Positions 1 through 64,000 of a stretch of 64,000 nucleotides of DNA are shown piece by piece. The notes beneath the pieces were generated by a model. The model was not told the DNA's origin. It did no database searches and worked only from the letters and a program-made list of their open reading frames with translations. The stretch lies in contig VJWM01000297.1 in NCBI GenBank assembly GCA_010909165.1, positions 51,982 to 115,981 on the forward strand, in the 5' to 3' direction. The DNA comes from Anthoceros angustus. Taxonomy: Eukaryota > Plantae > Anthocerotophyta. Positions within the stretch are counted from its first letter, which is position 1. Each line of letters starts with the position of its first letter. The position numbers and the translations under genes were made by a program.

Positions 1-9
1 GCAACTCAC

Positions 10-824
10 CTTCCCAGGGGTTATCGCCCCTTTGCTCTCTGCATCAGTTATCATGCTATAGCCAATCCTGCAGTTCACGGACAAACCCCAACAGTCAGTT
101 TCGGCGGTAAAGGACGCAAAACGGATAGGACGATGAAGCCCGCGAGCCTAAGCTTGATCAAGGCAGTCAACGCTTCAGAAGAGGAAAACTCCATGTTGCC
201 AAGCAAGCCAACAGTAAATAAAAACCTCGTCCTCACCTATCCTTTACGCTACAGCATGGTTCCATGATTTCCAGCTTGGCGGCAATATTTGCCACAGAAC
301 CTTCCACGACCTTATTGAGATACACCATCGGCGTCTTCCCTATCAGCTGGCAAAATTCAAAGGCACAAGCTGTTACAAACACCGAAACCAAACCCCAGGT
401 CCTGCTGAGTATCCCAATTGCCAGGCGCATCCGATTCCACCGCAAGGCAAACGCAGGCACGGGCAGAGACGTGCAAAGCAGTGCGGCAGAGCAGGCGCGC
501 CCAGCCCACCTGAGTGACATCCTCCGCAATGTTGAGGCCCTCCAGGGCGTCCTTGTCCGTCTCCGCGGGGGCCTCCGCCGCCACGGCGTCCAGCTTGCTA
601 TCCACTCGCAGCTTCTCCATGTGCGTGGTCACTGCGTCCACCCTGCGGACTTGCGATAAGCGCTTGGCCGACAGCCTCGGTACCGTTAAGGTGCTGGTGG
701 CTCCCAGTCGAAGTGCACCGCAAGAAGAGCCCGAGGACGAGGCGGCAGCTGACGAGCAGGGCGCGTCAAGCACGCGGGAAGAGACCGAGGCAGACAGGCG
801 AGCGGCAGCGGTGGCGGCAGCCAT
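10..824 (-). CDS. OASTL: Organellar cysteine synthase / O-acetylserine(thiol)lyase, 5' part (exons 824-510, 346-237, 67-10; continues off the left edge)
   Basis: Ser/Ala-rich transit peptide, then LNIAEDVTQ|[37 protein letters not shown]|[19 protein letters not shown] with the PLP-lysine motif SVKDR; GT-AG boundaries read directly at each exon. Confidence 0.95.
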
Positions 825-2715
825 GATTACTGATGTGTCTCTATATGTGTATCGCAGAGCTTCCTTCCAGAGTGTCCTCGTTGGGATCGATGGAGACAGC
901 CTCGGAAGCAGGCTTGGAAGCTGGCCAGATGCACAATGCGACGTTAGTGCGGCCTGCTCACCTTACCTTCCTGGTGCGACCACGCGCCGCCCAATCCTTC
1001 GCCTGCAGGCTACTCTTGCACTACCTACGCGCAGTTCCAGTAAACACTTCACGATGGTCAATTCTCACATTCTTACATCATGTTGTGCTGCATTGCTAAA
1101 CACCCACCATCTAAACCGACGCCAGACTGCGTACCGTTGATCGGACTGTAGAACTCGTTTAACCCCAGAAGGACGAATCGACTCAAAATGAATCAATAGT
1201 CCTGCCCTTTCAGTCTTGTGCTTTTTTTGACAATCCGCCTTGCCTTCGGACCCCTTGAGCGAACTACGCTGAGAGCATATGGAGAAAGGACAATTCTTGA
1301 GATGAAAAAACGGACTGCAATTTCATGGCTGGAATCGGAGATGCCGCAAGATGCTTCCCAACCAGCACTGCAGACTGTTGAGTTTAGCGAACCCGAGACA
1401 CGCCGTCCCCGCGAGTTGTAGCTGGTGGTAGATTAGTCCACCCCCACAATCCCTTGACGGAGGGAACTCTCGGGGTGAGGGTAGCTCCCGTGGCTATGTT
1501 TTAGGCATCAATTTTTCAGTTAAAAAAAATTAATTCATGTACCCGGGACTCCGATGAGCCCCAATTTTTCAGAGGATGTGCAGAGGGTGCTAGCATGTCT
1601 CCAAAAAGCTTGCTCACGCAGCGGATTCATGTGGCATTCTCCCCGGCCGGAGATGCTGGCAAAATTGTGGGCAATGCACCCAGGGCTCGTTTTATTCCCC
1701 TTGAAGGTATGGATGGAGGAGATGAGCATGCTAATTGTGGTCCGGACCACCAGCACACCTTCACATTATTTTTCTTGATTTAGTTATCTCAAAGAAATCA
1801 AAATAGAGAAAAACCCCCTCTTGGCCTGTTGGGGTTAATGTCACTATGCTGATCACACTTGCACATGGGCAATATCGGTAATGATCATTATTATTTAGGC
1901 TCATAAATATGAGGTGACTAGTATTGTTAAGTACTCTTTGTTCTTTGAAGATCGTTTTTCTACTGCTCTCGACGATAGCCTCGACCAATTCTTCTGAACC
2001 CCGTTTCGATCCGATCGTGATCTCTGTTCACCAAAAGAAATTTGTAATCGAATATGTACATGGCGATTTCCCACTGTACGACAAGAGGCATTAGTAGCTC
2101 GGCTGCGATTGCGCGATTGCGCGACCAACCACGCGCCGCGCGGTCTGAGATATTTCTAGATAATTCCTGACGAAAGTATTCTCAACATGCCAGTACAGAC
2201 CCTACACGCAACGAACCTGCCTTTTCCCCGAGAGATGCAACTCCAAGTTTCAACCTGCACAAAGTGGGCTCCATGTGAACGAAGCCGCTGACGGGAAAGG
2301 AATAGGATCGCGTCGCCCGGCCCGAGTCAACTCCGTGCCATTATCTACTGATCCACAGAGCATCATGAGTACAGGATGCATTTTGGGTCACCAGAAAGTT
2401 ACATTAATGATACAAAAATGAATTTTACCACAAATGAATAGCACCACATTGCAGACCACAAGCCCTGTCAGCTATACATAAAGGATCTGAGACGTTACCT
2501 ACTCAAAAACATGCAGTGTATGTTACATGATAGCCTCTGCGTTGACAAGGAGGCAGGATTGTGAACCTTTCTGGATTCACACACAGCACAGGCAGCAGAA
2601 AGTTCCGAAGAAGCTAGCAGCCAAGAACCTGTGAGCGGCCAGCTTCTGATAACTGACCTCAACGTACTGTTGTGGCCGAATACCCCTAGGACTTCAGCCA
2701 ACCGCCCCAAATTGA

Positions 2716-4900
2716 CTAGGTTGACCTCCGCAATTTTGTGTTCAGAGGAGGTTCCTTGTAGGAGGCAATGCATGCGGTTGCCCTCCTCATTGGCCTTCCA
2801 GACACTGCACTTACAAGTGCTCGTTTCTGAGATAACTCTGGACTCTCCACTTTCAAAGCAACAGGACTTAGTCCGTGGCGTGACCGTTTCATGTCCTTGT
2901 CTGTGTCGGGCTCCATCTTTGCTGCTAGTCTTCTTCTATCGGGTGCACCAGTAGCACATTCCAAGTTCTCAGGTGAGCCAACAGCTTCCATAACAACACT
3001 ACTTGGTCTTCGAAGACGTCCCTGCTTCTGGAGCTTGACAGCTGGCTTCAGATAATCTTCTGCTGCAGCTGAAGACACTGCTCTGCCAGTTTCTGACAGC
3101 AAGGACGGGCTTTCAAACGCATCAGCTGGGCTATCTTCCCTTGCTGAGCTGGAGATCGTTTCATCACCCTCACACAATCTGTCCATGGCCTCATGCTCCA
3201 GAACTTTGTATTGCCGGCTGTGAATACTCTTGGGTACAGCCAAGAGCACTTCCTGTGGAACCTTATATGGATCTTCCTTCGTTGCAGCAATACCCCTTGA
3301 CCTCAGGCTCAGCCTGCAAACAATTTGGAACAAGACTTGGTCAAACCTCTTTCACCTCGACCTTCAGAACTTTAGGCTGTGTCATATAGTTTACTCCACA
3401 GTGATTGACAGTACCTTCTATACGTAGGAGGCTCATCTTTCATGCACGCAGACTCACTGCTGCCTGGCCTAGAATTTTGCATGTCCTCCAATAGCTGACC
3501 TGCAGGGCGAATGTATGGTAACATACTCCCAACACCAGATAGTGCTCAGAAAAGGGTCTTGACAGAACGGCACCTGGGGTCATGCTATGTCTTTTGGTCG
3601 AAGAAGCCTTACTCCGAGTTCTCAATGTTGTGGTTGAGCCTTTGCACACATTCTGCACATAGGAACATACACATAATCAACATAAAGGGGCAACAATGTG
3701 ACACAATGCCTGGTAGAACGCCTCTTATCAACCATACCTGCATCTGCTTGTCCATTAGGAGCATATTTCGGCTGTGTTCCAGTTCTTCAAGTCTAAGCTG
3801 CAAGTAGTTTAGAGAGTCAGGTTACTATGTAATCAAGGTGCCAATACAATATGACTAATCCCTAATAGCATCATTGCAAAGCGGCCGCTAGCAACTTTCT
3901 AAGACCAATGAATGTACATGGCTAGTGCATATCGTCTATTGCTAGGACACTTGCACACGTCATTAGGGATATTGCTTTCCCTGCTGCCACAGAACATGGG
4001 AACAATATGGTTAGGTTAGAATTGGCAGTTTCATTGGCATACCCGAAGCTCAGCTTCCATAATCCTGAACATAGACGCCATCTGGTTGTGCTCATGCTGC
4101 AAAATTTTCATCTGTAGAAGTCCAGCAAATGACATGAGCTAAACACCTCTCACACGCATCAGGTCCACCACCCCACAAAAATCTCTGTGCACAAGCGGAA
4201 GTACTATGGTATTACTTGCTCCCTCAGTTGAAGATTTTCCTGTCAATGCCAACATTATCAGGCTGTCATGCCCTTTTACCACTCGAGAACAAAAAAGTGA
4301 GTATGGCAGGAGATACTATTTTAACCGGTCTCTGCAGTCGTTTTGACAAGTGAACTTAGGACAATCAAAGGTTTTGTTCTAACCTTGGACAGCCTGGTAT
4401 TGTGAAATATTATCTCCTCATTCACAGCGGCTCTACGATGCAAATTGAACGTGTACTCCTTTTGAAGCTTTTGCACCTGCTCGGTCTGCGCTGCAATCAT
4501 CGCACTAAGACCTTCGGGTTAAGGAGAAAACAGCGAAGAGGTACAAAAAGAACTAGGTTCACGCTGCAAAACTGCAAGGTCTGCCAACACATGAAACTAG
4601 GAAAGGATACTCCTTCTCGGACAACAATTTCGTCAACGTGAATATCTCCTGCAGCATACAACATTCAAGACAAGCTTGATGCACGAAACAAATTGCAGCA
4701 AAACTGGCCACTTTAGAGCGACAGACTGGAAACATAAAGAATTGATACAGCAGCCATACCTTCTGTAGTTCCTTGTCTTTGTTGGAAGGAATTAAATTAT
4801 CCAGGCTGGCCGTGAACAGCGGCAGGTTTGTTAGATCAGACAGACGCCTCCTGTGACCTGGGGTGGCAGAGGCGCGCTTCCCTTGCCTATCGCCCCCCAT
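2716..4900 (-). CDS. SGO1: Shugoshin-like centromeric cohesion protector (multi-exon; start approximate)
   Basis: C-terminal SGO motif RRATACIASYKEPPLNTKLRR; N-terminal RRRLSDLTN; coiled-coil exons MKILQHEHNQMASMFRIMEAELR (~4050-4120) and LQLRLEELEHSR (~3750-3805). Confidence 0.85.
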
Positions 4901-5349
4901 ACCGGTTGTAATACCGAATGGAGCGATATCGTCTTGGTGGACTACCTATCTATCGTGTTTACCCTACCCACTATGCGGCGACTCCATCGCAGCCAGGAGA
5001 CAAAGAGCAACCTGCTCTCTAGCAAGTGTAGAAGAAACCAGATCTGTTCATGATGCTGCAGACACGCGGAAGACTCAAGGACAGAAATGGTGCAACCATC
5101 AGTCACAACGTGAACACAGATAACCCGGACGGATCATTCGACCCAGTACATTGTTCCTCTTCGGCCAGGCGAGGTTCACCGCTGCCTTGCTCTCATCCTT
5201 CATGTGATCACGGACACCCAGGCAAGTGGTCAGACACCAATGTTGCCCAGCATCAGTGATGCTACTCAGGATGCTCAGGTCTCAACTCCAGCCTGCCGCT
5301 TGATGGCCGGAAAGGGGCAAATTCCGGCAAGCACCATACTCTTCCTGCT

Positions 5350-5566
5350 GCATTTCAAATGTCTCCGCCTGCTGCTCTGAGCCGTGAAATGGAAGCAAAT
5401 AATGATCGTACCAGTAAATCCACGCTGTATCCACTGCCACAACGTCCAAGGCCGCTCTCCAGGTGTTCTATGCTTGCGAGGGGAGTGGAGCTGAACGCGG
5501 TCGCGAAAGCACGGCAAACCGGCAGAAAATTTTCGAAGGCCAGCCCGCTCCAACTTTCAACGGCTA
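5350..5566. promoter_or_regulatory. Possible G2/M cis-elements upstream of SGO1
   Basis: TTCAACGGCTA at 5556-5566 resembles the MSA consensus (one mismatch); CHR-like TTTGAA on the minus strand at ~5354-5359. Short motifs, could be chance. Confidence 0.25.
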
Positions 5567-6342
5567 CCTAGTTTCTTGGGAACCGCTTGCACCTCGTAGC
5601 GCCGACTACGTCCACCCCGACATATGTAGGTTGTTAAAAAATTATAATGTGCACAACCCTTAGGAGGCATTTCTTATAAGCTCTGTATTTTATACAGGTC
5701 CCGGCATATATAGGTAGGTAGTTAGTCTTTGATCGGTCCATCCCATCTTCATACATTGACAATTATTATTATTTTTTATTTTATTATAATAAATGATAAT
5801 TTTATATTTATTATATATTAGTATAGTATCCTCTATTTTTATTATTATTCATGATTTAAAACTTTATTGAGGAAGTAGCTTTGGAAACAGCAAAATCCTA
5901 CATAAGGGACCCCAAGTGGTTTGTAGAACAAGTACTCACCAAAACATCACGGAAGGCTATACCCGGCTAGAGACCAACCCATCTGAGCAGCCTGAAGTAT
6001 CAAATCTAGTGAAAGGGCCTAAGCACAACATTATCCCATATTGGGAGATAAGGCTCGAGATCCTCCAATTCTTCCATCATCTTTGTGAGCAAGACAAGCT
6101 CTTGGGTAATAAAGCCATCACTTTCATCCTCTTCCTTAGTAAGCTCAAAACCTTTGTGAAATTTTCTTCTCTCACCGTGGATCTAGTCTTGTCTTAGCAG
6201 CTTGGTCTTAGCACCTTCAAACATTATCAAACATGGAGAAGGAGCAATCAAATCTGGCAAGAATATTGTCATATACAATAAGGGGATTATATTTATATTC
6301 CTCTTAAATTCCGAACAATTGAACTAGACTCAATACCTGGTC

Positions 6343-7600
6343 TCATTCCACCCTCTCCGTTTTTAATCTGGAGATGAAGTCGGCATTAACATGCTTCCTG
6401 CCTTCTCTCGTCTCAACAGTAAAGGTGAACTCTTGAAGCAGCAAAATCCAATGGGCTATGCGTCCCAAAAGGTCAACGTTGTTCACAAGGTGCTTGAGAG
6501 CAAAATGGTCAACATGGAACACAAACTCATACGAAAGTAAGTAGTGTCTGAATTTTCTGACCGAGTAGACCATTCTAAGTGCCTCGCGCTCTGTGGTGGT
6601 ATACTTTCGCTCTGCGTCCGTCAGTTGTCGCCCAGCATGGTAGATCGGATAATTTTTCTTCTTTTCATCCCTCTGGCTAAGAACCGATCCGATGGCGAAG
6701 GCTGAAACGTCAACAAAAACATGAAATTTCTTTCTCCAATCAGGCCCCCTCAGCGTTGGCACTGTAGCCAGTGTCATTCGTAGGTCCTGGAATGCCTCCT
6801 CTCGCTCCGACGTCCATTCCCACACCTGATCCTTTCTCAACAGACCCGTTAGTGGGGCAGCCTGTTTGGCGAAATTTGGAACGAAGCGTCTGTAATACCC
6901 AACCATTCCAAGGAAACCATGAAGCTCCTTCAGCGTTGTTGGAGCTCTAAGGGCAGCTATCACCTTTACCTTATCTGGATCAACTTCTATACCTCGATCC
7001 GAAATTCGATGCCCCAACAGGATACCTTCCGACATGCCAAAGTAGCACTTCTCTAGATGCAAACACTATTGTGTTGCACGACATTGTCCCAGACACTTTT
7101 GAAGGTGCATCAAATTGTCCTTCACAGTTCCAAACACGCAAAAGTCGTCCAAGAAAACTTCCATAAAGTCCCGGAGGAAGTCCTTGAATATTTTGACAAT
7201 AGCCCGCATGAAGGAACCAGGTGCCCCTATCAACCCGAATGCATTGCGTTTGTAGGCGTATGTTCCCCAATCCGCTAGTTGGCGTGGCCACTTTCCACGA
7301 GATGTTGTAAATCAAGTGCCCATCCAAGAAGGAATAAGCCATCCTGCCTGTGACCAGAGCTAAAATGTTGTCGATGAAGGGCAACGGAAAATGATCCTTC
7401 TTAGTGACTTTATTCAACCTTCGCCAATCCTGGCAAACCCGGATCTTACCCGACTGTCTCTTAGGCACCACAACGATCGGAGCTACCCATTCTGTGTTGA
7501 CGATAGGATAGATCACATCCGCTTTGAGATACGGCTCCAACTGATCTTTTACCTTCAATGAGTACTTGGGGTTTAACTTGTACTGAATTTATCATCCTTG
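6343..7600 (-). pseudogene. Ty3/gypsy reverse transcriptase-RNase H, frameshifted, no integrase following
   Basis: WVAPIVVVPK, IRVCQDWRRLNKVTKKDHFPLP, shifted-frame MPFGLTNAPATF and FLDDF, GMVGYYRRFVPNFA, RNase H DVSAFAIGSVL, YTTTEREAL, NADFISR then stop. Confidence 0.9.
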
Positions 7601-7986
7601 CTCCAGTCGTTCTTATGCTCTCCCCACTCTTTGGGTATACCCTGCATGTCGGTTACATCGGAGGCAAAGACGTCGATGAATACCGCAAGCAACTGTTTCA
7701 TGCCCTCCTTAAGCGCTGCGCTCATTTTTGGAGAATTTGAGCACTTTTCCTGGAAGTACCTCAACGTCTTTGATTTCATCCGCTTGTACCCATTCACGCT
7801 CCACCGGTGCGGAACTGACTCCAAACCCTTCCTCTGGCTCTCGCGGCTCTTCTTCTCGCATGCCCCATTCTTTGAACAGATCTTTCGAGGTGAAGCGCGT
7901 GATGCCTGTTCCATTCTCCTCAACCGATTGTTCCTGCACTTCGCTCCCTCCTTCTTCCATCAAAATTCCAATGCAACATAAATACA

Positions 7987-8880
7987 TTATAACAAAATTT
8001 CACCGACACCGTGTGGGATATCTCTCCGATAATCATGTTCCTCATCAGACCAGGAGATGTGCGCGAAAGGGAACCTATCTTCTCCATCCGTCTCCCCTGA
8101 TGTGTCCTCAGCTGTGGTATACCCGTCCGTTTCTGTTGGGGTCTCGCCAGCGTACATATCCCTACTCCAGGATAAGCAAATCCTACCCTCCTTAGTCTTA
8201 GGATCCCACTCGAGAGGTTTGAAGCCATCTTCCTTTCTTCCCCACTTGAGCGTGCATTGCGATCCATACATCCAAGTTCGACCAATTAAAACGTTATACC
8301 CCGGCGACTTCTGCTTGATGACTACATAATCCATTAGATAGGGAATGGTTCCGATGGTCGTTAGCATGCGTGTCAATTCCCCTACCGGCACCATTCTGGA
8401 CATGTCTGCCAGCTGCAAAACTTTGGAGGTATGCTCGATTTCCAACCCCAATTTCCTAGCCGTGTCCTCTGTCATGATATTCACGCCCGAACCAGTATCG
8501 AGAGGTACCCCTTTAATGACGCACCCCGAGATCTCTACTTGGAGTTCAGCTGGGCCTTGGTTAACCATGGATACCAGATTCACAGCAAGTGGCCTTGGTC
8601 CCGATTTAGGAAGGCTCCGCTTTTTCTTGGGTTGGGCTTCCTTCAATGCCCTCCTGATTTGCTGCCGATACCGCGGGTTGTCTCTAAGGAGTTGTCCGAA
8701 TGTGATCATGAAATGCTGGTCCATGATGGCTTCCGCTAGGTTAAAAGGAGCACTTGCTCGTTCCTTCCCTCCACCAGGGTTTGTGTTGGTTCCTGGCCCC
8801 AGACCTATGCCCGAGGCATGCGGCTCTCTCGTGGTGGCGGACTCTCGTGGGAGGTAGGAAACCGTGTCCGTGGATTCCAT
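7987..8880 (-). CDS. Ty3/gypsy aspartic protease ORF
   Basis: Active site LDTGSGVNIM, downstream QLADMS and VLIGRTW motifs. Confidence 0.85.
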   Translation of the reverse strand: MESTDTVSYLPRESATTREPHASGIGLGPGTNTNPGGGKERASAPFNLAEAIMDQHFMITFGQLLRDNPRYRQQIRRALKEAQPKKKRSLPKSGPRPLAVNLVSMVNQGPAELQVEISGCVIKGVPLDTGSGVNIMTEDTARKLGLEIEHTSKVLQLADMSRMVPVGELTRMLTTIGTIPYLMDYVVIKQKSPGYNVLIGRTWMYGSQCTLKWGRKEDGFKPLEWDPKTKEGRICLSWSRDMYAGETPTETDGYTTAEDTSGETDGEDRFPFAHISWSDEEHDYRRDIPHGVGEILL

Positions 8881-9199
8881 TACTGTATGCGTTTTCTAAT
8901 TAAGGGCAAAGGACTCGCGAGTATGGAAGCAACGTGATACTTTACCTTGTGAAATCCTCCTCCTTTTATAGGAGGCCTTCCATATACAACCTCCCTTGCT
9001 GGGTGACCCTACTGCAGGTCACCTTTCCCAATATTTTATTGTTTCCTACCGCCAGTATTTAAGACCTGGCATCTAAGTCTATTGTCTGATTCACCTAAGA
9101 TCGTCCTTAAAGACTGTCAGTCTACATCACCTATCCTTCCTATTCTCCCAAACTCATTTATGGTCTTTGACCATACCTAGTCCTCATCCTGCTGGGGTG

Positions 9200-12100
9200 G
9201 TGACGCGTCTCCTACGGATTGGCCCCCTCGCCCTCTTTTTGCTCCTGTCCCCTCCCCAAATCCTGTCATCTTCCTAGCTTGTGGGGCAAGTACCATTTTG
9301 CCCCTTCCTCCTGCTCCGCGGAGCGGCGCCCCAATTCCCTTCACCCTTCAGGCAAGCGCGCCCCTTCCGCGTGCCCAGGCGCCTCTCATTCCAACCTCCT
9401 CCGCCTGGCTGCACTCCTTTTGCAAGCACTCTACCGTGGTAGTCTGGTAGACTACCCAGGAGGGCCGACTACCTCACCGTGGTAGTCCGGGTCCCTATCT
9501 CCTTCCCTTCCTTTTATCTCCTCATCGGTGATGTCTCCTGGGGTCGAGATCCTTTTTGCTCCTTTCCTCCTGTTGTTTGATTTGTCCATACCTATCATGG
9601 AGCATGTCTTCAAAGGATCCTCCCCCCCCCATTTGTTGACCGATGATGTCCGCCCTGCTAATTTCTCCGGGCCTTCTTCGCGTTGGTCTCCTCTCCTGGC
9701 CCCGGTTCCTCTCTTGTTCGTGGGGTGAGGGAATTTCTCACCCCTTCCTGTCCTCCGACCCCGTCCTTGATCTCTTCCGGTGGAGCTGCTCCCTCCACCG
9801 CTCTGTCTCCTTCCCCAAGGGGCATGCCGCCGGACCCCCCGGCCCTTCCGTCCTCAACCAGCCTCAGTGGCACAGCTCCCCTCGTCCTCAGTGATGCAGT
9901 GACCTCGTGATGTGACCTACCACGGTAGTCTGGCAGACTACCATGGTAGGGTGGTCACCTACCGTGGTAGGGTGACCCCCTGTGAGGGTGGGCTGTCCAC
10001 CCTCCTTGCTCTCCGCGCCATCCTCCCCTCTTGGCGCCGCGGTCTCTCCTCCATCCCTTGATTCTCCAGACTCCTCGGAGTCCATATCACTTGTGGCCTC
10101 ATCAAAATCAGAGGCCTCCTGCTGCACCTGCAGCAGCATCTGTCGGTCGTCATCATGAGGACTCAATGTCCTCCTCTTGGCCAAACGCAACACCTCGTTG
10201 TTGGCCTTCAGTATCCGGTTGTGGAGATGGGCTCCCAAGCTATGATATTGCATCTAGAGGTCATCAAGCTCCGTGGGCCATTCTCCATCCTCACACCTAC
10301 CCTTGTAGGCGTCCCTTGCGGTGGTCAACTCTCCCACCTTCACATGGAGGGTCACATTCTCCTCCCTTGCTTCTCTTAGCTAGTTGGCCAATTTCGCCTG
10401 AAGGGCATAATCTGCCCAAAATCGTCTCTTCCTCACCACCAGCATCCCGTGCACCATTTTCTTGTGGTGCTCCTCCTCCTGGGATCTCCTCCGCTCCAAG
10501 TCCCCTAGTTGCTGAGCAAGTCTTTCCCTCTCCGCTTGCCAAGCAATCTTCTCGCGCTCCAGCTCTTGCAGTTGCTGGTCTTGAGCATCTAGCTCTGCGC
10601 GCTTCTCTTCCAAATTGTACTAGGTTCTCCGCAACTCCTCTTCCATGTCCCGGATTTTGATGGCTTGAGTAGCCGTCACCTGCTCCTGCGCCTCTACTTA
10701 ATTGCTGGACCGCCTACTTCTCTCTCCCTACAGCCTCGGTCTTGCTTCTCCGCTCCTGCTCTAGCTGGGCAAAATGCTCCTCCGCCTTTTGCCTCCATGA
10801 CTCCCGTTGGGTTGTTGCCTGGATCGCTCTTTCCTCCGTTTGGGTCAACCTTCCCTCCAGGACCTTCTCCGCTCGCCGCTGGTCCACAAGATCTCGTTGG
10901 AGCTTCTCCACAGCCTTCTCCAACTTGGCTGCCTTCTTATCGGACTCCATGGCCTCCAATTGCCACTTGGTCCTTGCCCTTCTCTCTGTCATCTCCACAG
11001 GCCTTATTCGCCCGGACTTCCTCTTGACACGCCCATAAGGAGGCTGGCCCCCTTCAAATCCACACGGCTGAGCACCTCACAGGCACTCAGCAAATCTCCT
11101 AGGGGCCCCAATTCCGCCCCCGTCGGCTTCTTGCTGGAATTCTCCAGCCTTCCTGCACTCCTCGGGCCATCGCGCGGCGGCGTAGGCCCTCGCACCGTCG
11201 CCCCATCGGCCCTTCCGCCTAGCGCGGGTGATGGCGGCCTGGGCGCCGCCCGCGGCGCCTCGCGCTGCCCCTCCTTCCTCTTCTTTCCTAGAGGCGCTGG
11301 CTGGCGGGTGCCCGCCACTCTGCGGTGGCTAAAACCCCACTGCTAGTCTGCTACCTACCATGGTAGGCTGCCTCCACCGGGTAGGCCGACGGTGCCTCTC
11401 CTCGCACCCATGCAATGGTGGGAACTCCTCCTACCTTTGGGCTGCTCCCCTCCACCGTGGTAGTCTGCCTCATAGACTACCACTTGGCCCTCTATGGCCG
11501 GATTTTGCTCTTCTCCTCCTTGCTCCTCTTGTGGGCAAGTACCATTTGCCCTTCCTCCTGCTCCAGCGCCTGCCCCAATTCCCTTCACCCTTCAGGCAAG
11601 CGCGCCCCTTCCGCGTGCCCAGGCGCCTCTCATTCCAACCTCCTCCGCCTGGCTGCACTCCTTTTGCAAGCACTCTACCGTGGTAGTCTGGTAGACTACC
11701 GGAGTAGGCTGACTACCTACCGTGGTAGTCTGGTCCCTATCTCCTTCCCTTCCTTTTATCTCCTCATCGGTGATGTCTCCTGGGGTCGAGATCCTTTTTG
11801 CTCCTTTCCTCCTGTTGTTTGATTTGTCCATACCTATCATGGAGCATGTCTTCAAAGAATCCTCCCACCGCAACCGTGGCGCGACTTTCGACAGCCACCG
11901 CGCGCATAAATCCGTGTTGTAGCAGGGGTCCGTCCCAAGAGAATGATAGGCTCGGTTGGCACGTTTTCAACCGATTCTCACCCCAACGTCGCGGGATTCC
12001 GAGGCTGCATGCACGGGTTCTACGACTAACTACTCTTAACGCTTCATAACAGCGGCGTGGCAAAATGTTTAAGGACTCGCTTGTCTGCATCTACCGCCTG

Positions 12101-12860
12101 CTCGTCCGCCTATTCCGTTCTTCTCACCACTCTCAATACACTCATCGTTCTTGGAAAGAGTGGGTGGGCTGCGTGGTTTGGACCTCCTCCGTTTGGGTCA
12201 ACCTTCCCTCCAGGACCTTCTCCGCTCGCCGCTGGTCCACAAGATCTCGTTGGAGCTTCTCCACAGCCTTCTCCAACTTGGCTGCCTTCTTATCGGACTC
12301 CATGGCCTCCAATTGCCACTTGGTCCTTGCCCTTCTCTCTGTCATCTCCTGGGCCTTATTCGCCCGGACTTCCTCTTGACACGCCCATAAGGAGGCTGGC
12401 CCCCTTCAAATCCACACGGCTGAGCTCCTCACAGGCACTCAGCAAATCTCCTAGGGGCCCCAATTCCGCCCCCGTCGGCTTCTTGCTGGAATTCTCCAGC
12501 CTTCAGCACTCCTCGGGCCATTGCGGCGGCGTAGGCCCTCGCCACCGTCGCCCCGGCCCCTTCCGCCCGGGTGATGGCGGCCCGGCGCCGCCGTGGCGCC
12601 TCACGCCTCCTTCCTCTTCTTTCCTACTGCCAGGCTGCACTCTGGGCGTGAGACCTGGCGGTGGCTAAAACCCTGGTGATGGTGGCTACCTACCATGGTA
12701 GGCTGCCTCCCAAGGGAGGGGGTGCCTCTCCTCGCACCCATGCAATGGTGGGAACTCCTCCTACCTTTGACATCACCCCTCTGGTAGTGCTCCTCATAGA
12801 CTACCACTTGGCCCTCTATGGCCGGATTTTGCTCTTCTCCTCCTTGCTCCTCTTGTGGGG
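9200..12860 (-). mobile_element. Mosaic of degenerate copies of a TE-associated coiled-coil ORF (family A-like) with internal duplications
   Basis: Heptad-rich frames (ESDKKAAKLEKAVEKLQRDLVDQ; EEKRAELDAQDQQLQELERE); blocks 9290-9640 ~ 11530-11860, 10840-11200 ~ 12190-12520, 11340-11530 ~ 12680-12850. Confidence 0.6.
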
Positions 12861-12869
12861 GAAAGGCCT

Positions 12870-13800
12870 CCCACTCCGGCAACCGTGGCGCGACTTTCGG
12901 CCGGGCGCACAATCCCGTGTCGTTGTGTCCGAGAATGATAGGCTCCGTTTGGCACGTTTTCAACCGATTCTCACCCCAACGTCGCGACCGTTCGGACCCG
13001 AGCGCGTGCATGCACGGTTCTACGACTAACTACTCTTAACGTTCACCGAACAGGCCCGGCGTGGCCAAATGTTTAAGGACTCGTTTGCGTCCGTACCCTA
13101 TCAGTCCGTTCCTCGTCCGTCTATTCCGTTCTTCTCACCACTCTCAATACACTCATCGTTCTTGGAAAAAGAGTGGGTGGGCTGCGTGGTTTGGACCTCC
13201 TCCGTCGTTCCGCCGGGCCTCTCCGTCTGGGCTCTTCACGCCCTCCCGGAGTTCCCCGGCTCACGCGTTCCAGTCCGTCCGACGTCGGGCCGCTGCTCTG
13301 GACGAGCAAGGGTCCCCAATCGTCCACTCCTGCACACACCACCACACGTTAGGGTCCATCACCAGGACCTTGATCAGTCTCTCCGGAGCCGTCGTGCATG
13401 CTGAGTGACTCAGGACTCACGTTAGCAAAAGGCGCACAAGGGTCTACAAGGAAACGCGGTATCCACCCCAAGATAAAGATACTTTACTAGAGCAACTCTG
13501 GCCCTCTTATACTGCACCCAAGGTCGGCGCCTTTATTACACTCCTATTTTGAGCTGGTGGCCAGCTCAGTGGGCCCTAGCTCGCCGCCTACTATTTCCCT
13601 CTATCCCGCCTATCTACGCCGTCGGCGGTGGGGCTGGGGTTGCTCCTGGTTCCGCCTCGGCGCTGGCGGCCCAAGCCCTAGCCTTGACAACTGCAGCACA
13701 CCCAATCGGATAATCCGCGACGCGAGGCCCTTCCCCGCCGAACTGTCAGTGAGCCACCGTGGCGGCTCGACACCCCACCACCAAGTCCTCCTCCCTCCTC
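12870..13800 (-). repeat. LTR-like repeat family A copy (a shorter fragment lies at ~11870-12180)
   Basis: Shares GTGGCG..ACTTTCG start, GTTTAAGGAC, CACACG..TTAGGGTCC, GTTAGCAA, CTCTTATACT, CTTTATTACAC and ACCACCAAGTC with 22840-23830 and 60340-61240; inner boundary uncertain. Confidence 0.6.
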
Positions 13801-13874
13801 TCTCGGGTGGGCCCTTGTTATGGGCCCTCCAAGAGATGGTCTCGAGCGGTGGTTGGTGATTTCCTTTTGCCTCC

Positions 13875-14190
13875 TAAGTCTGGACCTCAAGGTCCAGTCT
13901 CGACTCTGGAGTCCGGACCTCCGGGTCCGGCCTTCTTTCTGGAGTCCGGTCCTCGGGGTCCGGTCTCGACTCTGGGGTTCGGACCTGGGGTCCTTCTTCT
14001 GAGTCCGGACCTGGGTCCGGTCTCGACTCTGGGGTTCGGACCTCGGGGTCCGGCCTTCTTTCTGGAGTCCGGACCTCGGGGTCCGGTCTCGACTCTGGGG
14101 TCCGGACCTCGGGGTCCGGCCTTCTTCTGGAGTCCGGACCTCGGGGTCCGGTCTTTCTTCGGGAGTCCGGACCTCAGGGTCCGGACTCGC
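13875..14190 (-). repeat. ~33-bp hairpin tandem array with alternating spacers (encodes PDPEVRT-type repeats on minus strand)
   Basis: Core GAGTCCGGACCTCGGGGTCCGG repeated ~10 times with spacers TCTCGACTCTG / CCTTCTTTCTG. Confidence 0.9.
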
Positions 14191-14339
14191 GAGTCCTTGG
14201 ACTCCCCCGCCCCGTGGACTCCCCAAAGGTTCATCCTCACCCACCGGGCCCTCACGCTGTTCCAAGGTTCCGGGGCCTATTCCTTCTATGGCCCCCCCCA
14301 GGGCCTTCCTCTCTTCCCTCCATGGCGGGTGCAGTGCTT

Positions 14340-16770
14340 ACCTGCAGATCCATCAAGCACCCAAGCCGTGAGGGAGAAATGGAGGCGAACTCGGGAGATG
14401 GGGATCTCCTGCACACCAGCAGGAAGTAGAGGAGCGGCGACAAGAGTCGGAGGAGAAGGACACCTGACAGAACTCCAAGACGCTGGAGCAACACGGGATT
14501 CTCAAAGAGAGAATCAAGGACTTGAGCGAGATCGAGCGCCTCTGCTTCTTTGCGGGCGGAGGGGAGCTGACCCAGGCCAAGGAGTTGGCCACGAATTGGA
14601 GAGAGGGCGTGAGCCGGGCGAGGTGACTGAGCCTGGAGAGAGTCATGAGCTCCAGGGCCGGATGGATGGGGGCAAGGGCTATGGACGCGGAGAAGAAGAA
14701 GTCACGCAGAGGGCGGAAGGAGAGCATTGCTGGCCGTTGCGTCAAGCACAACGAGGGAAGATGGAGAAGTGAGGCGGAGGCTGCAGGAGGTAATGGAGGC
14801 TTCCTTGACGGCCTCACGGATTCACCCGATAGCTAACTGGCGGCATTAAACGCCCAACACGCTAACTCACGGAGCACCTTTGGCGAAGGGAGTACCAGGT
14901 GCTCCGGGCCCATGTGGAAGAGGAGATTCAACAAGTCGATTCAGACTGTGCCTACTACCACGCAGAGCTTCTCAAGGCCCTCGAGGTCCTATGCCACCCC
15001 AGGATGGGCGGACCCCGGTAGGGTCGAAGAAGCGAGGAAGGCCCCAAGATGGCAACCGGGACCTTAGGTCTGCTCACCTACGACGCAGCAGTGGAGAAGG
15101 GGAGCAAGACGAGGAACCGGATACAAGGAATGTCGCCGGGAGGTAAGCACTCACCCCACCACGGAGGAAGGGAGGAAGGTCTTGGGGAGGCTACGGAGGA
15201 GGCGGCTGGGAACCCGGCCTGAGAGGCTCGAGGGTGAACCACCGAGAAGTCCAGGCGAGCCCGGTGCTGTGAGTCCGGACTTTGTCCGGACTCAAGAAAG
15301 GCCGGACCCGAGGTCCGGCCTCAAGAAAGTCCTGGACCAGGTCCGGACTCAGTGAACAGACCGGATCCAGAGGTCCTGACTCAGAAGAAGACCGGACCTG
15401 GGTCCGGTCCTGGGGTCGGGACCTCGGTCCGCCTTCTTCTGAGTCCCGGGACCTCGGTCCGGTCTTTTCTCGGGGTCTGGACCTCGGTCCTGACTCATGA
15501 GCTCCTGTGGACTCCCCAAAGGTTCATCCTCACCCACCGGGCCCTCACGCTGTTCCAAGGTTCCGGGGCCTATTCCTTCTATGGCCCCCCCCAGGGCCTT
15601 CCTCTCTTCCCTCCATGGCGGGGTGCGAAGTGCTTACCTCAGGTGCAGTGGCATCCATCAAGCACGGGTAAGCCGTGAGGGAGAAATGGAGGCCAGAACT
15701 CGGGAGATAGGGGATCTCCGGGTACAGCTGCAGGAAGTAGAGGAGCGGCGACAAGAGCTGGAGGACAGCAAGGACACCCTGGAGCTGCAACTCCAAGACG
15801 CGTCGGAGCAACACGGGATTCTCAAAGAGAGAATCAAGGACTTCGAGCGAGATCGAGCGCCTGATCTTCTTTGCGGGCGGAGGGGAGCTCGGGCCAAGGA
15901 GTTGGCCGTCGTCGAATTGGAGAGGCGGGAAGCGAGTGGGCGAGGTGTGAGGCACAGGAGAGGGTGGCGGAGCTCCAGGGCCGGATGGATGGGGGGGCAA
16001 GGGCTATGGGCGGAGAAGAAGAAGCTGCTGCAGAGGGCGGAAGGAGAGCATTGCGCTATATGGGCGGCGATGCAACGAGGGAAGATGGAGAGGCGGCGGA
16101 GGCTGCGAGGTAATGGAGGCTTCCTTGACGGCCTCACGGATTCACCCGATTGGCGAACTGGCGGCATTGCTCACATGGCCCCAGCACCTTTGGCGAAGTA
16201 CCAGTGCTCCGGCCCATGTGGAAGAGGAGATTCAACAAGTCGATTCGGTGTGCCTACTACCACGAGCTTCTCAAGGCCCTCGAGGTCCTATGCCACCCCA
16301 GGATGGGCGGACCCCGGTAGGGTCGGAAGAAGCGAGGAAGGCCCGGGAGGCACATGGCGGGACCTTAGGTCTGTTGTTACGGCCCAGTGGAGAAGGGGAG
16401 CAAGACGAGGAACTGGATACAAGGAATGTCAGCCGGAGGTAAGCACTCACCCCACCACGGAGGAAGGGAGGAAGGTCTTGGGGAGGCTACGGAGGGAGGC
16501 GGCTGGGGGCGGGCCTGAGAGGCTCGAGGGTGAACCACCGAGAAGTCCAGAGCGAGCCCAGTGCTCGTGAGTCCGGACTTTGTCCGGACTCAGAAAGGCG
16601 GACCCGAGGTCCGGCCTCAAGAAAGTCCTGGACTCCAGGTCCGGACTCAGTGACAGGCCGGATCCAGAGGTCCTGACTCAGAAGAAGACCGGACCCAGAG
16701 GTCCGGACCCCGGAGAGAAGACCGGACCTGGAAGTCCGAACTCCAGAGTCGAGACTAGACGTTGAGGTCC
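14340..16770 (+). mobile_element. Two tandem, mainly plus-strand copies of the family A coiled-coil ORF ending in hairpin arrays (15270-15495, 16568-16770)
   Basis: QLQEVEERRQELEDSKDTLELQLQD and HVEEEIQQVDS match minus-strand copies at 24.6 kb and 54-56.5 kb; 14200-15345 ~ 15505-16660. Confidence 0.7.
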
Positions 16771-16799
16771 AGACTCGGGGAGCAGAGGAGAGCCACCAA

Positions 16800-17848
16800 T
16801 CACCTACCCTGACGGAATCATCTCTTAGAGGGCCCGCTGGACGAGGGTCCACCAGCGACATTTTGGAAGTCTCTCAGCCATGTTGAGGAAAGCATTGTCC
16901 ATCCAGGCTATTGCACTTAATGCATGGTGAGACTGCTGTTTTGGATTCGGCCTCATAGCATCCCACGGTGCATTCAGTATGACTCTACTCTTCAACTCTT
17001 CATACCTGCTGTGGCCGAGGCAATACACTCTTTCTGAAGGCGCGCAAGCGGCATCTGAAAGGATCCGGCCCCAGAAGATGAGTAACAACTTTCACGTTAC
17101 CCAGATCCTGTCGCACAACCTGTATCAGGGATTCCAAAAATGTTTCCTACTCCTGCCTCCCCATCCGTAAATAGCGATATCGTTGTTCACGAAACCTTTC
17201 TTTTGTTAATCTGTGGAGACACATCTGATTGCAACATGCCTTTCCGAAATCAATGTTGATGCTTTCGGCTGATATTTTCTAGGATGCAGAACTTCTGCAT
17301 TTTAGAAATTCTTTATAAAACTATATGCAAATATGCCTATTAGGCGATTGTTCTAGTGCATTTTCATGGAATTTTCTAAATTGACAATTTCAATGAAGAT
17401 GCATTAGAAAATCCGACATCGCAAAAATTTGTATATATGTTTCCTAAAAGAAAACATCACAAACTATTTTCTTGAAAATCTTCTTGTTTCTTTCTTTGAC
17501 TTCATTTTCAAAAAAAAAGAAAACAGAAGACAAATTCATGCACATCTTCTAGTGCAGAATTTTTATGTGCATCTATTTAGATGCTTTCTACATAGTATCT
17601 TGCTCTGATACCATGATAATTTATATGGATTATGTAGAATAATTACAACATTAAGTAATTACATATTGATTGAGAATCAAGAAAAGAGTCTAAAAGTGCT
17701 TATACGAAAAGGCAACTTAAACTTAATCTAAACGATGTGTCTATTCACGAAAAGTCGTAACCCTAACGAAAGGATATCTACCTAACTCAATATCAACTAG
17801 GGATTATTTATTGTAACTATCCCTAAACCTATAGTCATGATATCAACA
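16800..17848 (-). mobile_element. Ty1/copia 5' end: LTR (17614-17848), tRNA-Met PBS (17602-17613), AT-rich leader, decayed gag
   Basis: LTR reads TGTTGA...ATCA on minus strand directly followed by TGGTATCAGAGC; downstream decayed frame with YEELKSRVIL and a CIKC knuckle remnant. Confidence 0.8.
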
Positions 17849-17849
17849 T

Positions 17850-20650
17850 AATATCAATAGGTGGCTGACGCTCTGCCCTTCTTTGGCTTGCCCGTCTCTC
17901 TCTTGACCCTAGCCCTAGCCTCATCTCTCTCCCGCTTATACCTCTCCGCTAGTTTCTTGAACTTCTCCAGGCGCTGCCTCCACTGCTCTGGACTCAAACT
18001 TCATTCTGAGCTCCTCAATCGTAGCATGCGCCTTTACTTGGTTCACTGTGGCCTCCTATTGGGTGGACATAACCCACAGCTCCTCACATGTCTTGCTTAG
18101 TGACTCCTCACACTCCGCCTCCCCATCCGTAAATAGCGATATCGTTGTTCACGAAACCTTTCTTTTGTTAATCTGTGGAGACACATCTGATTGCAACATG
18201 CCTTTCCGAAATCAATGTTGATGCTTTCGGCTGATATTTTCTAGGATGCAGAACTTCTGCATTTTAGAAATTCTTTATAAAACTATATGCAAATATGCCT
18301 ATTAGGCAGTTGTTCTAGTGCATTTTCATGGAATTTTCTAAATTGACAATTTCAATGAAGATGCATTAGAAAATCTGTCTGATACTGCAAAAATTTGTAT
18401 ATGTTTTTCCTAAAAGAAAACATCACAAACTATTTTCTTGAAAATCTTCTTGTTTCTTTCTTTGACTTCATTTTCAAAAAAAAAAGAAAACAACAGAAGA
18501 CAAATTCATGCACATCTTCTAGTGCAGAATTTTTATGTGCATCTATTTAGATGCTTTCTACATAGTATCTTGCTCTGATACCATGATAATTTATATGGAT
18601 TATGTAGAATAATTACAACATTAAGTAATTACATATTGATTGAGAATCAAGAAAAGAGTCTAAAAGTGCTTATACGAAAAGGCAACTTAAACTTAATCTA
18701 AACGATGTGTCTATTCACGAAAAGTCGTAACCCTAACGAAAGGATATCTACCTATTAACATCAACTAGGATTATTTATTGTAACTATCCTAAACCTATAG
18801 TCATGATATCAACATAATATCAATAGGTGACGCCCGCCTTCTTTGGCTTGCCCGTCTCTCTCTTGACCCTAGCCCTAGCCTCATCTCTCTCCCGCTTATA
18901 CCTCTCCGCTAGTTTCTTGAACTTCTCAGAGGCGTGCCTCCACTGCTCTGGACTCAAACTTCATTCTGGAGCTCCTCAATCGTAGCATGCGCCCCTTTTA
19001 CTTGGTTCACCAGGGCCTCCTATTGGGTGGACATAACCCACAGCTCCTCACATGTCTTGCTTAGTGACTCCTCACCCCCGCACGTCCCTCACTGCCTTTT
19101 CTCGCTCTCCACTCCTCCAACTTTCCTTGAGCAGCTTCTTGCCGCCCGCACACTAAGCCGTGAGAGCCATAGTCACAGTCGAGAAGGTCCGTCTAGGTCC
19201 GGGTCATTCTTGAGTCGACCTGCAGATCACCAAATTGGGCTGTTCCAGTGCTCATTCTCTTCCACAACAATTGTGTCACTTGCCTCCACTCCTCCAACTT
19301 TCCTTGAGCAGCTTCTCTTGCTGCCCCGCACACTAAGCCAGGTGAGAGCCATAGCTGCCTGGTCGAGAAGGTCCGTCTAGGTCTGGGTCATTGCTGAAGT
19401 CAGACCCTGCAGATCACCAAATTGGGCTGTTCCAGTGCTCATTCTCTTCCACAACAATTGTGTCACTTGCCTCCACTCCAGCTGGACAGGCCAAAGGGGT
19501 ATCCCCAAAAATGTCCTTGAACTCCGGTGAAAACCCTGCTGCCGGAGTTAACCCTTCCTCCCCTAGGAGTTGGTCTGCAACTGCCTCCTCATTCATAAAG
19601 AACTCCCCTAACAGTTGCGACTCGTCCTCTACCCCAGCAGAGGGGATAACCTGCCGTTTTTCTTTTGCTTTCCCCTCCTTCTCCCGTGGTTCTGCTGCCG
19701 TCTTCGACCTGGTGATCCAGGGTGTGGTTGTGGGCTCCTCCTCCACTGCGGTCGTCTTCCCCTTTTTGGTCAACTCCCATCCAGTCGCCACTGCCTTCCT
19801 TTTCCTGCTCCTTGTAACCTCTCCACCTTCATCTGAATCTTCTGGTGCCGCGAATTCCCAACTGCTGGAGTCCTGTCCCGAATCTTCCTTGGACTCTTCT
19901 TCTTCTACCTTGAGCTCCCTGTCCGGCTTCCAGCTATGGAGGGCAGACACAATCTCCAACTCAGTTAGGCACTTGGAATACGCAAACACATGAATCAAGA
20001 AGGGCGAGATCAGAGAGGGACGAGGAGAGGAGGAGAGCAAATTTGCCCTCTCTTTACACGCCCTCTCAAAAATTATTCTGCCCCAGTCAATCTGCGTGCC
20101 CTTAACTACTTCATGGAGGAAGACCAGGAAGTGGTCCACCATGTGATCCAACTTTTCTGTTCTGCAGGAAACACAAAATCCACTTGGCCAGCCCCACGAG
20201 TTGCACAGACGCGAGTTGGCGGGTCACCCATCCATTGTTAACCCGCACCTCCCCAGGCTTCATGATTGCTTCTGCTGCAGCCTTTAAGGTCTTCTTCCTC
20301 TGGGTGTCAATCACCAGACATCTTCCGACTCCTCGCGCCCATACACTGCCCGGAAGAGTTCCAGGTCCCAATTTTGTGGCCTCTCCCTCATGTCACCCTC
20401 CTGTGACTTGGCCTTCAATTGGCGGGCACACTCCTGCACCAATGCCGGACTGACATAACACCATTTCTTCTCCATGAAGCTCAATCCCAACTCCTGCATA
20501 AGGCCATCAGCTCTAACCTTCCAGTGGTCCATGTTGGGCCACTGCGTAGTGGGAATCTCTGCCGCAGCCCGAGGCGCCATCTCTTCCTTCCCGCTCCTGA
20601 CCGGTTCAAACTCCTACAGGCTCTACCTCCAACCCACAATCCAGGAGGAA
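17850..20650 (-). pseudogene. ORF-A: plant-transposon accessory protein (Athila/Tat extra-ORF-like domain + acidic linker + coiled coil), frameshifted and partly duplicated
   Basis: ADGLMQELGLSFMEKKWCYVSPALVQEC...IDWGRIIFE...SLISPFLIHVF pattern typical of TE accessory ORFs; C-terminal LEKFKKLAERYKRERDEARARVKRE. Confidence 0.55.
18117..18814 (-). mobile_element. Second near-identical copy of the copia leader, PBS (18572-18583) and LTR (18584-18814)
   Basis: 17155-18116 and 18117-19075 are near-identical direct repeats differing by small indels. Confidence 0.8.
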
Positions 20651-21129
20651 ATTCTCCTTCGAGCTCCGCGATCACCCTGCTCCGCTCAGTCCCGGACTTC
20701 CTGCCTCAGAGCCTACCCCAGCCAGTTGCGCCTCGACGCGTGTTGGGGTTCTCTCCCTCCCCGCCGCTGTCGCCTTGACCGACCACGCACTCCACCAGTG
20801 CTCCTGCCGCAAATGTGCACTTGCGCCGTAAAAGGAAACCCTCGTTCCTGACGCGGCTACATGCGCGCGTCCTTCTCTCAACTCCGCTGAGGTCCTGCCC
20901 TGTCGCCGACTTCAGATCGCTTGCCCCTTGAAACCTCGCAGACCTCCAATACCCCGGTGTGGTCTTCTCCCAGTTGCGCTCCGACTTGCTCAGCTTACTG
21001 TCAGCCCTGGCTCCACCACTAGGGTTGTTAACTCCCCCTGGCCTGTATGACCCATACGTGGCCACCGTTGTGGAACTAGCTACCTCCCCACTCCCCTGTA
21101 CCACTGTTGTTGAATGAAGGGTACCCCTA

Positions 21130-21335
21130 CCATATATAGACACTTTTTATTTCTAAAAATCCCAAGGTCTGAGGACTCTCTGGCCTGTCCTACAGAGATT
21201 CGAGGTCCAAGGACTAATTATTTGTAAAAATATTATTGCCATGGGCCAAGGATCACTTTTAGTATAAAAGGCCTTGCCTCGGACGATTCCTAAGCGCTCC
21301 ATCACACAAAACATAAGAAAAACAAAAAAAAACGT
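21130..21335. promoter_or_regulatory. Putative bidirectional promoter between ORF-A (minus) and the transposase (plus)
   Basis: TATATA at ~21133; GTCCAAGGAC 21205-21214, GGCCAAGGA 21244-21252, TATAAAA 21263-21269, then A-rich leader; homologous segments at 53.5 kb and 62.6 kb. Confidence 0.55.
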
Positions 21336-21553
21336 TCAAACCGATAGTCAAGGGAAGGGTTAGTGTACATGTGGTCTTCCACATTCGGCTGAGTTGGTTG
21401 CATGTGGCTGTTAGATTTGTACCAATTACCAGGACGTGGCTTTTCCGCAGTATATAGCCTAGGGGGCTGACTCTTACATGTCGATAGGCACCTTCGGCAT
21501 AGCCGAAGACTAGGAAGGCACTCAGGACTTGTACTTTGTTTGTGTCGTGTGCA

Positions 21554-22839
21554 GAGAAGTATCAAGTAGCATTAGATGCCCACCGCGATCGATTGTTGGC
21601 GGAATAAGCAAAGATGACAAAACACCGCAGCAACAGTTACGTGGAGCCGCACAAGTATATTTTATTGGCCATAGATGGTATGGATCAGAAGAAGACGGAG
21701 ATCCCGCACATTCTGAGGTGGCCAAAGAATCTGGATGAGGAATGCCGCATTTCAGTACATGTTGTGGGGTGCATGATCCACAACTACACCCACAATGCTA
21801 GAGCCTTTTTACACTATGCCAACCTTCGGAATGATGCCAATTTGACTACTAGCGGAATTCAAGATGTCATCCACAACTATGATGGTGTCTTGCCCAAGGT
21901 TCTGTATTTGCAGCTGGACAACACAAGCCGGGAGAACAAGAATCAGCTGCTATTCGCGTATCTCAATATGTTAATGGACATGGGCACCTTTAAAAAAGTG
22001 AAAGTGGGCTTCCTTCTTGTGGGCCACACTCACGATCAAATTGATCAAATGTTTTCATGCTTCTCTAAAAGCTTGAAATACAAAGAGGCGCACACACTGC
22101 CGGCATTAGCAGACATTCTCAAAGCTTCGTACACACCATCGCCAGAGGTGAAAGTGTTGACGGAGGTCCCTGATTTCCGCACCTATGTTTGGCCAAAACG
22201 GAGAGGGCACAGGAGGCAAAAGTACGTTGCAGTAGTAAAAAAGTTGAATAATCTGTCGTTCCAGCACCAGTTCAAAAATACGCGAGAAGAAAAACCGGAC
22301 CGCGGCCTCGTCACAATCATCAGGAGCTAGCAATATTCAACATCACCGCTATGGGAAACTGAGGCTGGCTTGGAGTTTTTGAATTTCATGCCTACCGAGG
22401 CTATCACAGCTGCGTCATTATTGTCTTTGCGGGCTCGAGACAAAAAATGAACAGCAGGCAACCTCGCACCAACCGAAGGTGTGGCTCATCTGAAGAAAGG
22501 GTTACTAGGACTACGACCATATGTCACAGTTGAAGAATACCAGTGGTGGGAAGACTTTTGGGTGGACCAGAAAGAGATCGCTGTTATTATGGAGAACCAC
22601 ATCGGCCTCATTTTGCAGCGTCCTTGGAAGTGGTTTCCACGAGCAGAAGTAGAGCATATAGCCCGACCCCTTCAAGTACCTAATGAAGCTTTGCTAGAGG
22701 AAGCATTATTGAGGGACCTCCCACAACATGATATGTACGTGGGGGCATATCAAAACCTCGGGAGGAAACAGCGTCAAATGGCACGATTGAATGACGATAT
22801 AACAGAAATACGGAAGGGGATGTTTCTGGCAGTGCCTTG
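21554..22839 (+). pseudogene. RNase H-fold DDE/D transposase (Sola-like), one premature stop, frameshift near 22330, 3' end cut by an LTR-A insertion
   Basis: Motifs LAIDGMDQKKTEIP, LYLQLDNTSRENKN, GFLLVGHTHDQIDQMFS; superfamily assignment from memory of motif pattern. Confidence 0.75.
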
Positions 22840-23830
22840 TGTGGCGCTACTTTCGCTGACGGCCAGCCGGGCGCGCACCAATCCCGTGTCGTTGCAATAT
22901 GGGGTCCATTCCCAAGGGAATGACTTGTTCCGTTTATACACGCCTGTTACTCAACACGCTCTCCGTCGTTAGGAAAGATGACCTACCTGAGGCCGCCTAC
23001 AGCAACGCGTTCGTTTTCCGTCCTCTAACCGCTCTACTCGTTTACCGTACAGGCCCGGGATAGCCAAACGTTTAAGGACCCATTTACGTTCGAAACCTAC
23101 CGATCTTCTCTTACTCCCCCCCCTACTTCGTCTCGCCTACCGTTCTTACTTACATCCAATATGCCAGTTGAGGGTCACGGTCGGGTATGCGTGGGCGACG
23201 AACTTCCGTGTTCGTTCACCAAGTCCCTCCGTCCGGCTCTGCACGCCCTCTCGGAGTCCTGCTGCTCACGCCCGCTCCGGTCTGTCGGCCGTCGGACCTC
23301 TGTCCGGGAGGAGCATGGGTCCGAGGTCCTCCGCACCAGTACACACACGCCCACGCGTTAGGGTCCGTCACCAGGACCTGGATCAGTGTCTCCGGAGTGG
23401 TCTTGCCTGCTCAGTGACTCGGGACTCGCGTTAGCAAGGGACACACAAAGGCCTGCAAGGATAACGCGACATCAACCCCAAAAGAAAGATCCGTTTACTG
23501 GAGTGGCAGCCGCCCTCTTATACTACGTTATGAGGGAGCGCCTTTATTACACCCCTACTCTAAGTTAATGTCCAGCTCTCTATGTCTTAGCGCGTGGCCC
23601 TCTCTCTTCCCCATTTTCCCTACCTACGTCTACGGCGGTGGGGCTATGGTTGACCAGGATTCCTTCCTGGCACTGGCGGCCCAATCCCTAGCTCTGGTAT
23701 CTGCGGCGCACCCAATCGGATGATCCGCGACCTCGGTCAGCGAGGCTCTTTCCTACCTCGATTTTGTCAGGCACTCTGGGAGGGCGACAACCAGTGACCA
23801 CCAAGTCTTCCTCCTCGCTGTCCATTGGTG
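22840..23830 (-). repeat. LTR-like repeat family A copy inserted in the transposase
   Basis: Begins TGTGGCG at 22840 exactly where the transposase frame (..GMFLAVPC) loses homology-like character; shares motifs with the other A copies. Confidence 0.65.
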
Positions 23831-23954
23831 CGCTGGTGGGTCCCTGCCCTGCGGGTCCGTCTGGAGCCCGTTCTCCCTGGGTGGGTTGAGACTGACTCTC
23901 ATCCACCCCTACCCTCACTCCCCGAGTTAGAGCCACTGGACTCGCTCCCCCCTC

Positions 23955-24260
23955 CTGAGACCGGACCTCGGGGTCCGTCCTCATCTCCTGACCTCGGGAT
24001 CCGTCCTCACCTCCTGAGTCTGGACTTTGGGGTCCGTCCTCACCTCCTGAGTCCGGACCTCGGGGTCCGTCCTCACCTCCTGAGTCCGGACCTCGGGGTC
24101 CGTCCTCACCTCCTGAGTCCGGACCTCGGGGTCCGTCCTCACCTCCTGAGTCCGGACCTCGGGGTCCGTCCTCACCTCCTGAGTCCGGACCTCGGGGTCC
24201 GTCCTCACCTCCTGAGTCCGGACCTCGGGGTCCGTTCTCTCTGATCTCTGGACGTCCAAG
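23955..24260 (-). repeat. 33-bp tandem repeat, ~8 near-perfect copies (QEVRTDPEVRT)
   Basis: Unit CACCTCCTGAGTCCGGACCTCGGGGTCCGTCCT. Confidence 0.95.
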
Positions 24261-24831
24261 TCCGGAGTATCCCCCAAGGGACCGTCTTCCCTAACCGGAC
24301 CCCCCCTTCCTTCATCCCCCTGCGCCGGGTCCCGACTTCCCCTCCCATGTTCTGCTCCGGGGTTCTCGCTTCCCCTCCCGATGTTGGGTGCGACGGACTT
24401 ACCTCTGGCCTTGTTGTCTCCGTCGCATCTCCCTCCTCCGGTTGTCCTTCCTCCTCTGGGTCCTCCCCACTGCTGCTCTCGTCACCAAACAGGGCTCCCA
24501 GATTCCCTGTGGCGGTGCTCTCTCCCAAGCCCTCGTCCCTCCAGACTTCCTCCGACTCCTCTGGCGGACCTTCGATTTCAGCAGCGTGATGTGCTGCCTC
24601 CATCGCCTTCAGGAGCTCTGCATGATAATACTCGAAGTTGGAGTCGACCTGCTGGATGGCCTCCTCCACATGGGCGCGAAGCACTCGATATTCTCGCCTC
24701 CAGAGGTTCTCCAGCAGCTGGGCGTGCCTGGTTGCTTGTTGTGCCGTCCCCATCGTGAGGTCATTCAGCCGGGTCCTGGCCGAGTTCGGTGAAGCCGCTA
24801 AGGCGCCTGTCGCGCAATGGCCCATGTGCAT
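24205..24831 (-). CDS. Family A accessory ORF (short helical domain + acidic tail leading into the 33-bp array)
   Basis: RAHVEEAIQQVDSNFEYYHAELLKAME shared with 14.9, 16.2 and 54.3 kb copies. Confidence 0.55.
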   Translation of the reverse strand: MHMGHCATGALAASPNSARTRLNDLTMGTAQQATRHAQLLENLWRREYRVLRAHVEEAIQQVDSNFEYYHAELLKAMEAAHHAAEIEGPPEESEEVWRDEGLGESTATGNLGALFGDESSSGEDPEEEGQPEEGDATETTRPEVSPSHPTSGGEARTPEQNMGGEVGTRRRGMKEGGVRLGKTVPWGILRTWTSRDQRERTPRSGLRR

Positions 24832-25055
24832 CTTGATCTAACTGCAGGATCACTCAACCGCAAAGAAGAAAATTAGTCCCCGCCTTGACCAAGAATCGCA
24901 AAGTTCCTGGCCTATGGCCAAGGAACAAGGACAAATAAAGGGAGGCATAAATAGCCTTCGGACCGCGAACAGCCCCCCTGGAAAATCTGGGGGTGAACAC
25001 CCATAGCTTTTCCACATCAAAATTGTCAGCTACAATCCAGCAGCTAAAACACAAC

Positions 25056-26306
25056 TTACCAAAGACCAAACCACCCTTTCTGCAGTCGCTTTGCAGGTGT
25101 GAGGCTAGGGGGAGGATCTGCGTCACTCTCTAAGTCCTCATCATCCGGCTCCTCGACAGGTTCGGGCTTGATCTCCTCAGGCTTGACTCCAAGTGCAGCA
25201 AATCTGTCAAAAATTGGACTCTGTCGCTGCAACCAGTCCTCCTGTTCTGGGTAGTCAAAAATAGGCTTGGGGCAATGAATTATCATGTGTGGTGCTGCAA
25301 GCTTTCGCAGCAACCGAAATGTCTTCCTGTCTGATGAATCCCATGTTGTTTGCTCAAGGTAGGGAATCTTCAGCTTATCTGTGACACGATAGAACTGCCT
25401 TGGCCATCCAACAACAGTGTGGCCCGTCTTGAGGTGATGGAAAAACAGTGGCCAGTCTTTCAAGTAAACTAAACTTTCTGGCACCCTGTCTTCCCACATG
25501 ATCAGCTCCTTGGGCAACCTCAAACCAGAAAATGTTTGGTGCATGAAGAAGTGATGTTGCAACTTACGCCAAGCACCTTCACAGTAGGCTATCCATGTCC
25601 AGGGCATGGCCTGGAGTCCTCTCCTCTGCAGCTCAAACAGATCACGGTGATCTGTGGGGTAGAACTCCACCCGACACCGCTCATGGTGTGTCTCTACATA
25701 CAGAAGGAACTCGCCGAGCTCCTTGAAGTTCACTGGAGGGATTCCCCTCTCAAGATTATACGCCCGCTGCAGAGAAAGATCCCACTTACATGCGCCCTCG
25801 TTATTCAAAAACTGAGGAATAGCGCGTGCTAGAGGGTGCTGCACCAGGTTGCCACACTTGCACACCTTAGGTGGCACTACCTCAAGAACAGCACCTGGAC
25901 GCTGTTCCATATGTAGCTCATAACTGTTGTGCATCCTAAGAGGGAAACCGACCTCGCCTCGATTCCGAGCCTGTGCCTCGGTACCGCTACTCCTCAGCCG
26001 CCACTTCACAACTGCTCCTCTGGTACGCCTGGGTTCTGGGGCATCTTCCCTGACCCGAGCTCGCTGTGCTTCTCGCCGTCCACGCTCAAAGCTGCGTTGG
26101 TTAGCCTCCATCTGCTCTTCAGCTGGCCGTTGCTTCCTGGGCCTTCCCCTCTTATGCTTGGGTTTGTCAGGCGCAAATATCACTGCACCTTCCTCGCTAA
26201 TTGGTGCTAGGGCTTGTGTGGTGTGCCTCTGCTTCCACATATGGTTCACCATCCGATCCATCCAACTTAGCCAAACTCTCCACACAGTCTGTAGGAGACC
26301 AAGCAC
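25056..26306 (-). CDS. 416-aa uncharacterised protein with AT-hook
   Basis: Open 1.25-kb frame; KHKRGRPRK AT-hook; Trp/aromatic-rich globular-looking region of ~230 aa; acidic C-terminus; true start may be a later ATG. Confidence 0.6.
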   Translation of the reverse strand: MLGLLQTVWRVWLSWMDRMVNHMWKQRHTTQALAPISEEGAVIFAPDKPKHKRGRPRKQRPAEEQMEANQRSFERGRREAQRARVREDAPEPRRTRGAVVKWRLRSSGTEAQARNRGEVGFPLRMHNSYELHMEQRPGAVLEVVPPKVCKCGNLVQHPLARAIPQFLNNEGACKWDLSLQRAYNLERGIPPVNFKELGEFLLYVETHHERCRVEFYPTDHRDLFELQRRGLQAMPWTWIAYCEGAWRKLQHHFFMHQTFSGLRLPKELIMWEDRVPESLVYLKDWPLFFHHLKTGHTVVGWPRQFYRVTDKLKIPYLEQTTWDSSDRKTFRLLRKLAAPHMIIHCPKPIFDYPEQEDWLQRQSPIFDRFAALGVKPEEIKPEPVEEPDDEDLESDADPPPSLTPAKRLQKGWFGLW

Positions 26307-27727
26307 TTGCTCTGTGACGGTCGAGCCCCCAGTTGGGGAAGACTCCTCTAGTTGCGGCGAAACTGGCCCTCTGGCGTCGTGCTTTCTTCCACACTGCTTG
26401 CCTTGGCATCACGGAATTCCACAGAGGCGGGCAACTCTGCAGTGCAATAGCGATTTGTGAAGAGCACTCTCCGAGAATAGCAGCCTCCTCGTGAGCTGCC
26501 TTGATGGCGCTTCTAGCCCTGGCAACAAGGAATTCTGCTGTCAAGAAATGCTCCGCACGAATTCTCCCTTTTTGCAACTCACACCTGTCATTCCTGCTCT
26601 CTTCTTCATGTACCCATTCCGACACGAGTTGAGCTGGAGTGTTACCCTCCAACTCCTGCTCAGGTACAGAAAGTACTTCTTCATCATTACTCTCAATAGA
26701 TAGAGCCATGGCTGCATGCAAACTTGTTGAATCATAGTGTTCACATAGCCAATCCCTTTCCGGGATATCCTCTAGTGCAGGTGTGAGACAAAAAATGTGA
26801 TAGCCTCTGTTGCACCTGTCACATAAGAGCATAAGCTCTTCATCCGTGGTGTAACCACATGCCTCACAGGGTAAGTCTGCTGGTGGCACCCACGTTCGAG
26901 GAACAATCCTCACATCAAGATTTGGCAAGTGATATGGAGCTAAATGTTTCATGTGCTCCTTGCACCTTCTGCCATCTCGTCCTTCGAGTTCCACTACTCC
27001 TTGCTCACCTACATTCACCACCCTGAGAATCAACATGCCCGTACTAACATCTAACATGCTAGCTGCTCTGTGTTGCAGGTAGACATAATCTCCTGGTGCG
27101 AACTTCCTGGCCTTGGGCTTCCATGAGCCCCCCCGCGTGTGAGCATACCTCAACTGGTCTGTGTGCTGTGCAATAGCAAGGTTGTCCATAGCCATGGGCA
27201 GAATCCTCTGGAATATTTTTGCTTTGGCTTGTATTTGATCTAAGCATGCATCCATATTCCTACTCCAGTCCACATGAGCTGAATACTTGTCCTACACCAC
27301 GTTGGGCAAAACTGCATTCTTTCCGAACAACAGAAAATAAGGACTGAAACTTCCCAAGGCTCCCTGCATACTGACTCCATAACCCAACACAATATAGGGA
27401 AGCAACTCATCCCAGCACTTGGGTTCCATAGTGATGCAGTACTTCCTGAGAGCATCCTTGAATGTCTGAACCAACCTCTCTGCTAAACCATCAGCTTGAG
27501 GATGATCCCGAGATGTCCTCCTGTAATCAATCAAACTTCTATCCAGCAACGTCTGCAATTCACCTCTGAATTCGTTGCCCTGATCAGTGAGCACCTCCGC
27601 ACAGCTCCCGAATCTGCTCAACACACACTGCAGAAAGGCTCTACTGGTGTAATGTGAGGTCCTCTAAGGCAGAACCGCTACCTCCACCCACTTGGAGAAG
27701 TGCTCAATCATCACCATACAGTGACGA
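26197..27727 (-). pseudogene. Ty3/gypsy integrase core and C-terminus fused to a PHD finger (stop at ~27665, frameshift at ~27280, 5' part replaced by LTR-B)
   Basis: MIEHFSKW, VLTDQGNEF, HPQADGLAERLVQTFK; then FAPGDYVYL and PHD CEAC..LLCDRCNRGYHIFCLTPALEDIPERDWLCEH. Confidence 0.9.
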
Positions 27728-28559
27728 TGTGGGAGGAAAACCCCGGGGCTTTCGAGATTCCCCCTCTAGCGGCCACACTTATCCCACTGTCGCTTTGTAC
27801 GTTGGGTTTCGTCCCATGAGACTTGTGTGAACGGTCGGATTCTGGGGAATCGATCACTGCTTGCAGCTACACACTACCTCAGCCTTCTAAACAAGCAAGG
27901 CGCCCACTACTCTCCCCCTTACAGTAGCTGCACCACCTGCACTGCTTCGAAAATTCACCAATCCTCGACCTACAACGACACCACACAATTGCAGGTCATG
28001 CAATCTTCTCCACTCAGGGAGCGCCCTCTTACTTGCAGATTTGGGATTCGTCCCTTAGGCTCTGCTTGTGGCCTTCCACTATTACCTACACTCTAATCCT
28101 CTACTCATCATTCCACTCATCATCTTCCTCGACGCTCAACTCATCTCCTCATCCTCCTCCTATTCTAACCTCAATTCAGGCTCACTGGCCTCGGCTCGCC
28201 CTTACGGCACAACTGCCTGGGGTCCGCCTACAAGCCAGCAAGTTCTTCCGTGGGCCAGTTGCTATGAGTTTGACACCAGACAGCGAGAATCTCCAGGGAG
28301 TCTTTCCGTGTAGTCTACTTGCGTAGATGACCTACTCACAAAGTCCCTACCCAGGATTTGGCATGAGACCCTCACAACATCCCTAAGTCTTCTTGATACC
28401 GCAAGTACCCCTTCACTGCATTCTTGAGGTGGCTTGAACTGAGCGGGACTAATGAACACATGACCGACCAAACTCACTCTCAAGCAATTCGCGCCATCCC
28501 TCATAAGACACATGACTTTTCACCTCACCCCTTCACGAGCATCACACATCTTCGCCACA
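27728..28559. repeat. LTR-like repeat family B (solo-LTR-like)
   Basis: TGTGG...CCACA termini; homologous to 59680-60300 (GGAAAACCCCGG, CCATGAGACTTGTGTGAA, GCTATGAGTTTGACACCA); no target-site duplication seen. Confidence 0.6.
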
Positions 28560-29414
28560 CCTGCCACACATACAAGCACGAGACAACACATTACCTCTCA
28601 TAGTTCTGCGTTCTCGCCCATATATAAATATTATATAAAAAATTAGCGGGTGACCGATGTGTAGAATGAGCGGACACGCCGCACACCACCTTGTTATATA
28701 GCGTTAAGCCGAACGCAATTACAAATAAGCATCATTGGTTATTGCGCGGGGACCCGGCCCGTTCTTAGTGTCGACCGGTCCGTATTTTACGCATCTTATT
28801 ATATATGTGGAGTCACTACGGGGTGGGGCACCGCGAGACTCAGCGCCGTGTGAAATGAACGGCTACACACGGCTGTGAAGTGCGCAGTACTACAATTTGA
28901 GGTCTTCTGCCGCTCCCAGCGCTGTGAGCTTGTCGTCTTCGATGTGGACGCCACATGCGCATGCTGGGAAGTCGGTGCTGGATGTCAACTGGACACAAAG
29001 CTGCAATATTATCTGTGTAGCCTTGAGCCCGCAGCAGACATGGATGAGCTCTCAGCACGGTGGATCATTCTCCAATAAGGAGAAGAAGCTGCAGACACCA
29101 CTTCTCCCGAATGTGTCATCATTTTGACCAGCGGGGAATGGAACCGTGACGAGTCAGACACGCACAGCATCTCCAGCCATGCTTTGACCATGAGATTCGT
29201 GGAGCGAAAATGTGACCACCAATTCCAGCGTCTTAGATATAGCAGATCAATATTCGCGACTTGAGCAAGAGGCCCCAGGAAGAATTGACTCATTTTCTAG
29301 GTATTAGGTTACTTGCACACCAGGCCATAACTCAGGCAAGGATCCAAATTGGGCCAGTTAGTGTCAGCATCGTGAAGAAATGGAAGTCTGTGGAGAGACA
29401 AGAAGCAGCATGGG

Positions 29415-30695
29415 TCAATGTACTATGCTATCCAAAGTAGGGAAGAACACTCCAATTTCATCGGAATAAGACTTGAAGTTATGGTCCACAAATGAAGAAA
29501 AACGAGGGAGCCACTGCCACGACCTCTGCTGAAAATCGTACACGAGAACAGCTGCGCTTGCTGATCCCCCACCTGTGAAGTACAACAAGTCCCCCTGTCC
29601 AATGCATCTAAACTCCTCAAAATTGACCTTTTGCAAAAACATCTTGCAAATCGATTTAGGCATTTTGTCCACCTCCACCCATTTCTCTTCATGTTCCTCG
29701 TCAAGCTCCCAGATGCGAATAGGCCCCTTAGAGTAGTGCAGACCTCGTTCCCAGCAGTTATCAATCCCTCCAACCATGAGGAGACGGCCATGGCGCTCCA
29801 CCAAGTGGGGCTCCACCACATACCTTGCACACAGTCCACGTAAAGACCAGAGCCATGAATGTGATACTCACCCGGCGATCCCACTACGTTACAAGCCAAG
29901 CCCATTAATGCCGCCAGCAAGCACCTCAGAGACGAGTTTAGGAGTAGAAGGTGAAGATTGTGCGGGTAGGTACCTGGGCACTGGAACTGGTAACTCCCCC
30001 CAAGTTGAGTTAGCGACATCGTATTGGATGACTCTGTTGGGCAACCTGGCCATTCCATACAGGTGGGTGCCATTCACAAACACGCCAAGCTCATCCTCGT
30101 AGCCAACAAGTCCACGGGGAAGTCTGCCACCGTATGTCCATCGGCCGGTGGCGGAGCTATAAATGTCTGTCATTCGATCCTCACAGAAGTTGCGGTCTGC
30201 AAGCACTATGGTGAATGTCCTGGAAACCTTGTCCACTGCCATGCCTGCCAGGAAAGGAGGACCCAAAGGACGCCGGTGCGGCAAGCACGGCAACTTGCAG
30301 AATGCTTTCCGACCATTGTAAATAGGGTTGCACACATAGAAGACAGAGCTATAAGAATCGATGGAGCAGAAGCAAAACAGCCCTCCTGCACTTGCGATTA
30401 GAGCGTACCTATCGTTGCTGGAGAGGAAAGGCATGAGAATCTGATGCCATCTACCCAGTGCGGGGTTGTAAGCAGCAACACCTTCACACCCTCCCACTAC
30501 AGAATGGAAGACGAACAAGGGCTGGCGAGGAGGGAGATGACTGCGCTCATGCAGGTGCAAGAAGCTGGGAGATATAATCAGTGTGTTCCAAGCTTTGCAG
30601 GTGCCTCGGAGCTGAAGTAGGTTCAAGACGGGAAGTTTGGCAAGAATCCTTTCGATAAGCTCATTCGGAAGGCGACTCCAAATCTTAGAGTCCAT
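29415..30695 (-). CDS. F-box protein with kelch-like beta-propeller C-terminus; reading-frame break at ~29820-29930 (intron or lesion)
   Basis: WSRLPNELIERILAKLP..LRGTCKAWN F-box; ASAGGLFCF, FYVCNP, GRLLMVGG, IWEL..W.EV.KMP, VLVYDF...W.WLP. Confidence 0.85.
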
Positions 30696-30702
30696 GTTCC
30701 AT

Positions 30703-30762
30703 AAGCCTGCTCAGGCACTTTGAAGCCTGCTCAGGCACTTTGAAGCCTGCTCAGGCACTTTG
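30703..30762. repeat. 20-bp tandem repeat x3 immediately upstream of the F-box ATG
   Basis: AAGCCTGCTCAGGCACTTTG x3. Confidence 0.95.
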
Positions 30763-31349
30763 CAACTGTGGCATCCGCAGATGCTAGCACACCACTCACC
30801 CTAATGCTGAAAACTGCAAGGACACCATCTCCTTTCAGCCACCAATAGTGCCAAATCCTGAACCAGGCGGGCAAGCATCAGAGGCACGCAGTCCTGCTCT
30901 GGCAAGATGGCACAATTCGGTCTCTCAGCATGCAGAGATCACAACACATGCCAGAGTCAAGAATGAAGAACCCAGAAGAATGTGTACTGGCAGTGGCACA
31001 AACAAGGCGGGAGATGGAAACACGGACAGGAAGAAATCCGACAACAGACATGCGAAGCCGAGGCCATGGGCGTAGGGCTATATACCTTCAAGGATGGGGC
31101 ACAGCCTGCAGGCAAGGCCCAGGAGATTGAGGAAGAGAGGAAATGAACGAAGAGATGCGGTGTGGAACGTACTTCCCGGAAGTCCAAAGCGAAGCACCTG
31201 CCCTTAAAGCGGCATGTGCCACCGCATCGCACCTCCAAGCTCGCTTTCCGTCTACGTACGTGGGTTGCCTGGACAGTTTAGCGTGCACCACTGGACAGGG
31301 AGGTCATCTGGAATCCCGTCCCGTCCCGCCCACGTACTGAACTGCGACA

Positions 31350-32330
31350 ATGGCGGCAGGCCCCAAGGTGGGTTTCGTCTCGGTAGTGTTGTCCGCTCTG
31401 CTGGTAGCGGTAACGGTGACGCACGGTACGCTGGCTTTCACAATTCCGGTGCGCTACGACGGATTTGTGCTGCGCCCACAGCGGGGTAACGTGGTGGTGC
31501 TGGAGAAATTCATCGACCCACTATGCCCCGATTGCAAGCAGTCGTGGCCCGTGGTGAAGCAGGTGATTGAGCGCTACGGCTCCGAGTTGCAATTCATCGG
31601 CCATCCGTTTGCGAATCCGTATGCCCTCCTCTCCTCCGCCTTCTCATTCCTTGTGCACACTGTTTTGTACTAGCTTACAGGCCTTCTTTTTTCACTCCAG
31701 ACTCCTGTGTGTTATGTCAGGTTTCACCATAACGCCTTCTTGGCTTCAAGGCTGTTGCACGCCGGCCAGACTGTCAATTCGTCGCTGGTGTATCCCTTGC
31801 TGGATCTCATCTACCAGAATCAGGTTTGGAATTGGCTTTCGGTGAGCAGTGTGCAAGCTCATACTGCCTTCCATCCTCAAGCGGTTTCACGGTGCCATTC
31901 TGCTTGACAGGATTCATTCTCGAATGACAACACGGCAAATGAAACTCCAGCCAATGTGGTAGAGCGACTTGTGGCATTGGCTGGTGAGCTTGGGGCTTCT
32001 GTAGACGAATTCCGAGCCGCCTTTGCGGATTCGGCAACAGATCAAGCGACCAGGATTTCTTTCAAGGTGAGCTTCTAACGTAAAGGAGCTTCGGTAGGTA
32101 CGCTGAATCAAACTGAACACTGATGGCCTTGGTTGTCTTTTCTGTCTTGACAGTATGGCTGCTCCAGAGTAGTAACTTCGACTCCAACGTTTTTGGTCAA
32201 TGGCGTGTTGGTGGATGGAGCTGATGAAAAATGGAGCTTCGAACAATGGGTCAAGGTGCTCGATGCTTTGGTTTACGGTCCCACAGCAGCTGCGGTAGAG
32301 ACCAGGGCAGGTGGCTTTGCACTGTCGTAG
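31350..32330 (+). CDS. Secreted thioredoxin-fold (DsbA-like) protein; exons 31350-31618, 31721-31823, 31911-32066, 32154-32330
   Basis: Signal peptide, FIDPLCPDCK CxxC, FHHNAF, TPTFLVNG; four GT-AG exons join in frame to TAG at 32330. Confidence 0.92.
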
Positions 32331-33099
32331 GGTTCTGATGCAGGTTAACCAAGCTCGTCCTTGCTCCTGGGCGAAGATAACACGCAAGGTGCAAGCACCT
32401 TGCTAAGGGTTCCAAGGTTTCCATTCAGCGGGCCATAACTTTTGTGAATATTTTGCTCTTGTACAGCAGTTCCACAACTCGGAGAAGGCAAATTAGGGTT
32501 AGAAGAACCCAAAAACCTAGATGGTCGAATTCATTTTTGGCGGCTGCAGACTAATAGTGTTACAACAAGAAGATCTGCTCGATGGGAGAAGAATGTCTTC
32601 CCAAGACCTAACCAGCAAGCCGCACGAACAGAGCCTTACACCTAACCAAAACTCCACCCATTCAATAAAAAAAGTGGAGAAAGGAGTTTCGGTCATGTTT
32701 CCTACGTAGGATCAGGTTTTGATACCAGCGGAAGGCTGGATCAGGCGTGCCAGCGAGGTTCTCTGAGGATGACGACTGGTTCTAAGCAGGAAATGGACGC
32801 TATTTCTCCTTGAACTTCCTGCAAATTAATGTTGCCCATTAGTTAGTATAATAAATCCGTTGGTAAGGAGAGCGAAACTTGTTCCAACCATAAGAACAAA
32901 ACATCTTACTTTCGCCAGAGCCGAGACTTGGAAGCAGACCTCAAAGCAGTTAAGAAAATTCGTCAGACTGTCTGATGAATACCACAAGACATGAATCAAG
33001 TTAGCGTCTACATTAGGGCAGGGAGGGCCTCCTCTCAGCATTCAAGAATGCAAGGTGCAGCAATCCAGAACAAACCTGGTCATGGTCCAGAAGGTCGGG

Positions 33100-35745
33100 C
33101 TATTGACTCCGTCTCGGAGAGTCATCTGTAGATTTCGCACCCGCTTTTGGTGATTTTGTGGACTCTGCTGATCCAGGAGTGGCCTTGTCCCCGGCAACTG
33201 CATCCCTAGTATCTCTAGTCGCCCGTGTTTTGTCCGTTGCAGCACTTCCAGGTACTGCTGCGCTGCTACTCACAACTACAGATTGTTCGGGCCGCTGCCT
33301 TTCAGCTGAGCTGCTCATCAGTCCAGCAGCAGGAGCTCCCTGAGCTCCCACTGTGGGAGGTCTAGGACCATTGCTAGAGATGGCAGTGGCTAGCGAAATT
33401 GGCATCAAACAGAGTCCCTTGCTCTGCAAAAACTGCATGGCCATGCCCATGTCTTTTTCCATATAATGTGCTACCTCCCGTTCTGTTAATGCAAGCCCCT
33501 CCGAAGGCGGGCCCGAGGCTCCGGCACTACGGCCAATACTTGCGGCCACAAAAGTGCTAGGCCCCTGATAAAAATGAGCCAACTGTTAGTCAAACTGGAA
33601 CGGCCCGGCTCGCAATCCATCACGAAGGAGCCCATGTAATTTTACAACTACCTCGGAGGGAAGATCAGCGACAAGAGGAGCCACAGCACCGGCTCCACCC
33701 AATCTACTCATGCTCAGTACCTGCACAAGTGGAAAACGATCATCCCACGAAAACCCACCACCTCACTCAATCAAAGCAGTCGAGTTCAATGTCATATAAG
33801 TACCTTCACTTGAAGCTGAAGAAACTTGACATAGTCTATTATCTCGTCCAGCATCGAGGCCTTATCAGTCTGCAACACATGGAAGACAAGATGTGAAGGA
33901 CGACCCTCATCGTTTCTACTCAAGCAAAACTCAAAACCAACCGTACCAAAAACAACACAATCCGAGTTCCAAGTTGTACCTTGTTGGAGTTGGGCACGAG
34001 CTCTTGCAGGGCTTTCATTCTTTCAGCTATCCTTTCTCTGCGGAGCTGATCACGAACAAGACATACTTCAAGCACTTTCCTCAAACCTCCCTAGATCAAA
34101 GCACGACCCACGAAGCTAAAGAGGAAATGACTCATTGACGGCAGAGCAGCATACCCGCTCTGCAATACTGTGCGGATCCGTAGCTTGCCCCCGCCGTGCC
34201 CGAACCCGAGGTCTCGCAACTGCCGGAACACCCGGCGCTGAGGACTGGTGCGGAGCAGGGCCAGGTTGGGCTCCATAAATTGGGCTCCCTTGACCTTGGG
34301 AAGGTGCATTAAGCCCCTGCGTAATATTGAAAACGGGTGCACGCCAATGAGAGATGGATACAGAGAAGAGCTCGTTGCTGGGAACGGAATGCACAAATCC
34401 AATGCACACAGACCTGCTGATGTGTGGGTTGGCCCGCTATTCTGACCAGCGACGCCTGTCCCCCTAACTGAAAAGCGGAGTAGGGACCTGACGGCCCTTC
34501 TCGTCCCTGCACGCATTGGACCACATTCAAAACCGGACGCAAATTTCGGGGGCTGTACTGGTCAGACACAGCTCCACAACACACGGGCGGCGCTGTCGGG
34601 CATTCAAAGCTGCTGCTTACCGTGCCTCCAGCGCGGTTTTCCCTCGACATTTCCTCCTCATCCCGGCTTCGCTTTCCGAGAAGAACTTCGCTGTTTCCGG
34701 CTTCCGCTCCTTTACCTTGGCCCAAGGTCATGGGGAGAGGGGGAACTCCGCCCACATAGGGTTGCCGCCATGTGGGAGCGATGGGAGGAGGTGAGTGATC
34801 CCGAGGAGGCTGCTGCTGCCCTGCTGGGGAGCCTTCGCTGCCGCTGCTTCCGACAGAGGGGGATCTCTGAAGCCTTGCGGGACCTGGCGCCAGAGCTGCG
34901 AGACGTGGGGCACACGTTAGGTCTGTGAGGACAGAGCAGGGACGAGAAGGCAGTAAAAGATTGTGGACAGCTTGTGAGAAGCTTCCAGGAACGAAGATAA
35001 ACGTACGTGGTCTACCTGAAAGATCTTGGAGTCCATGCTGTTGTGGAATGCGAGACAGCATCATCGGGTCATCCGTTGAGTAGAGTAAACTTTCCCCTGT
35101 CCTGGGATTGTCAGGGCCGTCGTGCAGATCGCCTCGGAGTGCGGAAAGTTGGTGCGCCCCGTGCGAGCCGTCTGGGACTCCTACTCCAGGGGGCATGAGA
35201 GACATGGTGAAGAGCTTGTGTGCTCCCATGGAGCCCATGTCCATCCCCGTCCCCGTTGCCCCCGCATTGTAATCCCAGGCCACATTGCGGGTGGCGCCCA
35301 TGTCGGACCAAGGGGGGAAGGAGAACATCTGATCCAAGAACTCGTCCATTACAGGAGGAGGATGCTCCAGTTGCTCGTAGTGCAGCGACTGGTGCTGTGG
35401 CTGGTGCATCATCCCCGCCATGCCGCCGGTGCCAATTGCTCCCATGTGGACCCCCGCAAGAGCAGATCGGAGTCCTCCGACTGCACCTGGAATTGGAAGC
35501 CGTGTTCCCAACACAGAACCCTGCTGCATATCACCGGGGAATCGGGGCAAATCTGCCTGCTGTTGCCAGCCTTGGGAGGCCAATGCACTGAGCGTAGCCT
35601 GCACAGAAGCTAGATTCGGGAAGGATGACAGCAGCGGGGAAGAAGAGTGGGTGTGACCACTGGGGTCATCTTCATACTGCTGCTGCTGCTGCTGCTGTCT
35701 CCCTTGTTCTCCCCTGTCGTAGCCGGTCGCCAAGCCTGCAGGCAA
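33100..35745 (-). CDS. LRL: LRL (ROOTHAIRLESS1-LIKE) bHLH transcription factor, multi-exon
   Basis: [20 protein letters not shown]|[22 protein letters not shown]|[22 protein letters not shown]|[23 protein letters not shown] and LRL domain [29 protein letters not shown]; start codon uncertain. Confidence 0.95.
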
Positions 35746-37323
35746 ATGCTGTGGCCTGCATCACCATCAGGAGAGTGGCGTCAGGAGTTGCGACAGCACA
35801 ACGACTGCCGGGACACTTGGAACGGTCCTGATGCGTGGGCGCTACCTGACAAAGTGTCAGATTGAGTCGCCGGAATCCAGAAGTTCAAGCATGAGAGATC
35901 CCAAGCGGAAAATGCATTCCTTTGTCAATCACCATCCCATCAAAGACACAGAAGGAGACAGCTAGGGACATGCCCAACTACTCACTCATGCACGCAAGCG
36001 GCTGAAATGAGCATGCTATTGTAATACGTGCCAGAATAAGAGCGGTGGATTGGACGGACATGACAGTCACTCCTGTGGAAAAGGAAGGAGAAGTCGGCGG
36101 TTGCAGCAAGTGGGCGATCCCAGGCATTGTAGAGTGGTGAGATCTTGGGGGCAATACGCAATCCCTGCGATCCCTTGCTTCCCTTGCTTCCCTTGCCAGC
36201 TACGGCGGCCGTAATCTAAAAGTCTAGTAGACCAGTTCTGTCCAGGCAAGGCAGGCTGGCGGAATTGAGGAAATGACGGCAGCACTCTTGTACTCCTAAC
36301 AACGTAAACAAACACAAGAAATGAAAGGCAGCCATCGACAAGAAGTAAGCAGAGAGAGCAGCACAAACTGCAAAGCACGGTTTGGGACAAACATGGTAAA
36401 GAAGGGGAAACAAAGAGAGTCCGAGCAGGAAAAGGAGATGCAGACGGCAGAGTGTGGCGTTGTGGTTGCTCAATGCCTAGCTAGAGGTAAAGAGAAGAGT
36501 CCGAGGCCAGGCGCCACAGTCACTTTCACCAGACCGAGTTACAACAGAAAGCAAGGCTTGTATAAGCTAGACAAGGTAGGCTCCAGCTCACGCACACATG
36601 GGCCGGAGGTGACAGCCAAGCAGGTATTGATAGAATAATCTGCAGGCCGCAGATAGTCGCCAGCAGGATGAGCTGAGGTGAGCAGAGCAGGGCAGGGTGC
36701 GGCTTGGTCGACTCGACGGTATCTACCAGAAGGCGCGCTTTGCCAGGCGTGGCAATTAAGAGCCTGGCGCAATGCGCGAATCCTGTGGCAGCCGGCAGGC
36801 AGGGTCGAAAGCAATTCCGGAAGAGAAGCCGAGTCCCGTCTAGACTAGTCCATGGCATTCCAGTGAGGTCCAGCGCAGTCCAGGCAAAGCATGCAGACCG
36901 GAAGAAAGTCGGAGAAGAGCGGAGAAGAGAGGAAGGGAGAGGAGAGGTGATTGAAGTTCAGTGCATGGGCAGGCACAGCACGTTGAATACAGGCAGAGCG
37001 GAAGCACGCGTTTCCTAGACGCTGCATTGAGATCCATGGGAGCTACCAATTGAAAGCGCTGCTTGTGCGCACAGGTTGCGCCAGTGACTGCAAGCCAGTG
37101 CGCACAGGACTAAGACTCGGAGGAGCAAACACACAAGACTGAAGACTGGTGCGCAAGGCAGGGAATTGGAGGCCTGCTGCTGCTGCAATTGGAAGAGGGA
37201 GACGGCAGCGGATGGATCCAGCGTGGCAAGGGCAAGGGCAAGGGCAAGGACAATTGCCCGGAGATGGGAGCATGGGAAGAATGTAGGCGAGTGAGCGTCA
37301 CGCAAGGTTGACAAGAGCAAGTC

Positions 37324-37396
37324 TTAGAGATCGTACAAGGGGAAGGATGCGAAATGCCGGTGCGCCTGCGGCTGTTGCTGGAGGAGAAGCCGGTGC

Positions 37397-37441
<45 letters not shown>

Positions 37442-37725
37442 TGCCGCTGGTCCGCGGTGAGAAAGGGATTGCTCCCTGCTGCTCCTGCTCTGAGAGTGGC
37501 GCTGCCTCCGGGAGGTAGAGCTGCGGCAGCAGTGGTGGCTGGCGGGAGAGGGGAAGCGGCAGCGGGAGGAGGAGGCGGCGAGGCGAGAGCAGGTGGTGCT
37601 CCTGGCTGGAGATGCTCGCCTTGTCGCTGCTCCTGCTCCTGCTCCTGCTCCTTGTTGTGTTGTTGTTGGTGCTGCTGCTGTTGTTGCTGGTGCTGGTGCT
37701 GCTGCGCGAGGTAATCATCTGACAT
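37324..37725 (-). CDS. 133-aa polyQ/Pro/Ala ORF upstream of LRL (candidate uORF or small gene)
   Basis: ATG at 37725, CAG tracts, ends RHFASFPLYDL*; low complexity makes coding status uncertain. Confidence 0.35.
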
Positions 37726-38996
37726 GGTCAGGCTCTCTCCTCCCGGCTCCGCCGCGGAAGATGCATTCTCTCTGCTCTCTCTTGCGGAGTGCGGGGCCAA
37801 TGCATCCGATTCCGAGGGGGCGAAGCGCGCGCGGCAAGCGGCAAGCGGCGAGCGGGAGGCGGCAGGGCCAGAGCCAAGGCCAGCCAGGGTCGCGAGACGC
37901 GGGAGTCGCGAGTCGCGAAGGTGGCAAGACAGGGAGAGCGAGGTGGCGGGGGCGATTGCGGTCGCGACCCGCCGACTCGCGACTCTGAGACGTGGCGAGC
38001 GATTGCCAGGGGGCGGGGGGATGTGTGTGTGAAGTGTGAAGAGAGAACACAAGAGACAGGCTCGGTCACGACTCGGCCAGGGACGGGCCCCGGCCCCGGC
38101 CCGTCGTTTGGCGGCTTCCTGTGTTTGGAAGCAGCACTGGAGTCAGTCAGGCACTACCACCAGCTTCTTCTCTCCTCTCCTCTGTCAGGTCCGACTGGAA
38201 GGGGTGCACTCCGGACTCGTCGCTCGACTGGTGACTGTCCCAGTCGACCCGCCCCTTCCCTGCCCTTCTCTTCCCCGCACGACCTGGGCCGACCTGTCAC
38301 CCTGCGCCCGCTGCGTGTCACTGCGTGTGTGTGTGTTGTCTCTCTGCCGACTGCCATGCCACTCTGCACTGGCATCCGATTCGCCATTCCCCGCCAGGCT
38401 GACCATGGTCCCCCCTCCCCCGGTCCCCACCTCATAGAAATGAAAACCAAAGGTAAATGCCGCTACCAACTAAAGCACCCAGCGTGGCCTGGCTTGGCCC
38501 GGCTGGAGCCCGGGCTGGGCTGGGCTGCCCTGGGCTGCCCAAATAATGGAGCACCCCGGGTCTCCTGCAGGACCAGGGGCAGCATGGCAGCATTGGGAGC
38601 TGGTATTTCCGTTTTTCGGGTGTTTCGGTTACGGATAACGATTGGCAAATGTTCTTCCATGGCATCGCATCGGCGAGCCCGCAACAACAAACAACGAGAA
38701 GAAAACAAAAAACGAGCAATCCGATTCCTCCACGTATCTGTCAAAGTACGAGAAGCAAGCAAGCGAATGACGACCGGACCCCAGGGAATGGTCGGAAAGG
38801 GACCAGGAAGGAAGGAAGGAAGTGCGGAAGGAAGGAAAGGGTGTAATGCAAGCAAGTGCAAGAAGGAGTAGATAGGAATGATAAGAGCAGCACAAGGCCC
38901 CACCCCCACAAAAATGAGCAAGTTTGGCGTTGGGTGGGACATTCCAAAGGAGGGCTAGTGCGCTGGTGATGATTATCGTCACTATCGCCCATTCAC

Positions 38997-39039
38997 GCCT
39001 TGCCTTGCCTTGCCTTGCCTTGCCTTGCCTTGCCTTGCC
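38997..39039. repeat. (GCCTT)n microsatellite
   Basis: About 8 copies of the pentamer. Confidence 0.95.
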
Positions 39040-42000
39040 ATCCCTTCCCTCGCCTTCTTTTGGATTATGCTTTTTCCTTGTTGGACTGCAAGGGATGGCT
39101 GCCATTCCCATGAAAAGAAAACAAACATTGAAGGAGACGTGACGCTCGGAGACCTCAACTCCCCAACAAACGTTTTTCCTGTGTGCACCCCCGGCTATGA
39201 TAGCTTAGATGGCATAGAGCATCGCTATAGTAAGTGGGAGGTTTTGAGTTCAATTCTGAGTCAGGGCATTATCCCTACATTCTAAAAAAGCAAAGAGCAA
39301 AGCAAGGGCGGTAGGCCCGCAGCAGCCGGGGCGACAGTGGCAAGATTAGAAGAAAATTGTGTCGGTGGAGGAGGTTGGTAGAGGGGTGTCACTGCCCCTA
39401 GCCGCATGGCCATATGGATTAGCAGCAGCGGATGATAGGCATGTTGTAGAAGCATGCAGGGCGGGATGTGAGCAGTGAGCAGTGAGCAGCGAACAGCAAG
39501 GGAGCAGTGCAGTCTGCACAGAGCAGAGCAGTGCAGGGTGTGCTGTGTGGACGCGACCAGACAGGAGCCCGTCTGCAGCAGCAGGCAGGCTGTCAGGGGC
39601 CAGGCGCAGCACAGGTAGCAGGTACCGGCACATGCCCGCCTACGGACCGGCAGTGGCAGGCAGGCAGCGCTGCAGAGGTTGCTACAAGCTACAAGCTAGA
39701 GCTAGTCGTTGCCGTTGGGAATATTATTCGAATCCAAGGAACGGTACCCACGGAACTAGGAGGGAAGCGGGAGAGCTGGCTATTAACAGGCGAGGGCGAG
39801 GGCGAGGGCGAGGTCCCAAGGGGTCGGGTCCCGTCCCCGTCGGGACTCCCGAAACCCCGGTCCCCAGTCCCCAGTCCCCCGTCCCGGACGCTCACGCAGC
39901 TTAGGACAGAAACTTTAGGGACGCCGTATTATTAGCCGGCATCATATTAGGGGAGAAGGCTTTTGCGGCCCGGCAGCGGACGCCCACTGTAGTGCTCTTG
40001 CCATTGTATTTCGAAATCGCGTTGTGGGCTGTGGGGAGGGTTGCGAGCCCCGGGCGCGGGCTCGGGCGCGCGGGGAATAAAGTATGTCTATGTATGAGGC
40101 CAGGCCCCAGGACCAGGACCAGGACCAGGGCCCGGGGTCGGGGCCGGGGCAGGGGCCAGGGCCGGGCGGGGCCGCGGGGCCGCGGGGCCTGCTCTGGCCT
40201 GCTCTCTGCTCCGCAAGCCAGGGGAATCGTTTTCGGGGGGCGCGCGGGCCCGCTTCCCCCCTCTTCAGCAGATGCTCCATGCTGGATGCGCCAACAAGTC
40301 ACAGATAACTACATTCTACTCTACTCTACTCTACTCTACAACAGCAGCCGCTGCTTCATCGCTCCAAACAGCAGCATCGGAAGAAGCAGCATCAGCTCCG
40401 CCTCCCCAGCTTCCCTTCCTGTTACGTGAGATACGTTGTCTAAAAACTCCTCTCGGTACGCACCGCCCAAACCCGAGTGTGGGAAATGCAACGGTGGCAG
40501 GCGCCTGGAAGATTCGGATACCCCATGTGCACTGCTCACCCTCTTCATCTGCTCATGCCGCTGCTGCTTCTGCAGCTCCGGCCGCGACCCGGGCAGCAGC
40601 AGCTGGATGCACTGCCAGGCCGACGATTTGCTCACACACTTGGCACTTTGCTGCCGAAAGTAGCTCGCTCACCGGTTGGTGAGCACAGCTGCACAGGCCA
40701 GGCCGCTCTGATCTTGCTGTTGTTGTAGTTGCTGTTCCAACCACGCCTTATTACGGAATGATTGGACCATAACCAACGCAGGGCAACATCCCTCTGCCGC
40801 TGCCGCTGCCGCTCCCGCTGGCGTGACTGGAAGAAACAGCTCAGTCATCAGTCCAGGCCAGGACTCCAGTCCAGTCTCCCATCGGTCAGTCAGAGCAGAG
40901 AATCTTTGGCTCGGCAGGTGAAGCCAGGGAGTAAAAAATTGGACGAAAAGCAACTTCATCCTGCCCGCTGGAGTTGCCTGCTGGTATGCAATGTACTGCA
41001 CAAGGCTGGCCTGCCGAATGCCCATGGAGCAACGGAGCATTCTGCACTGCATTCATGAGCCTGCCAATTCCCACTGCCCGAGCCTGGTCAAACCCCAGGT
41101 TGAGGCTACACAAAGTACACTACCGGCCTTGCCGGCCCCCCGCCTCCATGCTGTTATTACCACTTGCTTGCCTGCCTGGCTGCCCCAACAAATCTCCATG
41201 AATGCACCGGCACCTCCACACCTGCACTGTGTACATCACACATTTGCAGCGTACTTCTAGATTCATCTTTCACTTCCCTCCCATACACATAACTCACGTA
41301 TGAGAAGGAAGATGGGAGTGAAACAAAGATTTCCATCTCTTACTCTGGGACTCGACCTAGTCACCAGCCGAAGCAAATTTCCAATTTCCGCACACAACGA
41401 TACGCTTGTAGGTAGTGCCGGTGTTTCATCTCCTTCTTCATCCACTTTTTCATAAGCTTTACAAAGGGGTGAAAAGCGAATCTAATCTAATTGCAACGAA
41501 GATGGAAGTCGCGTGGAGTGCGTATCACGAAACGCGTGAAACGATAGAGGCAACGGCAGAGAGAGCAAAGCAGATGCGGCGGAAGGGCGGAAGCTCCATG
41601 ACAGATCCAAGCGCTGGCTGGCAATGAAGGCGGTGGTTAGGGCAGACGCAAGGGGCCTGGCCGCAATACGCCGTACCACGTGACCAGTGGCAGCGTATGT
41701 ACTCCGACTGCTACAGTACCGCCTGTGGACGCCCCACTAGCGGAAAAGCGCAGAACGGGAAATGGCGTGGCCCACTGCGGGCCATCATGGCATGGGCAAG
41801 CGAATATTTGTTTTTGGCGTTCCGCGTGGCCCGGCCCCTGGACCGTGGGCCCGCCTCCGGCTCCGACTCCGACTCCGGCTCCGACTCCGGCTCCGACTGG
41901 CCCCTCCAACGGAACGGGTAGGTGGGTGGGGGGACCCCGTAACGTCACACCCTCCACCGCCAATCATGAGGCGCCCGCAGCTGTGGCGCCCAGTAATATA

Positions 42001-43438
42001 CATTTACGACCCAAAGTTGCAGACTTTTGTGGCCATCGTCACGCCAGGCCCGCCCCACGCATGATGCGCCTGGGCCTGCCCCTGCCCGTGCCCCGGCCTC
42101 GACGGGCTCCGTTGCGCCACCGCCTGGTGCCGGTGGGCGCGTCGGTGCGCCGGTGGGGCCGGTGGTCCCGGTTGTCCCGGTGGCCCGGTCGCCCCGCCCC
42201 CGGGCTGTCAGCGTGCGAGCCGGGTTCCGGTCGGCCACTAGCGGCCCAGCCGCGCGTGCGCGTCTGCCAAACCGGTGCCCCGGTCGCCGTGCCACCGCCA
42301 GCCTCGCCCCTCGGGCCTCCGCCATTCCCTCAGGCGCCGTTGACATGGGCCACCGGCGTAGCGCGTTGCCCAGTTGCGTTTCCCTCAGGCCCACGCGTGC
42401 GCGTCGCTTCCGCCTTGCGGCCTTGCGGCCTTGCCCCGCGCAGCCCGCTTGCCATTTTTAGGGGCGACACCGGAACCCGGCTGCCTGCTGCCTGCTCCCT
42501 ACTGCCTGCTGCCTGCTGCCCTCCGCACTCGACCACTTCCCCCAAAATCGTCCCACTGTACCTAGAATGTAAATGCATCTGGGTTTGCGCGCCAACGCTT
42601 TTCCTGTTCCATCTTTTCGCTATGCCTCCCTCCGTCTTCCCACTCTCCCATTCCCATCACGCTCCATGCAATGCTCCATCCCATGCTCCATGCATAATTA
42701 CAATTCAATTATGTTCCATGTACATACCTTGGTTTAGGTCTGGCACGAGAGAATCCAGTGTTTAGGTTCTATGAGCACGGAGGTGCAGCTCAATGGCACA
42801 AGGAAACCAAGTATGTCTCAAAAAAACTCCTCCTCTATGGAAGGTTGCCCGAACAACACAAAACTCAACGGAACCAAGGGAACGTGCAAGCACCTTCATC
42901 GTCAGCAGCCAGTTTTGTGTTGCGAGCTGGGGATATTCTGCTTTGCTAGCACCTTGGAACGCATGTACCTGCCGGCACACCTAGTGCTGCATCATTCTCC
43001 GTCTGGCCACACAGGCAAGCCAGGCACAATGATTTCTTCCGAGCGACATTTGCTTTTGGCCTGAACCTATCCTGCGACTCGTTCCAAAACCTTCCATGAT
43101 GCGCTAGAGGGTTTTGAAGTGCCCAGAAGAGTATCACACATGTCGTATCGTTTTGAGGGCTGCAAACACACGGGGGGCTATTTCGTCTGCCACTTGCTCG
43201 TTGTTGGGTGTAGGTGTGTCTTCGTCCGTGTTCCCGTTCGTGCTCAAACACGGCTGTTACGCCTCCAGAAAGGGACTGTAAGAGGATAGATATTGTTTGC
43301 TGCTTTTCTTTGCCCGCCTCTGATCGAGGACTTGGTGTTGCGAGTGCCCGAGCGGGGATGCTGTGTTAGCGCACATGGATATGGAAACTGTCATCGGCGC
43401 ATCGGGGTTCGGCCAAGCTGGAGCTCCAGATCTGGGTT

Positions 43439-46400
43439 TTGGATCCAGGCTTGACTCCTTTGGTTCAGGTTGTGCGTATCATGGCTGCCTCCCGTGCCGC
43501 ACGTCAATCGCACTTGAAGTGCTCCGCTGGCCTCATGTCCGGCTTTTGCAAGCCAGCGTGGGTGGGCTCTGCGGATGTGCACATGGGTTGGCGTGGAGCT
43601 GCATCACTACCGGATGATCTTGACCCTCGCAGGCCTGCAGGATATGAAAGGGGCGTAACGGCGGAGACTGTGAGCCAGCTATGTCAGCAGGGGCAGCTCA
43701 CCGAGGCTGTCGAGGCCCTGGGAGTTCTGGTGCACACACGCTGTCGAATTACCCAACCTCTCTTTCATACGGTCCTGAGGAAATGTGCGGTCCAGAGGGA
43801 TCTAGTTCTGGGTCGCCGTGTGCATGCTCTCACTGTGAAAGGGGGAAATGAGTCGGACACGTTCTTGTGCAACCATATCCTGCGAATGTATGCTGCTCAT
43901 GCCAGGTTGCAGGAAGCGATGGATGTTTTTGCACTTGTGGCCAGACCAGATGCCTTTACGTGGTCTGCCATAATCTCTGCTCATGTTAAGTACGGACATG
44001 ATAAGGAGGCCATAGAACTGTATCGCCGCATGCCAACGTCAGGCATTAAGCCAGATGGGCATGTGTTTGTAGCAGCGCTTCAGGCTTGTGCAAGGGCAGC
44101 AGACTTGAAAACTGGGCAGGAGGTTCATGCTCATGTGTTGGATAGCGGGATTAAACCTGACTTGTTTCTTTGCAATACTTTGGTGGACATGTATGCGAAG
44201 TGTGGCATCTTGGACGAGGCGCAAAGGGTGTTTGACGGAATTGTTCACAAGAACGTGGTAACATGGAACACCTTGATAGCAGGGTATTCCCAGCAGAGCA
44301 TGGGACAGGAAGCCCTTGGTCTTTACAGGGCTATGCAAGAAGAAGACATTGTTACACCCGATTCAGTGACTTTTGTGAGCCTGTTGCAGGCATGTGCTAC
44401 TGTCGGTCCTGCGGCACTGGAGAAGGGAAAACAGCTTCACGCACAACTCACAGAACGAGGATTTCAAGCTGATGTGTTTGTCGCCTGCAGTTTGGTGAAC
44501 ATGTATGCTAAGTGTGGCAGCTTGGCGGATGCTCGGGAAGTTTTTGATGGGCTTTCTCGCAAAGAAGTCACGACGTGGAATGCTATGATTGCAGGGTATT
44601 CTCAGCAGGGCATGGGACAGAAAGCCCTTTCTCTCTGCACATCTATGCGAGAAGAAGGCGTCGTTGTACCCAATTCTGTGACATTTGTGTGCCTCCTTCA
44701 GGCATGTGCAAGTGTCGGCACCATGGGTCTGAAGGAGGGGAAGCAGCTTCACGCCCAAATTAGAGAACGAGGGCTTCAATCTGATGCGTGTGTGGCCAGC
44801 AGTTTGGTGAACATGTATGCAAAGTGCGGCAGCCTGGAGGATGCCCGAGGCGTGTTTGACGGACTTGCTGAAAAAAATGTAGTTACGTGGACAGCTCTGA
44901 TAGCAGGATATTCTGAGCAGGGCATGTGTCTGGAAGCCCTTTCTCTTCACAGTGCCATGCAAGAAGGCGGCATGGCTGCACCCAACCCTGTGACGTGTGT
45001 GTGCCTTCTGCAGGCATGTGCAAGTGTGGGCGCCCCAGCCTTGGAGAAGGGAAAGCAACTTCATGCACAGATGGGAGAACATGGGCTTCAGGCTGATGTA
45101 TCTGTAGCCAACAGTTTGGTGAACATGTATGCAAAGTGTGGCAGTCTAGAAGATGCTCAGCGTGTGTTTGATGGACTTCCTCATAAAAATATGGTGACGT
45201 GGAATGCGATGATTGCAGGATATTCTCAGCAGGGCAGGGGTCAGGAAGCCCTTTGTCTTCACTTTGCTATGCAACAAGAAGGCATCAGTGCTCCGGACCC
45301 TGTGACCTTTGTGTCCCTCCTGCAGGCATGTGCAAGTGTGGGTAACCCAGCACTGGAGAAGGGGAAGCAGCTTCATGCACAAATTAGAGAACGGGAACTC
45401 CGAGCTGATGTCTTTGTAGCCAGCAGTTTGGTTAACATGTATGCAAAGTGCGGCAGCCTAGAGGATGCTCGGGCAGTGTTCGACAGACTTGAACAGAAAA
45501 ATGTGGTGACATGGAGTTCGATGATAGCTGGCTATTCCCAGCAGGGCATGGGGCAGGAAGCCCTTGCTCTTTACAAGGCTATGCAAGAAGACGGTCTTGT
45601 CGCACCCAATAGTGTGACATTTGTGTGCCTTCTGCAGGCATGTGCAAATTTAGCTGCCTTGCATCTGGGAAGGCAGTTGCATGTGCAGATAAAAGAACAA
45701 GGGCTGCAAGCTGATGCCCTTGTAGCCAGCGGTTTGATAAACATGTATGGGAAGTCTGGCAGCATGGTTGATGCACAACTGGTGTTCAAGGCATTGCCTG
45801 AAAGAGACGTTGTCACCTGGAATGCACTGATTTCAGGCTACACCCGGCAAGGCGATAGTCAAATGGTCTTTGATTTGTTTGACAGAATGAGAGAGGATGG
45901 CATACAGCCAGTCGGCATCACTTTCCTTTGTCTGCTCACAGTATGCAGTCATTCGGGTCTAGTGAACAAGGGGCAAGAGATATTTGAGGCCATGCGCAGA
46001 CACCATGGAATCACTCCTACAGTAGAGCACTACTCATGCATGGTGGACCTTCTGGGGCGTGCAGGCCGGGTGGAGGAGGCACTAACTGTGGGAAGGACAA
46101 TGCCTGTACTGCCTACTGTTGCGGTTTGGCACAACCTATTGGGAGCTTGTCGAAAGTGGAGCAATGTGGAGGTGGGGCGCCATGCTTTTGATGAGGCGGT
46201 CCAGATGGACAGTAAAGATCCTGCAGCATATGTCTCCATGTCAAACATATACATCGGTGCCCAGATGTGGGAGCAGGCAGAGGAGATGCAAGTGAGAAGA
46301 AAAGTATGCGGGGCATGGAAGCAGCCTGGCCAGAGCTGGTGGACAGACATGGAGGGACTGGTGCATAGTTTTTTGGTTGGGGATAGGATTCATCCCGAGA

Positions 46401-46519
46401 GTGGAGGCATATATGCAAGACTGCAACAACTGTTTTCCAAAATAAAAAACGAAAGCTGTGTGCTAGAGTCGTCAATTGATTATGGGAAGGAGCATCAGCT
46501 GATTGAACACCTAGGGTGA
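43439..46519 (+). CDS. PLS-class PPR protein with E1/E2 and WW-type PG box, truncated DYW (organellar RNA-editing factor-like), intronless
   Basis: Repeating P-L-S triplets (VTWNAMIAGYSQQG / VTFVCLLQACASVG / LVNMYAKCGSLEDA), EHYSCMVDLLGRAG, LLGACRKWSN, AYVSMSNIY, KQPGQSWWTD..VHSFLVGD.IHP; start ATG uncertain. Confidence 0.95.
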   Translation: MDPGLTPLVQVVRIMAASRAARQSHLKCSAGLMSGFCKPAWVGSADVHMGWRGAASLPDDLDPRRPAGYERGVTAETVSQLCQQGQLTEAVEALGVLVHTRCRITQPLFHTVLRKCAVQRDLVLGRRVHALTVKGGNESDTFLCNHILRMYAAHARLQEAMDVFALVARPDAFTWSAIISAHVKYGHDKEAIELYRRMPTSGIKPDGHVFVAALQACARAADLKTGQEVHAHVLDSGIKPDLFLCNTLVDMYAKCGILDEAQRVFDGIVHKNVVTWNTLIAGYSQQSMGQEALGLYRAMQEEDIVTPDSVTFVSLLQACATVGPAALEKGKQLHAQLTERGFQADVFVACSLVNMYAKCGSLADAREVFDGLSRKEVTTWNAMIAGYSQQGMGQKALSLCTSMREEGVVVPNSVTFVCLLQACASVGTMGLKEGKQLHAQIRERGLQSDACVASSLVNMYAKCGSLEDARGVFDGLAEKNVVTWTALIAGYSEQGMCLEALSLHSAMQEGGMAAPNPVTCVCLLQACASVGAPALEKGKQLHAQMGEHGLQADVSVANSLVNMYAKCGSLEDAQRVFDGLPHKNMVTWNAMIAGYSQQGRGQEALCLHFAMQQEGISAPDPVTFVSLLQACASVGNPALEKGKQLHAQIRERELRADVFVASSLVNMYAKCGSLEDARAVFDRLEQKNVVTWSSMIAGYSQQGMGQEALALYKAMQEDGLVAPNSVTFVCLLQACANLAALHLGRQLHVQIKEQGLQADALVASGLINMYGKSGSMVDAQLVFKALPERDVVTWNALISGYTRQGDSQMVFDLFDRMREDGIQPVGITFLCLLTVCSHSGLVNKGQEIFEAMRRHHGITPTVEHYSCMVDLLGRAGRVEEALTVGRTMPVLPTVAVWHNLLGACRKWSNVEVGRHAFDEAVQMDSKDPAAYVSMSNIYIGAQMWEQAEEMQVRRKVCGAWKQPGQSWWTDMEGLVHSFLVGDRIHPESGGIYARLQQLFSKIKNESCVLESSIDYGKEHQLIEHLG

Positions 46520-46916
46520 TGCCCTAGGGTGTCACCTCTTTCGTTAGTCAGTAGTTAACGTGAAATGTGATACACCTAACTCGGAAACCGTTGGAAATGT
46601 CGGTAGCGAGTATTGGGCGTTAAATAATTATGTCTACGCTTTATCTAATAAAAGGAGAGTCCTATATGGTCTTAACATGGACAGAGACCTTGACTCCAGT
46701 TGGGGGTGTGTGCGGGAGACAACAATTAAAAATCAGATTACATATCTTTGCCCAATGGCTTACCTGAAAAATATCAAGCCATTAGGTGGTGTGTGCCTAA
46801 TAGCTATATCAACTACCATATGTCGGCAACAATGTTTTCACCATTTGAGGTTCCTCCTCATCATTCACCAATTTTCAGCAAATTTCAGCATATCCAAGAC
46901 CTAATGTTTTCACCAT

Positions 46917-47800
46917 TTGAGGTTCCTCCTCATCATTCACCAATTTCAGCATATCCAAGACCTACTGGTAAAGTTTAAGCTTGATCAAGCTCTTCTTGTG
47001 ACGACACCCTTTGCAGTCGGCATGAAGTTGACAAGCCTACAATGTCCCCAAAGTGCTGAAGAACAAGCTAAATTGGCCACAGTACCCTATAGACACGTTG
47101 TTGGTAGTTTGCTGTTTGTGGCAAACTGGACACGTCCAGACATTCAGTTTTCAGTTAATACTTTATCCCAGTTCCTTGAAAAGCCAGGACGAGCACACTG
47201 GATTGCTGCAAAGAGAGTTTTCCGGTACCTGAAGGGAACTGCTCGTTTTGAGTTATTCTACAAACGCACTGGGCAGGACAAACTCGTGTTAAAGGGTTTT
47301 AGTGACGTTGACTGGGCATCAGACAACGAACATAGCTTGTGCACAGACTATTTCCTATTGTCATCAGCTGCAATCGATTGGAGCTGTAAGAAACAGACAT
47401 CTATGGCACTATCGTCAACAAAAGCAGAGTATAAGAGTTTGACAGATGCATCCAAGGAACTCGAATGAGAATATACATTTCTCAAGGATCTTGGACAACA
47501 GCAGACCAAGCCTACTCCTCTTCTCTGCGATAACATGTCAGCGTTGGCGTTAGCAGCAAACCCCAGATTTCATGCGAGAACAAAACATATCGAAATACAA
47601 CACCACTATATAAGGGATGTACGTAGCAGAACGAGGTGTGGTGAAAGTAGTTTTTGTGCCCACTGAAGAGAACACTACTGATATCCTAACTAAAGCCCTC
47701 TCTAAGCATAGACAATATGCTCGTAAGGCAGGGCTTGGACTGTCGGACTTCTCTCCCTACCTCGTAGACAAGATGTGAAACTTATATGGGGGGGAGGTTG
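46917..47800 (+). pseudogene. Ty1/copia RT-RNase H 3' fragment with polypurine tract
   Basis: YRHVVGSLLF..TRPDI, RVFRYLKGT, GFSDVDWASD, SSTKAEY, DNMSAL, HARTKHIE, DILTKAL; GGGGGGGAG at ~47788-47796. Confidence 0.9.
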
Positions 47801-48540
47801 AAGGCCTAAACCTTCAATTTATTTGGTGAAGTATGGTGTTCTCTTACAAGCATGTACTGTTAGACGAGGAAAACTGTGAATAGAAAGCAAGGAGGAAACA
47901 GGTGGATGAAGCTCGATGCAAAACTAATCACTTGATATTCTTCTAAGTATCGCTCCTTATCTCTCAACTTCTCCAACACTTGAACCATTTCTGCAAGCGG
48001 TTTGAGGAGAGTGGTCTCGGTGTCTGGAGTCACTTTTGGCTTCACCTAAGGCTCATGATCCTCCTCCTCAATTTCATATTGCTCTTGAGGGCCGCTCCAA
48101 CACAAGTTGATGTTGAGGCAGATGCGACACCCTCCCAAAAGCACATAAGCCCCCATGCAGTATTTCTCATCCCAGTCCTCTGGCTTAGGAGTAACCCTCC
48201 TTGGCCTGGCCTTGTTGTTCTATCTGGGCTGATTTCCCCCTGCAGATTATTCAAAATCCTCATATGTTCTCTCATACTGGAAGCCGCTTCTCATCTTCAT
48301 CGCGATAGATAAGATTCAGTAGAAAGAAGCACGCGAGCTCAGCTGCGACTACACGAGAGGATATATGGAAGGCCATGATGCCGAGAAGGACGGAGGCAGC
48401 TGAGCATAATCGATGAGCGGAACTCAGCGTATACACTTGCGCTGGCCTTACGCTGGGCACGAGGTTTGTGAAGACTGATATACGTGTAGAGTAATGAATA
48501 CCATGTATCATGACCTAGTATAGCGTAGATTAAGAGGGAG

Positions 48541-48749
48541 TGTTAAAGGGATAAGGGTTAATTACAACCCTTATGGTAATCTGTAGTTATACAGGTCACG
48601 ATATATTAGAATCAATTATGAACAGACACTTTGATACTGTATTTAAACAATTTTGTCATTATGAAGTAAGTATGTCTTTTATCTCTAGCTATAAAATTTG
48701 TCCTCTCCCCTTCTACATCCTCCTCGATCCATGAAACCAAGCTCCAACA
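48541..48749 (+). repeat. Short copia-type 3' LTR
   Basis: PPT AAGAGGGAG (48532-48540) followed by TGTTAA...CCAACA, AT-rich, 209 bp. Confidence 0.6.
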
Positions 48750-49111
48750 CCATAAATTTTGAAGGGGGGGAATATACAAACCCCCTTCAAGGAAAAAATA
48801 ACCCCTTTGACGGAAAAGACACCATCCTCAAATTGTGGAAAACGGCTGGTTTGATCTGGACACCATCCATTGCATATCCATAGCGAAAACCAAAGCGAAG
48901 CCGGACATCCCCACACGAACCCCATGCACGGCGGCTACCCTACAAACAAAGCACAGTGTAACAACAAAATTTGAGAAAAGTCCATTGTTAAATTTAAAAG
49001 GGTTTGGAAACATCCGGAACATGTAGGTGTTCTCGTAGTAGCAAAACTAGCAAAACTAAACACCTACACCGCTAAGCGCATAGGGAGAATTTGCTAATCG
49101 CGTCTGATGTT

Positions 49112-52100
49112 TTATCGTGAGGGCTTGTATGTGAGTCCACCATTGCATCCACGGGCGAATCCTCTACAAGTGCCAAATTCGCATCGCTCCATCTCCACGT
49201 CAAAGCTATCATTCGCACCTAAAACTCTGGTCTTCATTGATATCATTTTGGTGTAAATCGTCGTTTGTGGATTGACACCATCTGACATCAATGTCTGTCC
49301 ATCCATCGTCCATAAGCTCCGGTTGTCGTCTTTAACCTCTTCGCACTCAATGCCACGACTTGGGCTTTCAAGGTCTTTCTCACTACAAACCTCTTTGGCC
49401 CAGGCGAGATGGTCCCCTTGATGCGGCTCAAAAGTCAGCTCCTCATGCATCGGGCAAGACATCAACCGCAGTGTATCGTGGGCAATGTAACTGCGCATCT
49501 CAAGTCCGCCTCTATTGCACGATTCGGCCACGGCGGCTAGTGTCGTAGTCCTGAGCATGCATCAATAACCCGGTCTCCCTCCTTGGAGAATGTCCTCACG
49601 AGTTTCATCATAAGACCCAATGGTCTGGTATGGGCACACTACCAACTTGTCATGAGAGTAAAACTGCTTTCGACGATGAGGGTGTCCAATAACGATCTTC
49701 CATTGTTGAAGGTCCTGCATCACATTTGGCATCATGGCAGCCTCCTTGAACATCCATCTTTCACACCCCATCCAAGCATAGCGTATTCCATCCTCAAATC
49801 CTCCTCGTCGTTGTTCATGTTAGTCTTATCCCAAATGAATGACACCAAGCCGCCTTTGGCACACCACTTCCATAGCCTCCCTTGCCGTATGGGCTTCTTC
49901 AACACCATGCATGGCGATAATTGAATCGTCATTTTCCGTTTTCTCGAAACTTTGAAACACAAGACCCATCATGGATAAATCCATTCGTTTGTCCATTGGC
50001 CCGATGTCAAATCCACGGGAACATCCATGACAAGAAGGGTGTATTTCCTTCCCTCAAAACCCACGCATGTCGAGCGTTGCGGGCTTCCACAATCTTGGAC
50101 TGTTTCTCGATCGGAACATTGAATATCCGGAGTCCTTCTTGCAAGTCCTTGTCCAAAGCCGCTGCTCATTCTCTAAGCCCTTCCAATTATTGATCTCGAA
50201 AATAAAATGCGGAGTCGTCGGGCGGCTTTGTCAAGACCTCCACGTCCTTGATTCTTGCCAAAAAACAACTGTTAGAATGCGGCCGGCTCAAGCACCTCAC
50301 AACTACTAAGCGGTGGGGCGCGGCGGCGGCTCCTCGGCGATCGCGGTGATCCGCCGCGCGGCGCCCTGCCCCGCGGTGGGGCAGCGGTGGGGGCGCCCGG
50401 CTCTCCGCGATGCGAGAAGGCGGCCGGGCGTGGCGCCCCTGCTACGGGGCGGGGTGGGGGCGGCCGGCGGTGGCCCTGCACTCGATGGCGGCGGCGGGGC
50501 GCCGGCGGCCGGCGGCCGGCGGCCGGCGAGCGGATGGACATGGCCGGCGGCTGAAGTGAACATGGAAAGAAGGTCCGTGCATCACATTTGGCATCATGGC
50601 GTACATCGTCCTTGAACATCCATCTTTCACACCCCATCCAAGCATAGCGTATTCCACGGTCTCAAATCCTCCTCATCGTTGTTCATGTTAGTCTTATCCC
50701 AAATGAATGACACCAAGCCGCCTTTGGCACACCACTTCCATAGCCTCCCTTACCGTATGGGCTTCTTCAACACCATGCATGGCGATAATTGAATCGTCAT
50801 TTTCCGTTTTCTCGAAACTTTGGAAACCTGACACCCCATCATGGATAAATCCATTCGTTTGTCCATTGGCCCGATGTCAAATCCACGGGAACATCCATGA
50901 CAAGAAGGGTGTATTTCCTTCCCTCAAAAACCACGCATGTCGAGCGTTGCGGGCTTCCGTCTTGGACTGTTTCTCGATCGGAACATTGAATATGGAGTCC
51001 TTCTTGCAAGTCCTTGTCCAAAGCCGCTGCTCATTCTCTAGGCCCTTCCAATTATTGATCTCGAAAATAAAATGCGGAGTCGTCGGGCGGCTTTGTCAAG
51101 ACCTCCACGTCCTTGATTCTTGCCAAAAAACAACTTTGTTAGAATGGCTCAAGCACCTCACAACTACTAAGCGGTGGGGCGCGGCGGCGGCTCCTCGGCG
51201 ATCGCGGTGATCCGCCGCGCGGCGCCCTGCCCCGCGGTGGGGCAGCGGTGGGGGCGCCCGGCTCTCCGCGATGCGAGAAGGCGGCCGGGCGTGGCGCCCC
51301 TGCTACGGGGCGGGGTGGGGGCGGCCGGCGGTGGCCCTGCACTCGATGGCGGCGGCGGGGCGCCGGCGGCCGGCGGCCGGCGGCCGGCGAGCGGATGGAC
51401 ATGGCCGGCGGCTGAAGTGAACATGGAAAGAAGGTGCAGGAAAATGGCTTACCTTTCCCGCAAATGCCGTTTGGAATCGCGAGCATTTCATCGATTGAGT
51501 CTTTGGGGATACTCTGCCGAACCTCTTCAAAAGAAGAGCAACCAAGGTGTTTTGCCATCGCCACTTGAATAATATGGAATTTCTTCGAAGAGATATATCG
51601 TCATCCATTCCTTTCGTGTCAATGAGACCGCCAACACTTTCTCTCAGAAGCGGTGATAAGTATCTGCCCACACTCCCCATTGGAATCCCTTGAAATGATT
51701 TCCAAGGCTTTGCAAGCATATCTTTTGGCTTCACATAGTCTATTTTGTTGGCCTCCTCGGCCACTTTCCGCTTCACCTTGCTCTTCTTGCTTGTCCCTGC
51801 TATCACATGCTTCTTCCGCCTGCAACTCCCCGCTTCCCACTTGGTAAATATCTTGTCTACATTTTCCCATACCCTACCCTCTTGTTTCGCGATGCATAAA
51901 ATGTGGGTCATGTTGTCAACCTTGTTCTGTTTATAAACATCATCTTCGCGTGCTTCATCATCCTCAATAAGCCCCAACACCTTGTACAGGTTGAATTTCC
52001 ATGTCATGGTCATCTGCATATCATCCCGTTTCGCAATAATCAATTCATCACGCAAATACCTCACCTGCTCTATAAAATTCATCTTCCGGCGCTTGTCGGA

Positions 52101-52550
52101 CATAATATTATGGTCTGTGGCGAGGACTCGCATCTCCTGTACGTTGAGACCACAGTACACATGAGCCTCCATCCGAAACCGCTTTTGCGGAGATGTCGCA
52201 AGATGCTTCATTGCCGCATAAGTGTGGTTTCCTCCAAGGACTCCATGACATATTTTTTGGCCCCGAATCGCCACTAGTTTTTCCATGTCATCACACCAGG
52301 ATCAATCATACATAATAAAGGCAAAACGCCTCTTCAATCCTCCCTTTTTGATATAACACGCCAAATAATTGGCCCATGCTTCATCCACCCTGCGTATCTG
52401 TGCATCAGGCGTAAGGTGCGATGCCGGTCGAAGGTTCTCCAATTTCACCAGCACTGTTTCCAATACTACCTTCTTCGTGATATGTCGCTTCCCGCGTGGG
52501 GTCTTCATCCGGATAGCTTCCGCAATCCTCTCCTCGGTCTGTTGTCACAT
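49112..52550 (-). pseudogene. ParB-domain + beta-class N4/N6 DNA methyltransferase fusion gene, frameshifted and internally duplicated
   Basis: ParB-like VKLENLRP..QIRRVDEAWANYLACYIKKGG...VLGGNHTYAAMKHL; MTase motif IV-like YTLLVMDVP (50017-50025, 50887-50895); reconstructed CPYQ(K)PLGLMMKLVRTFSKEGDRVIDACSG.TTTLAAVAESCNRGGLEM (49490-49640). Confidence 0.8.
49715..51433. repeat. ~860-bp tandem duplication inside the methyltransferase gene, each unit containing a ~270-bp very GC-rich segment
   Basis: 49715-50572 ~ 50573-51433; GC block 50305-50570 ~ 51165-51430. Confidence 0.9.
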
Positions 52551-53439
52551 GAACAAGGGGAATGTCACCCACATTTTCCACCCTCTGCAGTTTGTTCCCT
52601 TTCCTCTTTGCTTTTGCCTTAGGATGGTCCTCTCCGCTATTCCTCCGCCTCCGATCTCCTTCAAAAGCAGATCCCGCCTTCCTTTCCCTTAGTCCCTACG
52701 CTCTCCAGTCCCATGTTGTGTCAGGAGGGGCGCGGCCGGCGCCCTCGCCTCCCTCATGCGCCTGGAGCCTTGAGGCCCCCTCCTGGCTGAGGGCGGCCAC
52801 CGGCCCTAGTTCCTCCTCCACCTTCCAAGACCCTTCGCACGTCGGTCGCCGCCGGCCCCGACTAGCAGCTGATGAAAAGTGACCGGGCTTCCCACTTCCA
52901 CTAACCCTGAGGTTTCATAATCGCACACCGGACTTGGGTTCACATAGCTCCACCGTTTTCAGAACCCAAGTTCACCAACACCAATTCTCACGGACCCTCC
53001 AAATGTCCATATTTGGCCATTGGGCAATAAATTTCCGCCTGACCTTGGGCGCCATGCTCCTGCGAAACCTCATTCGCATGGCGCCAGGCTACCAATAGCT
53101 ATTCTCGAATTTCCAACTTAGTGGTCCCAGGGTTCCTACCTCCCGGACTCATGAGCTTCCACGCCACAGGCTCGCCTTTCTAGGCGCCTTTGGTGCCTTC
53201 CGAGATTTCTTAAGGTTATATCACAGAAATTCCCCTACCCGGCCCCGGCTTCCGCGACCACTTCCTCCTTCCGCGACTGCTTCTTCCTTCCGCAACCGCC
53301 CTTCCCGTTCGCCTACCGTCTTGAACAAAGCTACTAGTACACCCCAATGACCACACACTAATCAACTACCGCCCGGTAGGTTTGACCACTAGCCTATGGC
53401 CTTGATTACCGCCAAATATGAGGAACCCCTCCCCATATA

Positions 53440-53620
53440 TAGGCCCTCTATTAAATATTCCGATGCAAAGGCCAAGGAGTATCGAGTTCATAGTCCAAGG
53501 ACCGATTATTATTTAACCCGAACAACCCCAAAACTCATAGGCCAAGGACACTTTCTACTATAAATATTCCTTCATCGACAACCTCTTATTGACACGAACT
53601 TAGCAAAAACAAAAATCACT
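53440..53620. promoter_or_regulatory. Promoter-like segment homologous to 21130-21335, upstream of the ParB-MTase gene
   Basis: GTCCAAGGAC 53493-53502, GGCCAAGGA 53540-53548, TATAAAT 53559-53565, then AAAAACAAAAA leader. Confidence 0.55.
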
Positions 53621-53689
53621 CAAAGACACAATCCAACAGGAGTTTCCAAATACCGGATCGTTTACGGCGACAATCAGCGGTAACCACCA

Positions 53690-56600
53690 AGTCCTCCTCT
53701 CCTTCCTCTCTTGACCCCGGTGGGTCCACCTCTGTGGGACCACCGGGGGTTGCTCACTGGCGGTGGTGGGGACCCCTCCTCCCGAGCCGGACCTTGGGGT
53801 CCGCCGCTCCAGTCAAACCTCAAGATCCGGTCTTGACTCTAGAGTCCGGACCTCGGGGTCCGGCCTCGTCTCCGGAGTCCGGACTTCAGGGTCCGGTCTC
53901 GTTTCCGGAGTCCGGACTTCAGGGTCCGGTCTCGTTTCCGGAGTCCGGACTTCAGGGTCCGGTCTTGTTTCCGGAGTCCGGACTTCAGGGTCCGGACTCG
54001 CGGGTTCTCGGACTTCTCTGCCTCGAGAACTTCCCAGGGGACCGTCCTCATCCTCCGGAACTTTCCTTCTAGGACCCCGGCCCTCCTCCCTTCCTTCCAC
54101 GGTGGGTGCGGCGGACTTAACTCATGCCCCGTGGTGTCGCAGGTGTCCTCCTCTGGCGCTCCCCTCCCGTTCTGCTCTCAGCGGTCCCAAGGTCTCGGTG
54201 GCGTCATCCCGGGGCCTTCATCTCTTCCCCTCCCTCGATCCATCCGGGTCCGTGAACTTGCGGGGTGGCTCGGGACCTCCAGGGCCTTGAGGAGCTCCGT
54301 GGTAGTAGGCAAAGTCGAATCAACTTGTTGAATTGCCTCCTCCACATGAGCCCGAGCACCAGTCTCCTCCTCCAGAGGTGCTATGGTAGTTGGGTGTGCT
54401 GGCCGGCTGCTGGTTCCATCTCCGCCGCAAGGCCGCCAACTAGAGTCGGGTGGAGTCTCTTGAGGCCGCCAAGTACGCTCCGACACTTCCTGCAGCCTCC
54501 GTGCCGCCCGTGCTCCTCCTCCTCCGCCGTCTGTAGTTCGCCGCCACCGCCATGGAGCGACGCTCCTTTGCTTCTCTCAGAATTGACCAGCAGCCTCAGC
54601 CTCTCTCGAGCCCTGTCTCCACCATCCATCCTTGCGAGGGCCACCATCTCCTTCCAGCGGTCCAAGCACCTCCGCCCGGCCCCGGCTTCCTCCTGATCCT
54701 TCTCCAACTCGGCGATGTCCATCTCCTTGGTTCGCGTCAACTCTCCTCCCCTCCAACAGAGGAGTCGCTCGATCTCTTGCTCGTGGTCCATGATTCTCCT
54801 TGGAGAATTCCATGTCGTCCACTGTCCGGAGCCGCAGCCTCTAGGGTCTCCTGCGATCCTCCAGCCTCCCGGCGCCGCCTCGCCTTGCACCCAGGTCGAG
54901 ATCCTCCATCTCCGGTACCGCCTCCTTTCTTCTTCATGGCTTGCTGCTTGCTTCTGCCACCGCTTCCGCTCGTTGGCTGGCTGCGGCTAGGGTCTCCTTG
55001 CGATCCTCCGGCTCCCGGCGCGCTCCTGCTCCTTGCAGTGCGGAGATCCTCCATCTCTGGTGCGGCCTCCCTTTCTTCTTCATGGCTTGCCGTGCTTGCC
55101 GCCACACCCTTTCGCCCCGGGTTGGCGCGGCTACTCCGCCGTCTCCCTCCACGGTTCGGTCCCACCGTAATGGTCTTTGTCCGACTTCGCTGGCCTGGCC
55201 TCAAGGCCCCTTCACCTGAGCCTCCCATGCTTGGTGTTGCTCAGCCATCTCGGCCGGGTCCTTAGCCCTTTCCGCCCGGCTTCCTCCGCCTCCTTCCGGC
55301 CGCCCTCCGCTTGCAAAGGTCCTCCGCCTTGCTCGTGGTCCATGATTCTCCTTGGAGAATTCCATGTCGTTCCACCGTGTCACGGAGCTGCGGCTCTAGG
55401 GTCTCCTGCGATCCTCCGGCTCCTGGCGCGCTCCTCTGCTCCTTGCAGTGGGAGATCCTCCATCTCACAGTGCGGCCTCCCTTTCTTCTTCATGGCTTGC
55501 CGTGCCGCCACGCACCGCTGCTCGCCCCGGGTTGGGCGGCTACTCCCGTCCCTCCACGGTTCGGTCCCACCGTAATGGTCTTTGTCCAGGCTCCGCGCGG
55601 CCTCGGCTTCCCGCGCCCCATGCAGGGCCTCCCATGCTTGGTGTTGCTCAGCCATCTCGGCCGGGTCCTTAGCCCTTTCACTTTGCCTTGGGCTTCCTCC
55701 GCCTCCTTGGGGCCGCTTTCCTCCGTTTGCAAAGGTCCTCCGCCTTTGCTCGTGCCTCTGTGCTTGTTTCACTGCTCACATATCAAGGATCCTCGGCCCC
55801 CTTGTTGGCGCGACTCGCCTCCCACCGCGCCTCCTCCACATGAGCCCGAGCACCAGTCTCCTCCTCCAGAGGTGCTATGGTAGTTGGGTGTGCTGGCCGG
55901 CTGCTGGTTCCATCTCCGTCGCAAGGCCCGCCAACTAGAGTCGGGTGGAGTCTCTTGAGGCCGCCAAGGCTGCCTTCGACACTTCCTGCAGCCTCTGGTG
56001 CTGCTCCGCGTGCTCCTCCTCCCGCCCGTCGGCGTGGTTCGGCCTCGCCATGGAGCGGCGTTCTTTTCCGTTGGACCAGGCACGCTCCTCTCTCAGAGCC
56101 CTGTCTCCACCATCCATCCTTGCGATCCTCCATCTCCTTCCAGCGGTCCGGCTCATGCCCGGCTTCCTCAGGATCCTTCTCCAACTCGGCGATGTCCATC
56201 TCCTTGGTTCGCGTCAACTCTCCTCCCCCCTCCAACAGAGCTGGAGTCGCTCGATCTCTTGCTCGTGGTCCATGATTCTCCCTTGGAGAATTCCATGTCG
56301 TTCCACCGTGTCCTGGAGCTGCAGCTCTAGGGTCTCCTTGCGATCCTCCAGCTCCTGGCGCCGCTCCTCTGCTCCTTGCAACTGTGCCCAGAGATCCTCC
56401 ATCTCCTGGGTACTGGCCTCCCTTTCTTCTTCATGGCTTGCCCGTGCTTGCCGCCACCCTTTGCTCGCCCCGGGTTGGCGCGGCTACTCCGCCGTCTCCC
56501 TCCACGGTTCGGTCCCACCGGTAATGGTCTGTCCGACAGCGGCCTCGGCTTCCGCCCCTTCACCGAGCCTCCCATGCTTGGTGTTGCTCACCGAGCCATC

Positions 56601-57750
56601 TCGGCCGGGTCCTTAGCCCTTTCACACCGCCGGGCTTCCTCCGCCTCCTTGGGGCCGCTTTCCTCCGCTTGCAAAGGTCCTCCGCCTTTGCTCGTGCCTC
56701 TGTGCTTGTTTATTTGTTCACATGGCTGATCTACCCGGTCTTGTTAGGCGACCTCGCCTCCCGACTCCGCCGCCTGCTTCTCCTCCTCAATTCTTGCGAG
56801 GGTCTCCGCCTTCCTCTTGGCCGCAGGCCGCCTCCACTGACCACAGGCTCCACCATCCGCCTTCCGGGTGGCTTCCACCTCGGGTCTTCCGCTCGCCATT
56901 CCGCAAAGACCCTGAGCACGCCGTCCATAATATCTCGCGAGTACCCTCCGGTTTCTTCCACCGCGTCACTGGAGAAATCTCAGTCCGGGCCATGCCTGCA
57001 CCGCCCGCTAAGGACCGCCACATCATATCCCGGGAGTGACGCCATCCTGACTCGGACCCAATCGAGACCCTCGAGGTCTTGATTGTTCCGGGTCCCGAGT
57101 TCCACCTCCTTGGCCCTTTTGGTCGCTAGCTCGGCCTTGTGCACAGTCGCCATGACCCTCCTGCGGTTGCGACGATCGCTTGTGTGATTTCCGCACACAC
57201 GCCCTGAATGCATTCATTCACGTAACCGCACAATGAACAATGCTCATCTTAGAGGCAAGACAGTGTGCATAAGCAGTGGAAGCGGAATTGGATAAGGTTT
57301 ATATTGCTCCCGCCCATTCCTCAAAACAATTTGCAAAGCCCGGGTTCGCATTTCTTGATCACAAGATTGTTGAACCCCGATCTCGAACGCCTGTACATGG
57401 ACCCGTGGCACCGATCAAATTTTGGGGCCTTGTAATGCACAAGAAGCGTACTCACGGGATCCCCATTGACATGTCCAATGTTGCCCACCACTAGCCACCC
57501 GCCTTTGCATTGATTTGGCAGTGTATCCTTGTAACCCATAATCCACAGCTTGTACAACGGAGTCCAAAACATGCTCTCGTCTTCTGGTTCCGGATCCTGA
57601 ACAACCATCCAATCCTTCTCCAAGATCTTCACTGCATCCATCTGTGCTCCAAGGCGTCGAATGTAAACTGTCTCCTTGAAGCTGTATGGCAAAGGAATAG
57701 GAGCCACCCTCTTCCCACCCTTCTCCCCCTTCTCTCCATGGCCTCCTGAT
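53690..57750 (-). mobile_element. Family A accessory ORF region with 4-5 scrambled copies of the coiled-coil segment; Cys-rich and unknown domains at the 5' end
   Basis: Repeated GAEERRQELEDRKETLELQLQDTVERHGILQG, TKEMDIAELEKDQEE, AMKKKG frames; ARAHVEEAIQQVDS at 54.3 kb. Confidence 0.65.
53780..54000 (-). repeat. 33-bp hairpin array (PDPEVRTPETR)
   Basis: Unit GAGTCCGGACTTCAGGGTCCGGTCTCGTTTCCG, ~5 copies. Confidence 0.92.
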
Positions 57751-59679
57751 TTTGTTGTAGCCTCACGAGCCCAAGCCTTGACCGAGTGCCCCGCTGCAGA
57801 AGCCGCCCCGCCCGCACTCCGTCGCTAGCATGTCCTCCCGTGACAAAGGTCTTCTCGCGAAATCGCCGCGATGCGCCCTGCCAACTGCTGCGCTAGCTGG
57901 CGCTTTCAGAGACAGTTCGGGATCCGGATTCGCCGTCGCTCGATCCTTCTTGCTTCTTCCCATCGCCATCACCTTCAATTCAGCACAAACCACCCTGTAT
58001 GGGCCTTCCTTGTATGCACCGCGAGCCGCGAATTCCACAACAACAAGGCGTCAATTGATGCACAACATTACAAACACGAAGTGAGATAACCACGAGCACC
58101 GGCCGGTCCGTCCCCGCCAATTTCACTGGCGTCGTTGATGCAATCAAGGGGTTAGAGATACGCTCGTGACTCACATGTCTCGCCCGAGAAGACCGACACT
58201 TCCCTCGCACAAAGCCGCCAATTGCTCGCCGCTTGTGTGAGGGGTCGTCAGGCCCACTCCGGTTTTGTTTGCCCCTCAAACTTGCTATTTGAAGCGCCCG
58301 ACCGTAACTCGTTCATCTTTCCACTGCTTAATCGCTTTAATTTAGGTTTCTCGTTACTCCAACTAGCCGATGGTTCGAACCTCTGGCATTATTAACGCCC
58401 GCCATCTTGTACATACAAATTTTAACGGTACCGCTTTTTCCCATTGCGGTTGGGTTTATTTTAATTACTAAACATAAAGACTTTCCTGCTTGCACCTCCA
58501 AGCATTAGAACTTAACGACGTTCTTGAAGAATGGTTTATATGGTTGGTGATCATAACTATCAAACGGCCTCCTGTGAAGGCTTAGACATTCCAGCGTATG
58601 TCGTTCGAATGAACCTTGCCTTCTTCATTTCCTCCACTATCGTCCAACCTCAAGACGCCCAACAAAATGCTTCACGCCACTCATCTGTGTAGAGGGCTGC
58701 CGATGTAAGCCACAGTTTTGTACAATCGAACGCCGCTGCCCTGGATGCGCGTTGCGAGGTTCGGTATACTCATTCATGCTTTGATTGTGCAGTGGTTTAC
58801 TTGGATGGTGAGGGTCAATCCAATATGAAAGACAACTTCCAAAAGCACCCGGATTTGAGGAGAAGCGGACTCTGAATGCCCACCGGCCGTCCGATGTCAC
58901 CACAAGACATCACCAGCTCTCCACGCGCCACTACGGGTCGCGAAGGTGTGCTTAATCACTGGATTCTAATGGAGGCCGACTTTGTGAATTTTATCCTCGA
59001 TCAGTCGGAGCCTTTGCCATACCAATGCTCCAAGCATCGGAGGTGGTCGACACGGCCTTGGCCCCTACCATTCCAGGTGCCATGGACACCAAGAAATCTT
59101 AACCCAGAGTGCTCGAGGATCCCCATGCAAACAACGGTGTGAGCAAGCAACACCGCTAGAAACCAAGGCACTCCCAAGTTTGGGCTCAATGCGTGGAGGC
59201 GGTTGTTCATCGCAGCGGGAGTCGCCACGCACCATCAAAGCGAAGACGTGAATAAATCGAATGAGGAGGAGACGATTTCGAGGCTTGAGGTCGACAACCG
59301 CCATCTTATCACCCCAAACCGCCGAGTGAGACTTTGGTGTCTGCAGAAACTACGAGTGTCTGGTGCCGTAAGAGGCTGCGGGAGTCTTAATTGGCCTAAA
59401 GCCATGGCAATATCCCGAGCCTGAGAGGTCACCGGGATTACCCAATCGATTCCCAGGCGTAATAGATATAGAGTCCTAGATAGGCTAACACTAGCCAACC
59501 AATTACATGTGCGTGGAATGGAGCCACGTGCACGGACTCAACAACAAAGATCAAGAGTTGTAAAGGAACATTCAACAATTGTTGAATTATTACAGGAGCT
59601 TGATCTTACATTCACGCTTTCCAAGACAGAACAATCAAGCGCGCCCCGGTACAATCCACTGATGGAAATGACCACCCAC

Positions 59680-60300
59680 GCTTCCGTGGGAGGGAAAACC
59701 CCGGCTTCCAGGCTTCCCCTCAGCGCCCACACTTATCCCTGTGGATTCTGGGTTTCGTCCATGAGACTTGTGTGAAAGATCGTCTTGAAACAATCACCTG
59801 GGTGACACACCTACCTCCGCCTTCTAAACAATCAAGGCGCCTACTCTCTCCATGCTAGCTTGCACCACTGCATTTGCTCCGAAAATCACCAATCCTCGAC
59901 TTACAACGACACAATTTGGTGCAGTCTATCCTTTAGCGGAAAGTCTATCGCGAGCAGAGAGCCTCAGCCCTACGTTCGTCCCTACTACTAGAACCAATCT
60001 CCTCCACTGTGGCGCCCTCTTGCAAATTTGGATTGCGTCCTTTAGGCGAGGCGCACGCCCAGTTCACTTCCACCCACTACCTATAATCCTCACCCTATCT
60101 CTTCCTCTTCCTCCTATTCTAACCTCGGTTCCCACGGGCTTCGCGCAAAAACCGCTGGCCTGGGTCGCCACACCAAAGGATTCTTCCTTGGGCCGGTTCG
60201 CTATGAGTTTGACACCACGGATAGCGAGAACCTCCGGTCTTTCTGTAGTCTACCCTCTGCCGAGAGTTCCCCAGGCATTGCCCACACACCCAAAGCAAAG
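59680..60300. repeat. LTR-like family B copy (partial)
   Basis: Colinear with 27728-28330. Confidence 0.65.
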
Positions 60301-60339
60301 CAATTTCACGGAACCATTCACAAGGGGAGCAACTGGGTG

Positions 60340-61240
60340 GCGCTTGGAACAAGCCCTCTATCGACGGTAGCCGGCCCGATCGTATGCTGTTGTAGTAAAG
60401 GGGTCCGCTCCCAAAGAATGTTGATGGGCTTGTCATGCGTTTCAATCGTTTCGGACGTTTAGCTCAAACACCCTACGTTTATCATTTACGCTACCGTGAT
60501 GTCCACGAGCAGGCTCGGTGAGGCCAGGACTCGTTCACGTCCAGTATCATTTCCGATCCGTTCCCATTGCTTCCTGTCAGTCCCCTCTTACCACTCGCTA
60601 CACTCATCTAAAATCACTCACGCCAAAATCTCCACCTCTCACAACACTCAGCGTTCTTTGGAAAAAATGGGCTCATGGTCGGGACCTCCTCCGTCGTCCA
60701 CTGCCTCCCGTTCGCTCTACCCGCCTCCCCGAGTTCCTCCGGCTCACCGGTCCAGTCCACCCGGCGTCACGGTTGTCTACGAGCAGGCAAGGGTCCCTAT
60801 AGATCACACACACACCACCACACGTTAGGGTCCGTCACGTGACACGGATCGATCTCTCCGGGCTGCCATTCGTGCGATGACTCAGACTCCGCGTTAGCAA
60901 GAAGCGCAAAAGGTACGCAAGGAAGCAGCATCAACACCAAGAGAAAGATACTTTACTAGGCACCGGCCCTCTTATACTACGCCCAAGGTCGGCGTCTTTA
61001 TTACACTCCTATTCGGTGGTGGCCTCGATTGGGCCTGGCAGCCTACTATCTTCCTTCCATTCCTTCTCTGTCTGCGGTGATGAAAGGGTTGCTCGGTTCC
61101 ACCTCGTCATTGCTGACCCAAGCCCTAGCTACTGACGACTTGGCGCAATCGGATGATCCGCGAGGGCCCCTACCCCCAGGACTGTCAGCCTGAGCTACGG
61201 CGACACGCGGCCACCACCAAGTCCTCCTCCCCCTCCTCTC
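60340..61240 (-). repeat. LTR-like family A copy
   Basis: Colinear with 12870-13800 and 22840-23830. Confidence 0.65.
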
Positions 61241-62054
61241 TTACACAAAATTAGAAATTTGGAGTGCATATAGGCGGCATTGTGAACAAAGAGGTCAGCG
61301 ATACATGACCTACGCCTGGTTCTTGAAGCTATGGAAAGGGCACTTCAGCAGGTAAAGATTCCAAAGTCTAACGATTCTCTACTTGCTTTCGCTTCTGCTT
61401 ATTGGATTGAAAACAACTATCACGAAATACAATCTCAAAGGTTGATCAAGGTAAGTTACATTGTTTTCCTTATCCCTTGTTTTCCAGCATACAGAGGGTG
61501 GTTGACCCTGTGGGCCAAACCCTCAATGGCAGTGTTATATCTAGTATGTCAATGTGCCCCCCCGCTTCTGGGGACAGGTCCCCAAGTGGGCGCCGGCTGA
61601 CCGGCGCCCACCAAATGTCTCTGACCATAGGTCCATAGCATTATCTAAGGAGGGTTCCCCTGGTCATGAGGGCGCCGGTCGGCCGGCGCCCTGTTCGGGT
61701 AACCCATGCATGTGCCTATCACATTGCTTGGGCCCGGCATCTTAGAAGGCACCGCTATACCATGTCGACCTTGCGGGAATGAGGTCGGTCGCAGGCGCCG
61801 GTGGGCACAACCCCCAACGCCAGCTTGACCGACCTTCCGGGCTTGAAATGCGACAAATGTGTTCCACCCATTATATCCTTTAAGGTCGGTCGTAGGGTGG
61901 AGGGTGAGGAAGGTGAAGTTAGCGGTGTCCATGACATACATTGCCACATCTCGGAGGTGATCTTGGCAACGTTGATTCAACATCATACTATGTTTTTATC
62001 TTGTAAGTTGTCAACTTTAAAGGGACTCACATACTATGGTGTGAATATGTTATG

Positions 62055-62520
62055 TGCAGAGAAATATCAAACAGATTGGGCCGCCCACCACGGCGACTTT
62101 TAGCAGAGCGTGCGAAGATGACAAAACACCGGAGCAAGAGTTATGTTGAACCACATAAGTATATGCTACTATGTATCGATGGCATGGACGAGAAGACAGA
62201 GCTACACATGTTGAGGTGGCCCAAAAACCTAGGCGAGGAATGTCATTTCGTTCACGTGGTGGTGCATGATCCACAACTACACCCACAAAGCCACGGCGTT
62301 TTTACTCGCCAACCTCTGATGCCAATTTGACTATCGGCGTGATTCAAGATGTCATCCACAACTATGATGGTGTGCTGCCCAAAGTTTTGTATTTGCAACT
62401 TGACAATACATGTCGGAGAACAAGAATCAGCTATTGTTTGCATATCCCGAACATGCTCGTTGATATGGCACGTTCGAAAAAGTGAAGGTGGGATTCCTCT
62501 TGGTTGGTCATCATGGAAGA
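62055..62520 (+). pseudogene. Second, more decayed copy of the Sola-like transposase
   Basis: AERAKMTKHRSKSYVEPHKYMLLCIDGMD; GVLPKVLYLQLDN; KKVKVGFLLVGH; colinear with 21554-22030. Confidence 0.8.
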
Positions 62521-62559
62521 CCACATGTGCACTAACCCCGCCTCCCAAGTGTCAGGATG

Positions 62560-63200
62560 GTGATTTTTTTTGTTTTGGATGTGTTAGAATAGCAAAGTGC
62601 TTTGAGAATCGTCTGAGTCGTCTTTTTACGGAATGGTCCTTGGCCCTTGGAGATAATAATAATTTTTCGATCCTTAGGTTTGACCTGGAGGGTAGAGTCC
62701 TTGGGTATTGGGAATTTTAGAATAAAAGGTGTCTATATATGCTAGGGATGCTCACAATATGCAGCTTGAGTAGTCAAGTAGGGGGAGGTGGCTAGTTCCA
62801 CCACGGTGGAGAACGGAGCACAGACTGGGGGTTTACAACCCTAGTGGCGGGAGGGGCTGCAGTCGGTCGGGCGCAGCGAGAGAAGGCACCCGGCAGCAGT
62901 CGCGACTTTCCAGGGAGGGGCCGTCGGGCCGGGCTGCGGCAAGAAAGGAAGCGACCCTTCCTTGAGGCCAAATCTACATCTCGCTTGCGGAGGAAGGCGC
63001 AGCGGTCGAGGAGCAGGCGGGCGGAGGAGAGAGAAATCAGGCGCCGCAACGTCCGCGGGAAGGCGCGAGGGAACTCAGGCAGTGAGTGAGGTGGAGGTTG
63101 TGGGGAAAATCGCTCGGATCGGGCGAGGCCGAGGCGAGAGGGTCCCCATGGGCCGTGGGCGGGCGGCTCGCGGAGGCGGCGGCGCTGATTTTAGAGTCGC
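62560..63200 (+). mobile_element. Inverted homolog of the ORF-A promoter and 5' region (20.7-21.3 kb)
   Basis: Reverse complement contains CCAAGGGCCAAGGAC, TATATAGACACCTTTTATTCTAAAA, GGAACTAGC.ACCTCCCC and AAAACAAAAAAAA as at 21.07-21.33 kb. Confidence 0.7.
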
Positions 63201-63399
63201 GATAGCCTAGGACCGGGGTTTCCTTTTGAGAGGATAGGGAGTTCCATCAGGTCTTAGATTGGTAAGGCGCTCGTGGTAGGAGCTACAATTTTAGACACTA
63301 GAAGTGAGGCATGTTGGACCACACGGATGTATAAGAGACCCTTTGGGTGTCTCTCAAGAGACGATTTCGGTGTGAACTTCCGTGTATCGAACTCGTGTG

Positions 63400-64000
63400 G
63401 GGTTGATTGGACCTGATCGTCGACGACTCCGCCAGCATGCGCTGCCGACGTTTCACCGACCCGACTGGACGCGGCGAAGAAACTAGCGCTCGGCGCCGTC
63501 GCCGGCCTTCGCTCGCACGACGAGATGGCGGTCGTCGCCGCCGGACGCAGCCGCGCGTCGTCTGCGGACTCACCGGGCGGACGCTGAGCGAAGCGATCCG
63601 CGGCATCGAACCGACCGACGGCGTCACCGCCGTTCCGCAAGCGATCTCGATGGCGAAACGTCTATTAGGCGATGCGCCGCATGGCGAGGTCGTGGTCCTC
63701 ACGGACGGTCGCTTCGCGGGAGCGGAAAAACTCGCCGAAGATCCGAAGGTCGACCTGCGCGTGGTGGGAACGTCCGCTGCGAACGCCGCGATCACGCGCT
63801 TCCAGGTGCGGCGAAGCTTGGCCGATCCGTCGGCTACGTTGCGCTGGTCGAGGCGTCGAACTTCTCGGACGAGTCGGTCGAGCGGCGGCTGGAGATCGAC
63901 CTCGACGACTCCCCGTCGACGTCTTTCCGCTGAAGCTCGCGCCGGGAGACCTGGTCGAGAACGATCGAGAAGGTCTCCGTGGACGGCGGAAAGCTGATCG
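63400..64000 (+). pseudogene. Bacterial (Planctomycete-like) vWA/BatA-type gene fragment with frameshifts
   Basis: MIDAS LIVDDSASM, then ADVSPTRLDAAKK, DEMAVVAAG, VVLTDG, AITRFQVRRSLADP, EIDLDDSPVDVFPLKL across frames; abrupt change to bacterial GC/codon style. Confidence 0.8.

Follow-up and report, generated by a model that had tools for sequence, protein, structure and literature searches.

A non-coding segment, which we call P, recurs beside transposon pieces in the 64,000-nucleotide stretch of Anthoceros angustus DNA analysed here (the window), and it is a real repeat. Judging from its sequence, we consider it on balance likely that P is a 5' control module conserved in a family of multi-gene DUF7869 (Sola-like) transposons that has since decayed, and that it holds predicted core promoters placed back to back. 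Every copy of P in the window is a fossil.

Segment P is a repeat with three copies in the window

The sample consists of the three copies of P within the window, two of which may derive from one ancestor. The first, P21 (20997–21381, plus strand, 385 nt), was delimited by local alignment and nhmmer and is matched as an inverted repeat by P62 (62514–62863, minus strand), which spans the whole of P; in the pairing of 20997–21381 with 62863–62514 the nhmmer E value is 2e-28, and no significant homology continues past 20997 or 62863. The third copy, P53 (53415–53615, plus strand), retains the core only, that is, P positions 117–332. It is far more diverged than P62, yet its match to P21 is significant: with the single 53-kb sequence as query, nhmmer pairs 53415–53615 with 21113–21328 at E 4e-6, a two-copy profile made from P21 and P62 finds the same interval at E 6e-6, and global alignment of the P21 and P53 cores gives z = 10.9 against shuffles. 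The sequence-only reading, an earlier note made from the letters of this DNA, had aligned 21205–21335 with 53493–53610, and both intervals lie inside this significant match. It had also placed an inverted copy at 62560–62705, which is genuine and longer than was supposed. A fourth, weaker copy that it proposed at 24913–24955 was returned by none of our profile or single-sequence queries (E > 10), and that interval has just one GGCCAAGGA 9-mer and a TATA-like word in common with P.

P is non-coding, contains TATA-like boxes, and forms an AT-rich island with a GC content of 0.39–0.47 (0.46 in P21) against about 0.6 in the flanks. It has no Rfam match and no tRNA, it was not found in the loci of Riccia or of the other relatives that were fetched, and its best-conserved blocks gave no exact-pattern match in metagenome contigs. 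All three copies lie 12 to about 900 nt from relics of a DUF7869 transposase or of a ParB-methyltransferase, and the P core is conserved where the adjoining DNA is not; the earlier claim that P is linked to a transposon family is thus upheld.

Boxes within P and their conservation

Common to the three copies are a CCATATATAG box (with one mismatch in P62), three CCAAGGA-type boxes and an A-rich run. In P21 the CCATATATAG box (21130–21139) is followed by a CCCAAGG box (21161–21167), by GTCCAAGGAC, which we call box b (21205–21214), by GGCCAAGGA (21244–21252) and TATAAAAG (21263–21270), by the A-rich run (about 21316–21333), and by a possible splice donor, GG/GTTAGT, at 21359. The series in P53 is CCATATATAG (53433–53442), a first GGCCAAGGA (53470–53478), box b GTCCAAGGAC (53493–53502), a second GGCCAAGGA (53540–53548), TATAAATA (53559–53566) and AAAAACAAAAA (53605–53615). 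Box order and one spacing have been kept between these diverged copies: in both P21 and P53 exactly 10 nt separate GGCCAAGGA from the TATAAA behind it, with the A-rich run some 45–55 nt beyond TATAAA. P62 has lost the TATAAA box. In the window as a whole CCAAGGA occurs 28 times (13.9 expected), seven of these inside the three P copies, and GGCCAAGGA occurs nine times (1.1 expected), four of them at other, unrelated places.

When the 21- and 53-kb loci are compared near P, only two islands align, namely the P core (z = 10.9) and the start of ORF-A (z = 6.9 at the nucleotide level), an open reading frame to the left of P that is described below. The spacer between them and the DNA to the right of the P core both give z values of about 0. 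Two aligned islands in surroundings of this kind are what one would expect of a regulatory block under constraint beside a coding start. P might instead be passenger DNA, an internal non-coding stretch that has no regulatory role and whose shared boxes are identity left over in decaying copies. We regard this as possible but rather unlikely. All the genes linked to P are dead, and P21 and P62 are 70–75% identical where the adjoining exon fragments are 76% identical, which is what neutral decay of copies with one origin should produce. Between P21 and P53, however, only the P core and the start of ORF-A are conserved, with unalignable DNA in the spacer and outside, and the box spacing has been kept exactly.

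Transposase relics beside P

To the right of P21 a DUF7869 (Sola-like) transposase pseudogene is represented by its last exon, the one that bears the DDE motif (21555–22972, plus strand); it was identified by Pfam and by its relatives. Its ORF at 21614–22330 matches Pfam DUF7869 (PF25273) at E 2e-48, and the DUF7869 blocks DGMDQ, LDN..N and GHTHDxIDQxF are visible in it. We recovered 4049 relatives, the best at 56% identity; no database protein is more than 60% identical. The label "Sola-like" expresses a probable affinity that follows from a match in architecture with the elements described in passages of PMC12477816, and it sets the transposase beside Sola1 by description rather than by profile.

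The reading frame is interrupted by stops at 21605, 22328, 22448 and 22970, and coding similarity begins before the ATG, at 21555, and extends through stops to about 22840–22970. About 380 codons are missing from the N-terminal side of the pseudogene, and its C-terminal domain is absent too; full-length relatives carry 260–520 residues ahead of the region that matches this exon. An acceptor-like TGTGCAG (21548–21554) precedes the exon, and the position of the intron is the same in Riccia: the last exon of a Riccia sorocarpa gene (P0009) runs from residue 383, and similarity in the window from residue 379. A second, heavily decayed fragment of the same exon (62053–62502, plus strand; 76% identical to 21548–22019) has its beginning at this splice-acceptor point as well and breaks off at VGH codons. 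Since both copies start at this intron/acceptor point, they are relics of last exons. On the plus strand no upstream transposase exons were found between ORF-A and 21555. A Cys-rich remnant of an N-terminal DUF7869 transposase exon lies on the minus strand at 17093–17278, with a tandem duplicate at about 18118–18241. This remnant sits within a 0.96-kb tandem duplication (17149–18111 and 18112–19075).

Because some 380 N-terminal codons are missing with their exons, the junction of P with the transposase at 21 kb cannot be a native junction of promoter and gene. It is also the sole junction of sense orientation; at 62.5 kb P is antisense to the transposase fragment, which inverted P62 abuts at GFLLVGH codons in what is a rearrangement junction. 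A simple inversion at 62 kb was considered and rejected, as the inverted remainder of the transposase that it predicts is absent upstream of 62053. The inverted repeats found in the window are P21/P62 and the palindrome arrays (below) only, and no element ends were identified.

The limits of the P21/P62 homology bear on another explanation, that P, with or without ORF-A, is part of an unrelated element, for instance a 5' or solo LTR, that has nested within Sola-type elements more than once. Read on the minus strand, P21 and P62 open with TG and close with CA at these limits, a TATA-like box is found after some 250 nt of the unit, and some 420 nt downstream comes ORF-A. The explanation seems to us quite improbable, since P62 lacks a target-site duplication, P is not followed by a primer-binding site of tRNA type, the window holds no second direct-orientation copy of P, and Pfam finds no reverse transcriptase or gag family downstream. 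Moreover, P53 retains the core only and not the supposed LTR ends, and the position of three out of three copies beside one transposon family would demand a strong nesting bias. The sequence-only reading had itself raised the possibility of an unrelated LTR; the TG..CA ends are the only one of the expected marks that we found, the duplication at P62, the tRNA-type site, the partner copy and the retroelement family all being absent.

ORF-A and a layout shared by two loci

ORF-A (19414–20580, minus strand) is split over three overlapping frames (20580–20311, 20371–20111 and 20151–19414) and is therefore frameshifted or spliced. A distance of 975 nt separates its ATG (20580, minus strand) from the transposase exon (from 21555, plus strand), so the head-to-head arrangement described earlier at 21 kb is correct, with a transposase that lacks its 5' exons. 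ORF-A has no Pfam family, no relatives in a word-based protein search and no Riccia match, and the best score in the protein atlas, 0.84, is a lead only; it is thus an ORF without known relatives, perhaps not a functional gene. A decayed homologue of its first 48 or so codons is present at 52926–53058 on the minus strand, reading MAP..QWPNMD.W.VR and then KRWSYVNPSPV in a shifted frame. The first 23 codons match 53055–52990 (minus strand) with an E value of 7e-4 over the whole window, and in the second block, where the frame has shifted at 53 kb, KKWCYVSPALV of ORF-A is paired with KRWSYVNPSPV.

This 53-kb ORF-A start is located between P53 and the ParB exon. An ORF-A start therefore stands to the left of P at both 21 and 53 kb and is P's only constant neighbour. 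The right-hand neighbour is different for each copy: a sense transposase exon after 173 nt at P21, an array at P53 (where no gene lies to the right of P), and an antisense transposase fragment at P62. Beyond P the 21- and 53-kb loci are collinear, the order in both being ORF-A start, P, 33-nt array (23986–24289 and 53778–54049), a 130-nt block (24597–24727 and 54276–54399) and a 0.6-kb block (27729–28318 and 59686–60253). The interval from P to the array consists of the transposase exon and about 1 kb at 21 kb and of about 160 nt at 53 kb. In view of this collinearity, the 53-kb copy looks like a derivative without the transposase and not like a copy overwritten by foreign DNA. The earlier suggestion that the right side of P53 had been overwritten by an insertion of a repeat termed family A is therefore unlikely, as the array keeps its place in the collinear order of the two loci and Riccia has arrays of a similar kind. 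It had also been suggested that the promoter segment serves interchangeable cargo genes; since an ORF-A start is found at both loci, ORF-A and the methylase are not alternative cargo, and the two loci are variants of one layout. The ORF-A start to the left of the 53-kb copy, the collinear layout and the finding that ORF-A and methylase are not interchangeable are new here.

A probable ParB-methyltransferase relic and its counterpart in Riccia

A ParB-methyltransferase had been named as the left neighbour of the 53.5-kb copy. A probable decayed homologue of such a gene is there (sum E 3e-4), but the ORF-A start intervenes between it and P. This ParB-like/DNA methyltransferase relic (49112–52508, minus strand) is broken and internally duplicated; it has no Pfam match and was recognized by weak but collinear tblastx matches, which include VLGGNHT.AA, to the N6_N4_Mtase gene of Riccia. 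The transposase fragment nearest to this weakly matched relic is 9.5 kb away. A 0.87-kb tandem duplication, 96% identical, lies within the relic (49708–50574 and 50569–51435).

In Riccia sorocarpa (GCA_046195345.1) the same two genes are paired. At one locus (L002) an N6_N4_Mtase gene lies divergently upstream of a DUF7869 transposase, and a second locus (L003) has the same divergent transposase/methylase pair. The transposase cores are 39–54% identical to that in the window and have the same intron position before the DDE exon, and there are palindrome arrays on either side of the methylase gene, including one between methylase and transposase. The Riccia loci differ from the window in that they have no P-like sequence and no ORF-A, contain other palindrome sequences, and have genes annotated as intact. 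Divergence of the two Riccia copies is too great for a comparison of non-coding DNA. At the Chara and JGI metagenome loci no methylase was found within the flanks. The Riccia arrays are at 6377–6553, 4343–4460 and 2496–2733 in L002 and at 542–740 and 2576–2782 in L003. Their palindromes are family-specific, for example TGTATGCGGGAATACA with its complement, and GTCCATGA..TCATGGAC.

Palindrome arrays and possible binding of the element's own proteins

The array beside P53 (53778–54058) consists of 33-nt tandem units, each of which contains the near-palindrome AGTCCGGACT; it begins about 160 nt to the right of P53 and about 1.3 kb upstream of the ParB exon. Related arrays are found at 13877–14189, 15284–15490, 16582–16743 and 23986–24239. 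The array core GTCCGGAC occurs 27 times in the window, against a null of 1.2, and 26 of the 27 are inside arrays; the window contains no long perfect palindromes. Since arrays flank the Riccia methylase gene and the literature places such arrays beside ParB-fused genes, the array is more likely to be the element's own than an insertion.

The arrays suggest a further explanation of the CCAAGGA boxes, which could be sites bound by the element's own ParB domain or transposase, P being then a binding or subterminal region related to the arrays. Box b, GTCCAAGGAC, in P21 and P53 consists of the half-sites of GTCCGGAC with a two-base spacer added, and GTCCWWGGAC, which occurs three times in the window (null 0.3), is found in P21 (21205), in P53 (53493) and at the end of an array (14193). 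P53 is close to an array, P21 and P62 are inverted relative to each other, and ParB-fused accessory genes adjoin inverted-repeat arrays in red-algal Plavaka elements (bioRxiv 10.1101/2025.02.11.637652). However, P is not terminal, because homology between the loci runs past it into ORF-A, there is no inverted partner of P21 downstream, and both half-sites are present in just one of the three CCAAGGA-type boxes. We therefore think this explanation improbable as an account of P, and we treat the likeness between box b and the half-sites of the array core, a likeness of sequence, as a lead and not a result. Binding of the boxes by the element's own proteins would be compatible with a promoter role of P. 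The two ideas can be combined, in that P might be a self-recognition switch whose GTCC-AA-GGAC boxes are spaced variants of the parS-like GTCCGGAC and candidate targets for binding, and perhaps methylation, by the element's ParB-methyltransferase. Such a switch would couple an epigenetic mark of the element to the transcription of back-to-back genes in a land plant; we consider it a very long shot.

P as a candidate control module

The arrangement that we favour for P, that of a 5' control module, may be pictured as follows. The element family would also carry a ParB-fused DNA methyltransferase and palindrome arrays. The constant partner of P would be the start of ORF-A, read away from P on the opposite strand, and a palindromic TATATATA box in the P core would face ORF-A. 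A second box (GGCCAAGGA, 10 nt, TATAAA), about 130 nt further on and followed by an A-rich leader, would face the opposite way. One putative core promoter would thus serve ORF-A, and possibly also the methylase gene that lies downstream, and the other putative core promoter would serve the gene across P, expected to be the transposase where the element is intact. The 21-kb copy would then be a deletion derivative in which P has been fused to the last transposase exon, the 53-kb copy would have lost its transposase, and the 62.5-kb copy would be a rearranged fragment. We infer the promoter activity, its direction and the gene served by the second box.

Several observations weaken the control-module reading. 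The right-hand neighbour of P is different in every copy, and the 21-kb junction is not native, its N-terminal exons being missing. The nearest TATA-like box is 380–550 nt from the ORF-A ATG, which is long for a leader, and TATA-like words are common in AT-rich DNA. Finally, ORF-A, for which there are no known relatives, may not be a working gene.

If P is a control region, it would provide a handle on how a methylase-carrying transposon switches on and on whether the methylase acts on its own element. A P profile would in addition be a simple probe for collecting and sorting copies of the family in the genome.

Relation to known elements

The sequence-only reading was right in proposing a multi-gene transposon, an idea that had already been published for Sola1-1_Ec32, a giant Sola-1 element of Ectocarpus. 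In the passages of PMC12477816 that describe it, Sola1-1_Ec32 carries its transposase and a ParB-methyltransferase gene on opposite strands, and many of its copies have a pseudogenised transposase. The likeness to the elements in the window lies in the large size with accessory genes, in the pseudogenised transposases and, probably, in the pairing of transposase and methylase; here, by contrast, the host is a land plant, the copies are fragments without defined ends, and there is an extra, orphan ORF-A. Those passages mention no shared upstream segment like P. What the window adds to this kind of element, for which there were earlier descriptions from algae, is three fossil copies of P and their layout.

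Comparable associations are known from another transposase superfamily. Plavaka/KDZ elements of Bostrychia have a ParB-2OG oxygenase, PAG3, as an accessory gene (bioRxiv 10.1101/2025.02.11.637652), and fungal KDZ elements carry TET/JBP (PMC3918813, as cited in the passages of PMC12477816 on this subject). As far as these sources describe them, such elements resemble ours in combining a transposase with a potentially DNA-modifying enzyme and in having a ParB-type domain with tandem inverted-repeat arrays alongside, but they differ in the transposase superfamily and in carrying an oxygenase rather than an amino-methyltransferase.

Setting of the window

Self-comparison shows that the window is repeat-rich, with a GC content of 53%, many decayed repeats and tandem duplications. 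It includes a PPR gene of 1026 codons with E/E+ motifs at 43439–46519, which marks the DNA as that of a land plant. To the right of inverted P62, an ORF at 63407–63997 (plus strand, GC 0.67) has a VWA_2 domain (Pfam E 3e-6) and runs off the end of the window; its look is that of a bacterial BatA-like protein (VVVLTDGRF). Just past the repeat block, an ORF at 29423–30695 (minus strand) has F-box and Kelch/beta-propeller matches and is probably a host gene, and at 30703–30762 a 20-nt unit, AAGCCTGCTCAGGCACTTTG, stands three times in tandem without a mismatch.

Follow-up and report, generated by a model that had tools for sequence, protein, structure and literature searches.

Transposon-borne accessory genes that encode bacterial-type DNA methyltransferase and ParB-like domains have been described in algae. 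In the brown alga Ectocarpus, the element Sola1-1_Ec32 has the gene pairing considered here, with the accessory gene on the strand opposite to the cut-and-paste transposase, and its authors propose that the accessory gene serves to bind and mark its own element (Genome Biol 2025, PMC12477816). In the red alga Bostrychia, the Plavaka accessory genes PAG2 and PAG3 are likewise transposon-borne and encode PF01555 and ParB-like domains, with tandem inverted-repeat arrays beside the ParB-like gene (bioRxiv 10.1101/2025.02.11.637652); there the domains are in separate proteins (PF01555 with SET; ParB with a 2OG oxygenase) and the transposon belongs to another superfamily. Bacterial-type amino-methyltransferases are also present in eukaryotic nuclear genomes as the 4mC writers N4CMT of rotifers and MpDN4MT1a/b of Marchantia, the latter with TSPPY and with no ParB domain reported (bioRxiv 10.1101/2021.02.12.428880).

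We examined a stretch of 64,000 nucleotides from Anthoceros angustus (contig VJWM01000297.1), the whole of which is referred to as the window. Its minus strand, from 52508 to about 49400, holds the remnant of a gene in which a ParB/sulfiredoxin-like N-terminal region with VLGGNH and DHN comes first and a beta-class amino-methyltransferase part last, with a basic linker and then a candidate GT-AG intron between them (Table 1). The locus is very probably a pseudogene with an internal duplication, one copy of a streptophyte family of ParB-like plus beta-class methyltransferase genes, in a DUF7869-type cut-and-paste element. Of this family, which is real and has been described before, the window copy is a fossil. 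Likened to the Ectocarpus element by the published description of the latter, it differs in having a land plant as host, and in being broken, internally duplicated and parted from its transposase remnant. Genes of Riccia sorocarpa (R1sor_010796, R1sor_003872), Ginkgo (Gb_37443 and paralogs) and contig BFEA01000570 of GCA_003427395.1, which we take to be Chara braunii, are colinear with it through GGNH, DHN, D-x-P-Y/H, W.K(P/T)N and YQKP...GSGTT and have the same intron position after F..F.G; in those copies the open frames are long and PF01555 is matched above cutoff, whereas the window copy is decayed and only 22-28% identical to them. The closest relative (P0001, 35% identity) is a 291-aa fragment from a public read assembly.

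Table 1. Features of the ParB-methyltransferase gene remnant and its surroundings (positions in the window; a slash within a sequence marks a change of frame).
Feature	Position	Strand	Details and basis
Start codon and first ParB-like segment	52338..52508	-	MKTPRGKRH ... QIRRVDEAWANYLACYIKKGG; QIRRVDEAWANYL at 52400-52362; tblastx, tblastn
Segment GVLPLLCMIDPGV, shifted frame	52292..52330	-	corresponds to the LPLLVLVDP strand that is conserved in the family (family consensus)
Main ParB/Srx-like region, helical (HTH-like) region and basic linker	51453..52286	-	VLGGNHTYAAMKHL at 52241-52200, LATDHN..R..MNFIEQ, KK-rich linker (RRKKHVIAGTSKKSKVKRKVAEEANK at 51821-51744), ...RFQTAFAGK; phmmer, tblastn, alignment, L001 comparison
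Candidate intron 1	51119..51452	-	GT 51452-51451, TTCTAAC branch-like site and T-run, AG 51120-51119
Upstream duplicate unit: most of intron 1 and motif IV exon copy	50569..51435	-	YTLLVMDVPVD 50913-50881
Downstream duplicate unit: motif IV exon copy	49708..50574	-	YTLLVMDVPVD 50043-50011
N-terminal half of methyltransferase, three frames	49753..50127	-	pattern and colinearity with family HMM, Chara, Riccia
C-terminal half of methyltransferase (motif X/I/II region), three frames	49436..49750	-	...RRKQFYSHDKLVVCPYQ / RPLGLMMKLVRTFSKEGDRVIDACSG / TTTLAAVAESCNRGGLE...; CPYQ/RPLGLMMKLVRTFSKEGDRVIDACSG at 49626-49549, TTTLAAVAES begins 49549; family HMM
Divergent promoter-like module	53418..53615	.	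three (G/T)CCAAGGA at 53472, 53495, 53542
Repeat-unit tail, cuts off element on transposase side	53663..54122	+	homology to 23783-24107, TRF, three-way alignment
Degraded retroelement-like DNA	54122..60217	.	colinear with 24.4-28.3 kb (integrase-PHD ORF region)
DUF7869-type transposase fragment	62020..62511	+	blastn to 21515-22026, 74% identity, E=2e-89; tblastn, tblastx

A preliminary description, made from the letters of the sequence, had read the locus as a frameshifted, transposon-associated gene in plant DNA, in which a ParB-like part is fused to a methyltransferase of the beta class (PF01555-type) whose motif IV precedes motif I. In these respects it is upheld: the motifs that it quoted were all found on the minus strand in the places where it put them, an intact PLS-class PPR gene with E/E+ motifs lies 3 kb from the remnant and places it in plant nuclear DNA, the module upstream of the gene is common to DUF7869 fragments, and at the Riccia locus L002 the ParB-methyltransferase gene stands head-to-head with a DUF7869 gene. 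The occurrence in another non-seed plant lineage, to which it pointed, is no new discovery at the level of lineages, the pairing having been published for Ectocarpus (PMC12477816) and relatives being present in the seed plant Ginkgo.

As assembled, the gene cannot encode a protein; at least four frame changes interrupt the ParB exon and at least five the methyltransferase part (at least nine in total), and there are several stops besides. The first ParB-like segment, across which the tblastn matches of P0002, P0019 and P0022 extend, is 48% identical to locus L001 over 29 aa (52448-52362; tblastx) and reaches a stop at 52304-52302 if continued in the same frame; the shifted segment that follows is 73% identical to L001 over 11 aa (52330-52298; tblastx), and the stretch 51585-51514 (KKFHIIQVAMAKHLGCSSFEEVRQ) inside the main ParB-like region is readable only in another frame. 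The N-terminal half of the methyltransferase lies in pieces at 50127-49972 and 49957-49832 (each ended by a stop) and at 49833-49753. It begins with DIQCSD (50127-50110), ahead of the downstream YTLLVMDVPVD copy, and its last piece reads WDKTNMNN..EYAMLGW where the family has W.KPN...E..V.GY. None of these pieces was significant on its own in the comparison with the family HMM, and this half, motif IV included, is assigned only by pattern and colinearity. The C-terminal half has matches to P0008, P0017 and P0022 at the same place.

The candidate intron, placed from the sequence together with the gene models of relatives, would begin directly after ...RFQTAFAGK and contains a 290-nt G+C-rich block (51146-51435). 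The gene models of P0001, P0007, P0014 and P0016 end just past the same F..F.G position with a "VS..." read-through, and in Riccia an exon ends at this place. YTLLVMDVPVD is present twice because of an 865-bp tandem duplication inside the gene (49708-50574 and 50569-51435, 96% identical), which has its junction at a GCA..ACCTTC microhomology and has left a second acceptor copy at 50255-50254 in the downstream unit. The aligned units differ in 36 of 881 columns, by about 12 indel events and about 8 substitutions, and these mostly-indel differences could represent assembly noise. The preliminary description mentioned neither the candidate intron nor the duplication with its doubled motif, nor that the ParB exon is itself frameshifted.

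A gene that is intact in the living plant, its frame changes and perhaps its duplication being assembly indel or collapse errors, would encode a spliced ParB-methyltransferase-like protein. The excess of indel events over substitutions in the duplicate units is an unusual ratio, pairs of frame changes compensate for one another 40-110 nt apart (52335/52290 and 51590/51512), and a high-depth contig of DNA run X1 has an extra base at 49626, a predicted frame break. The contigs of run X1, however, derive from multi-copy relatives other than the window locus (that the family is multi-copy is seen from short, high-depth contigs of a low-coverage DNA run), stops occur also within segments, and DVPV is present in both duplicate units; moreover, the 3-kb PPR ORF located 3 kb from the gene is unbroken, so that the general indel error rate is low. 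We consider an intact gene quite unlikely, and a decayed copy remains our reading of the locus.

Upstream of the gene is the divergent promoter-like module, where TATAAA faces right and CTATATATGG faces left, towards the ParB-methyltransferase gene; a promoter role would fit this layout. The module aligns with 21114-21328, upstream of a DUF7869 ORF (21614-22330; Pfam, E=2e-48), at a local alignment score of 40 (shuffles: mean 12.5, sd 2.0, max 20), and in a three-way alignment also with the reverse complement of 62560-62830. An inverted copy of the module (62514-62863; reverse blastn match to 20997-21381) is next to the DUF7869 fragment of about 0.5 kb, which lies 9.5 kb from the ParB-methyltransferase gene on the strand expected of a head-to-head partner. 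About 8 kb of retroelement-like DNA parts this nearest transposase remnant (62.0-62.5 kb) from the gene; its colinearity with the region at 24.4-28.3 kb is seen in the tblastx pairs 24635-24804/54311-54448, 26483-26524/56681-56722 and 27804-28278/59749-60217, and 26197-27273 has a PHD match (Pfam). A 33-bp array within the repeat tail carries six GTCCGGAC palindromes (53844-53990), and the repeat unit ends at GGGTGCGGCGGACTTAACT (54104-54122), a motif that occurs in the window only at 24386 and 54104, as direct copies with no inverted one found. Neither TIRs nor a TSD were found, and no convincing inverted pair brackets the ParB-methyltransferase gene.

With no transposase directly adjoining the gene and no TIRs found, and with DUF7869 not found in the flanks of L003 and of the Riccia locus L004, two of three foreign loci that were examined, the remnant could be taken for a stranded, formerly host-kept (domesticated) gene that decayed beside the PPR gene, outside any transposon remnant. 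We judge this very improbable; the module ahead of the gene also lies upstream of two DUF7869 fragments of the window and is oriented as expected of a head-to-head pair, and a DUF7869 fragment is on the expected strand past the retroelement-like block. The common module argues for a former head-to-head pair with the transposase. In the transposon reading that we favour, the A. angustus element would have carried the ParB-methyltransferase gene head-to-head with a DUF7869 transposase, the short divergent promoter module being common to both, and in the window copy retroelement-like DNA would have come to lie on the transposase side, with the 0.5-kb transposase remnant left. A literature search found no mention of DUF7869.

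Homology of the remnant to the family was assessed for each part of the gene. The N-terminal part (51450-52286, minus strand) gave 24 matches at E<=1e-3 in a phmmer search of 1.84 billion representatives, the best at 1.4e-23, and the N-terminal domains of the Riccia, Ginkgo and BFEA01000570 genes are homologous to it (phmmer E 3.8e-6 to 5.9e-4; tblastn E about 1e-9 to 1e-10). When the 2544 six-frame pieces of the window were compared with an HMM of the relatives' methyltransferase part, one matched (49540-49638; E=1e-5, 22.4 bits) and no other was below E=7; an X-joined read-through scored 42.1 bits against family HMM positions 136-195, the best of 2000 shuffles reaching 7.5. Profile searches for N6_N4_Mtase (PF01555) and ParBc, as proposed in the preliminary description, gave for the former E=0.1 in the window, for the 33-aa motif I piece (12.9 bits, below the cutoff of 26.7), where the family-specific HMM reached 1e-5, and for the latter no window match at E<=1. 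Family members from Ginkgo, Riccia and Chara are above the N6_N4_Mtase cutoff (P0010, which is Ginkgo biloba Gb_37443, 65.7 bits; P0022, which is R. sorocarpa R1sor_010796, 28.8; P0008, 27.3).

Fusion of ParB to a methyltransferase is typical of phages and prophages (Iyer et al., PMC4738411), and a segment that is not plant DNA could have come from a bacterial or phage contaminant, or by horizontal transfer very recently; the nearest relatives, however, from Riccia, Ginkgo and the contig of GCA_003427395.1, are eukaryotic, the GT-AG intron position is conserved with them, the plant PPR gene and plant repeats flank the remnant on the same contig, and the duplication and decay suggest long residence, and we discount this origin almost entirely. 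That the motif resemblance is a chance result of frame stitching, as the Pfam value of E=0.1 taken alone and the ability of family-guided stitching to inflate scores might suggest, is rejected by the unstitched phmmer match (1.4e-23) and by the family HMM match among all six-frame pieces (E=1e-5).

The methyltransferase part of the family is predicted to be a beta-class (PF01555, M.RsrI/CcrM-like) DNA amino-methyltransferase fold. In the window the downstream YTLLVMDVPVD stands ahead of VIDACSG/TTT (49569-49540), and relatives have the same order; the motif I region, CPYQ/RPLGL...VIDACSG/TTTLAA, is recognisable across two frame changes and is without the K and the second G-S. The nearest solved enzymes in a PDB sequence search were the beta-class N6-adenine methyltransferases M.RsrI (5e-7), M.MboIIA (7e-7) and CcrM (5e-6), which have in common with the family the IV-before-I order and the YQKP...(D)xFxGSGTT AdoMet-binding region; they carry DPPY, whereas the family has D-x-P-Y/H and an N-terminal ParB-like domain. 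Motif IV of relatives reads DIPH in Ginkgo, DLPY and DFPY in P0008, DAPY in P0017 and DIPY in a Riccia exon (L002, about 12171), which is neither DPPY nor SPPY, and the aromatic residue is lost in the window copy, where both duplicate units have DVPV and do not fit the catalytic pattern (D/N/S)-P-P-(Y/F/W). The N4C enzymes of the PDB match the family only at 0.09-0.27 (the N4CMT chain of rotifers at 0.09), and in intact members N6-adenine appears a more likely target than N4-cytosine. The non-canonical tetrapeptide leaves the predicted methyltransferase activity of the family open, and argues against a simple equation with known 6mA or 4mC writers. The naming of this gene as a 6mA or 4mC writer is unproven, and a link to Marchantia DN4MT1 and rotifer N4CMT is not borne out, with TSPPY in the former against D-x-P-Y/H in the family and with N4C matches far weaker than those to N6A enzymes.

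For the N-terminal part, an AlphaFold model of the Riccia relative (P0022:135-400; pLDDT 86.9) was compared with the PDB by Foldseek; the top 28 matches were all ParB, Noc, KorB or Spo0J (E 7.7e-5 to 2.6e-2, probability 0.90-1.00), followed by sulfiredoxin. The window copy's own model, which is broken N-terminally, gave Foldseek E>2 and a VIA Z of 4.2 to Spo0J over 102 residues; ParBc (PF02195) had no match at E<=1 in the window pieces or in 20 relatives, DUF6551 alone appearing there (two members, best E=0.007), and no ParB came up when PDB sequences were searched with the family profile. The ParB label rests on the Riccia relative, since Pfam, the profile search and the window's own model gave no significant match; through that relative's model, the family is predicted to have the ParB N-terminal fold and a helical DNA-binding domain. 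With bacterial ParB, Noc and KorB, which are CTP-dependent DNA clamps, and with sulfiredoxin, it has in common the fold and the helical region in the Riccia model, and a like layout of conserved positions, G-x-x-(R/H)...A and (E/D)-x-N...R; it differs from ParB, Noc and KorB in having no GERRxRA box and no Pfam ParBc match. At the position of this arginine-rich box, as judged from the pattern, the family has VLGGNHS and the window VLGGNHT, and with GGNH(S/T) in place of GERRxRA, CTP binding and clamping are doubtful. Sulfiredoxin carries GGCHR, to which GGNH(S/T) is closer.

In intact members, the ParB-like part may bind element-specific palindromes, and the methyltransferase would in this way be directed to the DNA of the element itself; the Riccia locus L002 is studded with a 16-bp palindrome, TGTATGCGCGCATACA. 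It is a tentative and rather doubtful proposal that the intact land-plant relatives are active self-marking systems, in which a ParB-like domain without a CTP box sits on parS-like palindromes and the D-x-P-Y/H methyltransferase writes 6mA (or 4mC) on its own transposon, shielding or regulating the element. A weaker variant of this would have the frame breaks be assembly errors and the window copy itself be expressed.

Since the window copy does nothing, its interest is that of a further dated relic and no more; it shows that a transposon family with ParB-like and amino-methyltransferase parts lived in the genome of Anthoceros angustus and is now decaying. What is useful from the locus is the divergent promoter-like module shared with the transposase, the conserved intron position and the family-wide D-x-P-Y/H. 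At the level of the family the question, which publications on brown and red algae have already posed, is whether transposons of eukaryotes bring with them a DNA-marking enzyme of bacterial type that is directed at palindromes of the element itself; if self-marking is true, the window locus would count among the many remains of such a system in the genome of a land plant.

The gene copy as assembled is unable to encode a ParB-methyltransferase protein, and stops terminate several of its segments. Four frame changes are needed within the ParB exon (near 52335, 52290, 51590 and 51512; backed by comparison with L001, the contig of the closest relative) and five further changes within the methyltransferase part, where support is good for the changes at 49626 and 49549 and the others are placed by pattern. 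This agrees with the preliminary description, in which the copy was called frameshifted. The motifs quoted there are likewise all real, since the minus-strand frame map places each at its reported position; those of the methyltransferase part, downstream of the candidate intron, alternate between frames.

Features of the gene remnant and of the DNA around it (window coordinates)
Feature	Position	Strand	Basis
Start ATG and first ParB-like segment, QIRRVDEAWANYL	ATG at 52508; QIRRVDEAWANYL at 52400-52362	-	sequence reading
Short segment GVLPLLCMIDPGV, in a different frame	52330-52292	-	sequence reading
327-codon ORF holding VLGGNHTYAAMKHL, LATDHNIMSDKRRKMNFIEQ and lysine-rich linker	52286-51303	-	sequence reading
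Candidate intron donor GT	51452-51451	-	GTAAG directly after ...RFQTAFAGK in the ORF
Candidate intron acceptor AG	51120-51119	-	preceded by branch-like TTCTAAC and T-run
DIQCSD...YTLLVMDVPVD (motif IV)	50127-49972	-	frame map
Helical stretch of methyltransferase part	49957-49832	-	frame map
WDKTNMNN...EYAMLGW	49833-49753	-	frame map
...RRKQFYSHDKLVVCPYQ	49750-49625	-	frame map
RPLGLMMKLVRTFSKEGDRVIDACSG (motif I piece region)	49626-49549	-	frame map
TTTLAAVAESCNRGGLE...	from 49549	-	frame map
PLS-class PPR gene, unbroken, 1026 aa, E and E+ motifs	43439-46519	+	ORF, domain search
F-box ORF, weak At3g26010-like beta-propeller match	29889-30695	-	Pfam, E=1.6e-10
DUF7869-type transposase fragment 1	21614-22330	+	Pfam, E=2e-48
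DUF7869-type transposase fragment 2, beyond retroelement-like DNA	62020-62511	+	strand as expected
29-33-bp tandem arrays around GTCCGGAC (often GAGTCCGGAC)	13877-14189, 15284-15490, 16582-16743, 23964-24239, 53842-54000

The gene also carries an 865-bp tandem duplication (49708-50574 / 50569-51435, 96% identical), which repeats the motif IV exon and most of the candidate intron and whose junction falls at a short microhomology. A 290-nt G+C-rich intron block (51146-51435 and 50285-50574) is 100% identical between the duplicate units; over the remaining ~580 nt, 36 alignment columns differ, from ~12 indel events vs ~8 substitutions. This uneven divergence could stem from gene conversion or uneven mutation, or it could be noise of the assembly. 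The low-coverage DNA sequencing run X1 yielded short high-depth contigs from paralogous copies rather than from this locus, which indicates that the family is multi-copy; at 49626 one of these contigs carries an additional base, coinciding with the predicted break.

Relatives of the remnant were found with its N-terminal part, which, using phmmer with no length limit against 1.84 billion representatives, matched 24 proteins at E<=1e-3 (best 1.4e-23). The homologue search with the whole 327-aa ORF gave zero matches, probably because of the length window of that search and the junk C-terminus. Pfam over seven pieces of the window gave a sole match, N6_N4_Mtase, at E=0.1 to the 33-residue motif I piece; this domain passed the Pfam cutoff in three of the longer relatives, i.e., P0010 from Ginkgo (Gb_37443, 670 aa), P0022 from Riccia sorocarpa (R1sor_010796, 689 aa) and P0008 (1825 aa, with two ParB + methyltransferase units) from contig BFEA01000570 of GCA_003427395.1, an assembly we take to be that of Chara braunii. 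The P0008 model runs across 29.5 kb of its locus (L003, BFEA01000570.1, 10001-39538), with the two units in succession, and is probably two adjacent copies joined by the gene caller. When the relatives were compared to the window by tblastn (E<=0.01), the ParB part alone matched and the methyltransferase part did not. An HMM of the relatives' methyltransferase parts gave one match among 2544 six-frame window pieces, to piece 49540-49638 (E=1e-5, with the runner-up at E=7.8). The methyltransferase pieces joined by X scored 42.1 bits with this family HMM, whereas 2000 shuffles within pieces reached 7.5 at most; the alignment starts with ...VVCPYQ, takes in motif I and ends with the conserved N of the motif that follows. 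The other methyltransferase motifs are colinear with the family profile, none being significant individually.

The ParB/Srx identity suggested earlier was unsupported by sequence profiles, for the window and for the relatives: Pfam over the seven window pieces did not find ParBc, and the family profile, when searched against PDB sequences, found no ParB. It was upheld by fold. The window's own ORF has lost its first strands to the frame breaks, and when folded and searched it gave no significant fold match; a model was therefore made of the corresponding homologous region in the intact Riccia protein, using the family alignment (pLDDT 86.9). Foldseek of this model vs PDB placed ParB, Noc, KorB and Spo0J at all of ranks 1-28 (E down to 7.7e-5, probability 1.0), with sulfiredoxin next. 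On this modelled fold the ParB/Srx label holds for the family, and it carries over to the window copy by homology, because P0022 matches the window by tblastn (E=5e-9 over 200 residues). Where CTP-binding ParB has its arginine-rich GERRxRA box, the family alignment shows GGNH(S/T), and a CTP-driven clamp is therefore doubtful.

The motif order, IV then I, is that of the beta class. The closest solved enzymes by sequence were all N6-adenine methyltransferases (M.RsrI 5e-7, M.MboIIA 7e-7, CcrM 5e-6); the N4-cytosine enzymes, rotifer N4CMT chain included, reached only 0.09-0.27. The motif IV tetrapeptide in the family is neither DPPY nor SPPY, being D-I-P-H in Ginkgo, D-L-P-Y and D-F-P-Y in the two-unit P0008, D-A-P-Y in P0017 (a further phmmer relative), D-I-P-Y in Riccia, and D-V-P-V in both duplicate units of the window. 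In Riccia the motif IV exon (EYTLAIADIPYGF, near 12171 of the locus L002) is left out of the annotated gene model. Marchantia DN4MT1 has TSPPY and no reported ParB domain (bioRxiv 10.1101/2021.02.12.428880), whereas the present family has D-x-P-Y/H; as motif IV and enzyme similarity both differ, the proposed tie to the known 4mC writers could not be sustained.

The window is plant nuclear DNA. Its PPR ORF is intronless, is of the RNA-editing-factor type by its motifs, shows a 312-bp internal periodicity (TRF) and is flanked by transposon debris; the F-box ORF probably represents a host gene, whole or in part. The 200 bp upstream of the ParB-methyltransferase gene (53418-53615) is homologous to DNA upstream of the DUF7869 ORF at 21614 (score 40 vs 12.5 +/- 2.0 for shuffles), and the same module occurs, inverted, beside the second DUF7869 fragment at 62.0-62.5 kb; both fragments thus adjoin it. 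With three CCAAGGA motifs and a pair of opposed TATA-like boxes, the module resembles the spacer between two genes arranged head-to-head. At the Riccia locus L002, the ParB-methyltransferase gene (10001-13195, +) faces a DUF7869 gene (4215-8109, -), and Ectocarpus Sola1-1_Ec32 has the same head-to-head arrangement (PMC12477816). DUF7869 was not found in the flanks of L003 or of L004 (another Riccia locus), and our literature search found no paper naming this domain. Immediately to the left of the promoter module of DUF7869, ~970 bp of A+T-rich DNA (37% G+C) are duplicated in tandem (17149-19081, 96% identity); the ParB-methyltransferase gene is absent from this interval, its expected place in a complete element. 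A TIR search of 46.5-64 kb gave nothing convincing, and no inverted copy of the repeat-unit end motif (at 54104) was found.

Homology to the transposase-side sequence ends near 53660. The end portion of a repeat unit, containing a 33-bp GTCCGGAC array, occupies 53663 to 54122, and the next ~6 kb is colinear at the protein level with an integrase-PHD retroelement region at 24.4-28.3 kb. That retroelement-like copy holds a PHD finger ORF (26197-27273, minus); the copy at 54.1-60.2 kb is far more degraded, with G+C-rich tandem duplications at 54.3-56.7 kb. The module at 62514-62863 is inverted relative to its DUF7869 fragment, which points to rearrangement. The simplest reading, to which we would give about an even chance, is that a retroelement-like insertion split an old two-gene element, which was rearranged afterwards; the alternative is an internal deletion.

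The window holds 27 copies of GTCCGGAC vs 1.2 expected, almost all within arrays, and the arrays, the only palindrome arrays of the window, close a ~1.2-kb repeat unit, possibly an LTR, ahead of retroelement-like DNA at two places; they seem to belong to this neighbouring repeat. The idea that they are the element's own ParB sites is no more than a possibility, as the array at 53.7-54.1 kb runs on into the integrase-PHD-colinear DNA. The palindrome GCCGGCATGCCGGC was not found here. The Riccia element (L002, on CM100795.1, 3498-13545) carries TGTATGCGCGCATACA, a perfect palindrome of 16 bp, in many copies, some of which form an array of 42-bp period (11650-11776) in an intron whose position matches that of the candidate intron in the window; a second, adjacent DUF7869 element (L002, 18064-22101) has a different palindrome, TCCATGAG.CTCATGGA.

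This copy is a fossil, and no mechanism applies to it. For the family, our analysis best supports the idea that the ParB-like part would bind to palindromes recurring in its own element and that the methyltransferase would then mark that element's DNA; the self-binding step is favoured because the Riccia element is studded with its palindrome, with an array in the matching intron. The idea was voiced earlier in algal papers, for Ectocarpus (PMC12477816) and Bostrychia (bioRxiv 10.1101/2025.02.11.637652). The ParB-methyltransferase fusion in a transposon setting was published for Ectocarpus in 2025 (PMC12477816), related accessory genes for Bostrychia in 2025 (bioRxiv 10.1101/2025.02.11.637652), and phage-derived ParB-linked methylases were described by Iyer et al. 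(PMC4738411). The gene fusion and its transposon setting were therefore already known; what this locus adds is a decayed copy, a shared promoter module, a conserved intron position, and a further non-canonical motif IV.
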